A DNA stretch of 64,000 nucleotides from Octopus sinensis (lineage: Eukaryota), in the NCBI RefSeq assembly GCF_006345805.1, contig NC_043007.1:19530001-19594000 (forward strand), written 5' to 3'. The notes under the pieces are model-generated. The model saw only the letters and a program-made list of their open reading frames with translations. It was not told where the DNA came from and made no database searches. A program made the position numbers and the translations under genes. Positions 1 to 64,000 of this stretch are shown in pieces (position 1 is the stretch's first letter; each line of letters starts with the position of its first letter).

Positions 1-227
1 TTTACTGCTCACAAGGGGCTACACACGGAGGGGACAAACAAGGACAGACAAACAGATTAAGTTGATTATATAGACCCCAGTGCGTAACTGGTACTTATTT
101 AATCGACCCCGAATTGATGAAAGGCAAAGTCGACCTCAGCGGAATTTGAACTCAGAACATAGCGACAGACGAAATACTGCTAAGCATTTCGCCCGGCGTG
201 CTAACGATTCTGCCAGTTCACCGCCTT
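1..227 (-). mobile_element. tRNA-derived SINE (family B here)
   Basis: Reverse complement of the GGCGGTGAGCTGGCAGAA..GTTCTGAGTTCAAATTCCGCCGAGGTCGAC.. element repeated many times in the window. Confidence 0.85.
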
Positions 228-269
228 GATTAAGCACTAATAATAAATTGATAGATTAACTAATTTTTA

Positions 270-640
270 ATGCGATGCAGCACTTGTCCCAACATTAACA
301 ATACTGTAACCACCACTGGGCCCAAAGCAGAATATCGTATTACTCAGAACTTCTGTTGTACACCTTTAAACCTTATATATTGCATTATAATCAAACTTCG
401 CGGCGCCCTTCCCATTGGGGAAACAGGTCGATGCCTTACTGATCGCTTTCAGGAGCTTATTCTAAGTTTAGAACTGAGCATCCCAGGCCTACTACCTGTT
501 GCAACCCACTTCTATACCACAAGTCTTTCCTTCACTCACGAATCAGAAGTGCGGCATCGCTGCATCCCATAGATCCAGATCCTCAAGGAAACGGTGGAAA
601 CGACCTTTCATATTCGAACTTGGTAGATATACCGTAATCA
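270..640 (+). pseudogene. Degenerate Penelope-like element GIY-YIG endonuclease fragment
   Basis: RCSTC...FCCTPLNLIYCI...PIGETGRCLTDRFQE...PVATHF, plus FIFELG in a downstream frame, match the PLE CxxC / N-IY / YIGETGR-L--RF-EH / LIF-LG pattern with key residues decayed. Confidence 0.75.
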
Positions 641-689
641 CTAGGAAACACCCTAACCACTAGGCCATGCGCATTCACAGAAGAACCAT

Positions 690-739
690 AGGAGGAGGAG
701 GAGGGGAGGAGGAGGAAGAGGAGGAGGAGGAGGGAGGAG

Positions 740-773
<34 letters not shown>

Positions 774-865
774 TGGAGGAGGAAAAGGATGTGGAGGAAG
801 AAGGAAGAGGAGGTGGAGGAGGAGAGGAGGAGGAAGAGGAGGAAGAGGAAGAGGAGGAGGAGGAG
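690..865 (+). repeat. (GGA/GAA)n purine-rich triplet repeat
   Basis: Directly visible. Confidence 0.95.
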
Positions 866-1195
866 GCACTCTTCGGTCATGATTGACCATGGGATTGCAC
901 CTAGAAAGTTACCCTCCGAGGCACAAGTCCGGGCAAGGTTGTTTGTGGAAGACCAGCAGTCGCCCATGCATACCAGCCTCCCCTCTCCATGCCACTGATG
1001 TTATCCAAGGGAAAGGCAAAGGGGCTGATACAGCTTGGGACCTGTGACGTTGCAACTCATTTCTACAGCTGAGTTAACTGGAGCAACGTGAAATAAAGTG
1101 TCTTGCTCGAGAACACAACACGCAGCCCGGTCCAGGAATCGAACTCACAACCATACGATCGTAAGCTCGACTCTCTAACCACTGAGCCATGCGCC

Positions 1196-1200
<5 letters not shown>
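866..1200 (-). mobile_element. tRNA-derived SINE with Meta-domain-like core
   Basis: Minus strand has A box TGGCTCAGTGG, B box GAGTTCGATTCC, then GAGCAAGACACTTTATTTCAC..CTCAGCTG. The resemblance to the MetaSINE core is from recall. Confidence 0.75.
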
Positions 1201-1251
<51 letters not shown>

Positions 1252-1717
1252 CATACATATGCACGCATACATGCATACATATATACATACATATATGCAT
1301 ATATAGACAAAAGAAATAAGCAAGGCGAACTGGGTCTCTGTCGATTTGCCGTGCAATGGAGTAACGATTGAAAAAGGTCAGATCTTTCCGATAGAACCGC
1401 ATGGTGAGATTATAAGCTAAAACAATACTGATCATACAACAAAAACAATAACAACATCTCACCAGAAACCTGATCTCTTAGACATTTGTCCAATCAGTTC
1501 AAAGAGTGGTCCGTCGGGTAGTAATAGTTCGATATTTGTTTGAAAAAGCAGTGTTATTTATTTAGGATATAACAAACGACAAACTTCATAACAGGGTCCC
1601 GGACCATTTCTACAGAGTCGTATTCTTCCGCTCTCAGTGTAGTGTTCCAGCATAGACTAACATACCGAGGGCATCCTATCACAAATCACAACGGAAAACA
1701 AGACATGCTTCTCTCCA

Positions 1718-1772
<55 letters not shown>

Positions 1773-2286
1773 CTAGCAGTAAGCCCGGCGTGCTCTCGGG
1801 TTTGTTTCGACCCTTTAGAATTGGAATTTTTAAAAAGTAAAAATGTTGCATTATGTAGCTTGTTATTCTCTTTAAGTGAAGACACAATAGTGACTTATAA
1901 ATCTTTAGTATACTTGCTAGTATATAACGGTTTCAAAACGGAATACAGTGTCCATACAAGCAATTTTTGAAAAGTAAAAATGTTGCATTATGTAGCTAGT
2001 TATTCTCTTTCAGTGAATATTTTTCTGGTTGAAATACACCGAAAAATGGCGACACAGCAGTCAAAAAATCGTAAAAAATAGGGATTTTCATAGTAAAAAA
2101 AGCACCTTTTGGATGTAAATAATTTTTGGTGTTAACATGGTCCGATTTGAATTTTTTCTTCTACGGAAGGAAGAGCAAGCCTTCTTCTATCATACTCTCA
2201 ATTATGGTCAACTTGCGCCGCAGGGTCTCGGAGGAGATAGTGTTAGTTGAAGGCTACAAAACCTGCCATACACAGACAACTTCAGC

Positions 2287-2322
<36 letters not shown>
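1773..2322 (-). mobile_element. Non-autonomous Helitron
   Basis: Minus-strand 3' end CCCG..CCGGG hairpin followed by CTAG|T; homologous to 10729-11152 and 40506-40770; flanked by (TA)n. Confidence 0.7.
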
Positions 2323-2328
<6 letters not shown>

Positions 2329-2794
2329 AGAAAAGAACTAATTTTGAACGACCGTAGTGAGCTGAACTCATAGAAATTCCCATACTGTTTCCTCGTGTAG
2401 TCTCTGGTTACCAAAATATTGATGTGGTAACTCACACGCGAACACCATATCTAATAACGGGATTTAAAACGAATGCGCTTACAATACATTCAAAGCTCTT
2501 TCTGCTCTTAATTAAATTCAAATTAATTTTCTGTCTAGATGCATACCTGCGCTATCTGTTAATATAAACATGAAACCCTGAACCAATAACGAAATTTTTC
2601 ATGTCTTTTGTATCAATCCGCTATTTTTAGATGTATTTTTCATATCTCACCATCGAGTTAATATCACTTTCTTGCGTTGTTATGAACTAAAATATTTAAC
2701 TGCAAAGACACCATACCCAGGCTCTATCTTATCTATCAATTACTCTAAGTATGGTTTAATGTATCTACATGGCATATCAGTTATCTATCTACGA

Positions 2795-3232
2795 GGCAGA
2801 AACGTTAGCACGCCGGGCGAAATGAAATGCGTAGCCGTATTTCGTCTGTCGTTACGTTCCGAGTTCAAATTCCGCCGAGGTCGACCTGCCTTTCAACTTT
2901 CGGGGGTCGATAAATAAGACCAGTTGACGCACTGGGTCGATCTAATCGACTTAATCCCTTTGTCTGTCCTTGTTTGTTTCCTCTATGTTTAGCCCCTCCT
3001 GGGCAATAAAGAAATAAGAAACGTTAGCACGCCGGGCGGAATGCGTAGCCGTATTTCGTCTGTCGTTACGTTCCGAGTTCAAATTCCGTCGAGCTCGACT
3101 TTGCCTTTCATCCTTCGGGGTCGATAAAATTAACTACCAGTTACGCACTGGGGTCGATGTAATCGACTTAATCCCTTTGTCTATCCTTGTTTGTCCCCTC
3201 TGTGTTTAGCCACTTGCGGTTAGTAAAGAAAT
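2795..3232 (+). mobile_element. Head-to-tail dimer of family B SINE
   Basis: AAACGTTAGCACGCCGGGCG.. occurs at ~2800 and again at ~3019. Confidence 0.85.
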
Positions 3233-3404
3233 ATATCTACGAGTGTGACTGTCTGTAAGTTACTCCATCCATCCACCCTGCCAAATTTGCATTCCAAAGA
3301 CAAGACATCTTCAAGGCCAGAAAATATATCCGCTCAGATCAGTTGATGACCAAAAACGGTCAACTAAAACCCATAAACTGGGACGATGGGGTTATTGTTA
3401 CACA

Positions 3405-3830
3405 TCCATCCATCCATCCATCCATCCATCCAAATATTTTCTCTGCCCATTATCCCAGGAGAGTCATGAAGATAGAGTCCTCGGACATCTCCTCCATTGG
3501 GGTCCTATCAGAATCAACCATCATTACACTTTTCGGTTTGATTCCGAAGCGTGACCGACACATTGGATATTATCCGACCACTTTGTTCTTGATCGACCCC
3601 TAAACTTCCCACCAATTGACTCTGGTTGAAGAATCCCTCTTGCGATTCCTTCCCGCGATATTCTAATCACGTGGCCGTAGCACCTGAACTGTGATCTCTC
3701 GATGCAGAGAAGCAACGACTCGAGCCGAAACTGATTCCCTGATCTGCGAGTTACTCACCCTGTCGAGTAACGTTACTCCCGAGATCTTCCGAAGGAACCC
3801 CATCTGGACCGCTTGTAGTCGCGCTCATAT
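3405..3830 (-). mobile_element. RTE-type LINE 3' fragment
   Basis: IERSQFRCYGHVIRI...GKFRGRSRTKWSDNI resembles the RTE ORF2 C-terminus; (GATG)n tail. Confidence 0.75.
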
Positions 3831-3878
3831 TATTTCGGTCATTGCCACAATTTATGACCAAAAGTAAAGATACACAAG

Positions 3879-4285
3879 CAGGAGTGGCTGTGTGGTAAGT
3901 AGCTTGCTTACCAACCACACGGTTCCGGGTTCAGTCCCACTGCGTGGCATCTTGGGCAAGTGTCTTCTGCTATAGCCCCGGGCCGACCAATGCCTTGTGA
4001 GTGGATTTGGTAGACGGAAACTGAAAAGAAGCCTCGTCGTATATATGTATATAATATCTGTATGTGTGTGTTTGTGGGTCTGTGTTTGTCCCCCTAGCAT
4101 TGCTTGACAACGATGCTGGTGTGTTACGTCCCCGTAACTTAGCGGTTCGGCAAAAGAGACCGATAGAATAAGTACTGGGCTTACAAAGAATAAGTCCCGG
4201 TCGATTTGCTCGACTAAAAGGCGGTGCTCCAGCATGGCCGCAGTCAAATGACTGAAACAAGTAAAAGAGTAAAGAGTAAAGAGTA
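3879..4285 (+). mobile_element. tRNA-derived SINE (family A here), full length
   Basis: CAGGAGTGGCTGTGTGGTAAG..GGTTCAGTCCC.. to (GAGTAAA)n tail; further copies at 26811-27195 and 30476-30840 plus many partials. Confidence 0.85.
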
Positions 4286-4531
4286 AACGTTTTCAATGGT
4301 ATTTCCAGAAAACGAAGATTGTTCAGCTGCACAGCTGATTGTCAAAGACTCACTCACCAACTCTTCCCAGCACCTGCTCCACATTAGTGTCAGCCCCTCT
4401 CCTCCTTCCTTTAATCTATCCATCTCAATACTACACAAATAGAAGGGGAAAAACCCAAGAAAAATGCAATAAAAGCTAACTGGACGAACTCAGTGAATAT
4501 ATTAAACTGACGCCCAATGAAAGATTTAGAT

Positions 4532-5105
4532 CAGTGGTTCCTAAGCTTTTTCGGGCTGCTGCCCCCTTGAGACATTCCTAGTGCCCCACCCCAACTAACC
4601 ATCACAAACAGAGACATCTTTCTGAAGTAAATTCAAAGCAATTGTATTTCAAAAATAAAACTTAATGAACCCTTTATTTTGTTGTTTTTACATGAATCGC
4701 TACCCCCATTATCGCCCCACTTTTTACATAAATCGTGGAGGCGCGTGGCTTAGTGGTTAGAGTGTCAGCATCAAGATCGTAAGATTGTGGTTTCGATTCC
4801 TGGACCGGGCGTCGCGTTGTGTTCTTGAGCAAAACACTTCATTTCACGTTACTCCAGTCCACTCAGCTGGCAAAAATGAGTAACGCTGCGATGGACTGGC
4901 GTCCCGTCCAGCTGGGGAACACATACGCCATAGAAACCGGGAAAGCGGGCCCATGAGCCTGGCTAGGCTTTAAAAGGGCGCATTTGTTTTTGTTTTTTTT
5001 ACATAAATCGCTCCCCCATTATCGCCCCGCTTTTCCTCAACGCCCCCTTGAAATTTCCCACAGTCCCTAGGAGGGAGGCACTAGCGCCCACTTTGGGAAC
5101 CAGTG
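4532..5105. mobile_element. hAT (Charlie-like) MITE containing a nested SINE
   Basis: TIRs CAGTGGTTCC / GGAACCAGTG; 8-bp flanks ATTTAGAT (4524-4531) and TTTTAGAT (5106-5113). Confidence 0.8.
4736..4995 (+). mobile_element. Young tRNA-derived SINE inserted in the hAT MITE
   Basis: A and B boxes; 15-bp TSD TTTTTACATAAATCG (4721-4735, 4996-5010); close reverse copy at 44150-44404. Confidence 0.85.
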
Positions 5106-5619
5106 TTTTAGATGGTAGAATTGGAGTGGAGAGGACGTTTCGACCTTGGCTCTTCGTCAGAAAGAGAGAGCAGTCCAGAGCGAAAGAAAAGAAGGAAGAA
5201 GAGAAAAGCATTATCTCTTTCCACTCCCCCCTTCTTCTCTATTACCCCCTACAGCCTCTTTCTTACTTCATAGATTCCACACCAACCTCATCCCTCCATC
5301 CTTCCTACCCACCCATCTACAACTATGGCCAGCTGAAATCCTTCCGCCCACTACTGTCCGCTCCCATTTTCCCCTTCATGTGTCGATCAAAAGACGTCCA
5401 AACTGAACGTTAACCGCAGCAATATCACCAGCTGGGAGAGGAGGAATTTCAAAATTAAAACCACTCTCCTCCTCCCTCCCTCCCTCTCACGCAACGCTTT
5501 TCTCAATTCACCATTTCCTTCTCATTACTTCTTCCCTGCTAAACATCTCTCTTCACTTATATTCACTCTACACCCACCCCCTCTCCTTGTCACTATGAGC
5601 ACATCCTTTAATTTTGTTG

Positions 5620-5695
5620 TTGTTGTTGTTTTTCTTCTTCTTCTTCTTCTTCTTCTTCTTCTTCTTCTTCTTCTTCTTCTTCTTCTTCTTCTTCT

Positions 5696-5736
<41 letters not shown>

Positions 5737-5921
5737 TTTTTTTGTTCTTTTCTTCCCTTTTACGATCCCTTTTGATCGAAAACCTACGCCATCCCTTTTT
5801 TTTTCTTTTGTTTTTTGTTCTCTTCATCCCCCAAAAGAAAAGCTCTACCTTGTAACTTGTCCCATCTGTGTGCAGCCCTGTGTGGCCAATAAAGAAACTT
5901 ATCTATCTATCTATCTATCTA

Positions 5922-5956
<35 letters not shown>

Positions 5957-6024
5957 GTTTGTCAATCTGTCTGTCTGTCTGTCTATTCATCAATTACTCT
6001 GTCCGTCTGTCTCTCTTTCCTTCT

Positions 6025-6061
<37 letters not shown>

Positions 6062-6457
6062 GTCTCTCTGTCTCTCTGTCTCTATCTCTCTCTCTCTCTG
6101 TCTCTCTCTCTCTCGCTATCTATCTATCTGTCTATCTACTGATCGATCAATCGATAGACAGATCAATCTATCGATTTGTCTCATTCCCTTTCTCCTCTAT
6201 GTATCGCACACAACACTGTTCTATTATTTCAACTACTACTACTACTACCACTACTGCAACCCTTGCACTTCAACTACCACCCTAGCCACAATTATAATCA
6301 ATTCTTGTCTAACTTTCCACAACACCCACCAACACCACCACCACCACCACTGCAATCACTACACTCTCTCGTTTTCCCCATATATATACATATACATATA
6401 CATATACATATATATATATACCCATGTGTATGCGTATGTATGTATGTATATGTCGGT

Positions 6458-6498
<41 letters not shown>

Positions 6499-6602
6499 CA
6501 CCCAGGTGTATGCGTATGTATCTATGTATATGTCGGTATGTATATATAATATATATTATATATATTACACCCAGGGTATGCGTATGTATCTATGTATATG
6601 TC

Positions 6603-6649
<47 letters not shown>

Positions 6650-6975
6650 CACTCCCACCCACCCGATTCTCTAGATTTTATTGTCACCCTTAATTTCTTT
6701 ACCAACATTAGCTGTCACCACTCTGAGTACCTCTGCCGCTCATTCTCTTCTTCTTCTTCTTCTTCTTCTTCTTCTTCTTCTTCTTCTTCTTTTCTTCTTC
6801 TTCTTCTTCTTCTTCTTCTTCTTCTTCTTCTTCTTCTCTTCTTCTCTCCCCCTCTCTCGTCATTAACAAATATATATATATATACACACACACGTACACA
6901 CACATAATTACACGCCCTTACATACATCCATACACACACACATACATACATACATACATACATACATACATACAT

Positions 6976-7008
<33 letters not shown>

Positions 7009-8177
7009 TACATACATACACACACGCATACATATACACACACACACACACATACACATACATACATACATACATACATACATACATACATACATACATA
7101 CAAACAAACGTACCTACATCTGCAATGTATGCACAGCAAAGGCAAGGACAATAACAACAATAACAACAACAGCAACAACAACAGCAGCGGCATTATCGAT
7201 CAGTTTTCCAATCACCTTCCAATGTTCCATCAGAGCAACAAAAGATCTTCTCCAATACACCGACATGACATGCCTTCTCTTCCATTTATCTTATTCTTTA
7301 TTGGAGGATATTTTGTGTCGTCTGCCTTATTGAAACTGTCTCAGCTGCGTATGTGTGTGCGGGCATATATGTATGTGTGTATGTATGTATGCACAGCTGT
7401 GTGTGTGTGAGCACGCGTGTATGTATGTGTGTGTGTGTTTGCGTGCGTGCGTCTATGTATGTATGTATATGTGTGTGCCTGCGTATGTGTATGTATATAT
7501 ATGTGTGTGCGTGTATGTATGTATGTGTGTATGTATGTATGTATGTATGTGTGTATGTGTATGTAAGTACGTACGTACGTATGTGTGTATGTATGTATGT
7601 ATGTATGTATGTATGTATGTATGTATGTATGTATGTGTGTGTGTGTGTATATATATATAAATGTGCATGTACATATGAATGTATATATGCATTTAATATA
7701 CGCAGGTGCATATGCGTATATGAATGTATGCATGCGTGTTGAATAGGTGTATATGTATATCACATATGTATGAAGTACAAGTGTGTGTGTGTGTAGTGTG
7801 GTATACATACATAAACACATACATACACACATACGCACACACATACAGCGTGTATAAACTCATACAGAGATTGACTGATAGGTAGAGGGGGCGTGTGTGT
7901 GTGTATGTATGTGTGTGTGTGCATGTGTGTGTGTGTGCGTGTGTGTATGAGTGTGTGTGGTGTGTGTGCACATATATATGTCTGTAAGTGCGTGGGTGTA
8001 CATTTGACGTGTGCGTTTGACGTATGTGCCTATATAGATTAAGTGTATATAGATTGGTTTTGTTGTTTAAGATTCAGCTGCTAATGTATAATGTAAAGTG
8101 GTGAAGCTTACAGCGAGTCCATCGATGTAATTAGCGTAATGTAGATAAGGGTATATATGTCCATATAAGTGTATTAG

Positions 8178-8235
<58 letters not shown>
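5620..8235. repeat. Compound microsatellite block: (CTT)n, (CTAT)n, (CT)n, (TA)n, (CATA)n, (GT)n, (CAA)n
   Basis: Directly visible; source of many stop-free low-complexity ORFs. Confidence 0.95.
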
Positions 8236-8242
<7 letters not shown>

Positions 8243-8432
8243 CCACCACCTCTGCTTGATGTGCTTACGTCTCCGAAACGAAGCCGTTCGGCAAAAATTG
8301 AATCAGAATAAATATCTGGCTTGAAGGAAAAAATCGTGGGTCCTATCATTCGACTGAAGATTCTCTCTCTCTCTCTCTTTCCCACTATCTCTCTCTCTTT
8401 CCCACTCTCTCTCTTCTCTCTCTCTCTCTCTC

Positions 8433-8473
<41 letters not shown>

Positions 8474-8602
8474 CCAGCAGGGTGGCGTCATTTGAAGGCT
8501 AAAGCAATGCGAAGCGCATTGTGACCAGCGATGTGTAGCAACATCTGATAGCCTGGTCGGTCACGGTGATCACGGTGATATATATATATGTGTGTGTGTA
8601 TT

Positions 8603-8650
<48 letters not shown>

Positions 8651-8655
8651 ATTAA

Positions 8656-8889
8656 AGGTTTAGCAACAAGTTGCTTCACCACATACCGAAAATTTAGAAA
8701 TAGCAGCCAAAAGACAGCTAATTCTTTTAAATACAAGCCAAAAAGAAGAAAAAATAACGAAATCAAACAGTCTACGATTTGAGTTCTGTTTGATTTCTTC
8801 TTTTTGGCTCGTAGTTAAAAGAATTAGCTGTCTTTTGGCTGGTATTTCTAAATTTTCGGTATGTGGTGAAGCAACTTGTTGCTAAACCC
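8656..8889. mobile_element. Fold-back MITE, Kolobok-like
   Basis: TTAA at 8652-8655 and 8890-8893; RR termini (AGGTTTAGC / GGGTTTAGC); arms of ~105-115 bp around a 15-nt loop. Confidence 0.65.
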
Positions 8890-9043
8890 TTAATTATATT
8901 TATAACTATATAAAAAAAACTTTTGTACAACTTTTTACCGATAATGTTTTTTTTTTCCATACCGAAACTACTTGGTAAAATTTGTTAATTATTAAATTAA
9001 TAATTTTTTACCCTAAATCTATAAATATATATATGTATATATA

Positions 9044-9089
<46 letters not shown>

Positions 9090-9506
9090 TATATCGTTTG
9101 TTTGTTTCAGTCATTAGAGATCGACCATGCTGGATCCTTGAAGAGTCTTTAGTCGAGTGATACAACCCCAGTGCTTTTTTTCTTCAAACCAGATATTTAT
9201 TCTATCAAATAATTTTGCCGAACGACTATTAGTGTGTATCGAGTGGAAAATGTTGGGTGTCGTCTGCTTTATCGAATTTGTGTGTCAGCAGTGAAGGGTG
9301 GTGTGTATATATTATACGCGTGAATGTTGTGAATGAAGGTTTTTGTGGGTTGTCTGTGTGTGCATGTATGTTTCTGTGTGTATGCGTTTCTTTGTGTAAT
9401 AAATATGCACGTTTATTTATGTGTGTGTGTGTGTGTGTGTGTGTGTTTGTCTGTGTCTGTGTGATATGTACGTGGTTTTGTATGTATACATCTATATGTA
9501 TGTATG

Positions 9507-9540
<34 letters not shown>

Positions 9541-9727
9541 TGTATGTATGTATGTATGCATGAATATATGTATGTATGTACGTATGAATATATATATACA
9601 TACACACACACGCATACATCTACATTTTAGTATATATGGATGCACATGTATATATGTGTCTCGTGTCCACACTCACTTTTAGCTGTGCGTAAGTCTATGT
9701 AGATGCAATGTCTGTGTTTTGTGTGTA

Positions 9728-9773
<46 letters not shown>

Positions 9774-10020
9774 TGCTGAGAAAGCTGCTTGAGTGAACTG
9801 GTTTTCTTCTCAGGAAACATAACAACTTGGCTATTTTTCCTCCATCACCGTTTATCGTACAATATTAAATAATTACCTAATCAAATCGGAGAACCGACTT
9901 ACAATTATATTCTGAGCCATCTTCATGACTACCAAGAAACTTAAAACTTGGATCGTTAACTTCAAAGGATAGGACAACGGTCAGTTAGTCGAAGTTTCGA
10001 AAGTTTGTCTGGATTTGATT

Positions 10021-10468
10021 TGTAGCGGATTTGAAACCACGATGAGACCGCTGTCGTTTCACGTGATCGGCCGATTAACCGACCAATCAGAGTTAAGCCA
10101 TCGCATGATTCGCCTTTCTAGAACTTCCTCGTTGAACCCCATATAAAGGTGGTTTTGGCAGCAACTCCAGAATGTCTGAGGCAGCCGCTTGATGCCTCCA
10201 TTCTCTCATGGCAGTTAGAAGGCACTGATTTTGTCACCGCGGATATAGCGCGATTATTTTCCAATTTTGATGAGTCAGCCACAGATTTTGATGAATCAGC
10301 CACAGATTTTGATGAGTCAGTCACAGATTGTCATAGATCCCAGTAGCATGTCTTTCCCGGTGAGTAATTGTCGCTGTTGTTGTTCATCAAAGACCAACAC
10401 AGAAAACATGATAAGCAGTAAATAAACCTTATTTTAATTATTCGTGAGCGTTGTTATTTACTTCTACA
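10021..10468 (+). mobile_element. Probable LTR of an LTR retrotransposon
   Basis: TGTAG...CTACA termini; CACGTG 10060, CCAAT 10083, TATAAA 10142, AATAAA 10421; followed by GGCAGCGCTGGA (PBS-like). No TSD found. Confidence 0.5.
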
Positions 10469-10728
10469 GGCAGCGCTGGAAAGAAATACGCATTCACCAA
10501 CAACACCACCTCATGACAAGATCAAAAACTCAAAATGATATTACCGAATGACTGACACGATCTTTTTCACCTCACAGTACACCACATTTGCAGGCGAATA
10601 TAACGAGCAATAATTTTACTTTTCGTTTTATTTTTAAACGTACCAAAATATGTCCTGCATCTAATGCGGGTGGGAAACTGGGCGTCGTAGGCTAGAGAGG
10701 CGAAAGAGCATTTGCCCGCTTGTCACAA

Positions 10729-11152
10729 TCTATATATATAAAGCTGAAGTTGTCTGTGTGTGTGTGGCCGGTTTGGTAGCCTTCAACTAACACTATCTCC
10801 TCCGAGACCCTGCGGCGCAAGTTGACCAAAATTGAGAGTATGATAGAAGAAGGCTTGCTCTTCATTCCGTAGAAGAAAAAATTCAAATCGGACCATGTTA
10901 ACACCAAAAATTATTTACATCAAAAAGGTGCTTTTTTTTCTATGAAAATCCCTATTTTTACGATTTTTTGACTGCTGTGTCACCATTTTTCAGTGTATTT
11001 CAACCAGAAAAATGTTCACTTAAAGAAAATAACAAGCTACATAATGCAAAATTTTTACTTTTCAAAAATTTCTTGTATGGACACCGTATTCTGTTTTGAA
11101 ACCGTTATATACAAGCAAGTATACTAAAGATTTATAAGTCACTATTGTGTCT
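10729..11152 (+). mobile_element. Non-autonomous Helitron, 3' truncated
   Basis: 5' A|TC-TATATATATAAAGCTGAAG; homologous to 1773-2322. Confidence 0.7.
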
Positions 11153-11487
11153 TACATTCTGTGTTAGCTATGCGTGGAGTGGAGCAACGAGAAATAAAGT
11201 GGCATGTTCTGGGGCACAATACACCGATGAGAATCGAACGCACGATTATAATTTTATAATGGTGAGCTGAATGCTGTTATCACTAAACTGCGCACCTTCA
11301 TGGAATGGGGCCAAAAAGCAAGAAATCCTCTAAGTGGTCGTTCTTCGTCCTAGAAGTGGAAGCTGCGTCTCCCTCGGCAGACCTGTTATCAAAATCATTC
11401 CAACCGTGGCTCCGACTCAAGGAAGATTCCAGGATGCGTTTTGTGTGTAATATTTATACCTGCGTTCATATGATACTTATGTTCGCA

Positions 11488-11488
11488 G

Positions 11489-11534
<46 letters not shown>

Positions 11535-11875
11535 CGCGGGCGTGTGTATGTGCGTGCGTGTGTAGGTGCGTGTGCGTGCGTGTGAGTGTGCGTGTGTGTG
11601 CCCGCGCGCATGTGTGTATGTGTACGTGTGTGTGTCCGTGTGTAGGTGCGTGTGTGTGTGTGTGTGTGCGTGTGAGTGTGCGTGTGTGTGTGTGAGTGAG
11701 CGTGCGTGTGTGTTTGTGTGCGTCTTTGTGTGTGTGCGTGCGTGTGTGAGTGTGTATGTGTATGTGCGTATGTGTGTATGTGTATGTGTGTGCATGCGTG
11801 TGTGTGTGTGTGCGTCTGTATGTGTGCCTGTAGGCGCGCGCGTGCGTGCGTGCGTATTTGTGTGTGTGTGTGTAA
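11488..11875. repeat. Degenerate (GT/GC)n microsatellite
   Basis: Directly visible. Confidence 0.95.
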
Positions 11876-12238
11876 ACAGCGTTGAATTTCAGGATTCCTC
11901 TATTAAGCTGTCAGCATGACATTAGTAATGCAAGGGAAATAACTCGATAACATATACGCTTTATATTAACAGAGTTATGTCCCTTCTAATACATTTTTCG
12001 CTTTCTTTCTACCAAGGAATTTCTATTTTGAATTTTGTCTTGTACACTACAGTTTTTGTTCCTGCTTGGGCCGTTTGCGTGTGTATATATCCGAGGGCAA
12101 CATGTGGATTTGTATTCTTTTTATGTCTTCACTGGATATCTCGGCAATGAATTGAAAAGAAACAAAATAGAAAAAGCAAACTAAATTATCAATCTAAGCA
12201 GAAGAAAATGATTGAGTCAACTCCATTTTGTGAATATA

Positions 12239-12621
12239 TCTCTCTCTATATAAACGGCAGTTTGTCTGTGTGTGTTTCTGTGTGTCTGTTAGGTTGTACC
12301 CTCACCCTGACCACGGCTTTCAACCGATTCTGATGAAACTTGACACACACATAGCCCAATGTCATAATTCAAAACTAACGCAGCGAAAATTTTGAAAAGT
12401 TCCCCCAGTTCTGAAAAAAATCGATAAATTCGACATGGGGTCGAGAATCAGAAACCCAAACCACAGACCGTCTAGGGGGCGCAACTCCACCTTTTTTAAC
12501 TCTCAAAAAAATTTACCATCATTTTTTTCCATTTTTTTGCTATTTTTTGGCTATAACTCTCTAAAAATGCTTTATAGTTATTTCCCTTACAAACCTGAGC
12601 AACACCGGGCGATACTGCTAG
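12239..12621 (+). mobile_element. Non-autonomous Helitron (second family)
   Basis: 5' A|TC; 3' CCTG..CCGGG hairpin followed by CTAG|T at 12618-12622. Confidence 0.7.
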
Positions 12622-12684
12622 TTCTGTAATAAAATTCAGTTCTGTATTAACATTAATTTTAGCGTTGACATAATAATAATAATG

Positions 12685-12727
<43 letters not shown>

Positions 12728-12915
12728 ATTTATTTATTTATTAATTTTTTTTTAATACATATTTTACCTGTGAATTTGCGTGTGTAATCTGGGAATGCAT
12801 ACAATGAGCTTCTCTGCCCTAGGTGTACGGAAAACACTCGGCGAGAAACGGAAGAAAATTTTAAGAAAGAAGGAAAAAACATAATAATAATAGTAATAAC
12901 AACAACAACAACAAC

Positions 12916-12971
<56 letters not shown>

Positions 12972-14389
12972 TAGCAACATCGATAACCACGTAGTAATGT
13001 CAGTGTAATATCTGGTTACCACATAGCAATCAGTACTTTCCATAAGTAAAACTACATATCTTAAAAACTCACACAACATATGTTATAATAATAATAATAA
13101 TAATAATAATGAAATTATTGTATACAATGTTCAGGTGTACCACAACTTGTCAGAAAGTGCGTATAAGGTATATGCAGTAATGTACAACTGTCTGGAAAGT
13201 GAACAGTGTATGAGTCAGATACATGCTTGCGTGTATTTGGAGGGGAGAAAATCAGGTGTAGTGTTGGCGAATCTCAGGAAGCATGGAAGTTTTGAAGGAT
13301 GCAGTGCTCCGACAACTAACAACTGATGCCGGCAGTTTGTTCAATGCTTCAGCAACTCTTAGCGTGAATGGATGACAAAACTGCATCTAATCTAAACCTT
13401 TATATATACGAAGAAAAAAAACTTTTGAATTAACCTCAAAAATAAGCTTTTCATCCTTTATAAAGAATAAGTTCTTCATATCTGATATAACTAATTATAC
13501 CTGATTTAATAACCAGTGGAATTACAACCGTGTTTCGTGGTCTGCTACCACAACAGCTCCTTTATAGGATCCAGTTAGCTCAAGACATCATCAGGAGGAA
13601 CCACGTCCGGTTTCGGCCCCTACCTCTCTACCGTTTTGACGTGGCGGGGCCCCCCCTTTCGGAGGTATCTTCAGTTCTGGTGTTGGGTGCGAAAGGGGGG
13701 GCCCCGCCACGTCAAAACGGTAGAGGAGTAATAAGTTCTTCATATCTGATATACCTAATTATACCTGATTTAATAACCAGTAATTGTACACAGTACTGGA
13801 AGATCACTAATTCATAATCCACCTAAGGTTAGGTTTTTGTTTAAATATCCGTTGACCTAATTAAAGGTTTAGTATTCTCATTTCAAACCTCAAACCTAAG
13901 GTCGGGATAAGGTCAACCTCATATCAGTTTTTAAGGTCGAGCCAGGTTTCCAACACTTCCTTTCACATTGTTTTCACTCAAAAACTATAATAATCTGGTA
14001 AAATAATACTAACCCAGCCTACATACATTTAGTTGGTTTCGAACCACGTCGGTGGAAGGACCTTGAATAAAATTGCATAGAATGATAACCAGTCGAAAGT
14101 AGTAACCGGATGCAAATGTAATTGTGAGCTGTCTATGCATCAGAAACGTGCGTGGGACGAATCTAAACCAAATATTCTGTATAACTGGGTCTAGAATTTA
14201 AAAAAAAGATATGAAGATTTACTAATTTCCCTATTTATTGTAATTGTCTTGGATGTGTACTCAATAATGCAGCGAAGGGAAATGGGATTTACCCATAGGA
14301 GGAATTACAGAGGGATTACTGCCCTTAAGTAATCCTTGGTTTTTTTTACAGCTCGATGCGGTTAGCCAGAAACCAGATTATAACTGGTT

Positions 14390-14646
14390 TCACCCGGCGT
14401 GCTAACGTTTCTTATTTCTTTATTGCCCACAAGGGGCTAAACATAGAGGGGACAAACAAGGACAGACAAAGGGATTAAGTCGATTAGATCGACCCCAGTG
14501 CGTCACTGGTACTTAATTTATCGACCCCCGAAAGGATGAAAGGCAAAGTCGACCTCGGCGGAATTTGAACTCAGAACGTAACGGCAGACGGAATACCGCT
14601 AAGCATTTCGCCCAGCGCGCTAACGTTTCTGCCAGCTCGCCGCCTT
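14390..14646 (-). mobile_element. Family B SINE, full length
   Basis: Reverse complement of family B from head to tail. Confidence 0.85.
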
Positions 14647-15293
14647 CAAAACGAATATTACAAAGCACTTGATCTGGCGTTCTAACCAATCAGCCAGCTC
14701 GCCATTTGGGTACTATTTCTAGCAGACTGAGAGGCTACGTAGAAGCTTCGTCGGTGATGCATGATGGCGACGGCAGTGGAGGTGATGTGTATATGTCTGT
14801 GTGTGAGTGAGAGAGAAAGAGAGACAGAGACAGACAGACAGAGAGGAGGGGGAAGAGCGTAAAAGAGTATGTGTATGGTGGGGAGGTACTATTGTAAAAT
14901 GTGTGGATGCGAAAAAGTCCATTTTTGCCCGAAGCCGTTCAAGGCCAAAGCGAAAAACGAAAACTCGGTCTTCGTAAATTGTGTGACGGTTTTTCAGAGA
15001 GAAGAATGCAAAGTGTTTTGAGATTTTTCAGAGACTTCCAGGTCAAATATTTTAGAGAAATGATGTCATTAAAAAAAAATGGTAATTGTTCAAGTGTTGA
15101 GGATATTCTTTGTTTTAGGATAAAATTAATTGTTTCCCGATTTCTGAGTAAAACAAGTATTATTCGTTTCCTCTTAACTAGTGAAGGCATACGGTTTCGA
15201 TTCCCGGACCGGACGATGCGTTGTGGCCTTCAGTATCCCACACAGCTGTAAATGAGCAAACCCTAGCCGCAAAGAAGTGGCCGCCCTTCCAGG

Positions 15294-16152
15294 AACTAGC
15301 GTAGCTAGTGGGGAGGGAGGCGGTTGGGGCCGTCCGACCCGAGCGGCACTTTTAAAGGGGCGGCACTTTTCATCCTGTTCTACGCTATTGCTGTAATATG
15401 AATTTTTTGTGGGGTCCCGGGGCAGCAAACAGAAGGGCTGCCCCGGGCGGCACGCTAATTTTTTTCCCACCAGAGTTCCGGACTCCAGTTATGAACTCAT
15501 TTGCATACAGCCAATCAGAGCTCAACTATCAAACTAATTTATGAGCGCATGACAAGCGATGGGCGATAAGATAAGGTCACTTGGGTAAGGAATGACCATG
15601 CTTCTTTTCTCTTTTAGTAATGCTTGTTGTTCTTGTTCTTGTTTCAACCATGGCTGCCTCTGCGTAGTTATTTGTGTTGTTGATTACTTTGTAAAACAGT
15701 AAAGGGGAGAGGGTTGCTAGCACATCACCCTCTACCCACATTTTCCCCATCCCCATCTTTACCATATGGGGCCCTAACAAAATCCGATAAGAGGTACAGA
15801 TGCAAATCTATCTAATTACTTGTCCCCTTCTAAAATCAGGCATAACTTGGCGATCGGTCGACTTACAACACCGTTCTTCATCCCCAGTTTACTTGGCAGA
15901 GTGTGTTTTACCAAGAGGTTGCTTGTTTTTAACATATTCACGAATGCTATGTTGGGCTTTGCGTCTAGGTATAATCCGAAAGCTGAACGGATCTGATCCT
16001 TCGTTATCCACATGGCTGTTTCTGCGTAATTGTTTGCATACAAGTTCAAGGTGAGCTCTGATTGGCTGTATGCAAATGAGTTCATTACTGGGGTCCGGAA
16101 CTCTGGTGGGAAAAACATTTCGCGGGCGACACACACTCTAGCTACGCTAGTG
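15294..16152. mobile_element. Non-autonomous hAT element
   Basis: Perfect 8-bp TSD CTTCCAGG (15286-15293, 16153-16160); TIR ACTAGCGTAGCTAG; additional internal inverted repeat at 15461-15523 / 16052-16115. Confidence 0.8.
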
Positions 16153-16289
16153 CTTCCAGGGGCAATATGCTGAGATCTTGGTCTGTTAATCGTCATGGAA
16201 ACCGGAGCACCGACCCTATGAGTCCTAAGACTAAGGCAAATAGAGTCCAGGGAGCTGTTTTGTTTTACTTCCTTCTCTTTACTAAGATT

Positions 16290-16615
16290 AACGGTTCTCC
16301 GTCGGTTACGACGTCATGAGTTCCAGTTGATCCGATCAACGGAACAACCTGCTCGTGAAATTAACGTGCAAGTGGCCGAGTACTCCACAGACACGCGTAT
16401 CTCAACGCAGTTTTCAGGGAAGTTCAATGAAACCCAGAATATGACAAGGATAGTCTTTTGAAATCCAGATACAACTCATCTTTGCCAGTTGGATAGACTA
16501 GGATAATGTGAAATAAAGTGTCTTGTCCAAGAACACAATGCTCCGCCGAGAATCGAACTCACGGCCTTACGATCGTGAACCGCATACCCCTAACCAGTAA
16601 GCCAAGCGCCCTCAC
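16290..16615 (-). mobile_element. tRNA-derived SINE with Meta-like core and a different tail
   Basis: Minus-strand A/B boxes and GACAAGACACTTTATTTCAC; related copy at ~37220-37530. Confidence 0.7.
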
Positions 16616-17689
16616 AAAGATACATGGTTGTTAAAGGTACAAAATAACACAGAACAGAACATTATAACAGGAAGGTACGGTTGGATAATTAGAAGAGACG
16701 CCGCTTATATGATATTAGATCTGAAAGCCATTATAGCCTTAAGAACTATGAACCGAAAGTGATGTAGCTAACGTCTGTACAGCCCGTGGCAGCTCTTGAA
16801 TTCTCCCACCCTGGACACAATTATTCACGGCACGTCCCTGACATTATGCCACAGTTGAAGTTACTCTAAACTGAAAACTGTGAGTAATGTCCCGACATTG
16901 AAAATTCCTTTATTTCAATGCGGACTACATTGGCTCATACAGCAGATTCAAAACCGCAGTCCTCATAAAGCGAAGCTAGGGGCGGGCTGCCAATCCGCCC
17001 AACTAGCAACTCTATCGATGTCTCCTAAATTAAAAGGGAACATCTGCTACTATTAATGGCATTCTAACTATAACTGAATCGTCTCTTTTCCTGCACCCAG
17101 TAAACATCTTATGCTATACTTGATGACGATAATATGGCGCATAAGATACTTATCCATTCGTCTTGTGCCATTGTATAACCAGGCTTGTTCTAAATCCCAT
17201 TACAGGATTATTGAGAATCCATATTTATTTTATTTTATTTTTTCTAGCTGAAGTCCGTCAGGCGGGAAACTTGAAGGCTGTAATGAATTTTAAATTCTTT
17301 AGGATGGTGAACTCTTTTCCTCCTGATCCATAAGTGTCCACTTACTTGCAAGTATGGCTAATGACACTTTATGCTGTTAGCCCCAAACACTTTTCTTTTC
17401 GCACAACCTCTTGTGTGTCACTCAGTGATATAAAAAGTCGAGGAACAACTTCGATATAAAGTCGTCTGCTGTTTTAACTCTTGCAGTTATTGAAACTTGA
17501 ATCATAGCAACGTTACTGACAGAAGGAAATCTTCTCACTTCAAGAAACAAATTTTTTGAAATACGACTTCACAGTTAATCTACAAAAAAATAGGCTGTTG
17601 TAACTGAAGGCAGTTGGAAGACTTTACCATTGGTCACGACAAAAAAAAAAAAAGAAAAAAAAAGCGGGGGGATTGGAAATGGGGCAGGA

Positions 17690-18300
17690 TAATTCACAGA
17701 CATCGTCTTGGTTTATGTTTTCTTACATCAAATTCCGAAATAATTGTAGCCTCCACCATCTGAAAATTTTTTTCCTCTGCCTTTAACCCTCCAACGCGAA
17801 GTCTAGGCCACTTATAGTTGAATTCCAAGTCGCATAATCTTTGGCTTCTATACTTATACTCTGCCATGAATGTCCCCCTTTTTCCAGTTCCTTCAGTGTT
17901 GATCTCCGCCACGAGTTCACGCCTACCTTTCTTCTATATCCAACCGGTTTCCACTTTAAAGCACTTTTCGCTACATTTGCTGTGTCTTTTCTAATTGTGC
18001 TACCAATCCACTTCCACTTTTTCTTAAATAGTTGCTCCCTAATCGAAACGTGATTTGTTCTTTGCCATAGCTCCATATTGCTTATGTGTTCAGGCCATCT
18101 AATTCTAAGTATACTACGCAAGCATCTGTTGATGAATGATTGTATTTGCTTATTTGACTCAACTGTTGTTCGCCTTGTCTCAGCCCCATACAATAACACT
18201 GCTTTTAACGTTAGTGTTAAAAATTCTTATTTCGTTCTTTATTGAAATTACTCTTTCACTCCATACTTTCTTTAACAGTATTTCTTTAAATGTATTTGTT
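17690..18300 (-). mobile_element. RTE-type LINE ORF2 3' fragment
   Basis: LLYGAET...FINRCLRSILRIRWPEHISNMELWQRT...KKWKWIG..IRK is the typical RTE post-RT region. Confidence 0.88.
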
Positions 18301-18735
18301 GAAATTTTCATTTCAAAATATTTACATTTTTCGGAAAGTTATGAGGAAACAAAATTGGTGGTTGGGGGTACACATTGGTAGTTATACCCCTAGAGCTTAA
18401 CTCGGACCTTCAGCATCCTCACCGCCATTCAGTGAACCGGTGCCAGTACCCGACCAAGAACCTTCGAGACTTAACTATAATCCCTTACCTGAAACTCCCC
18501 CGAACAAGGCTCTTATACATATCGTCATCGACACTAGGAGAGGATTATAGAAAATATCTTGGAGGTACAGTGGGTATCGATGAAGATATTCTGTCATCGG
18601 AACGGGCAGAATCGCTGACGGGAAAAATTTCTTGCGGCATATTTTCTGGTTCATCTTCTGAGTTCAAATCCCGCCGAGGTCAACTTTACCTTTCAAACCT
18701 TTCGGGAGTCGATGAAGTAAAATACCTGTTAAGTA

Positions 18736-19137
18736 CTGGGATCTTTTCACTTTGACCGGCAGATTTTAAAAATAATTTTTGTAACTAAACACTTTTAAAC
18801 TTTGTATACTGGTAGAATGTGTTACATAAAACATCTTTTTCTCTTGGCTTTCTTGAGAAAATTCTGTAGTTTGTAAGCTATTTGTAAGCAGGAAATTGTT
18901 GTTGACAAACAACCGCAGAAATTGTATTCACCTCAATAGACGTCATTGATTGGTTGAAATTGCCGAAATGCAAAAAAATTTAATAAGAAATAGCTTACAA
19001 ACTACAGAATTTTCTCAAGAAAGCCAAGAGAAAAAGATGTTTTATGTAACACATTCTACCAGTATACGAAGTTTAAAAGTGTTTAGTTACCAAGAAATTA
19101 TTTTTCAAATCTGCCGGTCAAAGTGAAAAGATCCCAG
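18736..19137. mobile_element. Long-TIR MITE inserted at TA within a family B SINE
   Basis: ~150-bp near-perfect arms CTGGGATCTTTTCACTTTGACCGGCAGAT..; TA at 18734-18735 and 19138-19139; SINE sequence continues on both sides. Confidence 0.8.
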
Positions 19138-19514
19138 TACTGGAGTGAATGGTATCGATTAATTCACTTCCATCAAATTTGCTGGCCGTGTGTTTGAATA
19201 AGAAAACGTTATTTACAGAACGCTACAACTTCAGGTTAAAAGTCAGGAATACAATGACTACAGCTGTGTTATGTAGATACAACACAGTTTAAAATATAGA
19301 CCAGAGAATGCTAGCGATAACTGATGTCTTTGGTTCTGGGAGGTCACTGAGTAAATGTTTACGGAATGATGGAAATAATTATAATTCGAGAGCTAGACTA
19401 ACTGACGGTCATAAAGATGGGAAAATCATACAACTGAATAAATCAATTTGATGAAAAATTACGAAATAAATAAACAAGTAAATAATTAAATGTATTAACA
19501 AGAAGATAAGATTA

Positions 19515-20147
19515 TGAAACACATAAAAGATATTTCTTTATTAACCTATAAAGGTTTTACATAGGGGGGACATTACAAGGGCAGACAAGGGACATTCAGG
19601 GTACAAACTCGCTTCTTACATACAGTGTGAAAAACCGGATGGATTTACATATATTGTGAATGAGGGTTAAAAATATAAATACAAATGATCGGATGAGTTT
19701 TGGGTCCGGATTAGTGAAACACATAAAAGATATTTCTTTATTAACCTATAAAGGTTTTACATAGAGGGGACATTACGAGGACAGAGAAGGGACATTCAGG
19801 GTACAAACTCGCTTCTTACATAGTGTGAAAAACAGGATGGGGCGATCCTTCGGTATAGGTACACACGTGACTTTGTTTACATTTCTGAAGATAAGAGAAA
19901 CCCTTTTTTCCCACCCCTAACCCTAACCCAACCCTAACACAAACCCTAACCCAAACCCTAACCCCCCATATATAAAAAACAACAACACTTTCTTGAAATG
20001 TATCCGGTACTTCCGATACTTACACCGGTACTTATACCGAAGTTACGCCCCGGATGGATTTACTTATATTGTGAATGAGGGTTAAAAATATAAATATAAA
20101 AGATGATCGGATGAGTTTTGGGTCCGGGTTAGTGAAACACATAAAAG
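19515..20147. repeat. 200-bp tandem repeat (about two units plus the start of a third), with the second unit split by a MITE
   Basis: TGAAACACATAAAAG at 19515 and 19715 and again near 20133. Confidence 0.8.
19839..20051. mobile_element. Unclassified 213-bp MITE with internal (CCCTAA)-like repeats
   Basis: Imperfect TIRs GGGGCG-N3-CTTCGGTATA; extra GGAT duplicated relative to the uninterrupted unit (4-bp TSD). Confidence 0.6.
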
Positions 20148-20199
20148 CTCTAGCCCTAAGAGTGACCTCCCCTCAAATAACTCTCCAATGTGTTGTTCG

Positions 20200-20555
20200 C
20201 TCTTAAATAAAATAAAATCACTTTCGGTCGGCTTTAATTGGTTCAGCTAATCTCGAACCGTGTTCGACATCGGTTTCCTGTGTCTCCTTCTTCCCCTCCG
20301 CCACCATCATCATTTATTATTTTATCCCCCTAATCCCCGACCCATTCCGATCTTGCATCTGTTCAACAACTGTTCGACCTGGACGAGATCTTTCCTCTTG
20401 TGACACACCGACACACACACACACACACACACACGACCTGTCTCTCCCGTCATGGCCAAAAGCTTAACATTCATCTTCCTAATAACATCTCTTGCTCACT
20501 TCTCTGTCTGTGGACGCTGCCAGACGCATCTTTCTCGTCTCCAATGATGTATACG
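20200..20555 (+). promoter_or_regulatory. Putative proximal promoter / upstream first exon of WDR81
   Basis: Repeat-poor, locally CpG-containing stretch ending in donor ACG|GTGAGT (20556), 480 nt upstream of the acceptor at 21039. The TSS cannot be determined from sequence. Confidence 0.45.
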
Positions 20556-21120
20556 GTGAGTTGTTCTTGCATTGGGTCACCAACACCCACTTAAAAAAAA
20601 CAAACAGTAGAAACCAACCCCTGTTTGCCAGGGCTTGACTGGATCTGGGTTACGTCGAAAGAGAAAGAAAAAGACGAAGCTACCCACCTCCTTTCAAACA
20701 TATCATCATCTACACACACTCATCTTCCTTCTCGTTATCATCTCCATCATCAACATCATCTCCACATCGTCGTTAAAGCTTTACCTAAGGGCAGTCCTAT
20801 TCAACCACCTGCCTACCTGAAGCCACGCACATCCACACAAACATAACAACATATCGTTTATAAGATCTTCCCCCTCATCTCCGGCATTCAATTTAACGAG
20901 GGTTTGAACTTACATCGACTGGAGCCAAAACCCTGCTTTCAAAACATCACCATCGACGCTCAGAGCTGAGCTTATCAATACTATTATTATTATTATCATT
21001 ACCACTGTTATTTCTCCATTTCATTGGTATTTTTTACAGAGAAGGGATCGAGACCTGTCCGATTCCTCTCTATATTTCTCTCCCTGTTTCTGTCCCTGTT
21101 CCACAAATCACGGTTTACCC

Positions 21121-21213
21121 ATGGAAGTTATACAGCTGATCTGTGAACAGTTGAGGTTACCCACGCAACACATACGGTGGTTAGGGTCTCCGGTGAACTC
21201 AGCCGTTTGTTTG
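21121..21213 (+). CDS. WDR81: WDR81 coding exon 1 ([31 protein letters not shown])
   Basis: ATG at 21121; donor TTG|GTAAGT at 21214, phase 0; joins to VSKEWLKNL, matching the human N-terminal pattern (MQELL..VE.DL...VALV...WL..L). Upstream acceptor TTTTTACAG ends at 21039. Confidence 0.75.
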
Positions 21214-23676
21214 GTAAGTAAATGGACAAAAAAAAAACGAACTGTCTTTATTTTTCTGTTGCTATTTATGTTTTTATTTACCATTGTATCTTGTTCCTTG
21301 TTATCAATTTAACAGAAAAGCAAAAAACGGGATAACACATAGAGGCGTGTTTGCGTTGAAGTATTGTGGTTGTTGCTGTTTTCAGCTGAGATCAATATTG
21401 AGTAAACCTATGGCCAAAAGCATTCCACCCGTGACCATCCCGTCTTTTTCGTATGTGCAGGGAACTCATGATCACGGCATCCAGTATGTTCTTTTCTAAA
21501 ACGAGATGCAATATAAAGGAAATAGGCTGCTATTTCTAGCAGCTTGAACAACCACATAGAAGCTCACTAGTTGGCACGAGGCATGTTGGGACACTGTTGT
21601 CTGTGACTATTATTTAACCCAAGGTCAACATTGGCCGAGCAGACTTATTATCAAAGGCATTCGTTCCAGTCACGACCAGCCGGTCTTTTTTTTTATTATT
21701 ATTTTCTAGCATAGTGTATCAAGGGTTACATTATTCAATATGTCCCTTTTCTTTCTTAAGCCGTTCCAGTGTCATTTGAGGGATATTTAGCTGCTATTTC
21801 TAAATGCTTTTTTTTTTTGCTCTGTGGTAAATTTTTTTTCCTCCACAAAAAACTGTCTTTCTCGAGGCTTTAAGCTCCTTGTCTCATAAGACACAAATTA
21901 TTAACCCAAATTCCCGTACTTTACTATATAGATATCGTATTAAAGTACACCGTATTGGAGTTCACTGTATTGAACATCTATCTATTAAAATATGAGCGAT
22001 ACAGAGATGTAACAGGGATGCAAGAATGCTTTATTGGACAGGTTCCCCTCCTTGTCTTCAAATGGCCGATATAGTCTGTGTATCAGGATGTTACATCAAT
22101 GTTATTGTGCCATGTTCAAAATAAACACTTAATAATTCTTCTATTCCATCCTTTCAACGAGGAAGCTGTTTGTTAATTTTTTTTATCACTACAGACACAA
22201 CCGTTAAGTAGTTACTTTGCAATCGTGAGAATCTGGGTTCGCTCCCCGTCTGGGCATATAAATGTTTTTGGTTTTTTTTGTCTATAGCCTTGAGATGACG
22301 GAAACTGTGCGCAAACCTGTCTGATATACCTGTAATTTAAAGAGTCTGTCATGTCACACACACAGACATTGTTAGGTTAAGTCTGTCAGTTATTTGAGGA
22401 AGTGTCAGCTGCTATTTTTGTCAACCCAATAAAATAGCAACCAAATCTTTCAGCTCACATCATCGCCAACTCATTGTTTTTTTTTCTCTCTGTTCTTGTT
22501 GCTGTTGTTTACCCCCCACTCCCACATCAGCTATGACCTGGCCTATGATCGAAGGCGTTCCAACCACGACCATAGTGTTTTTTTTTTAGATGATATGTAA
22601 GACTACAGGTTCTAATACAATGTACTATTTTGTTATCGATGTTCTTGTTTAGACTGGTTAGTTCTGATTGAAACAAAGTATATATATATATATAAGAAAA
22701 AAAGAAACATGATCAAGGACACTCCATGCATGGCCCTTCCATCTTATTCAAACTGTATATTATTATCCATTTATCCCCATGTCCCTCCTTCCTTTTTTGA
22801 GAGAATAGGATCAGAATTGAAGTAGGCGTGTAATCGTTTCACACGGGAGAAATGGAGGGACGAGGGGAATGTTTTTTTTTTTTATTAACACAGTTAATGA
22901 TGTCATTTAATTATCAATACTTTCTATAATTATTTCATCAAAATTACTTCCTATTTTATCTCACAAAATCACAAACACACACGTACACTGTAGAATCTAC
23001 AGACGTGGTACGGAACAACATTATATATCAATGATATATAATTCTGTAGATAGATACATATATAATGGTGTTCCGTACCACGTCTGTTCTGATCCAGTAG
23101 AACTTGTGATCAAAGGCTTTCCGACCACGACCATCACATCTTTTCCTCGGCCATAGTAACTAAATCTAATAAGGTGCGATTTCAGAGGTGTTCGGCTGCT
23201 ATTTCCAGCAGGTTGAACGACCCGGCAGATACTTCCTCGTTGACTCATCTCTCTGGGTCTGTGAATGCTTGCCTCGGTTCAGGTTTCTGTATTACGCGCG
23301 CGCGCGCGTGCATGTGTGTACATGCTTGTAAGTGCGTTTGCATGTGTGTAGCTGCGTTGTGTATGTTTATATGTATGAATCGTATATGCGTGAATGTGTG
23401 TGTATATACATGTGTGTGTATATACATGTGTGCGTATGTGTACACAAACACTCTCCAAATACACATGCACAGATACACATACCATCATTTATAATCAACG
23501 CATACATGAATACATTCACACACACACACACACATGTGCAGTTATGCACACACATAACTCATATACATTAAGCCTGCCTGTTTAGCTATCTGCTTATATA
23601 TATGTATATATATATACCTATCTGTCTGCCTGCTTGTCTGTTTGTCTATCTATCTGTCTGTCTGTCTGTCTGTCTA

Positions 23677-23708
<32 letters not shown>

Positions 23709-23770
23709 CCTTTCTCTCTCTTTATATATATATATATACCTATCTGCCTGCGTGTCTGTTTATCTATCTA

Positions 23771-23805
<35 letters not shown>

Positions 23806-25599
23806 GTCTATCTGCCTGTCTGTCTGTCTGTCTATCTGTCTGTCTGTCTATCTATCTGTCTGTCTGTCTGTCTATCTATTTATCTACCTATCTACCTATC
23901 TGTCTATATATCTATCTATCTGACTGTGTGTCTATCTGTCTGTGTGTGTACATACATACACATATCTATCAGAGTATGTTTTGCAAGACATTACCAGGCA
24001 ATTAGCACAATTCAGTGAATCACCTGTAATTACCTTGCAATACCTGTACTCAGGTGAGATCTAAGCTATCCTTTACGAAAGTAAAGTGAAATTTACACGG
24101 CATCTCACTGCTGTACGTGAATGTCAGTGAAATCATCAGAATCAAGTCAAAACTAGGACCATCGTGATTTGTAAATGTTTATTGATCAAAGATTATTTTG
24201 GTTTCACCTCCTGGAGTTTAATGTCAAGTGATCTCCTAGACAAGCTGCTTTCACCATAGCTAAAGAGCACACATGTAGCCATCATTCAGTAGCTTTACAG
24301 CATATTCAGTCATTGCTTCATGTTTTTCTGAGTCTCTGCACTGTTATTGTTGACCCTATTCTGGGTTCATCCATCTTTGGACAGGTTTGGGGCCTGTTGC
24401 ATTTTTTTACGATCCCCATCATCGTGTATAGATGTATACATGTAACATGAGGGTGTATAGATGCATACATGTACATGAGGGTGCTGACCAAAGCCTTGTA
24501 AGTGGATTTGATAGGTGGAGACATGATAAGGATTTGCTGCATGTGTATCGTTGGCGATTTTCTTCCTCTGTCTTCCCTTCCTTGGACCTTTCCTTTTTCT
24601 ATGTTTCTGACGAAGAGCTCCGCTCAAAATGTTAAATCCTCCTTCTTTCTTTCCTTTCCTGAGTGTCCAATAACACTATACTTGTTCTACGTCCTTGCGT
24701 TGTTGTGCTTTCTCTTCGTTCATGTTTGGATTAACTACATACATATCTATATATGTATGTGTATATATAGGGTGCAGTGAATAAACTGTCGTCTAAGTTA
24801 CGCAAAAATGAAAATAACACTGACATCTCGTTTTAACAGATATATTCATCAAAACTACGTAAAATGTCTTGAAATACTAAAGAGTAAATTTATTCAATAA
24901 AAGGCCTCCAAACAACTTCGCCATTCTCCTGCAACTCTTCTGGACGGTCTCCTTGTTTAAGTTGGTGAATGCTGCCATAATCCTTGCTTTCAGTTAATCT
25001 TGGGTGTTACAAGGAGTTTTGTTGGTCTCTCACTCTACTGTGCCCCACACATAATAATCAAGGGGGTTGCAGTCTGGGGAGTTAGGAGGCCAGATGTCAG
25101 GGGTAATGTGGCTGGAGAAATTGTCTGACAACCATGACTGGGTTCTCCTTCTCGTGTGGCATGATGCAGAGTCCTGTTGCCAGACATAGGATCTTCCAGC
25201 AACCATCCTCTTCATCCAGGACAGCACTACCTGGACCAGTCAGCCAGCACTGGCATCAACCATGCTCAAATGGTGATATATACACATATATACATGCATA
25301 TATATATATATATATATATACACACAAATAATAAGAGAGTCCACATGTGGTCACTCTAACGCTAGATAAAGATCCGCAAAGGGAATCCCTCACTAAAGAA
25401 TTGTTCTCAAGAATTAATTCAACACGCCAAGAATGTAAGCAAGCAGGACAAATGAAAGATGACAAAAAAATAGATTAACTCTATACAATTGTTTCATCGT
25501 TAATAGATTGTGTAATTTTACTTACATAATCATTTTCGAATTGTCAGTAGAGTATATCAAAAATATAATTTGTTGAACCGAACGGCAAAATCCACACGG

Positions 25600-25656
<57 letters not shown>

Positions 25657-28600
25657 CATATATATATATACATACATATACAAATATACATATATATACA
25701 TATACATACATATACAAATATTCACACATCGTTATATTCAGAAAAAAAATATGGAGAAGACGTATACTCTAAGAAGCAGAGCAGTCTATATTTATTACTG
25801 GTGAAGGCTGGTTTACAGGGTTATCCTGCGTTTCTCGCCACAGAGATACTCTTTATGGCTTATCATCAGACCCTAAAACTTGGGGGTCTGATGATACTCC
25901 ATAAAGATACTCTTTATGGCAAGAAACCCAGGGTAACTCTATAAACAGGCCTTCACCATATATATATATATATATCTGTGTGTATGTATATATCTATGAA
26001 TATTTGAAAAAGTGAATACAAATGGCTTTTCTGATAATTTCTTGACCCTGACAATTTGTTGTTTATAAATCATTAGGTTTTTGTAAACAGTTAATTAGAA
26101 GCGACTCATTGTTAAAGTGGAAAAATTATCAGCTCAGATATATAATACTGTACCAAGGCCTTTCTGTTTCTAGTTCTACTCTCTATGTGTATATATAAAT
26201 ATATATGTGTGTGTATGTGTATTTACATATATATGTATATATATACTCTTTTTACTCTTTTACTTGTTTCAGTCATTTGACTGTGGCCATGCTGGAGCAC
26301 CGCCTTATATATATATATATCTTATATCTTTTTATTTTTTACTTGTTTCAGTCATTAGACTGTGGCCATCCTGGAGCACACACCTTGCAAAAATTTTAAT
26401 CAGTCAAATCAACCTCAATGCTTATTTTCTTAAAGCCTGGTACTTATTTTATCAGGCGCTTTTGCTGAACTGCTAAGTAACTGGGATGTAAACAAACCAA
26501 CATAGGTTATCATTCCATAAATGAAACATGCATTAAACACAACAAAACATTGGACAGACACCAGAACCCTAATACTTCATCAGTTATCGACCCCAAAATA
26601 TTAATTCCTAGTTTCATGATTTTAACGATAAAACTAGGGACTTCATGTATCAGTGGCACCCCCAAGATTTGCGGAGTATTAGGGCTCAAACTAGCAAAAT
26701 AATACAGGGTGGACATATGAAAGTAAATAACAGTGATTTGAAAGACAATAAATGAATGAATAGAAATCCTGAAATGGATATAAAGAAGAGAATTGGGAAG
26801 AGAAAAAAAAAGAGCTGTGTGGTAAGTAGCTTGCTTACCAACCACATGGTTCCGGGTTCAGTCCCACTGCGTGGCACCTTGGGCAAGTGTCTTCTACTAT
26901 AGCCTCGGGCCGTCCAAAGCCTTGTGATTGGATTTGGTAGAAAGAAACTGAAAGAAGCCCGTCGTATATATGAATATATATGTGTGTGTGTCTGTGTTTG
27001 TCCCCCAACATCGCTTGACAACCGATGCTGGTGTGTTTACATCTCTGTAACTTAGCGGTTTGGCAAAAGAGACCGATAGAATAAGTACTAGGCTTACAAA
27101 GAATAAGTCCTGGGGTCGATTTGCTCGACTAAAGGCGATGCTCCGGCTTGGCCGCAGTCAAATTACTGAAACAAGTAAAAGAGTAAAGAGTAAAAAGAGT
27201 AATTAAGAAGAGAAAAAAGATTGTCCAGTACACTAGGTATCCAGCAGGGAAAAGCCAGCATCTGTGACCCCTGCAGGGCCTCCGAGGGCTCTGGGAGAGA
27301 GGGAGGAAGGGATAAAAGCTTTCTCAAGCTAGAAAATATTATTAAGTAATTTAGTTTCTGAGTTGAAGAATTTAGTTAACTTCACTCTTTGGGGGATAAA
27401 TAAATATCAGTAATATACTAGTAGAAACCAATTTATGTAATTAAACTCATTTAGTAGGTTCTCCTATATATTGTACATCATTAATATGGTTTAGGGAAGA
27501 AGAGTGCGGATGGATGAGGAGAGATGTATGAAGAAGTGCCACTCCCAAACAGCTGAAGGAATCCGAGGTAGAGGTAGACCCAGGAAGACATGGGATGAGG
27601 TGGTCAAGCATGACTTTTGAATGTTGGGTCTCACAGAGGCAATGACGAAAGACCGAGACCTCTGGAGATATGCTATGACTGCAAAGACCCAACAAATAAC
27701 GTGAGTTCGTGGCTGTTTCCTGCACCAGATTCACATAGAAGCCCCATCCCTTCCAAAGTGCCTTGGATCACAGGACGGCCTGCTGTACTTACCTTGGATC
27801 GTAGGGTGACCTGCGGTGCTTGAGGAGACCTATTGAGTCAAGTACATCAACATCAACATCAAAAAATCAAATAGAAATTGTAGTTGTGATACCTGTGCCG
27901 GTGGCACGTAAAATGCACCATCTGTACATGGCCAATGCCAGTGCCGCTTTGACTGGCTTCTGTATCGGTGGCACGTAAAAAGCACCAACTGATCATGGCC
28001 ATTGCCAGCCTCTCCTGGCACGTAAAAAAAGCACCCACTATACTCACAGAGTGGTTGGTGTTAGGAAGGGCATCCAGCTGTAGAAACACTGCCAGATCAG
28101 ACTGGAGCCTGGTGCAGCCTCCTGGCTTCCCAGACCCCAGTTAAATCATCCAACCCATGCTAGCATGGAAAGCGGACGTTAAACGATGTTGATGATGATG
28201 ATGATGATGAAATGGAAGATGCCGGGGCTTCTTTATTTTTTTTTTAAGTAAGAATTCTAGCTTATAACATTTTGTTTAAATTCCTGTGATGTTATTTCTA
28301 TAAACATTCTGTCTAAACACGTTCTGCAAACTCTGAGACACAAGGAATTTATGCTTAACCAGCGCTAAATAAATTAGGTTTCTGTGTTTCTGTGTTGCTG
28401 TCATCATAGGAAATTTGTCCAACATTTAAGTGTGTCATCACAGCCGTGTTATAATGGTTATAACAGCCATTTCTTACATTAGGAACAATGCTGGGATCAG
28501 GTGTGGGTGGGTGGTAAGAAGCTTGCTTCCCAACCACATGGTTCCGGGTTCAGCCCTACTACATGGCACCATGGGCAAGTGGCCTTCATTGATGCTACAG

Positions 28601-28756
28601 CCTTGGGCTGACCAATGCCTTGTGAGTGGATTTGGTAGATGGAAAAACTGAAAGATGCCTATCGCCTATAGATATATATGTATATATATATATATATATA
28701 TGTATCTATATGTATCTATATGTATATATATATGTATATATATATGTATCTATATG

Positions 28757-28815
<59 letters not shown>

Positions 28816-29677
28816 CATCATCATCATTGATTAACGTCCTTTTTCCATGCTAGCATGGGTTGGACGGTTTGACTGAGGGCTGGTGAACCAGATCGCTGCA
28901 CCAGGCTCCAGTCTTGATCTGTATATATATAAATAATATAAAGTTAGCACGAGTCACAAGGATGCAGAAACAGCAATGACCTGTTTAGAAATAGGAGCTA
29001 AATTCCTAATATACAACCTCCATTTAAAGATATTTACTGTCAATGATATTGAAAGTAGTGACATCTTATTTCGAGCGTAAATGCTTGGATGTCTTTTGCT
29101 TATATATATGTGTGTGTGTCTGTGTGTGTGTATACAAAATATGGAGCTTTGTTCACATGTGATCTAAATGACTAGGTATGCTGGATAAGTGCTGTAACGG
29201 ATTACCAGGGGTCCAAGGTCATAGCTGAGACAGGAGTTATGGAACAATTATAGATTTCCGATATAGCGGAAATGTAATTGTTAAAGAGGACAACAGACGC
29301 TAAGGCAAGACAGACGTCTCAAGTTATATACGTTATTATTGCTGGGAAAATTGAAAGCCTTACAGCTGTTTCTGGGATGTCCCTAAGTATGGGGTCTTCC
29401 GTTGTCGGAGACAAATAGGGAAAATGTGAAGGGTTTAGATTAAGGAAACGATGACATAGAGGACAAGAGAAAAGGAATAACAAAATAAAGAAAATGAAGA
29501 CAAAAGAAACGTATCTGTGTGGTAAGTAGCTTGCTTACCAACCACATGGTTCCAGGTTCAGTCCCACTGCGTGGCACCTTGGGCAAGTGTCTTCTACTAT
29601 AGCCTTGGGCTGACCAAAGCCTTGTGAGTGGATTTGGATGACGGAAACTGAAAGAACCCCTTCGTGTATATATATAT

Positions 29678-29718
<41 letters not shown>

Positions 29719-30295
29719 TTGTCCATCGCCACCAATTGTCCATCACCACTTGACAACCAATGCATACATATGGCCATGCACATTCATAATAGGCTTCCTC
29801 ACAGTTTCCGTTGACCAAATTCACTCGAAAGGCATTGTTTGACCTAGAACTAGCATAGGCGGCACTTGCCCAAGGTGGCACACAGTGGGGACTGAACTTG
29901 AGACCACACGGCTGCAAGGCCTGCTTCTTAACCAGACACACACACATACACGCACACACGTACACACGCAAATAAATGCAAATAGCAGATCCTGTTTTGA
30001 TATGAATGTTCCATTTTAATGAGGCCCAGCTTGAAACAGGATATACATATATTTATATCTAAAAGAAGATTTTTTTTTAAACTGCAGACTCTAGCTTAAG
30101 TATCAAGAGTTGACATGCGTGTGTGTGTGGTGTGTGTGTGTGTAAGTTCTCATACACGCATAAGCAGATACGTGCATTCATGCATAATGATAAATTTACA
30201 CACATACACACGCGCACGTACAGAGATAAGCGTCCTTGGCAGAATAAGGAACTTTGAACTGAGTTAGTAATGTTTCTGGTATTAATAGTTCAAGC

Positions 30296-30337
<42 letters not shown>

Positions 30338-32645
30338 GGGTGGTGGGGTAGTAGTTGTAGCAGCAGCAGTAACAACAACTGATGCTGTTGTTTAACCCCT
30401 GGTCGGACCTAATCAAGTAGACTGAAGGGGGTCTCTGCTGTGATTATCCTATCCTGGCTTTTTCTTCAGACACAATGTAGGAGTGGCTGTGTGGTAAGTA
30501 GCTTGCCTACCAACCACATGGTTCCGGGTTCAGTCCCACTGCATGGCACTTTGGGCAAGTGTCTTCTACTATAGCCTTGGGCCAACCAAAGCCTTGTTAG
30601 TAGATTTGGCTGATGGAAACTGAAAGAAGCCCATCGTATATATATATGTGTGTGCATCTGTGTTTGTCCCCCCAACCGATGCTGGAGTGTTTACGTCCCC
30701 ATAACTTAGCGGTTCGGCAAATAGAGACTGATAGAATAAGTACTAGGCTTACAAAGAATAAGTGTTGGGGTTGATTTGCTTGACTAAAGGTGGTGCTCCA
30801 GCATGACTGCAGTCAACTAACTGAAACAAGTAAAAGAGTATGTATGTATCTAGGGTTTTATTGTCCAATGTCAGCATGATTTGAGGAAATTTCAGCTGTT
30901 CTTTCTAGCGATTCAAGTGGCCAGTTTGAGGTTCTTTCGTAAGCTTAATTGGTTTGACAGTAATAACTCGTAACTTTTAGCTTAGAGTTTTTAATGTTGG
31001 GCATTAACGGGGTCTGATAAAGCTTACACCCTCCTTACTGCTAAAAACTACCACCTTCAACGCCACCACCACCACCACTACTGCTAACAACAACAACACT
31101 ATCACAGCTATCAACACCACCACTGCCACCACCACCAACACCGCCACCACCACCACCACCACCACTGCCAATACCACCACTGCTAACAACAACAACACTA
31201 TCACAGCTATCAACACCACCACTGCCAACACCACCAACACCGCCACCACCACCACCACCACCACTGCCAACACCACCACTGCTAACAACAACAACACTAT
31301 CACAGCTATCAACACCACCACTGCCAACACCACCACCACCACTGCTAACAACAACAACACCACCACCAACAACAACACTACCACCACCACCAACACCACC
31401 ATCACCACCAACACCATCACCACCAACACCACCACCAACACCACCACCACCATCATCACCACCACCCACAGTACTAACTGTAACATTCAGTGCACAGCAC
31501 GTGCAAGTTTACCATTGCCCTCTAAGCTGACAGAATGTGTGCATGTTTGTGTGTGTATGTGTGTGTGTGTATGAGAGAGGTGGGGTGTGTGTGTGTGTGA
31601 TGGGGTGGATGAGTAATAACTGATTAAAACCAAATTAAATGTGAAAATATTTTAGCTTTTAATCTCTCTCTCCCTCCATCCCGCCCTCCTCATCTACCCG
31701 TTGTGCACCTGCAGCCGCAACATCCCAGCTTGAGAACTGGGACATTGCATAATAGCTGGGAAGAGATTTGTTGCATGCATGAAGTTGTGGGTTTAATGCT
31801 GTTTCTCAAGGTTGTTAAGTTGAAAATGAATTAAAAAAAAAAAAAAGTAAAATACTGTCCCTCGTTCTGAGGATTTGAAACTGTGGTTAACTTTCTTCTG
31901 AATAATATGTAGCCTTGTGAAAGCATTTGGTAAACGGAAACTGAAAGAAGCCCGTCGTATATATATATGTGTGTGTTTGTGTGTCTGTGTTTGTCCCCGC
32001 AACATTGCTTGACAATCGATGCTGGTGTGTTTACGTCCTCGTAACTTAGCGGTTCGGCAAAAGAGACCGATGAATAAGTACTGGGCTTACAAAGAATAAG
32101 TCCTGTGGTCGATTTGCTCAACTAAAGGTGGTGCTCCAGCATGGCCACAGTCAAATGACTGAAACAAATAAAAGAGTAAAGAGAGTTAAGAGCTGTATAC
32201 AGGTTGGTTCTTATAAGGTTTTAAGGGGTTTCCTTTAGTGCTAAACAGGGGTTGACATGTCTCTCCTTCCCCACCCCCCTTTCTTTCTTTTTCTGTGTGT
32301 GAAAGAAAGGCGTTGTGTTGGCAGAAACGTTAGCATGCCGAGCGAAATGCTTAGCCATATTTTGCCTGCCGTTACGTTCTGAGTTCAAATTCCGCCGAGG
32401 TCGACTTTGCCTTTCATCCTTTCGGGGTCGATAAATTAAGTACCAGTTACGCACTGGGGTCGATGTAATCAACTTAATCCGTTTGTCTGTCCTTGTTTGT
32501 CCTCTCTGTGTTTAGTCCCTTGTGGGCAATAAAGAAATAGGAAACTGAAAGAAGCCTGCAGAAACAGTTCAACAGCACAGACTCCATGCAGCAATGAAGA
32601 GATGGATCTTCAGATCCTTACGACGGTCCGACTTCCATACATGCA

Positions 32646-32713
<68 letters not shown>

Positions 32714-34036
32714 CACACACACACACACACGCATGCGTGCACACACACACATACACATATATACAGATACACACAACAGGCTTCCACACAGTTTCTGTCT
32801 ACCAAATTCAGTCTTAAGGCTTTGGTCAGCATTGTGCTACAGTAGAAGACACTTGCCCTAGGTGCCATGTAGTGAAACTGAAACCCAGACCGTGGGATTG
32901 CAAAGCAGACAGATTAGATGCTGCACTCTGGGTTGCATGATCATGTGATCAACCAGACTCTCAGATGTTATGCATCACTGGTCACAATACACTTTGCATC
33001 ATTTCAGCTTTTGAATGATTCCACCCTAGTGGCCAGGTGAGCAGGCCAACATTCCCTCTGAAGAGATGGTTAGTCTATCGCAGGGTGACCCATTATACAG
33101 CTGAGTGGACTGGGGCAACATGAAATGAAGTGTCTTGCTCAAGGACACACCATATCGCTTGGACCAGTGATTGAACCCAAGATCGAGCGATCGTGAGTGC
33201 AATGCCCTAATCATCATCAAGAAGCTTGAGAGGTGGTTGGATGGAACCTACACTCGCCTCCTTATGAGAGCTCAAAATCTCTCGTGGAAGCGACATCCAA
33301 CCAAAATGCAAATATATGGGAAACTACCACCTGTGTCATCTCTTGTGAAAGGTAAGAGAGTTCAGTTTGCTGGACATTGTTGTAGAGCTGAAAACGAGGC
33401 AATTTTTACTCTTCTCCTCTGGAAGCCATCTACTCGCAATACCAGAGGGCGCACACTCTCCTACCTTGATGTAATCTCCAGGGATACAGGCATCCAGCAA
33501 CAGGACCTCCGTAATGCTATGATGGACCGTGAAGTCTGGCGTAGCATGGTAAATTCCATTGTCTCGACCACGGTCGAACAATGATGATGATGATGATCAT
33601 CATCATCATCATCATCATTTAACGTCCGCTTTCCATGCTGGCATGGGTTGGACGTATGACTGAGGGCTGGTGAACCAGATGGCTGCACCAGGCTCCAATC
33701 TTGATCTGGCAGAGTTTAATCACAAGGTAAACAAATGTCGGGGTAATTACAGCTGGAATGATCTTCATCATAGATTTGCTTGAACGTGGTTGACCTTGGG
33801 CTAAATAACTATAACAACAGCAAGACATAACAAATGATATTTGGTGCAACCCATACGCAGAAGGACGGTGAGGGGTGGGGGGACAGGGAGACAAAAAATA
33901 ACAAACAAAAAAGTACAAGGAGACAAAACCTAAAGAATCTGAGATATTTGGTGCTGTCGGGGGTGGGTGGGTGGAGGTGTTTGTGGTTGGACAATGCCAA
34001 CCCAGTAATTAAAACTGAGGAACATGTGACAAAAAT

Positions 34037-34085
<49 letters not shown>

Positions 34086-34861
34086 ATTTGCTTTGTGCCA
34101 TAACAAAAAGGTATTGATTAGGAAGTGTGTGTGTGCATGTGAGAGAGGTGAAGGGGCCGAGAGAAAGGGAAAGCGAGAGAGAGAAAGGGAGAGGGAGAGA
34201 GAGGGAAAGAGGGAGGAAATTGCTCTGAAATTATAGCAGAAACTTGGTTAATTAGATTCTTCTCCACGAGTTGGTTGTTTCATTATGATTGAGAACCATG
34301 CACACACACACACTAACTATAGGAATAAAGACTCCACAATACAATTATTTCTTATATAATAAACAACAGGTTTTTTGTTACACACACATCTCTGTATATC
34401 TGTTGATATATTGGCTTAAAATTTTGACACAAGGCCAGCGGTTTCTTTTTTTTCTTTCTTTTTTTAAAGAGTGGCTAAGTTGAGTACATCGATCGCAGTA
34501 CTCGATTGCTACTTTTTTTATCGACCCCGAAGGATGAAAAGCAAAGTCGACACCAGCAAAATTTGAACTCACGATGATTCAAGTAGTTTATTCAAAGTTT
34601 TGACAATTCGAAATGTGAAAGAAAAAAAAAAAATCAACTCTTGACCAAATCAGCCTTTGGAAACTTCTCTTGGCCAAATTCTGAAAGAACTGATATTATA
34701 ATGTCTAATGTAGGGACAATGCTACAAACCCACTGAGAGAGGCTCTCTGACTAAATTGGTCCTAGCAATGGCCATTTACTTTTATAACATCAATCATCGG
34801 AAGATGTAAGGCAAAGTTGACCTCAATGGTATTTGAACATAGACAGGGCCCAACTGAATTG

Positions 34862-34894
<33 letters not shown>

Positions 34895-34946
34895 CACACA
34901 CATATATATACATACATATCAGTATATGTATAAATATGTGTGTATG

Positions 34947-34980
<34 letters not shown>

Positions 34981-37900
34981 ATATATAGATATATATATAT
35001 ATACATATATATATGTACATATATGTATATATATAAATATATATGTGTGTGTATATATATTCGCCATGATAGATCGCCAGCTACTACGCATTCAATATTT
35101 TCTCTCCTTGTTTCTTTCTGTGTTCCTTTCTGAGGAAGAGCGTAGGCTCGAAACGTTAAAGACTTTTTCACTTCCCGAGCGTTAAACTTATACATCTGTT
35201 TGTTGTCTACACCACCTGTCTTCATCTTTTGCTTTTTGTGAATTCTCCTTATATATATATTCATACATACATATGTATGTGTGTGTGTATGTATATATAT
35301 ATATATACAGGGTGCAGGTGGCACGTAAAAAGCACCCACTACACTCATGGAGTGGTTGGCGTTAGGAAGGGCATCCAGCTGTAGAAACATTGCCAAATTA
35401 GACTGGAGCCTGGTGCAGCCTTCTGGCTTCCCAGAACCCCGGTCGAACCGTCCAACCCATGCTAGCATGGAGAACGGACGTTAAACGACGATGATATATG
35501 TATGTATTTATGAGTGTATATGTATGTAAGTATATTTTTGTAAACTCCAAAGTTATTATTTAGGTTTAAGTTCACTCGATCTCTTACTGACCTAAGAAAC
35601 TTTAAACTTTCCTTATAAATACAATATTTACTAATATAGACCACTTCTAGTCTCTACTGATTCTAGTTTTTGACATGTGTATATGTATGTGCCTGTCTAG
35701 CGTAGGATTGGTTAAGGAAAGACTTGACAATTGATGTGAAGGAGACAATATGTTTTGAAACTTTCGGTCAGATATTGCTGTTCAGTTCTATATTTAAGAG
35801 AGAAGGAATTATGTACATTATTTACATTATTTCGCTAAGGCAGAGGTAATAATAGTTTATTCTTTTATTGGCCACAAGGGCTAATATAAGTGAACATAAA
35901 GGACCTGCAACAACATAAAAGCCACCACAGGATAATATGAAGGGTTTTTTTCGTGTAAACAATAAAAAGCTATAAAAATTAAACAATGTAAAATTCCCAA
36001 TAGGGAAGGTCCTTTAAAGGTCCTCATAGAAAAATCCACAAAAGCCACGGGTGCCTGATCAACAGGGCAAAAACTCTTCTCCTTTTATCTATCGCAGGTG
36101 TATGCTCAGAATTGGTCCTTTCACGCTGGCCCTTCTTCCAACATTCACCCACCTTTCAACAAACTTGCTACAAAGCAACACTTCCCTCTCCACCCTCAAC
36201 TTCCTTATCAAGTGAAACTTGGAAAAGTTGATGAAGGTTTGGGCCGAAGAGGAAAGTGTCTGACTTTAAGCCCTTTTAAACGGGTCCACCATACTAACTC
36301 TTTCACTACAACCACCAGACAAATAAAAATTGCCTGCCCCTCCCGGCCAAAGGAGGGCGACAGGGCAGTTTTCTCTATGGATTCAGCTGATAGCTGGATC
36401 CATCCTACATGTGACAGCAGGTGTTTGACATAAACCCACATAATAATGTGCCGCCTGACTGGCCCTCATGCTGGTGGCACGTAAAAGCACCCACTACACT
36501 CTCAGAGTGGTTGGTGTTAGGAAGGGCATCCAGCTGTAGAAACTCTGCCAGATCAGATTGGAGTCTGGTGCAGCCATCTGGTTCGCCAGATGGCTGCACC
36601 AGTCAAATCATCCAACCCATGCTAGCATGGAAAGCGGACGTTAAACGATGAATAATAATAATAATAATAATGATAAATTTCTGTATTGCTCTGTTGAATT
36701 TGTTAAATTTTTGTTTCTTTTCAGGTGTCTAAGGAATGGTTGAAGAACCTCAGCCGGGAAACTATTGGTGGTGGCACATGTGATGACCAAGTGTATTTAG
36801 CTGCTGACCTCTGTGATGAATATTTAGCAGCTTCCAACGATGACCTTCCCTTGGAATGGTTACGTGTTCTGGTCAGGGTGGTTGATAAATCTGACCAGCT
36901 TATTAATGAGTAAGTGATGCTTTCCTCTGTTGCTCTTTCTCTATTTGTAGGTGTGTGCATGTGTGTGTGTGTGCATGCATCAATGTGCTGCAGTGCTTGA
37001 GAGAGATAAAGAAATATTTGTATGTGTGTGTGCTTGAAAACAATAAAGAGGTATTTGCATGAGTGTGTATATGTATATATGTATGTGTGATAATTATAAT
37101 ATGAGGGAATATTATTCCAAACTTACAGGGGAAAATTCAATTTAGAAATACTAGGAAAGAGAGAAGAGAGATATATAAACATACATACATACACACACAC
37201 ACACACACTCACATAAAAAAAATCCAACTGTAACTCTGTCGGTTTCGACAATGAAGGTTCCAGATGATATGATCAACAGAACAGCCTGCTTGTGAAATTA
37301 ACATGCAAGTGGCTGAGTATACCACAGGGAGATTCAGCATGATGCACCAAATGTGACAAGGGTGGCCCTTTTGAAAAACAGGTACGAATCATTTTTGCCA
37401 GCTGAGTGGACTTGGAAGCAAAGTGAAATAAAGTGTCTTGCTCAAGGACATAGTGTACAATAAAAAATTGAACTCACGACGTTATAATCATGAGCCGAAT
37501 CCCCTAACCATTAAGCCACACACCCTCACTACATACCCACACACATACATCCATAACAGACCTGTTTCATGAAGTTTTCTCTGCTCTCTACCATCCTTTG
37601 ACCAGTTTACCTGACCGTCCTCTCTGTTGTGACCTGAAGGACTACAGCCTGTCTGAGTTGTTGACATACATTTGTCAGGAAAATCGAAAGAACCTCTACC
37701 AGAATGCCTGCTTGAACTTACTCACACGGCAAGTAACGAATGAAGGTAAAAAGAGGAAGGTAAGTCATTCATTCACATTAGATACAGTTGTTGTTGTTTT
37801 GTTTGTTGAGCGAAGCGGTCTTCGTCCCAGAGCTTGCAAGATCGCAACTCAGGATTATCTATAGTGGGAGAAGCCCGAAACATGGTCCTTTGCTATTCCT

Positions 37901-40900
37901 AAGACCCGCAGAAGAGAAAGCAGGTCAACCCCCGACACCGAGAACATCAACGGATGGACGAATGCGCATCCAGGCTAAGCGGTTGCGTAGGAAGTCAGGG
38001 GACAAGAAACATGAAGAGAGAGTAAGAGAAAGTTGGGGCGAAAGAGTACGACAGGGATCGCCACCACCTCCTGCCGGAGCCTCGTGGAGCTTTAGATGTT
38101 TTCGCTTAATAAACACACACAATGCCCGGTCTGGGAATCGAAACCGCAATCCTCCGACCACGAGTCCGCTGCCCTAACCATTGTTGTTGTTTTTCTTCTT
38201 GTTAGCTTCAAGTCAGCCTTTCATGAACAGACCATTGATCATAGAAATTGTAGACCTGTCTGTCTTTTCAAGTATAATCCATCTTGGATTACCTTAACCG
38301 ACATTCGCTTTTTTTTTTTTATTCAACATAATCTGTAATGATTTCAGAAGGATTAATCTGCAGCAGGTGCACAGATGGCTGAGTGGTTAAGAAGCTCTCT
38401 TGCCAGCCTTGTGGTTTGGGGTTCATTCCTGCATGGTATCTTGGATTAATGTCTTCTATTATGAATCCAGGCCAACCAACCAACCTACCAATACCATGTG
38501 ATTGGATTTGGTGGGCAGAAACTGAAATAAGCTCTTTGTGTATATGTACACATCTTCGTCTGTGTTTGTGTTCCACCAACCACTGCTGGACAACTGGTGA
38601 TGGTTTGTTTATGTCTTTGTAACTTAGCAGTTTGGCAAAAGAGACAGAAAGAGTAAGTACCAGATTTAAAAATTAGACATAGGTACTTGAGTCAATTTGT
38701 TCAACAAGAACCTTCAAAGCAGTGCCCCCAGCATGGCCACAATGCAATGACTAAAACAAGTAAAAGATACAGGATAAGATATATTTAGCAGGTGAAGGGA
38801 CCACGGTCAAGCTCATTCATTAATTCACTGTTATTGCTGTTGTTATTGTTGTTGTTGCTATTAAAATGCTTAGCATGAATTGATGCATTTCAAAGTCTTT
38901 TGGTTCTCTTTTTAGCAGTGTCTGCTCATATTCTAGTCCATAAGAAGAGAGACCAAGTTGTCAGGCTGTTTCTGGTAATATTGTGAAAACCTATTAGTTG
39001 TGGGCATCCTTCGGTTTCAAGAGACCAATCTACCCCTTTTAAAACCGGTGTTAGGGTTAGGGTTGTCTTTATCTGAGAATAATGGGATTGAACCTAAGAC
39101 TTCACTATTGTGAAGTGAACTTCTTGGCCATTCAACCATGTCTGTGCTCACGTATACGCTAATTCTTTCTTGCGTACATTCACATGCATTCTCTAAATTA
39201 ATTTCTGCTCTTTCTCAATTCAGTTTACAGATTTATTCCGTGAAATCGTACTGCGGTTCAAACCAAGACATGTGATTCGAATTGATGGTTGCCAACAGCA
39301 ACAACATCAACAACAGCAGCAGCAGCAGCAGCTACAGCAACAATCACGATCATCGCCTTTGCCCTCGGCAACAGAGGGATCTTCAACTCAACCATTCCAT
39401 AATGTAGTCCCTATACATCTGTTTCTGGAACTTTCTGAGCAGTTCCTGCTCATTCAACCCTACTTTCCATACACACTCTGGGATGTTGTCTCCTATAGCC
39501 CTTCATTGTTCAAGGAGTCCCATGCCAAATCCCTCTTTGTACAGTACCAGATTCTCCAAACCTTACAGTATGCACACAGCAGGGGCATCTCTGCCGGTCA
39601 TTTGAAACTGCATCAGGTCAATGTTGATAAGAAGCTTTGGGTAAACCTCTCCTTACCTCATGTGTCCTTCCAATGTAACCTGACCATCGACAAACCAGAA
39701 ACCAGGAGCAACATATCTACTTCAGTATTCCCTTATTCCTCCCCTAAGCTAACTAGATCCCTAGTTGATGATGCTCAGAATTTTGTCCGTTCTTGCCTGT
39801 ACACGGTTTATTCCATTGATGATCTCTCGAACATTGTGTCTGATTGGGTTCATCGGCGTCTCAGCAACTTCAAGTATTTGATGATACTAAACCATTTGGC
39901 TGGTCGACGCTTTGGTGATCCTAACAACCACCCAATTTTGCCGTGGGTCTCAGACTTCACCTCTGAACACAAAAACTTTCGCGACCTCTCGAAAACGAAG
40001 TATCGCTTGAACAAGGGCGATCGTCAACTAGATTTGACCTACGAAGAAATGCCCATAGTTTCAGGGGACCCAGCACACCGTTCTACTTACATTCCACACC
40101 ACGTGTCCGATGTACTGTCCGACATCACCTACTATGTGTACAAAGCACGAAGGACATCAAAACCAATACTGTGTGCCCATGTGCGGCCATACTGGGTACC
40201 CAGTGAGTACCCAGCTAGTATTACTCGTATCCAACAATGGACACCAGATGAGTGCATTCCAGAGTTTTTCATTGATCCATCTATTTTCAAATCATTACAT
40301 GCTGACCTGCCTGACCTCGCAGTACCTAACTGGTGCAGGAACCCGCATGATTTCATCTCAAAGCACATGGCCATGCTGGAGAGTAACCGAGTGTCTGCTG
40401 GCCTCCATGACTGGATCGATTTGACATTTGGATACAAGGTCAGTGCTCAACCTTTTCTAATCGGGATGGATTTCTACTTTCGTTTTCCAGGTTTCTTGGT
40501 TATTCATCTATACATATAAAGTTGTCTGTATTTGTGTGTATGTGTGTGTGTGGCAGGTTTGGTAGCTTTCAACTAACACTATCTCCTCCGAGACCCTGTG
40601 GTGCAAGTTGACCAAAATCGACAGTATGATAGAAGAAGGCTTGCTCTTCATTCCGTAGAAGAAAAATTTCAAATCGGACCATGTTAAGACCAAAAATTAT
40701 TTACATCAAAAAGGTGCTTTTTTTCTATGAGAATCCCTATTTTTTACGATTTTTTTACTGCTGTGTTGTCATTTATGCCCATGATGATAAACATGGTAAT
40801 TATTGCAGTGATGGTGATGATGAAGAGGAAGAGAAGGAATCAATGGTGTTAGGGGAGTGGTTGTAAGGATATGATGATGATGATGATGATGATGACTTAT

Positions 40901-43900
40901 TCTCCTCTCTCTGGTGCTTCATTCAGTTTTCTTTTTGTTATCTTGTTTTCCCAATCCTCTGCCGCTGCCGTCTTCAGCTGAGTGGAGAAGCATCTGTAGA
41001 TTCCAAAAATGTCCACTTGCAATTGGTGGACAACCATACCAATGTGACCAACTGTGGTGTTGTCCAGCTGTTTGACCATCCTCATCCGCAACGAATCCTG
41101 CCGCCAAAGAAACTCTACTTTGAATATGAAACACTCCAGGTAACACATTGTTTCTTTTGCTACACTGCTTGATTCCCTGACCTCTGACCTCCAACACTTC
41201 TTAGCTCCCTTGATCTCTGGCCTCCAACACTGCTTGACTACCTTGATCTCTGGCCTCCTACACTTCTTAAGTCCCTGACTGCTGACCTCCAACACTGCTT
41301 GACTCCCTGACCTCTGACCTCCAACACTGCTTGACTCTCTTGACTTCTGATGTCATACAACTTAAGCCCCTGACCTCTGACCTCCAACACTGCTTGACTC
41401 CCTGACCTCTGACCTCCAACACTGCTTGACTCCCTGACCTCTAACCTCTAATACTGCTTGACCTCTGACCTCCACCACTGCTTGACTTCCTGACCTCTGA
41501 CCTCCAATACTCCTTGAGTCTCTTGACATCTGGCCTCCGACACTGCTTAACTCCCTGACCTCTGCCTTTGACCATTTACTGTTTGTGATATAAGACTACT
41601 TATATACTCATTTGTTGTCTATCTTCTGACCTCTCGTTAATTATCTTTACAGCAAGGCATGCAGTCAATTAATAATTCTTCCTGATTTTATATAAGGAAG
41701 CATTGACATCTAGAGTCATTTCAGGTTTATCTCACTTGATATCTGGTACTGATGATAGCAAAAGAGCTTGGAATCCAGTCGTTGGTCCACAAGGGTTGCT
41801 CTGAAACAACTGCTGGTGTTTTAATACCTGTTGCTAAAGCAACAATTTTCCCCACAACAAACTGCAGTAAAAAGGACATTTTTAACCCTTTCGTTACCGT
41901 ATTTATTTTGAGATGCTCTGTGTTTCTTTCAATTAATTTTAAATATAACAAAGAATTTAGTAAAATAATTTGGTTATCATTCAGCTAATGTTAGGAATAT
42001 AAATTGTGACTAAGGTTTGGTGGAAAATTTTAATTCAAAACTTAAGAAAACAAGACATTTGTACTACAGAGCCAGAGGCAGTTTCAGCCAGATTTGTATC
42101 GAAAGGGTTAAGAATTGTTTCTCTATTATATATTTTAACCATTTTGCTACCATATTTCTGTTGAGATGCTCTGGGTTTCTTTCAATTATTTTAAATATAA
42201 CAAAGAATTTAGTAAAATAACTTTGTTATCATTCAGCTAGTGTTAGGAACATAAATTGTGAGTAAGGTTTGGTGGAAAATTTTAATTCAAAACTTAAGAA
42301 AACAAGACATTTGTGCTACAGAGCCAGAGGCAGTTTCAGCCAGGTTGGTATCGAAAGGGTTAACGGGTCAAATATGTCCTAAACTTAATTCAACTGATCA
42401 AAAAGTCTGGCTGTTGCTGACTTCTAATCATCCATCACCCCTTGACTTCTAACTGCTGACCATTCTCTGTGACCTTTGACCCCTGACCCTTTGTTCTCTA
42501 CAATTAAAACAATGTATTGTTTAGTCTCTCTCTCTCTCTCTCTCTCCTGATTGTAGGTTTCTGTGAATCGTGATGGGTCTGGATCAGAAGATTGTTTCAG
42601 GTGAGTGTCTGGCATCATTGGTCTTCTATAGCATTGTTTCATTAATTTAAAAACCTTGATTAGGTCTTTGACTTTATTCAACGCTTAGAGGTGGCTGCGT
42701 GGCAAGACGTTTGCTTCTTAAGCCACATGGTCTTGGGTTCAATCCTATTGCGTAGCACTTTGGGAAAGTGCCTTCTGCTATTTTCTTGGGCCAACCAAAG
42801 CCTTGTGAGTGGACTTGGTACTCAGAATCTGAAAGAAGCCCCCCCCCCCATATGTGTGTGTGTGTGTATGTATGTATATGCATGTATATGCCAGTGGTAC
42901 ATAAAGGCACCCACTACACTCTCGGAGTGGTTGGCATTAGGAAGGGCATCCAGCTGTAGAAACTCTGCCAGATCAGACTGGAGCCTGGTGCAGCCATCTG
43001 GTTCGCCAGACCTCAGTCAAATCGTCCAACCCATGCTAGCATGGAAAGCGGACGTTAATCGATGATGATGATGATATATATGTATGTATATATATATATA
43101 TATATATATAAATTTAAATTTAAAATGAGTGTGAGAAATTTGATATTAATTTGATTAACAGTGGTCTAGCATATAAAAAAACTGAAGGTTCAGTAAAATT
43201 GTATTATATACATGTTAGAACAGATCTATTTCTAGCAAAAGGGTGTCCACATAGTGGTTTCCCTCTGATATATATATATATGTTTGTGAATATATTAGTT
43301 TCCTTCCTTTGATGCCATGTGATAGTTGTAAACGAGTGTCCCTTTCATGCAAGCCGTGTCCTTCATTCCCAATCATCCATGAAAACCTGTCTGGTCAAGG
43401 GGAAATATTACTTTAATTGGAAACAGGTGTGGGTTGGCATCAGGTAGGGTATCTGATCGTAGAAAATCGACTTCAACAACTTCTGTCTAACTCATGCCAC
43501 CATGGAAAAGTGGACGTTAAAACAACGATGATAATAATGTAACACTGAAATCTAGTTTATTATGTCAAAGATTTTGATTATGTCTTTAATTTCCTTCTAT
43601 ACTTAATATACTTGAAAGCATAACGCTCAAACACTTACTGTGACAAGCCTATACGACATAATATAAGCAACTACACAAAATGATTTAACCCAGGTCAGCC
43701 TTAATCTAACTGACCTATGATCAAAAGCATTTTATCTATGACCATCCTGTCTTGTGTCCAGGTATATCTAGGAGTACATTTTTCAATATGTCATTTCTGT
43801 TCTTTAACCTTTAAACACTCAGATCTCTTTGTCAAATTAATTAATTAATTAATTAGTTTTGAATAAATTCTGCATTATCTCATAGCTTCAAGATTTTTAG

Positions 43901-46900
43901 AATGACATTGTAGGGTAGGTGTGAGAGGCCAGATCTGGTCAGTTTGAACATAAAACAAGGAGAATATTTGGGTCTGATATAACTAGATTAAATGCTAAAT
44001 GGTTAAGACAGTTAAGTGTGATTTAATAAAGATCTGGCTGCTATTTCTTGCAGGACAAGTAACTATATTGAGGCACCCTTTGTTGACTGGTTAGGTTCTG
44101 TTTTGGGCCACAGTGAGAAGCCATCATTATTATAATAATAAATAAATAATAAATAAATGCGCCCTTTTAAAGCCTAGCCAGGTTCATGGGCCCGGTTTCC
44201 CGGTTTCTATGGTGTATGTGTTCTCCAGCTGGACGGGACGCCAGTCCATCGCAGCGTTACTCATTTTTGCCAGCTGAGTGGATTGGAGCAACGTGAAATG
44301 AAGTGTTTTGCTCAAGAACACTACGCGTCGCCCGGTCCAGGAATCGAAACCACAATCTTACGATCATGATGCTGACACCCTAACCACTAAGCCACGCACC
44401 TCCACCATCCTTATTATACCCAACATTATTAATTTTATCATTTTTATTCAGTTGTTTTCCTTTCTGTTTTTTTTCCATTTATGCTCAGTTTTACTGAAGA
44501 CCAGTCTTGTGACAATGACTATATGTGGTTTGGGGACAATATCCCTCTCAGCATGGACGACAAGCCATTATCTAACCTAGAACACCTTGAAGCCTTGTAC
44601 TCTTTCAGCCCTAAAGCTGTTTGCAATCAACCCAGAGAGTCTTCTACACAGGTAAGTAATTATGGTTATTCCTTTCTTCTAGTTTCTGATTCTTGATGCT
44701 TGTTCAAAGTTACCGTAAATCTTCAAGTATAGCCCGTAGGGGATTTTTAGGGGGCTGTACTTCTGAAGAACCGAAACCTTGTGTATAATACGCACCTCTT
44801 CTCTAACTTGAGTCGTGCGTAATTAAGCCAGCAGCACCTAGTCGAACAAACACTTCCATGCATGCGTAATACAATAATGGTGATGTTCTTAACTGTTATA
44901 TGGGAATGTAAATATGTTTGCAAATTGTTTTCGTTACATGTTATTCTGTGTTCTGAATACTTTTATTTTAATAAATGTTGCTTACTGCAAGTTATGGATG
45001 ATTCTTTTATGACTTCATTGCTTTCAGGCTTAGCTTAAGGTATTTTCGCACCCGACATCACAAAATGCGTCTGAATAAACATTGCCGGGCAACAAATAGA
45101 GACTCGGACATTGCTTAGAAAATATTTTTCATTTTTAACCTCGTATATAGTACGCACTAGGGATTTTGACCATTAAATTTTGGGAAAAAAATGCGGGTTA
45201 TACTCGGGGATTTATGGTAACCTTTCTTTAGACTTGTGTTACAGGTAGATACCCCTGCTTATATTATCTAGATACTCAAGAAAGTGGAAGGGGAACATAT
45301 CTTTTATTTTTCTTATCTTTTTACTTGTTCCAGACATTAGAAAGCAGCTATGTTGGGGGCACTGTCTTGAAGAATTTAAGTTCGAAGAATTGACCCCAGG
45401 ATTTATTTTCTTTTAAGCCCAGTACTTATTCTTTCAATCTCTTTTGCCAAACCGCTAAGTTATAGGATGTAAACACACCAAGATCTGTTGTCAAATGGTG
45501 ATGGCGGACAAACACAGACACAAGGGCTTCTTTCAGTTTCTGTCTGCTAAACTTAGCAGTTCAGCAAAAGCCTAATGACTATAACAAGTAAAAGTTAAAA
45601 GATCTATGAATTCATTACCCCATATAGATTTCCTTCTTTTAGGACTATAGAATATGAATTCAAAGAAACTTGGCTGCTATTTCTAGTAGGCCAGGTGGTG
45701 GGTCAAGGCTGTCTGCGCAAATAACTCAATGTGAAATTTGAATCTTTATTGTTTCAGGTGTCCAGTTTCCTCTCCCCTAAAGTCACCGTGACTCATGACA
45801 TGCAGGCATTCGGCTGTTTACTGGGTGAGATGTTCCTTGGTCACAAAACCCGTCTTTTGGGTCCCAGTGCTCCTCTCAAAGAACAATACCAGTTAATCTA
45901 CAAATTGTGCCAAATGGACATCAGTGCTATTCCTAGGTAAGATATTGTCACTTGGTGCCAATTTATATTCTCTGAGTTTGTGCATGTACGTACGTGCGTG
46001 AGCTTTTATGAATATATTGGGTCATCCATGTAAATAATGCAGTTTTTTTATACGTTGTTTATTTTTCAAAATCAAGACTATTGAAAAGGTTGCAAGACGC
46101 AACAAAAATTTTAGGAAAAAAAAAATTTTAATTAAAAAAAAAAAAAATAAGTGGAAATTTTACTGGTGAGTGTGTTATATTATAAGACACAAAAAGAAAA
46201 TTACTCTCCCCAGACACAACAAAATATGCTTCAACACACAAACTCATATAAAGAATCTTGCAAACCAAATCCAAAAACGAAAGATAAACAAAGTTCTTTT
46301 TTAATCTTAAATGTATTCTCCTTCATTTTCTACAATGCTCTTCCATCTCTCTGGTAGACTTGCAAGGCTCCTCTTCCCAAATTCACTTGTCCATAAGACA
46401 AAATACTATTCCAATACTGTTCCGATCTTGTCTACAGAATTCATATTTTTTCCATCCAATTTTAAAGACTGCAGAATAAATGATAATTAGATGGGGCAAT
46501 GTCGGTAAATATGGTGGGTGGGGCATGGTTTCCCATTAAAACTGCTCCAGCCTTTGGGATGCCATCCTCGCTGTGTGTGGCCATGTGTTATCCTGATGGA
46601 AGAACATATTTCATCTTGAAACTAAAGATGGTCATTTTTCTTTTAGTGCTGACAAAAGTCTCTCAAGCTGCTTGCAGTATATCTCCTTTGTTATCATTTG
46701 GTTTGGATTTAAAAGTTTAAAGTGGACTAAACCTTTCTTATCCCACTAAACTGATAACAACACTTTAGCCTGAGGTGCCAGTATTTCTCTTTTCCCTACC
46801 CACTCTCGGAGTGGTTGGTATTAGGAAGGGCATCAAGGTGTGGAAACTCTGCCAGATCAAGATTGGAGCCTGGTGCAGCCATCTGGTTCACCAGTCCTCA

Positions 46901-49900
46901 GTCAAATCATCCAACCCATGCTAGCATGGAAAGTGGACGTTAAACAATGATAATGATGATGACGACTAACTTCAGCACTTGACATTTTTATAGAGAACCT
47001 ATTTCTCATCACCAGTCACTATTTGATCCCCCCAAAATGTTCATTTGTGAGATGTGACAGCAAAGAACACACATTCACTTTCCGCACATGATTAGACTCA
47101 GAAAGTTTGTGAGGAAGCCATTGACCCAATTTGTTGACATTTTCAATGGCACACAGATGTCGATGAATGGTTGAATGACCAAATCCAAGCTTCTCTGCTT
47201 GTTCCTCAACAGTTACGATAGGATTTTGTTCCCAGGGTTTGCAGGACATCCTCATCAAGTTCTACAGATCTTCTAGGCTGTAGTTTCCGGCTCAGAATTT
47301 CTGGAACTACCATTGACACTGGCTTACACTTATTGTCCGTTCCCCATATACTGCATTAATATTCCTCGCACTTTCCATTGCTTTGTTTCCTTTCTGAATA
47401 TGCTGAATATGCTCCTTTGTCACTTCCATTATAGCTTTGAAAAAATAACTATTAAAATCGAACTGCACTCTTCAAAACTTGCACTAAGAATAAGCACAAG
47501 ATACACTTATTACTTGCTTTTATAGCAAGTTGATGCAGGTAGTTTATCTCGTCCCCCTCCGACTTTTAGTTCATGTCGTTGGAAAAACCGTATTATTTAT
47601 GGGACGACCCAATATGTGTATGTGGGTAGGCCCTCTCTCTCTCTCTCTCTCAGTTTGACTGTCTCTCTATCTTTCTCTTTGACTTTCCCTCATCTTCCTC
47701 TCCTTCCTTGCCCTACTAAGGTAGCCAAGTGTCTCCTCTTAGAGGAAAACAACTCTCTGTCCCTCTTTCCTATTCTAACCTCATGCCTGGCACATGGTTA
47801 CTTCTGTCAGTTCCACCCCCTCTCGCAGCTGAGAAGTCTTTGTGTTCTAAGCTGGTACTGGTGCCATGCAAAAAGCACCCAGTACACTCTGTACAGTGGC
47901 TGGTGTTAGGAAGCGGCATCCAGAGACCATACCGAAGCAGACAACGGAACCTGGTGTGGTCCCTGGCCTTGCCAGCTTCTGTCAAACCATCCAACTCAGG
48001 TCAGCATGGAAAATGGACATTAAATGATGTATTTCAATAAGGAGGGAAGACAGTTTCCCTCAGCCTTTACGGGCCCTTCAAGGATGGTAAAAGGTGGTGG
48101 GGGAAGAGAATATCTTCAAACTAGAAACTTGACCTGACTGTTTGCGAATGAGTAAACTTTGCTAAAGGCACTGAAAATGGCAGGCGTTGGAGGCTGAATT
48201 TGAAGACATTATGCCTGTCACCAAAGATGATGAGAATAGCTTTGATGATGGTTTTGGTTATGAATATTTAATATCCAATGATTATATTGAGTATAGTTGC
48301 AAAAAGTGTGTGACCATCAAGCTTTTGCTTCTCCCCCCACACTTTAATTTCTTTTCCCTTTTTTTGCTTTGTTTATTCTTAAGTTCTTCAGATTTTTCTT
48401 GCATATTTAATTTTCTTCTTCTCTTCTATTTCAGACCGTTACGACAAGCAGCCACCATATTGCTACAGCTAACTGAAGAATTTAAACCACTCCTTGGTGA
48501 CACTGGTCCCGTCTTCAACTACATTCCAATCAACGAACTGGGGCTGCCTCCACCCACCCCGAGCCTCCTCACCCACCAAATGGTTGACATCATTCCATTT
48601 CCTTCATATTTCCCCCAGCTCTATGACTGCCTCTGTCACCTCAAACAGATTGACTTCGAAATTGAACAGCTACAACTGTCCAATGACAAAACCACCGCCG
48701 AAAGATGCAAGCTGGTCAAAGTACTGGCACGAGAGAAAGTGGCCATTCTCCAGGCATTCTTGCAAAAGTACGATGTGGTCCTTGGCCAAGAAGGAGTTGA
48801 TCTTCTATTGCCTTATGTTGAAGAACTTCTTCAGAACAATGAGACAGCGGTGCAAGCTGCCTGGACCCTGTTTGACATCATGTCTTGCCAACTTGGTCCC
48901 GAAGTTGCTAAGAAGAAATTCCTTCCTCAAATAGTGAAACTTTATGCTGAAGAATTTTCTACCCCAAAGCATATCAAATTGCACCACCACAAATTCCTTG
49001 TACAGTTGCTGGTGCGTTTCCAGCTTCAGACATTCCTTGAAAATTTTTCAACACTTCTTGTAGAGGCAGTGGCCGGTTATAAAGACTTTGTCATAGAAAC
49101 TGACTCAGATCTTCCCGAAGTCGTTGAGTTCCACCGTCAGAAATCAGATTTCTCCCGTAAAGTACGCAATCCGATCCCGGCATGTCCGGAAGAGGTCAGC
49201 GAAGAGTGTAGCAACAGTGCCGAGACGTTGACAGGGGAGGAAACGCTCCTGGACGTCCCAGCAGGGTTGGAAACTGATGAAGACGCAGAAGAATATGAAG
49301 ATTTTGATGAGAATGTGTTGCTTGGAGTTGATGAGAAAATGGGTAGCGAAAGGGGATCTGACACAGCAAGCATTGGCCGTGACTCCCTGAAGAGTGATGA
49401 CATTCCGTACAAGCAGCCATTGCTTGGCATGGATGATGATGACACCAATTCTCTATTCCAAAACGGTCGACGTTTCTCCTTCCCAGTATCCATACACGAC
49501 CGGTCCAACCGGCGGGACCGTAGCCATAGCAACAGCCGTGTTTGCAGCCGGATCAGTGACAGGGACATGGACGAACAGCTGTCTGCTTCTGAAGACAACG
49601 CTAGCGACCTTTCTCCTCAGCTGAAATTGTCGCAGTCCGAAGAAGACGAGGAAGACGACCGCGTCAGCGTAAACGCAGGCAGTCACAACAGCAACAACAA
49701 CAACAACAATAATATCAATGGCAGTAACGAGTACGATAACGATGTCGTTATAGGCGGTGACGAACACGATTACGTCGGCAGCAAAACCGAAGTCTACCAA
49801 GGAGCTCGTCGGTCGTCATCGCAGAAGGACGATTCCCCAGCATCGAGCAGCGGGGACAGATCGAGCGACATGTGCACATCGCTGCCAAGCAGCCAGGTCC

Positions 49901-50513
49901 CGCAGATGCAGATGGTGCGCAGTGAGACGGACGAGTTCAGAAAGTGCATGGAAGGTAGTAAGTGGGAGGAGATTGTGAACATCCGTGACGTGTCGTCGGA
50001 CAGTGTGAAGTGGTTGTGCCACAGGCTGGGTCCCTTGCTGGCCGCCCGTTACTTCTCTCTCAACCTTATCAGACTACTCCCGCTCTGCTACATGGACGAA
50101 GAACAATTATTGACGGCAACAGAGAACAGTGAGTTATTAAACATACCACTACCGCCCACGACCACCACCACCAACACCACCACCGTGAATACTACTACCA
50201 CTACCAACACCACCACCACCACTACAACCACCAATACCATCACCACCACCGCCATCACCACCACAACCACCACCATCACAACCACCACCACCACCATCAC
50301 CCCACCACCAACACCACTGTGAATACTACTACCACTACCAACACCACCACCATCACTACAACCACCAATACAATCACCACCTCCACCACTGCCACCACCA
50401 CCACAACCACAACTATCCCCTTCACCACAACCACCACCACCATCACAACCACTGACACCACCAGCACCACGTCCATACAACCTCTCTTCTAACACACTGC
50501 ACCACATAACTAC

Positions 50514-50544
<31 letters not shown>

Positions 50545-53500
50545 TATTATTATTATCATAATTATTTATTAAGGTGGCGAGCTGGCAGAATCGTTAGCAT
50601 GCCAGGCAAAATGCTTAGCAGCATTTTGTCCGTCTTTACGTTCTGAGTTCAAATTCCACTGAGGTTGACTTTGCCTTTCATCCTTTCAGGGTCGATAAAT
50701 TAAGTACCAGTTGCACACTGGGGTTGATCTAATTGACTAGAACCCCTCCCCAAAACTTTCAGGCCTTGTGCCTAGAGTAGAAAAGAATATATTTACTATC
50801 TACGTCTGTACGTTCTGAGTTCAAATTCCACCGAGGTCGACTTTGCTCTTCATCCTTTTAGGGTCGATAAATTCAGTACCAGTTACGTACTGAGGTCGAT
50901 CTAATTGACAGCCCTCCCCCCTCCAAAAATTTCAGGCCTTGTGCCTAGAGTAGAAAACAATATATTTAGTATCTGCATTTTTGTGTTCTGATTTCAAATT
51001 CCACCAAGGTCGACTATGCCTTTCATCCTTTTGAGGTCAATAAATTAAGTACCAGTTACGTACTGGGGTCGATCTAATCGACTGGCCCCCTCTCCAGAAA
51101 TTTCGGGCCTTGTGCCTAGAGTTTGAAAAGAATATATTTACTATCTGCATCTTTATGTTCTGAGTTCGAATTACACCGAGGTCGACTTTGCCTTTCATCC
51201 TTTTGGGGTCGATAAATTAAGTACCAGTTATGTACTGGGGTCGATCTAATCGACTGGCCCCCTCTCCAGAAATTTCGGGCCTTGTGCCTAGAGTTTGAAA
51301 AGAATATATTTACTATCTGCATCTTTATGTTCTGAGTTCGAATTACACCGAGGTCGACTTTGCCTTTCATCCTTTCAGATTCGATAAATTAAGTACCAGT
51401 TGCGTACTGGGGTCGATCTAATCGACTGGCCCTCTCTCCAAAAATTCGTGCCTAGAGTAGAAAAGAATATCGATTATATCACATGCTAATACTGATACAA
51501 GACACTCTATCTTCTAACTTCTATATTTTCCAGCTACAAACTGCCGCAAGTCCAGCCAGTTGGTCAACGGAGATGTCTCTGCCGTCAAGGTGCTGGACTG
51601 TCTCTCATTTATGGCCCTGTTGTATGGTGAACAGGTCATACTCTTGCAGTACTTCCCAGCCATGGAGGACATGGTGAGTGACCCCAGTTACCCCACTAAT
51701 CAGTACACTGACCATCAAACAGTTTCTTCTAAAATTTACCCCAGCTCATCTCTGCTTGCTGCTTTTTCCTTTTTTAACACTTCTGTGGTTCTGTTGCTAG
51801 GTAACAGCTGCTGAGAAAGAGATGAGCCAAGCAGCAGAGGCAGGGCTGATCGCCTCATTGGTACTCATGCGACACATGGTTCCACTGCTCTCTGAGAAAA
51901 CCCTGATGGACCTTCTCCAGGTAAATATTGCCCACTTCTAATTGGTTTGTCAAGGTGTGTTCATAAATATGTGAGCTGTTGAGTGAATGAATACGGGTAA
52001 AGTGTGAGTCTGTGGGTGGCACAGGGGTAGTTATATGTACATGAAGGGTAGGGTACATTTTGTGTGATAACCGGCTTCCGTGCCAGTGGTACATAAAAGG
52101 CACCATTCGAATATGATCATTACCAGTGTCACCTTACTGGCACTTATGCCCATGCTAGTAGGGTGTCAAGAGCACCATCTGAGCATGATAGTTGCCAGAG
52201 CAGCTAACGGGCTTCTGTGCTGGTGGCTTGTGAAAGGCACCATTTGAGCGTGATCGTTACCAGCGTCACCTTACTGGCACGTGTGCCGGTGGAATGTGTA
52301 AAAAGATTCGAGCGAGGTTGTTGCCAGTACTGCCTGACTGGCCCCCATGCCGGTGGCACGTAAAAAGCACCCACTACACTCTCAGAGTGGTTGATGTTAG
52401 GAAAGGCATCAAGCTGTAGAAAGTCTGCCTGCTGCAGCCATCTGGTTCACCAGCCCTCAGTCAAAATCGTCCAACCCATGCAAGCATGGAAAGCGGACGT
52501 TAAACGATGATGATGATGATGATGTGTGGGTTAGGAGTAGGGAACTCTATGGATTACGAGGTGTGGATGTAAATAAGTGCCTGAATTCTAATGAGATTGA
52601 GTTTGGGTTATTCTGTCAGGCAGTTGTCTTCTACTATAGCTTCAGATCAACCAAAGCCTTTTTAGTGGATCTGGAAGATGGAAACTGAATGAAAAAAGTT
52701 GTGTGTATGTGTGTGTGTGTATTTATGTATGCGAATGTATGTTTGTATGTCTGTGTCACCTTGTTTCCACATAGCATGATAATTGTAAATGAGAGTCACT
52801 GTCGTCTAAGCAGTGTCATTAATTCCTAATATTCTGTGAAAATGTGTCCAGCCGTGGAAAGTTATTATCTTGCTTGGAAACAGGTGAGGTTTGATGACAG
52901 GAAAGGCATCCAGCCTTGGAAATTCTGCTTCAGTAAACTTCATCCAATCCATGCAGTACGGAAAACTGGACATTGAAGCAGTATTGATGATGCTGATTTC
53001 ATCATCATCATCATCATCATCATTTGATGTCTGTTGTCGATGCTGGCATGGGTTGGACAGTTTGACCGAGGGCTAGCAAGCGGGAAGGCTGCACCAGACT
53101 CCTGTCTGATTTGGCATCGTTTTCTATGGCTGGATGCCCTTCCTAATGCTAACCACTCCAAGAGTGGCACATAAAATACTCCAAGTGTTTTATGTGCCAC
53201 CGGTACAGGTGCCATTTGCGTGACACTGGTATCTGTCTTGACTATGATTTTGCTCAGCTTGATGGGTCTTTTTCTCAAGCACCACACCATGCCACGATTT
53301 ATGCATATCTATGTACATCATGTCTTCTTTTCTCTTTGCCCAGGATCTGAAGGTGCACAAAATACTACATTCTGTGATGCAACTTACTGCACTGCCCATC
53401 TGCTTCCCAAGTGGGACGCACGCACGCAGCCTCATTCTGCACAAAGTGGTGGATGTGCTCTACATTGTCGGGGTGAGAATTGGCTTTGAGATGACCAGGA

Positions 53501-53749
53501 AGCACTTGACCGAAACTATGCAGCTATTTTTCAACTCATTCTACTTGGTGCATTGTCCGGATGCGTGTCCAAGTGGAAGTCACAAGGACTTTCTGTATCG
53601 GACACAAGCTGTGGCTGGCAGCAGCTCCAAGGGACAGATCAGGGAAAAGATCTCTGGATCAGTCGCTTCCAATGACAGTGAGTATTGCTTGGCTTATTGG
53701 GTGTATGTATATAAATATATACACATAAACATCAACACACACACACATG

Positions 53750-53791
<42 letters not shown>

Positions 53792-56406
53792 AGCATTGTG
53801 TGTAACTATTACTCCAGACAGGCTTTTTTTCTGTTTCCATTTTTGTTACCTCTCTCCATCTGTTTTCTATTCTTGTACTTCCCTGAAGAAGAGCATAGGC
53901 TCGAAATGTCAGATTCCTTAATTTTTCCTGAGTGTCAAACTAATGCACCTTGTTCGTTGTTACCACCTGTCTCTGTTTTTGTACAATTTTCAGTCATGTA
54001 TGTACATACATATGTACATATATACGTATGTATATATGCATATACATGCATACATATGTATGTATGTATGTATGTATGTATGAATATATCACCGTGACCG
54101 ACCAGGCTATCAGATGTTGCTACACATCACTGGTCACAATGTTTTAGCCTTCATGTGATGCCACCCCGCTGGCTAAGCGAGCAGGCCGACAGAAGAAAGA
54201 GTGAGAGAATGTTGTGGTGAAAGAGTACAGCAGGGATCGCCACCACCCCCTGCCAGAGCCTCGTGGAGCTTTTAGCGGTTTTCAGTCAATAAACATTCAA
54301 CGCTCAGTCTGGGAATCGAAACCTCGATCCTACAACCACAAGTCCGCTGCCCTAACCACTGGGCCATTGCATCTCCACATGTATGAATATATATGTATCT
54401 TTTACTTGTATTCATTATAGACTGTGGCTTTAGTAGAAGGCACTTACCCAAGGTGTCATGCAGTGGAACTGAACATGGAGCCATGTGGTTGGCAAGCAAC
54501 CTTCTTACCACACTGCCATGTGTTTGGTTAAGAAGCTTGGTTTACAACCACTTCATTGTAGCTTTGGTCTTAGGAAACTTGCATCTAATGGATTGAGTAC
54601 CAGACATTCAGCTAAAATATTACTCTTTCCAGTCTTGTTCATAACATGCACTTTCCATGCTGGCATGGGTGGGACGGTTTGACAGGAACCGGCCAGGCAG
54701 GAGCCTGCACCAGACTTCTGTTACTGTTTTGGTAGGATTTTTACAGCTGGATGCCCTTCCTATCACCAACCACTCAGCAGAGTGGACTTTGTGCTTTTTA
54801 TGTGGCACAAGCACAGACGAGGCCAGTTTTGGCAAGGATTTTACAGCTAGAAACCCTTCCAAATGCCAACCCCTTCACAGTGTGGACTGGGTGTTTTTCG
54901 TATGTTTGAATTAGAAGCTTAAACTGTGAATAGGTACAGAGTTTGCTTACTTCTGTGGGAAAATCAAACTCAAGAGGAAGGTAAAACCAAACTATGTCTG
55001 TAACATGTGAGAAACACCTTACTTAGATGTTTTGCAGAGCCACCAAAAGTTAAGTTGTGTTATAAAGTTAAGCTCTTTATATTAGGGTGTATACTGATGT
55101 ATTAGTGTGTGTCTTCTATACTCTTATGTTGTGTCATGTATTTACAGGTGAAGATTCTGAGGAACTGTATTGGAAGATCAAGATTGATGCCAACACTGAA
55201 GAATATAAAATTGGTTCCCCAGTCAACATCCATGAACTGCATCGGTCGTCACCAACGACAGCAGCAACACCAACATCACAGGCATTCCGTCTGTTGAAGT
55301 CCCGCTGCAAGAGAGCAGGGAGCTCGACCAGCATCACATCGTTGACCAAGAGTAATCTCAGTGGTGGGTACCAGTTAATGTTGTTGTTGTTGTTCATCAT
55401 CATCATCATCATCATCATCGTTTAACGTCCGTTCTCCATGCTGGCATGGGTTTGACGGTTCGACCGGGGTCTGGGAAGCCAGGAGGCTGCACCAGGCTCC
55501 AGTCTGATCTGGCAGTGTTTCTACAGCTGGATGCCCTTCCTAACGCCAACCACTCCGTGAGTGTAGTGGGTGCTTTTTACGTGCCACCCGCACAGGTGCC
55601 AGGCGAGGCTGGCAACAGCCGTGATCGGTTGGTGCTTTTTACGTGCCACCGGCACATGGGCCAGAGGAGGCTGGCAACAGTCACGATCGGTTGGTGTTTC
55701 ATTACGTGCCACCGGCACGAAAGCCAGTCAAGGTGGCGCTGGCATCGGCCACGTTCGGATGGTGCTTTTTACGTGCCACCGGCACAGGGATCACAACTAC
55801 AACTTCCATTGATTTTTGATGTTGATGTACTTGACTCAATAGGTCTCCTCAAGCACAGGGTTGAAATGGTGTTTCTTTACTTGCTACCTGCATAGGAGTC
55901 AGTCCAGCGGCACTGGCAACGGCTGGGTGCCAGTCATAGGATTTGGTTCAATTTCGATTTGTTATTAATAATAATAATAATGATAATTATAATACAGTGA
56001 ACTGGTAGAATCGTTAGCACACTCATCAAAATGATTAATGGCATTTTGTCTTCCTTTATGTTCTAGGTTCAAATTCCACCGAGGTTGACTTTGCTTTCGA
56101 CCTTCCATGGTCGATGAAATAAATACCAGTCTATCTCCCTTCCTCTCTCCTGAACTTGCTGGCTTTGTGCCAAAATTTGAAACCATTCGATCAGCTGACA
56201 GAATCGTTAGTACGCTGGTCAAAATGCATTTCATCTGTCTCCACATTCTGGGTTCTAATTACGCTGAGGTCAACTTTGCCTTTCAATCTTTCGGGGTCAA
56301 TAAATTAAATACTAGTGAAACACTGGAGTCGATCTAATTGTCTAGTCCCCTCCCCCAAAATTTCAGGCCTTGTGCCTATTATAGAAAGAATTATTATTAT
56401 TATTAT

Positions 56407-56441
<35 letters not shown>

Positions 56442-56445
56442 TTAC

Positions 56446-56476
<31 letters not shown>

Positions 56477-57828
56477 TCAAAAACTGTCAGTTAATCATTT
56501 GCATTTTCAGTTTTGATTAATTTTTTTTCTGTTTATTTCTTTTTTCTTCCCCTCATTTACCAGACTATAGCATCAGCCCTCTGCCGATGAACAATACCAT
56601 TGACAAACAGCCAGAACACGTAAAGCAGGAAATGAAGAATGTTTTCTCACCAGAGTTGGCTCATGCAGCATATATTCCTCTGTGCCAAATCTTTGGCAGG
56701 TGAGTAGAGTCCAGGTGTACAGATCTGCTTTAACCCTTTCGTTACTGTATTTCTGTTAAGATGCTCTGTGTTTCTTCCGATTAATTTTAAATATTACAAA
56801 GAATTTAGTAAAATAACTTGGTTCTCATTAAGTTAGTGTTAGGAACATAAACTGTGATTAAGGTTTGGTGGAAGATTTTAATTTAGAACTTTTGAAAACA
56901 AGACGTTTGTACTACAGAGCCAGAGGCAGTTTCAGGCAGGTTGGTATCAAAAGGGTTAAATTAATCATTTGCTAATCCTCTTGTTACCATATTTTTGTTG
57001 GGATGTTCTGTGTTTCTTTCAATTAATTTTAAATATAACCAAGAATTTAGTAAAATAACTTAGTTATCATTAAGCTTGTGTTAGGAACATAAATTGTGAC
57101 TAAGGTTTGGTGGAAGATGTTAATTCAAAAACAAGACATTTGTACCGTTCTATATTTAAGAGATGAGGAATTATGTACATTATTTAAATTATTTGCATTT
57201 GATGGATATTTGTCCTCATCTTGTTTGTTGTTAACACAACATTTCAGCTGATATACCCTCCAGCCTTCATCAGGCATATAGCATAGTGGTTAAGAGCACG
57301 GGTTACTAACACCAAGATTCCGAGTTCAATTCCAGGCCATGACCTGAATCATCATCATCATCATCATCATTTAACGTCCGCTTTCCATGCTAGCATGGGT
57401 TGGACGGTTCAACTGGGGTCTGGGGAGCCCGAAGGCTGCACCAGGCCAGTCAGATCTGGCAGTGTTTCTACAGCTGGATGCCCTTCCTAACGCCAACCAC
57501 TCCGAGAGTGTAGTGGGTGATTTTATGTGCCACCGACACAGGTGCCAGACGAGGCTGGCGAACGGCCACGCTCGGATGGTGTTTTTATGTGCCACCGACA
57601 CAGGTGCCAGACGAGGCTGGCGAACGACCACGCTCGGATGGTGTTTTTATGTGCCACCGACACAGGTGCCAGACGAGGCTGACGAACGGCCACGATCGGA
57701 TGGTGTTTGTTACGTGCCCACAGCACGGAGGCCAGTCGATGCGGTACTGGCTACGGCCACGTTCAGATGGTTTTCTTGTGTGCCACCGGCACTGGTACCA
57801 CAAAGATACAAATTCCATTGATGTTCAA

Positions 57829-57859
<31 letters not shown>

Positions 57860-60800
57860 AATAAAATTGAAAAATACCTTAGAAATGTAAACCCAGGTTT
57901 GAAATTTCCCCAAGACACCTGATGAAGGCTGAAGGGTGTATCAGCCGAAATGTGTTAACAACAAACAAGATGAGGACAAATATCCATCAAATGTAAACAA
58001 TGTAAATAAAGATATTTGTATTATAGAGCCAGAGGCAGTTTCAGCCAGGCTGGTATCAAAAGGGTTAATATGTGTAAATTGTCAAATATGTGAACCATGG
58101 GTTGTCTTGTGTAGGTTGCTATCAAAAGAGTTAATCCCTTACTATTCATCTCACTCTTGTATTCTTGGTTTCTCATCACACCCAACCAGCATCCACATGG
58201 AACAGTCACTCTGGAATGATGATCTCATTCGACAGCTCTGCAGCCAATATGACAGCACCCTCGACAAATTACCATCATCAGCGCTAAGTGAGTCCTTTGA
58301 TTCCTCCATTGAAGGTAAGCATGCTAACCATTCAACCACACAACCATCTCAAACTATTTCAAGTAATTAGCGAAGCATAACCAACCACTGTATTTATTCC
58401 GATGCAATAAGATCTCAAATATTACGAAATTCATATTTTTTGTACATGAAAATCAACGATAAATTCTTTTACTTGTTTCAATCATTTGACTGTGGCCATG
58501 CTGGAGCACAGCCTTTAGTCAAACAAATCAACTCCAGGACTTATACTTTGTAAGCTTAGTAGTTATTCTATCGGTCCCTTTTGACAAACCGCTAAGTTAT
58601 GGGGATGTAAACACACCTACATCGGATACATCTTATGGTGTTTCTACCTATGCCTTTTCTACAGATTGAGCAGGACTATCTGTCTGAAGGGATTTGTGAT
58701 TTGTCTGCTCTCCTACTTACTGAGACTTTGGATTTTGCTAGGTTAACTCTAAGGCCATTTGATTCTAGACCTTGCTTCCATATCTGAAATTTCTTCTCTA
58801 GTTCTGGTAGTGATTTGGCTATAAGAACAATGTCATCAGCATAGAGGAGCTCCTGGGGCAGCCCATCTTAAATTCCTCTGTTATTGTCTGGAGGACTATA
58901 TTGAACAAGAGGGGACTGATCCTTGGTGAACGCCTATATCTACCCTAAATTCATTGCTATATTTATTGCTAACCTTCATCTTACTGACAGCATCCCTGTA
59001 CATGGCTTGAATAGCTCTCACCAATCACTCATCTCTCCTTAGCTTCCACATTGACCAAGATAAGGGAACAGGGAACTCTGTCAAAGGCTTTGCCCATGTT
59101 GACAAAAGCCAGGTACAGACTAGATATTTCTCCTGCAGTTGCCTAACCTGGAATATATAGCATCAGTCATGCTCCTGCTTAGCACAAATCTGAACTGCAT
59201 CTCATCTACACATATATTTATTTATTTATATACTTGTTTCAGTTATTTGATTGCAGCCTAAAAAACCACAGATCTTGTTTATACAGCCACTCATAGTTTC
59301 CTGCTCAAAATAATTTATTCTGCCCTTTATCAAGCTTGAAAACAAGACTGTTTGTATGTTGTCTTTTGAGCAGATAACTTTTAAACAAGAGACGCTTGTA
59401 AAGAAGAAAAGAAGAAAAACACAAAGGAAATAACCAATGTGTACATCACAGACACACAAATACATACATGCAGACATACATATATATATATATATATACG
59501 CACACACACACACACATGTATAGACCCAGCAACTAAAGTGAGATGGGATCCATGCCCAATGCCAGTGTTGCATGTCCGGCCCATTTAAGAATACCCCTGA
59601 TGCGTCGGGTGATATGATATGTTTGAGAAGACCTGTTGAGTCAAGTAAAACCAATATCATAGCTGTGGCCAGTGCCCCCTGACTGGCTCCCGTTCCGGTG
59701 GCACATAAAATGCACCATCTGAGAATGGTTGATGCCAGTGCCTTTGACTGGCCCACATGTCGGTAGTACATAAAAAGCACGTGGTCGATGCCAGGCCTGC
59801 CTGACTGGCTCCTGTGCTGGTGGCACGCAAAATGCACCCACTACACTCTTGGAGTGGTTGGCGTTAGGAAGGGCATTCATTTTGACCCAGGTGTTTTGCA
59901 ACAGTAGAGTTTATATGCCAAGAGAATGTGGCAGTCCTATAAAGGACGATATTACTGTTGTTTTAGCCCCAGGAAAACATCTTTTCCAGCTGGTTATCGA
60001 TACACAGTTTGTATAGGAGGAATGTAGGGTCCCAGACAGACCCACCACTCCTTGCCATACACTGTAGTCTCATACTGCAGCCATACACTCTGCTAGGGCT
60101 CTTCCCAGACTAATCTCTGATGTTACAAACAGCGAATAAGTTGGGCTTTTTTTTATTTAATTGCTGTTTTTTTCTTTTTACAGGTGTGACCCCTGACCTT
60201 GAGACACCAAGTGACTCTAGAACCAGTAAGTCTATTCTCAGTCTTTCTCTCTCTCTCTCACACACACACACATACACTCTATCATCATCATCATCATCAC
60301 CATCATCGTTTAACACCTGCTTTCCATGCTAGCATGGGTTGGACGGTTTGACCGGGGTCTGGGAAGCCAAGAGGCTGCACCAGGCTCCAGTCTGATCTGG
60401 CAGTGTTTCTACAGGTGGATGCCCTTCCTAACAGAAGGGAGATGAGGATGATGTTGGTGGTGGTGGTGATAGTGGTGGTGGTGGTGGCCGTTGTGGTGAT
60501 AGTCATAATTATCCCATTCCCATGCAAGGATGTTTTACAAGAAACAACTGACCCCAGTATGCAACTGGTACTGGATTTTATTGACCTCTCCAGAAAGAGA
60601 TGATGAAGGATTGGGTGAGGATGAAGGCATGTATGCTCATCATCATCATCATCATCATTAATATTATTCTCTTCTCACCTCTTCCTCCTTTTCTTCTCCC
60701 CTCCTCCTCTTCTCTCCTACTCCTCTCCTCCCCTTCTCTCCTCCTCTTCTCTCTCCTACTCCTCCCTCTCCTAACCCCCCTCTTCTCTCCTCCTTTTCCA

Positions 60801-62082
60801 CTTGTGTATCTCTTTCTTCGTTTTCTCTCCTCCTCCCACTACCACTGAAAGCGCTACAAATTCCTTTACCTTTACTTCTACCTCTTCCAATGACAGTCGA
60901 AAGCTTACTGGCCAAGACCGAAGACCCCGGGCCCCATGGTGGGATTGGCAGCAACGTCGCAGTAGTTGGCAACCGGATAGAACTTCAGCAGCAACTGGGC
61001 AGTGGACATCCAGAGGTGCCCGCAGTGAGTCCAGGCTACAAACACACCGGAATCCTGCATATTGGACAGGAGGATCTCAAAAAGTAAGTGACACCGTAAC
61101 ATTGAGTGCAGCTGCACACTACCACCCCATGCACACACACTCACTCACACATACACATTAACACACTCATTAAGATGCTTACAGTAAAGGACATAAGTAT
61201 AATATCATCATCATCATCGTTTAACGTCCGCTTTCCATGCTAGCATGGGTTGGACTATTTGACTGAGGACTGGCGAACCAGATGGCTGCACCAGGCTCCA
61301 ATCTTGATCTGGCAGTGTTTCTACAGCTGGATGCCCGTCCTAACGCCAACCACTCTGAGAGTGTAGTGGGTGCTTTTCTGTGCCACCGGCACAGGGCCAG
61401 TCAGACGGTACTGGCAACGACCTCGCTTGAATGTTTTTACACATGTCACCAGCACAGGTGCCAGTAAGGCAATGCTGGTAACGATCACGCTCGGATGGTG
61501 CCTTTTATGTTCCACTGGCACGGAGGCCTGATAGCCGCTCTGGCAATGATCACGCTCGGATGGTGCTCTTAGCACCCTACTAGCATGGGGCACAAGTGCC
61601 AGTAAGGCGACGCTGGTAATGATCACACTCGAATGGTACCTTTTAAGTGCTACTGGCACTGAAGCCGGTTAGCCGCTCAGTCAATGATCACACTCATATG
61701 GTGCTCTTTGCACCCTGCTAGCACGGACGCCAGTCATCGAAAAATAATATTAACAGAAAAATAACACCGGCAACATACTTTAGGAATGAGAACACAAAGC
61801 ATTTTGCCCAGCTTGCTGATGATTCTGATAGTTTGTGGCCCTGATACACACACATATATATATTCTTTTCTACTCTAGGCATAAGACCTGAAAGTTTTGG
61901 GGAGTGAGCGGGGTGCAGTCGATTAGATCGGCTCCAGTGCGTAACTGGTACTTAATTTATCAACACTGAAAAGATGAAAGGCAAAGCCGACCTCGACGGA
62001 ATTTGAACTCAGAACATAAAGACAGACAAAATACTGCTAAGCATTTCACCCGGCATGCTAATATTTCTGCCAGCTCACTGCC

Positions 62083-62124
<42 letters not shown>

Positions 62125-63313
62125 TAATATGGTTTTGTGTTCTTATTTTCAGCCCTGAAATGGAGGTGAACAACCAACGCCACCTACGAGGCAACTGGCT
62201 GGCCTACTGGGAACATGAACTGGGTAAGTATACTTCTGTTTAAATAAGAATTAGCTTAGAGAAATAACTGAGAGTGGCCAATGGCTTGTATTTGAACACC
62301 ATAAACAAATACAGGTGTATCAAATTCCATACAACATGAATTCTTGGTTTATTAAAATTACCTCTACCTCTAGAGGATGTGTATGAAGGTACACTAAGAC
62401 CAACATGTGTGAAGATACACTCTGTGAAACCACCTGGCAAGCAATGCCTTGATGTCACTCTGACATGACACCCAGATAAAGCTGAAGAGTTCACCTGGTT
62501 ACTAAGAGGATGTTTTCCCTTACAAACCTACTAGGCAGGTTAAACAAAGGGAAATTACTATGTAATTGACCGTTAGTAAGACAAAAGAGCTTTTAGAATG
62601 ACCATTAAGTAAGGGGAAAAAACTGAAGGTACACGTACATGGGTGTGTATGCACGCACGTGTATGTATGTACATGTGTGCATGTGCGATTGCTATGAGAA
62701 TTTTTACTTCCTTCCCTTCGGTTTTTTTCCCCTTATTTAACGGTCATTCTAATAGTTCTTTTGTCTTAATAACGGTTAATTACATAATAATTTCCCTTTG
62801 TTTAACGGTCATTTTCAAAGCATATTTTGATTGCCTCGATAACTGACGAGATGCCGGAGCAGGTTTCCGCCCCGACATCCGAAACTCGGAGTCTTATTAT
62901 GGCAACCGAATAATTGTCACACACACACACATATATATATATATATACAAAATAAGAAAATGGAGAAACACATCTTAATCAATGATCAGCTACCAGATAA
63001 TACCCAATCACATAATTTATTAAACCACTACATATGAACATTAAGGTCAAACATAATAATATAGAACAAAACAATGTACATGAAAGAGTACTTTTGATAC
63101 AATAAGTACAGTATGTATAAGTGAATATAAATAAATACAAATATAAATATACACTACATCTTACAGCTGTTTCAGCCATGCAGATATGGGTGCCTCATTA
63201 TGCTCATAACTTTGTTGGGTGCTTCACTAGCAGTATATTGGATATATGTTATCCCATGGAGGGTTGCACTTACAACCCCTATCTCAATTTGTATATATAT
63301 ATATATATATATG

Positions 63314-63383
<70 letters not shown>

Positions 63384-63533
63384 ATATATAAATCTAGATT
63401 ACATAGATAGTCATTCAGACCCGTTTGTATTGTATTCCCTAACATTTTCATTTGTTGATATCTCCCTGTACAGGGCTCAGTGACCGAACAGCAGCCTTCA
63501 ACTTCAAACACATCAAACTGCAAACTTTCTTGG
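21121..63533 (+). CDS. WDR81: WD repeat-containing protein 81 (BEACH + WD40), spliced CDS, 3' end beyond window: join(21121-21213,36725-36909,37606-37759,39224-40438,40978-41139,42557-42600,44489-44651,45758-45936,48435-50128,51534-51673,51801-51920,53344-53677,55148-55363,56564-56699,58190-58314,60184-60225,60897-61083,62153-62223,63474-63533)
   Basis: Translated exons follow recalled human WDR81 in order: [105 protein letters not shown]. All introns are GT..AG and cumulative phases match at all 18 junctions. Confidence 0.95.
24768..25262 (-). mobile_element. Tc1/mariner transposase 3' fragment with terminus
   Basis: [10 protein letters not shown]...[17 protein letters not shown] are the second and third catalytic-motif regions; terminus lies in a TA run. 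Confidence 0.88.
25883..25940 (+). ncRNA. Type-I hammerhead ribozyme fold (sense, WDR81 intron 1)
   Basis: GGGGT / CTGATGA / CCATAAAGA-TAC-TCTTTATGG hairpin / GAAAC-CCAGG-GTA / ACTCT; manual fold only. Confidence 0.55.
26811..27195 (+). mobile_element. Family A SINE
   Basis: Full-length match to 3879-4285. Confidence 0.85.
27500..28212 (+). mobile_element. 5'-truncated RTE LINE: ORF2 C-terminus, 3'UTR and (GAT)n tail
   Basis: [10 protein letters not shown]...[17 protein letters not shown]...DRDLWR runs directly into the GTTAGGAAGGGCATCCAGCTGTAG...GTTAAACGATGATG repeat. This shows that the abundant repeat is an RTE 3' end. Confidence 0.82.
30476..30840 (+). mobile_element. Family A SINE
   Basis: Matches 3879-4285. 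Confidence 0.85.
31050..31470. repeat. (CAC/CAA)n cryptic repeat with 99-bp higher-order period
   Basis: CTGCTAACAACAACAACACTATCACAGC at 31081, 31180 and 31279. Confidence 0.9.
32317..32540 (+). mobile_element. Family B SINE
   Basis: Matches family B. Confidence 0.85.
33213..33597 (+). mobile_element. RTE-like LINE 3' end
   Basis: [17 protein letters not shown]...[10 protein letters not shown]...[13 protein letters not shown] then stop and (TGA)n tail. Confidence 0.82.
35126..35161 (+). ncRNA. Minimal type-I hammerhead-like motif in a PLE-type terminus
   Basis: CTTT / CTGAGGA-A / GAGC-GTAG-GCTC / GAAAC-GTT / AAAG; element is flanked by (TA)n on both sides. Confidence 0.5.
35865..36430 (-). 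mobile_element. L1/Tx1-like LINE 3' fragment
   Basis: Minus-strand [15 protein letters not shown]...[10 protein letters not shown], recalled as a Tx1-type ORF2 C-terminus; tail resembles the family B SINE tail. Confidence 0.5.
36725..36909 (+). CDS. WDR81: WDR81 coding exon 2
   Basis: Acceptor TTTCAG|GTG; VSKEWLKNL...[11 protein letters not shown] resembles human VPARWLASL...RLPAGWTRVEV; donor GA|GTAAGT, phase 2. Confidence 0.88.
37606..37759 (+). CDS. WDR81: WDR81 coding exon 3
   Basis: Acceptor ACCAG|T completes GA|T (Asp); [10 protein letters not shown] resembles human QNYRNLWRHA; donor AAG|GTAAGT, phase 0 (alternative donor after 37745). Confidence 0.8.
39224..40438 (+). CDS. WDR81: WDR81 coding exon 4 (polyQ tract, kinase-like segment, most of BEACH domain)
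   Basis: 415-aa ORF with BEACH hallmarks ([47 protein letters not shown]); donor AAG|GTCAGT at 40439; acceptor CAG at 39221-39223 (alternative AG ends at 39230). Confidence 0.95.
40506..40770 (+). mobile_element. Helitron 5' fragment just downstream of WDR81 exon 4
   Basis: Homologous to 10729-10980. Confidence 0.7.
40978..41139 (+). CDS. WDR81: WDR81 coding exon 5 (end of BEACH domain)
   Basis: TTCAG|CTG ... CAG|GTAACA; 162 nt, phase 0-0; [39 protein letters not shown]. Not in the ORF track because it has no start codon. Confidence 0.95.
41164..41570. repeat. ~32-bp minisatellite (CTGACCTCTGACCTCCAACACTGCTTGACTCC), about 12 degenerate units
   Basis: Directly visible in WDR81 intron 5. Confidence 0.9.
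41886..42107. mobile_element. piggyBac-type MITE
   Basis: TTAA|CCCTTTCG ... CGAAAGGG|TTAA. Confidence 0.85.
42139..42359. mobile_element. piggyBac-type MITE (second copy of a tandem pair)
   Basis: TTAA|CC ... CGAAAGGG|TTAA; homologous to 41886-42107. Confidence 0.85.
42557..42600 (+). CDS. WDR81: WDR81 coding exon 6 (44-nt exon)
   Basis: (CT)n tract then TTGTAG|GTT; donor AG|GTGAGT; phase 0 to 2 is exactly what is needed to bridge exons 5 and 7. Confidence 0.75.
43808..44002. mobile_element. piggyBac-type MITE (second family, degenerate)
   Basis: TTAA|CCTTTA ... TAAATGG|TTAA. Confidence 0.55.
44150..44404 (-). mobile_element. Young tRNA-derived SINE
   Basis: Reverse complement of 4736-4990 with few differences. 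Confidence 0.85.
44489..44651 (+). CDS. WDR81: WDR81 coding exon 7
   Basis: CTCAG|T, phase 2; [17 protein letters not shown] resembles human ILLPEGFNPMQALEELE; donor CAG|GTAAGT. Confidence 0.85.
45758..45936 (+). CDS. WDR81: WDR81 coding exon 8
   Basis: TTTCAG|GTG; [14 protein letters not shown] resembles human RDMQALGVLLAEMV; donor AG|GTAAGA, phase 2. Confidence 0.92.
46017..47612 (-). mobile_element. Degenerate mariner element
   Basis: TA|TTGGGTC(A/G)TCC..TAAATAAT TIRs at both ends; [10 protein letters not shown] (WVPHEL motif) and [10 protein letters not shown] (YSPDLAP motif); RTE 3'UTR inserted at ~46797-46962. Confidence 0.88.
48435..50128 (+). CDS. WDR81: WDR81 coding exon 9 (helical region plus acidic linker)
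   Basis: TTTCAG|A, phase 2; [54 protein letters not shown]; donor A|GTGAGT at 50129, phase 1. Confidence 0.95.
50574..51470 (+). repeat. Tandem array derived from family B SINE (one head plus ~5 body units, ~160-172 bp period)
   Basis: TACTGGGGTCGATCTAATCGACTGGCCC recurs at 51061 and 51233 and near 51404. Confidence 0.88.
51534..51673 (+). CDS. WDR81: WDR81 coding exon 10
   Basis: TTTTCCAG|CT, phase 1; [27 protein letters not shown]; donor ATG|GTGAGT. Confidence 0.93.
51801..51920 (+). CDS. WDR81: WDR81 coding exon 11
   Basis: CTAG|GTA ... CAG|GTAAAT; 120 nt; [10 protein letters not shown]...[10 protein letters not shown] resembles human EAGLLAAVTL...LSDTTLMDIL. Confidence 0.92.
52075..52525 (+). 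mobile_element. RTE 3'UTR fragment with internal tandem units
   Basis: Ends GTTAAACGATGATGATG. Confidence 0.8.
53000..53240 (-). mobile_element. RTE 3'UTR fragment (antisense)
   Basis: (CAT)n then GCTGGCATGGGTTGGAC..GGATGCCCTTCCTAA. Confidence 0.75.
53344..53677 (+). CDS. WDR81: WDR81 coding exon 12
   Basis: CCCAG|GAT; [11 protein letters not shown]...[11 protein letters not shown] resembles human FPSGAQARTIL...RIGQEMVQQHL; donor A|GTGAGT, phase 1. Confidence 0.93.
53883..53910 (+). ncRNA. Partly decayed minimal hammerhead-like motif
   Basis: CTGAAGA-A / GAGC-ATAG-GCTC / GAAAT-GTC; stem I is weak. Confidence 0.35.
54087..54380 (-). mobile_element. tRNA-derived SINE (family F here)
   Basis: Minus-strand TGGCCCAGTGG / GGTTTCGATTCCC; tail CCTGGTCGGTCACGGTGAT also seen at ~8560; partial copy at ~38000-38180. 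Confidence 0.75.
55148..55363 (+). CDS. WDR81: WDR81 coding exon 13 (Ser/Thr-rich linker)
   Basis: TTTACAG|GT, phase 1; open frame; donor chosen as G|GTGGGT (phase 1) to match exon 14. The 3' boundary is less certain. Confidence 0.7.
55395..55860 (-). mobile_element. RTE 3'UTR fragment (antisense) with tandem units
   Basis: Reverse match to 27829-28210. Confidence 0.82.
56564..56699 (+). CDS. WDR81: WDR81 coding exon 14
   Basis: Long pyrimidine tract then CCAG|AC; [23 protein letters not shown] resembles human [23 protein letters not shown]; donor AG|GTGAGT. Confidence 0.92.
56734..56955. mobile_element. piggyBac-type MITE
   Basis: TTAA|CCCTTTCG ... AAAAGGG|TTAA. Confidence 0.85.
57146..58008 (+). 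mobile_element. tRNA-headed element with PLE-type hammerhead-like tail and an inverted tail copy
   Basis: A box 57279-57289, B box 57322-57333; tail 57866-58008 is mirrored by 57190-57274; TSD AAGA(C/T)ATTTGTA(C/T). Confidence 0.6.
57348..57826 (-). mobile_element. RTE 3'UTR fragment inserted into the tRNA/PLE element
   Basis: (ATC)n tail; three ~62-bp internal units. Confidence 0.82.
58190..58314 (+). CDS. WDR81: WDR81 coding exon 15
   Basis: ACCAG|C, phase 2; [14 protein letters not shown] resembles human IPNHELVGELAALY; donor G|GTAAGC at 58315 (alternative in-frame donor at 58288). Confidence 0.82.
58680..59150 (-). pseudogene. RTE LINE reverse-transcriptase fragment (frameshifted)
   Basis: [16 protein letters not shown] ... 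[10 protein letters not shown] ... [12 protein letters not shown]. Confidence 0.88.
59590..59876 (+). mobile_element. RTE 3'UTR fragment, 3' truncated
   Basis: Matches 27800-28070; stops at GTTAGGAAGGGCAT. Confidence 0.75.
60184..60225 (+). CDS. WDR81: WDR81 coding exon 16 (42 nt)
   Basis: T-rich tract TTTTTACAG|GT; donor A|GTAAGT; phase 1-1. Confidence 0.72.
60897..61083 (+). CDS. WDR81: WDR81 coding exon 17
   Basis: Long CT tract, GACAG|TC, phase 1; [15 protein letters not shown] resembles human GTFGSVLVGNRIQ; donor AA|GTAAGT, phase 2. Confidence 0.9.
61203..61740 (-). mobile_element. RTE 3'UTR fragment (antisense) with multiple tandem units
   Basis: Reverse match to 52075-52525. Confidence 0.82.
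62153..62223 (+). CDS. WDR81: WDR81 coding exon 18
   Basis: TTTTCAG|C; [14 protein letters not shown] resembles human GLSGNWLAYWQYEI; donor G|GTAAGT. Confidence 0.93.
62838..62898 (+). ncRNA. Type-I hammerhead ribozyme fold with intact core (sense, WDR81 intron 18)
   Basis: GATAA / CTGACGA / G-ATG..CAT-CC / GAAA-CTC-G-GAG-TC / TTATT; canonical GUC triplet; manual fold only. Confidence 0.65.
63474..63533 (+). CDS. WDR81: WDR81 coding exon 19 (entry to WD40 region)
   Basis: TACAG|GG; [20 protein letters not shown] resembles human [20 protein letters not shown]; donor G|GTAAGT. Confidence 0.9.
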
Positions 63534-64000
63534 GTAAGTCTTTATACCCCACCACTTTCTCTCTCTCGTCTCTCCCACCCCATCCGCATAACTATGTATA
63601 GTCTTCCATATCAATCATTCAAAATATGCATACATCTGTTTTTGCATGTATTTCAGTTATTCTTGTACAATTAACTTCGCAGCCTCTGTTAAGTTTAATG
63701 GCTGGAAGTTATTTCACAAAAATAGTAGAATTCACTCTTCTACACTCTTCCCTCTTCTGTAATATTCCTATGGCTTCTTCATTTAGTAGCAATAGTCTTT
63801 TTGAAGCCCTTCAGTCTATTGTGCTATGCTTTTTCTTGATGAGAATGCTGACTTAGAATCAGTGAATTCTTTGAAATGCAAAGTATTCCCAATATATTTA
63901 CACATTTAAGAAACAATACAGCCTCGTCCAAGTATGTCTGGTACCTAAAGGACACATAGTTCACCACTTTGAAAATGTAATAGTCTATTCTTGGTTTTCC

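What the first reader, a model, noticed from the sequence alone, without database searches (positions are those of the whole stretch)
62838..62898. Apparently intact hammerhead ribozyme, sense to WDR81 pre-mRNA (intron 18)
Seen: stem I GATAA(62838-42) pairs with TTATT(62894-98). The core CTGACGA (62843-49) and GAAA (62881-84) is complete. Stem II is imperfect but long (G-ATG..CGG / CCG..CAT-C, one bulge). Stem III is ACTC-G-GAGT, and the cleavage triplet is GUC (cut after 62893). Established: type-I hammerheads with short palindromic stem III occur in Penelope-like elements and retrozymes and may need to dimerise. Inference: this copy could cut the nascent WDR81 intron co-transcriptionally, just before the WD40 exons.
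Basis: partly seen in the sequence, partly recalled or inferred. Interest (0 to 1): 0.78.

Follow-up and report, generated by a model that had tools for sequence, protein, structure and literature searches.

The report
Lone transposon-type hammerhead in WDR81 intron
The sequence really does carry a complete type I hammerhead ribozyme motif in an intron of a mollusc WDR81 gene, but it looks like an ordinary solitary copy of the kind that retrotransposons scatter through invertebrate genomes, and it is built so that one copy alone probably cuts poorly.

Summary
At 62826-62910 (+) there is a full type I hammerhead: core CUGACGA and GAAA, G10.1-C11.1, GUC cleavage triplet (cut after 62893), a three-segment helix I, a long imperfect helix II and a quasi-palindromic helix III (ACUC-G-GAGU). 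Rfam Hammerhead_1 scores it 22.1 bits, below the gathering score of 34. Two independent nulls give about 2e-4 chance matches of this quality per window, but 6-9 per 2.5-Gb genome. It lies about 0.6 kb into an intron of a WDR81 orthologue, in sense, just ahead of the WD40-coding exons; "intron 18" could not be verified. The motif is the 3' part of a 379-nt unit: a 268-nt palindrome, then the hammerhead, abutting a (CA)n(TA)n microsatellite. This unit is not CpG-depleted (o/e 1.25 against 0.48 for the intron), so it looks like a fairly young insertion. This matches published Penelope-like-element and retrozyme hammerheads. Helix III is unstable as a hairpin. The active-compatible monomer fold is 6.4 kcal/mol above the MFE. 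There is no second copy in the window. Efficient co-transcriptional cutting of WDR81 pre-mRNA is therefore unlikely, though untested. No related genomic copies could be retrieved, so family membership remains inferred. It is a new member of a known kind and of low interest.

The parts
62826..62910 (+). Complete type I hammerhead domain, closed by the three-segment helix I
   Evidence: Rfam Hammerhead_1 at 22.1 bits over 62837-62902. Constrained fold with all three helices.
62838..62842 (+). Helix I, inner 5' strand GAUAA. It pairs with UUAUU at 62894-62898. Outer segments: 62831-35 with 62901-05, and 62826-29 with 62907-10.
   Evidence: Direct reading and the pair list.
62843..62849 (+). Core box C3-U4-G5-A6-C7-G8-A9 (CUGACGA)
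   Evidence: It matches the Rfam consensus CUGAcGA.
62850..62880 (+). Helix II, 31 nt, long and imperfect. G10.1 (62850) pairs with C11.1 (62880). C62879 is bulged, and there are two internal mismatches.
62881..62884 (+). Core G12-A13-A14 plus A15.1 (GAAA)
62884..62892 (+). Helix III quasi-palindrome ACUC-G-GAGU. As a hairpin it is 3 bp plus a triloop; between two copies it is a 4+4-bp duplex.
   Evidence: hairpin 0.0 kcal/mol, homoduplex -9.7 kcal/mol.
62893..62894 (+). Predicted scissile bond: C17 (62893) | U1.1 (62894), GUC triplet
   Evidence: Position in the Rfam alignment. Cleavage itself was not tested.
62539..62806 (.). 268-nt palindrome immediately upstream: 84-nt arms, 92% complementary, 100-nt TG/CA-rich centre. 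Probably part of the same inserted unit.
   Evidence: (I1). It folds as a separate long hairpin. CpG o/e is 1.0 against 0.48 for the intron.
62791..62820 (+). 30-nt subrepeat, 83% identical to 62726-62755. It crosses the palindrome's right edge toward the hammerhead and so links the two.
   Evidence: D14.
62918..62950 (.). (CA)n(TA)n microsatellite, 12 nt after the hammerhead domain
   Evidence: PLEs show a bias for inserting into such repeats (PMC8557442).
62153..62224 (+). Last visible WDR81 exon. The intron donor GTAAGT is at 62225.

Best explanation
This is a solitary copy of a retrotransposon-borne type I hammerhead, of the Penelope-like-element pseudo-LTR or non-LTR retrozyme kind. It is the 3' part of a roughly 380-nt non-autonomous unit (long hairpin plus ribozyme) that inserted fairly recently next to a (CA)n(TA)n microsatellite. 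The insertion site is an intron of a mollusc WDR81 gene, and the orientation happens to be sense. In the parent element, the ribozyme's job is to cut multimeric or tandem element transcripts. Two copies pair through their quasi-palindromic helix III to form a 'double hammerhead', and the core then catalyses attack of the 2'-OH of C17 on the adjacent phosphate. Here it is transcribed passively within the WDR81 pre-mRNA. With no partner copy nearby, an unstable helix III and a competing inactive fold, it probably cleaves slowly or not at all and has little effect on WDR81. Shown: the motif, its statistics, the gene context, the unit's anatomy and its CpG status. Inferred: transposon origin, dimer dependence and low activity.
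For: The core and all three helices are complete, and the Rfam Hammerhead_1 alignment runs end to end. The chance expectation is about 2e-4 per window by two independent estimates. Architecture matches the published PLE and metazoan class: G10.1-C11.1 is present, helix II is large, the first segment of helix I is 5 bp, helix III is small and quasi-palindromic, and most copies in such genomes are solitary (PMC4209133). The hammerhead lies at the 3' end of the unit, next to a (CA)n(TA)n repeat and an inverted repeat, as described for PLEs (PMC8557442). The unit is 379 nt, 38% GC and highly self-paired, like the 350-390-bp mussel retrozymes; mussel carries about 5000 hammerheads (PMC7229834). The unit holds 17 of the 23 CpGs in the visible intron, with o/e 1.25 against 0.48, which indicates a young insertion. 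The same helix III (ACUC-G-GAGU) occurs in a textbook type I hammerhead on an unrelated, eukaryote-like metagenome contig, L004. For dimer dependence: the helix III hairpin is 0.0 kcal/mol against -9.7 for the duplex; the monomer's active-compatible fold is 6.4 kcal/mol above the MFE; the double-hammerhead dimer (-51.3) is about level with two monomer MFEs (-50.2). Intronic monomers are common: about 44% of Xenopus retrozyme-related sequences overlap introns (bioRxiv 10.64898/2026.07.22.740005).
Against: No second copy of the unit or the ribozyme was found in the window. No homologous copy was found in the viral, metagenome or prokaryote-genome collections, and the source genome was not available. 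The defining property of these families, many copies with covarying helices, is therefore untested. No PLE reverse-transcriptase or GIY-YIG ORF is nearby. The score is below Rfam's gathering threshold. The unit lacks the unpaired nucleotide between A9 and 10.1 that is typical of PLE min-hammerheads. The inverted repeat does not have the canonical PLE head-to-head form, because the left arm lacks a ribozyme. The thermodynamic argument ignores tertiary contacts and co-transcriptional folding, so real activity could be higher than predicted.
Confidence: 0.72

Rival explanations
1. Chance look-alike: an intronic sequence that happens to satisfy the hammerhead descriptor and has no ribozyme ancestry.
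For: The score of 22.1 bits is below Rfam's gathering score of 34. Both nulls predict about 6-9 equally good chance motifs per 2.5-Gb genome. Core letters alone occur at the chance rate. Another core-letter look-alike in the same window, at 25.8 kb, proved spurious. No related copies could be shown.
Against: The per-window expectation is about 2e-4. The motif sits in a CpG-rich, GC-richer island with anatomy typical of an insertion: hairpin, microsatellite junction and a subrepeat crossing the boundary. Helix I continues for 9 further base pairs beyond the descriptor. Real hammerheads number in the thousands in some mollusc genomes (PMC7229834), so true copies should far outnumber chance ones.
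Confidence: 0.1
2. One reading: a catalytically competent copy that cuts the nascent WDR81 intron co-transcriptionally and so affects production of WD40-containing mRNA. It could be selected for this, like the intronic CPEB3 ribozyme, or merely tolerated.
For: The core is intact, the orientation is sense and the position is about 0.6 kb into the intron. CpGs are retained, so there is no obvious decay. There is precedent that an intronic self-cleaving ribozyme can modulate its host mRNA (PMC10919898). A 3-bp helix III with a triloop could in principle close in cis. Transcripts of other genomic copies could supply a partner in trans.
Against: The helix III hairpin is predicted to be unstable, and an inactive fold that sequesters CUGA is favoured by 6.4 kcal/mol. 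There is no tandem partner. Single PLE min-hammerheads gave no detectable cleavage, and dimers cleaved only weakly in vitro (PMC4209133). From my own recollection, not checked here: Dye, Gromak and Proudfoot 2006 (Mol Cell 21:849) reported that cutting an intron with a hammerhead need not block splicing. Conservation in other species could not be tested.
Confidence: 0.12
3. The 379-nt unit is a DNA-type foldback or MITE-like element (palindrome bounded by TTAA-like ends) and has no relation to PLEs or retrozymes. The hammerhead would then be either incidental to the element or a separate older insertion next to it.
For: The palindrome has 92% complementary 84-nt arms, and its ends read ..G|TTAAAC...GTTTAA|C. 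The left arm has no ribozyme partner. There is no RT ORF nearby.
Against: A 30-nt subrepeat of the arm (62791-62820) extends past the palindrome's edge toward the ribozyme (D14). Both parts are equally free of CpG depletion. No clear target-site duplication was found. Hairpin-rich units carrying hammerheads are what retrozymes look like (PMC7229834).
Confidence: 0.06

Closest known systems
Hammerheads of Penelope-like elements (min-HHRs and variants with a small palindromic helix III; Cervera & de la Pena 2014, PMC4209133)
   Same: Type I topology. G10.1-C11.1 is present. Helix II is enlarged and carries a bulge. The first segment of helix I is short, at 5 bp. Helix III is tiny and quasi-palindromic, implying dimeric action. 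The copy is solitary and dispersed. It sits next to a microsatellite and an inverted repeat, as described for PLE insertions (PMC8557442).
   Different: No PLE ORF or second pseudo-LTR is in reach. There is no unpaired nucleotide between A9 and 10.1. Helix III has an odd central G (a 1-nt 'loop') rather than an even palindrome. Family membership could not be shown by multiple copies.
Metazoan non-LTR retrozymes (Cervera & de la Pena 2020, PMC7229834), e.g. the mussel 350-390-bp repeats
   Same: Mollusc host. Type I hammerhead. The unit is about 380 nt, low in GC (38%) and strongly self-paired. The ribozyme domain folds apart from the rod.
   Different: Retrozymes are defined by tandem repeats that release circular RNA. 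Here there is a single unit and a single cleavage site, so no circle can be excised. The hairpin arms are far more perfect (92%) than a typical retrozyme rod.
Classical dimer-dependent satellite hammerheads (newt satellite 2, Schistosoma Sm-alpha; Forster et al. 1988 'double hammerhead', as summarised in PMC4209133 and PMC7229834)
   Same: A weak helix III prevents monomer activity. Pairing of two copies is predicted to restore an extended helix III.
   Different: Those sit in long tandem arrays or SINE-like elements with polymerase III features. No tandem array and no tRNA-like signal was found here.
Conserved intronic self-cleaving ribozymes (HH9/HH10 hammerheads of amniotes, de la Pena & Garcia-Robles 2010; the CPEB3 HDV-like ribozyme, PMC10919898)
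   Same: A self-cleaving motif in sense orientation inside an intron of a protein-coding gene.
   Different: Those are conserved at orthologous positions across species and fold stably as monomers. This copy looks like a young insertion with a monomer-unstable helix III, and its conservation could not be tested.

Membership tests
Hammerhead ribozyme, type I (Rfam RF00163) | Catalytic core: C3 U4 G5 A6 N7 G8 A9, G12 A13 A14, the A15.1-U16.1 pair, and H17 (not G) | tested here: met
   CUGACGA at 62843-49, GAAA at 62881-84, U62892, C62893.
Hammerhead ribozyme, type I (Rfam RF00163) | Three helices around the core, with helix I open-ended and helices II and III closed | tested here: met
   The covariance-model alignment covers model positions 1-45. 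All helices form in the constrained fold. Helix III is only 3 bp as a hairpin.
Hammerhead ribozyme, type I (Rfam RF00163) | Score at or above Rfam's curated gathering threshold (34 bits) | tested here: not met
   22.1 bits. No hit at gathering over the whole window.
Hammerhead ribozyme, type I (Rfam RF00163) | Mg2+-dependent site-specific self-cleavage | not testable with these tools
   Needs in vitro transcription and a cleavage assay.
PLE-associated hammerheads (Cervera & de la Pena 2014) | Located in a pseudo-LTR flanking an RT/GIY-YIG ORF; most genomic copies are solo remnants | tested here: inconclusive
   No PLE-like ORF in 61.8-64 kb. The window ends 1.1 kb downstream. Solo copies are the norm, so absence does not decide the question.
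PLE-associated hammerheads (Cervera & de la Pena 2014) | Belongs to a multi-copy consensus family within the genome, with covariation in the helices | not testable with these tools
   The source genome was not available. There was no copy in the window and none in the public collections scanned.
PLE-associated hammerheads (Cervera & de la Pena 2014) | Unpaired nucleotide between A9 and 10.1 | tested here: not met
   G62850 follows A62849 directly and pairs with C62880. The irregularity is instead a bulged C62879 on the 3' strand.
PLE-associated hammerheads (Cervera & de la Pena 2014) | Conserved G10.1-C11.1, larger-than-usual helix II, helix I of 4-5 bp | tested here: met
   G62850-C62880. Helix II spans 31 nt with about 9-11 pairs. 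The first segment of helix I is 5 bp.
PLE-associated hammerheads (Cervera & de la Pena 2014) | Small palindromic helix III / loop 3 that allows a dimeric active form | tested here: met
   ACUCGGAGU is self-complementary except for the central G. The homoduplex is -9.7 kcal/mol against 0.0 for the hairpin. The palindrome is imperfect because its length is odd.
Non-LTR retrozymes (Cervera & de la Pena 2020) | Tandem repeats (two or more units), each carrying a hammerhead, so that a unit-length RNA is excised | tested here: not met
   Single unit and single hammerhead. No other copy in 64 kb.
Non-LTR retrozymes (Cervera & de la Pena 2020) | Unit of about 170-400 nt, GC below 45%, highly self-paired | tested here: met
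   379 nt, GC 0.38. MFE -174.7 kcal/mol with a long hairpin.
Non-LTR retrozymes (Cervera & de la Pena 2020) | Expressed as circular RNA | not testable with these tools
   No transcriptome data available.
Conserved intronic ribozymes (HH9/HH10-like) | Conservation at the orthologous intron position across species | not testable with these tools
   The closest available WDR81 relatives are at most 64% identical in the BEACH exon, so the introns cannot be compared.

The most novel reading that the evidence does not exclude
The solitary hammerhead has been co-opted by its host. Slow, possibly partner- or factor-dependent, co-transcriptional cleavage 0.6 kb into this intron would compete with splicing and tune how much full-length, WD40-containing WDR81 mRNA is made. 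That would be an invertebrate counterpart of the CPEB3 and HH9 intronic ribozymes, here arising from a recent transposon insertion.
Probability: 0.04. Interest if true: 0.6.

Novelty: new member of a known kind. Interest (0 to 1): 0.2.

Why it matters
If the best explanation is right, this matters only as annotation. It is one more transposon-derived hammerhead copy of a class already known to occur in thousands of copies in invertebrate genomes and often in introns. It gives a worked example of how such a copy looks when solitary: a hairpin-plus-ribozyme unit, a microsatellite junction and undepleted CpGs. It also shows that such copies can fall below Rfam's threshold and be lost to the speed filters. 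It would gain importance only if the copy cleaves in vivo and affects WDR81, or if the 379-nt unit turns out to define an undescribed non-autonomous element family in this mollusc.

Tried and rejected
1. Rfam at gathering threshold over the whole window gave nothing. A 4-kb E-value scan also missed the motif, because the filters dropped it. Only the 116-nt scan showed Hammerhead_1.
2. A core-letter pattern search gave 6 hits against 4.0 expected, so it is uninformative on its own.
3. The pair at 25814-25869(-) and 25888-25935(+) looked like hammerheads, with a similar ACCC-A-GGGU helix III. Their helix II is separated from the core by an internal loop, they get no Rfam hammerhead hit in a narrow scan, and they are the two arms of a palindrome. 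I rejected them.
4. Self-BLAST of 62450-63000 and of the separate parts found no second copy in the window; all other hits were microsatellite.
5. Public scans were mostly empty. The family-specific pattern against viral contigs gave 0. The core plus this helix III gave 0 in viral contigs, 7 in metagenomes and 2 in prokaryote genomes. Only L004 forms helices I and II, and it shares nothing beyond the core and helix III.
6. I abandoned comparison of orthologous introns, because the nearest WDR81 relatives are at most 64% identical.
7. No PLE coding remnants were found in 61.8-64 kb.
8. No tRNA-like or SINE signal was found.
9. A full-text search for the motif's sequence strings returned only unrelated siRNA and primer papers.
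10. tblastn's extension of the last exon to 62321 is spurious because it contains stop codons. The exon ends at 62224.

Full report
**What is in the sequence**

- Helix I: GAUAA (62838-42) pairs with UUAUU (62894-98).
- Core: CUGACGA (62843-49) and GAAA (62881-84).
- Cleavage site: U16.1 at 62892 and C17 at 62893, giving a GUC triplet with the scissile bond between 62893 and 62894.
- Helix II (62850-62880): the conserved G10.1-C11.1 pair (G62850-C62880), then a bulged C62879, AUG/CAU, a C.A mismatch, CGG/CCG, an A.C mismatch and GC/GC. That is one bulge and two mismatches.
- Helix III: ACUC-G-GAGU. A 1-nt loop cannot close, so a monomer can form only 3 bp with a CGG triloop. Two copies can form a 4+4-bp duplex with a central G.G.

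UUGCC (62831-35) pairs with GGCAA (62901-05) after a 2x2 internal loop. UUUG (62826-29) pairs with CGAA (62907-10) after an A.C mismatch. The whole domain is therefore 62826-62910.

**Is it more than chance?**

Rfam finds nothing at gathering thresholds in the window. A 4-kb permissive scan also missed the motif, because the filters dropped it. Restricted to 116 nt, Hammerhead_1 (RF00163) aligns over its full length at 22.1 bits, E=0.0017, against a gathering score of 34.

The core letters alone occur at the chance rate: 6 found against 4.0 expected. I wrote a descriptor requiring the core, a 10.1/11.1 pair plus at least 3 bp in helix II, at least 3 bp in helix III, H17, and at least 5 bp in helix I.
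- It hits only this site in the window.
- It hits once in 50 Mb of order-2 Markov sequence.
- It hits 35 times in 2.36 Gb of random sequence with the window's base composition.
- Only 3 random hits in those 2.36 Gb had helices as stable as the candidate (constrained energy of -15.3 kcal/mol or lower), which is 1.3e-9 per base.
- The covariance-model E-value, converted to a single family, gives 1.7e-9 per base.

Both estimates mean about 2e-4 expected per 64-kb window (both strands), but about 6-9 per 2.5-Gb genome. The motif is highly non-random for this window, but its quality alone cannot prove ribozyme ancestry at genome scale.

**Gene context**

The ORF at 39272-40519 carries a BEACH domain (Pfam E=4e-36). 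Its homologues, where a source names them, are called WD repeat-containing protein 81. The nearest named relative is a 2152-aa protein of the land snail Bradybaena similaris, so the window is most likely molluscan.

That protein maps colinearly onto the + strand from 36.7 kb to 62.2 kb in about 12 blocks. The last real exon is 62153-62224, with acceptor cag| and donor |gtaagt at 62225. The tblastn extension beyond it contains stop codons. It aligns to about aa 1816-1840, and the snail protein's WD40 propeller spans aa 1855-2150.

The label 'intron 18' could not be verified.

**What the motif is embedded in**

Immediately upstream lies a 268-nt palindrome (62539-62806) with 84-nt arms that are 92% complementary and a 100-nt TG/CA-rich centre. 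A 30-nt subrepeat of its right arm (62726-62755) recurs at 62791-62820, crossing the palindrome's edge toward the ribozyme (D14). Twelve nucleotides after the hammerhead domain, a (CA)n(TA)n microsatellite begins (62918-62950).

Folded as one RNA, the palindrome forms its own long hairpin and the hammerhead domain folds separately.

The window is CpG-depleted (o/e 0.59), and the visible intron more so (0.48). The 379-nt stretch 62539-62917 has o/e 1.25 and contains 17 of the intron's 23 CpGs. The hammerhead domain alone has 8 CpGs in 85 nt, which puts it in the top 2% of such windows. This marks palindrome plus ribozyme as one comparatively young insertion.

Nothing else in the window resembles it. 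There is no tRNA-like signal and no reverse-transcriptase or GIY-YIG ORF within 61.8-64 kb.

**Comparison with what is known**

Cervera and de la Pena (PMC4209133) describe metazoan hammerheads of Penelope-like elements as follows:
- they are type I motifs;
- G10.1-C11.1 is conserved;
- helix II is larger than usual and may carry a bulge;
- helix I is 4-5 bp;
- helix III is minimal or small and palindromic, implying dimeric action;
- most genomic copies are solitary remnants;
- a single motif showed no detectable cleavage in vitro, and dimers cleaved only weakly.

Craig et al. (PMC8557442) place the hammerhead near the 3' end, in the pseudo-LTR. They also report insertion bias toward (TA)n and (CA)n microsatellites and frequent adjacent inverted truncated copies.

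Cervera and de la Pena 2020 (PMC7229834) report about 5000 type I hammerheads in mussel, within 350-390-bp, low-GC, highly self-paired retrozyme units.

A 2026 preprint (10.64898/2026.07.22.740005) derives animal retrozymes from PLE pseudo-LTRs. It finds dispersed monomers, with about 44% of Xenopus retrozyme-related sequences overlapping introns.

The present locus fits this picture in size, composition, self-pairing, ribozyme position, microsatellite junction and helix architecture. It differs in four ways:
- it lacks the extra nucleotide between A9 and 10.1;
- its helix III quasi-palindrome has odd length;
- it is a single unit, so no circle can be excised;
- its inverted repeat has a left arm with no ribozyme.

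**Related sequences elsewhere**

A family-specific pattern found nothing in viral contigs. The core plus this exact helix III (CGAAACTCGGAGTC) gave 0 viral, 7 metagenome and 2 prokaryote-genome matches, which is roughly the number I estimated from chance.

Only one, L004 (contig OMLO01038264.1), forms helices I and II: GCAG/CUGC, GUGC-GUAA-GCAC and ACUC-G-GAGU. It lies on a microsatellite-rich, eukaryote-like contig, inside a hairpin whose other arm carries GAAACUCAGAGUC.

This shows that the 4-bp helix III with a 1-nt centre occurs in at least one well-formed natural hammerhead, with the central base varying between the two arms. L004 is not a homologue of the present unit, so the decisive test could not be run. 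That test is many copies with a conserved core and covarying helices in the source genome.

**How it most likely works**

Mechanistically (established for hammerheads), the folded core positions the 2'-OH of C17 to attack the adjacent phosphate. This leaves a 2',3'-cyclic phosphate and a 5'-OH.

For this copy, nearest-neighbour modelling gives the following:
- Helix III has no stability as a hairpin (0.0 kcal/mol) but -9.7 kcal/mol as a duplex between two copies.
- The monomer MFE (-25.1) pairs the core's CUGA with UCGG of helix III.
- The best fold with a free core is 6.4 kcal/mol higher, about 6e-5 of the modelled ensemble.
- A domain-swapped double hammerhead (-51.3) is about as stable as two separate monomers (-50.2) and only 4.8 kcal/mol above the dimer MFE.

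These energies ignore tertiary contacts and folding during transcription. They agree, however, with the published behaviour of this class.

With no partner copy in 62.8 kb upstream or 1.1 kb downstream, I infer that the copy is transcribed passively within the WDR81 pre-mRNA and cleaves slowly, if at all.

An intronic ribozyme can influence its host gene when its rate is matched to transcription and splicing, as shown for CPEB3 (PMC10919898). Engineered hammerheads can cleave co-transcriptionally in vivo (PMC2288634). From my own recollection, not checked here, Dye et al. 2006 showed that intron cleavage need not prevent splicing. A regulatory effect here is possible but would require activity that the architecture does not favour.

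**Verdict**

The functional inference is weak. The most likely account is an ordinary, fairly young, solitary transposon-derived hammerhead copy (confidence about 0.7). The rivals are a chance look-alike (about 0.1), a copy that really cuts the host intron (about 0.1) and an unrelated foldback element (about 0.06). This is a new member of a known kind, and interest is low.

Noticed in passing
window 25799-25958: A roughly 160-nt palindrome (80% self-complementary). Each arm carries CTGATGA...GAAAC plus an ACCC-A-GGGT quasi-palindrome, mimicking a hammerhead with the same 4-bp, 1-nt-centre helix III. Helix II is not contiguous with the core, and Rfam gives no hammerhead hit. It could be a decayed inverted pair of hammerheads or pure coincidence.
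   Followed up: partly
window, e.g. 27816-28158(-), 35312-35460(-), 36449-36590(-), 42894-43034(-), 46801-46919(-), 53048-53166(+), 54665-54816(+), 55446-55895(+), 57395-57822(+), 59795-59876(-), 60334-60432(+), 61245-61567(+): A very abundant interspersed repeat: at least 14 copies in 64 kb, at 76-96% identity, with internal subrepeats of about 62 nt. It produces spurious ORFs such as '...[12 protein letters not shown]...'. It is probably a SINE-like family of this genome, and most copies lie in WDR81 introns.
   Followed up: partly
window 17783-18199(-) and 33171-33584(+): Two ORF fragments that look like C-terminal parts of a LINE-type reverse-transcriptase protein. Pfam gave no hit, so the identification rests on my recollection of such sequences.
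   Followed up: no
L004 (OMLO01038264.1) 1065-1167: A well-formed type I hammerhead (- strand, 1091-1139) inside a hairpin. The opposite arm repeats the 3' half (GAAACUCAGAGUC plus the helix I strand). Rfam scores it 30.2 bits as Hammerhead_3, below the gathering score. The contig is microsatellite-rich and looks eukaryotic.
   Followed up: partly
window 61452-61726 and 60293-60432 / 61204-61344: A 138-nt tandem duplication (84% identity), and a pair of roughly 140-nt direct repeats 911 nt apart (84-95% identity), in the introns upstream of the finding. They probably belong to the abundant interspersed repeat.
   Followed up: no
window 62153-62224: The last visible WDR81 exon is only 72 nt (acceptor cag|, donor |gtaagt). 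tblastn over-extended it to 62321 through stop codons. A weak tblastn hit at 63473-63535 (E=0.057) overlaps the same residues and is probably spurious.
   Followed up: yes
whole window: Microsatellite load is extreme: (CA)n, (TA)n, (CT)n, trinucleotide runs and compound repeats. Overall CpG is depleted (o/e 0.59), which fits a methylated invertebrate gene body.
   Followed up: no
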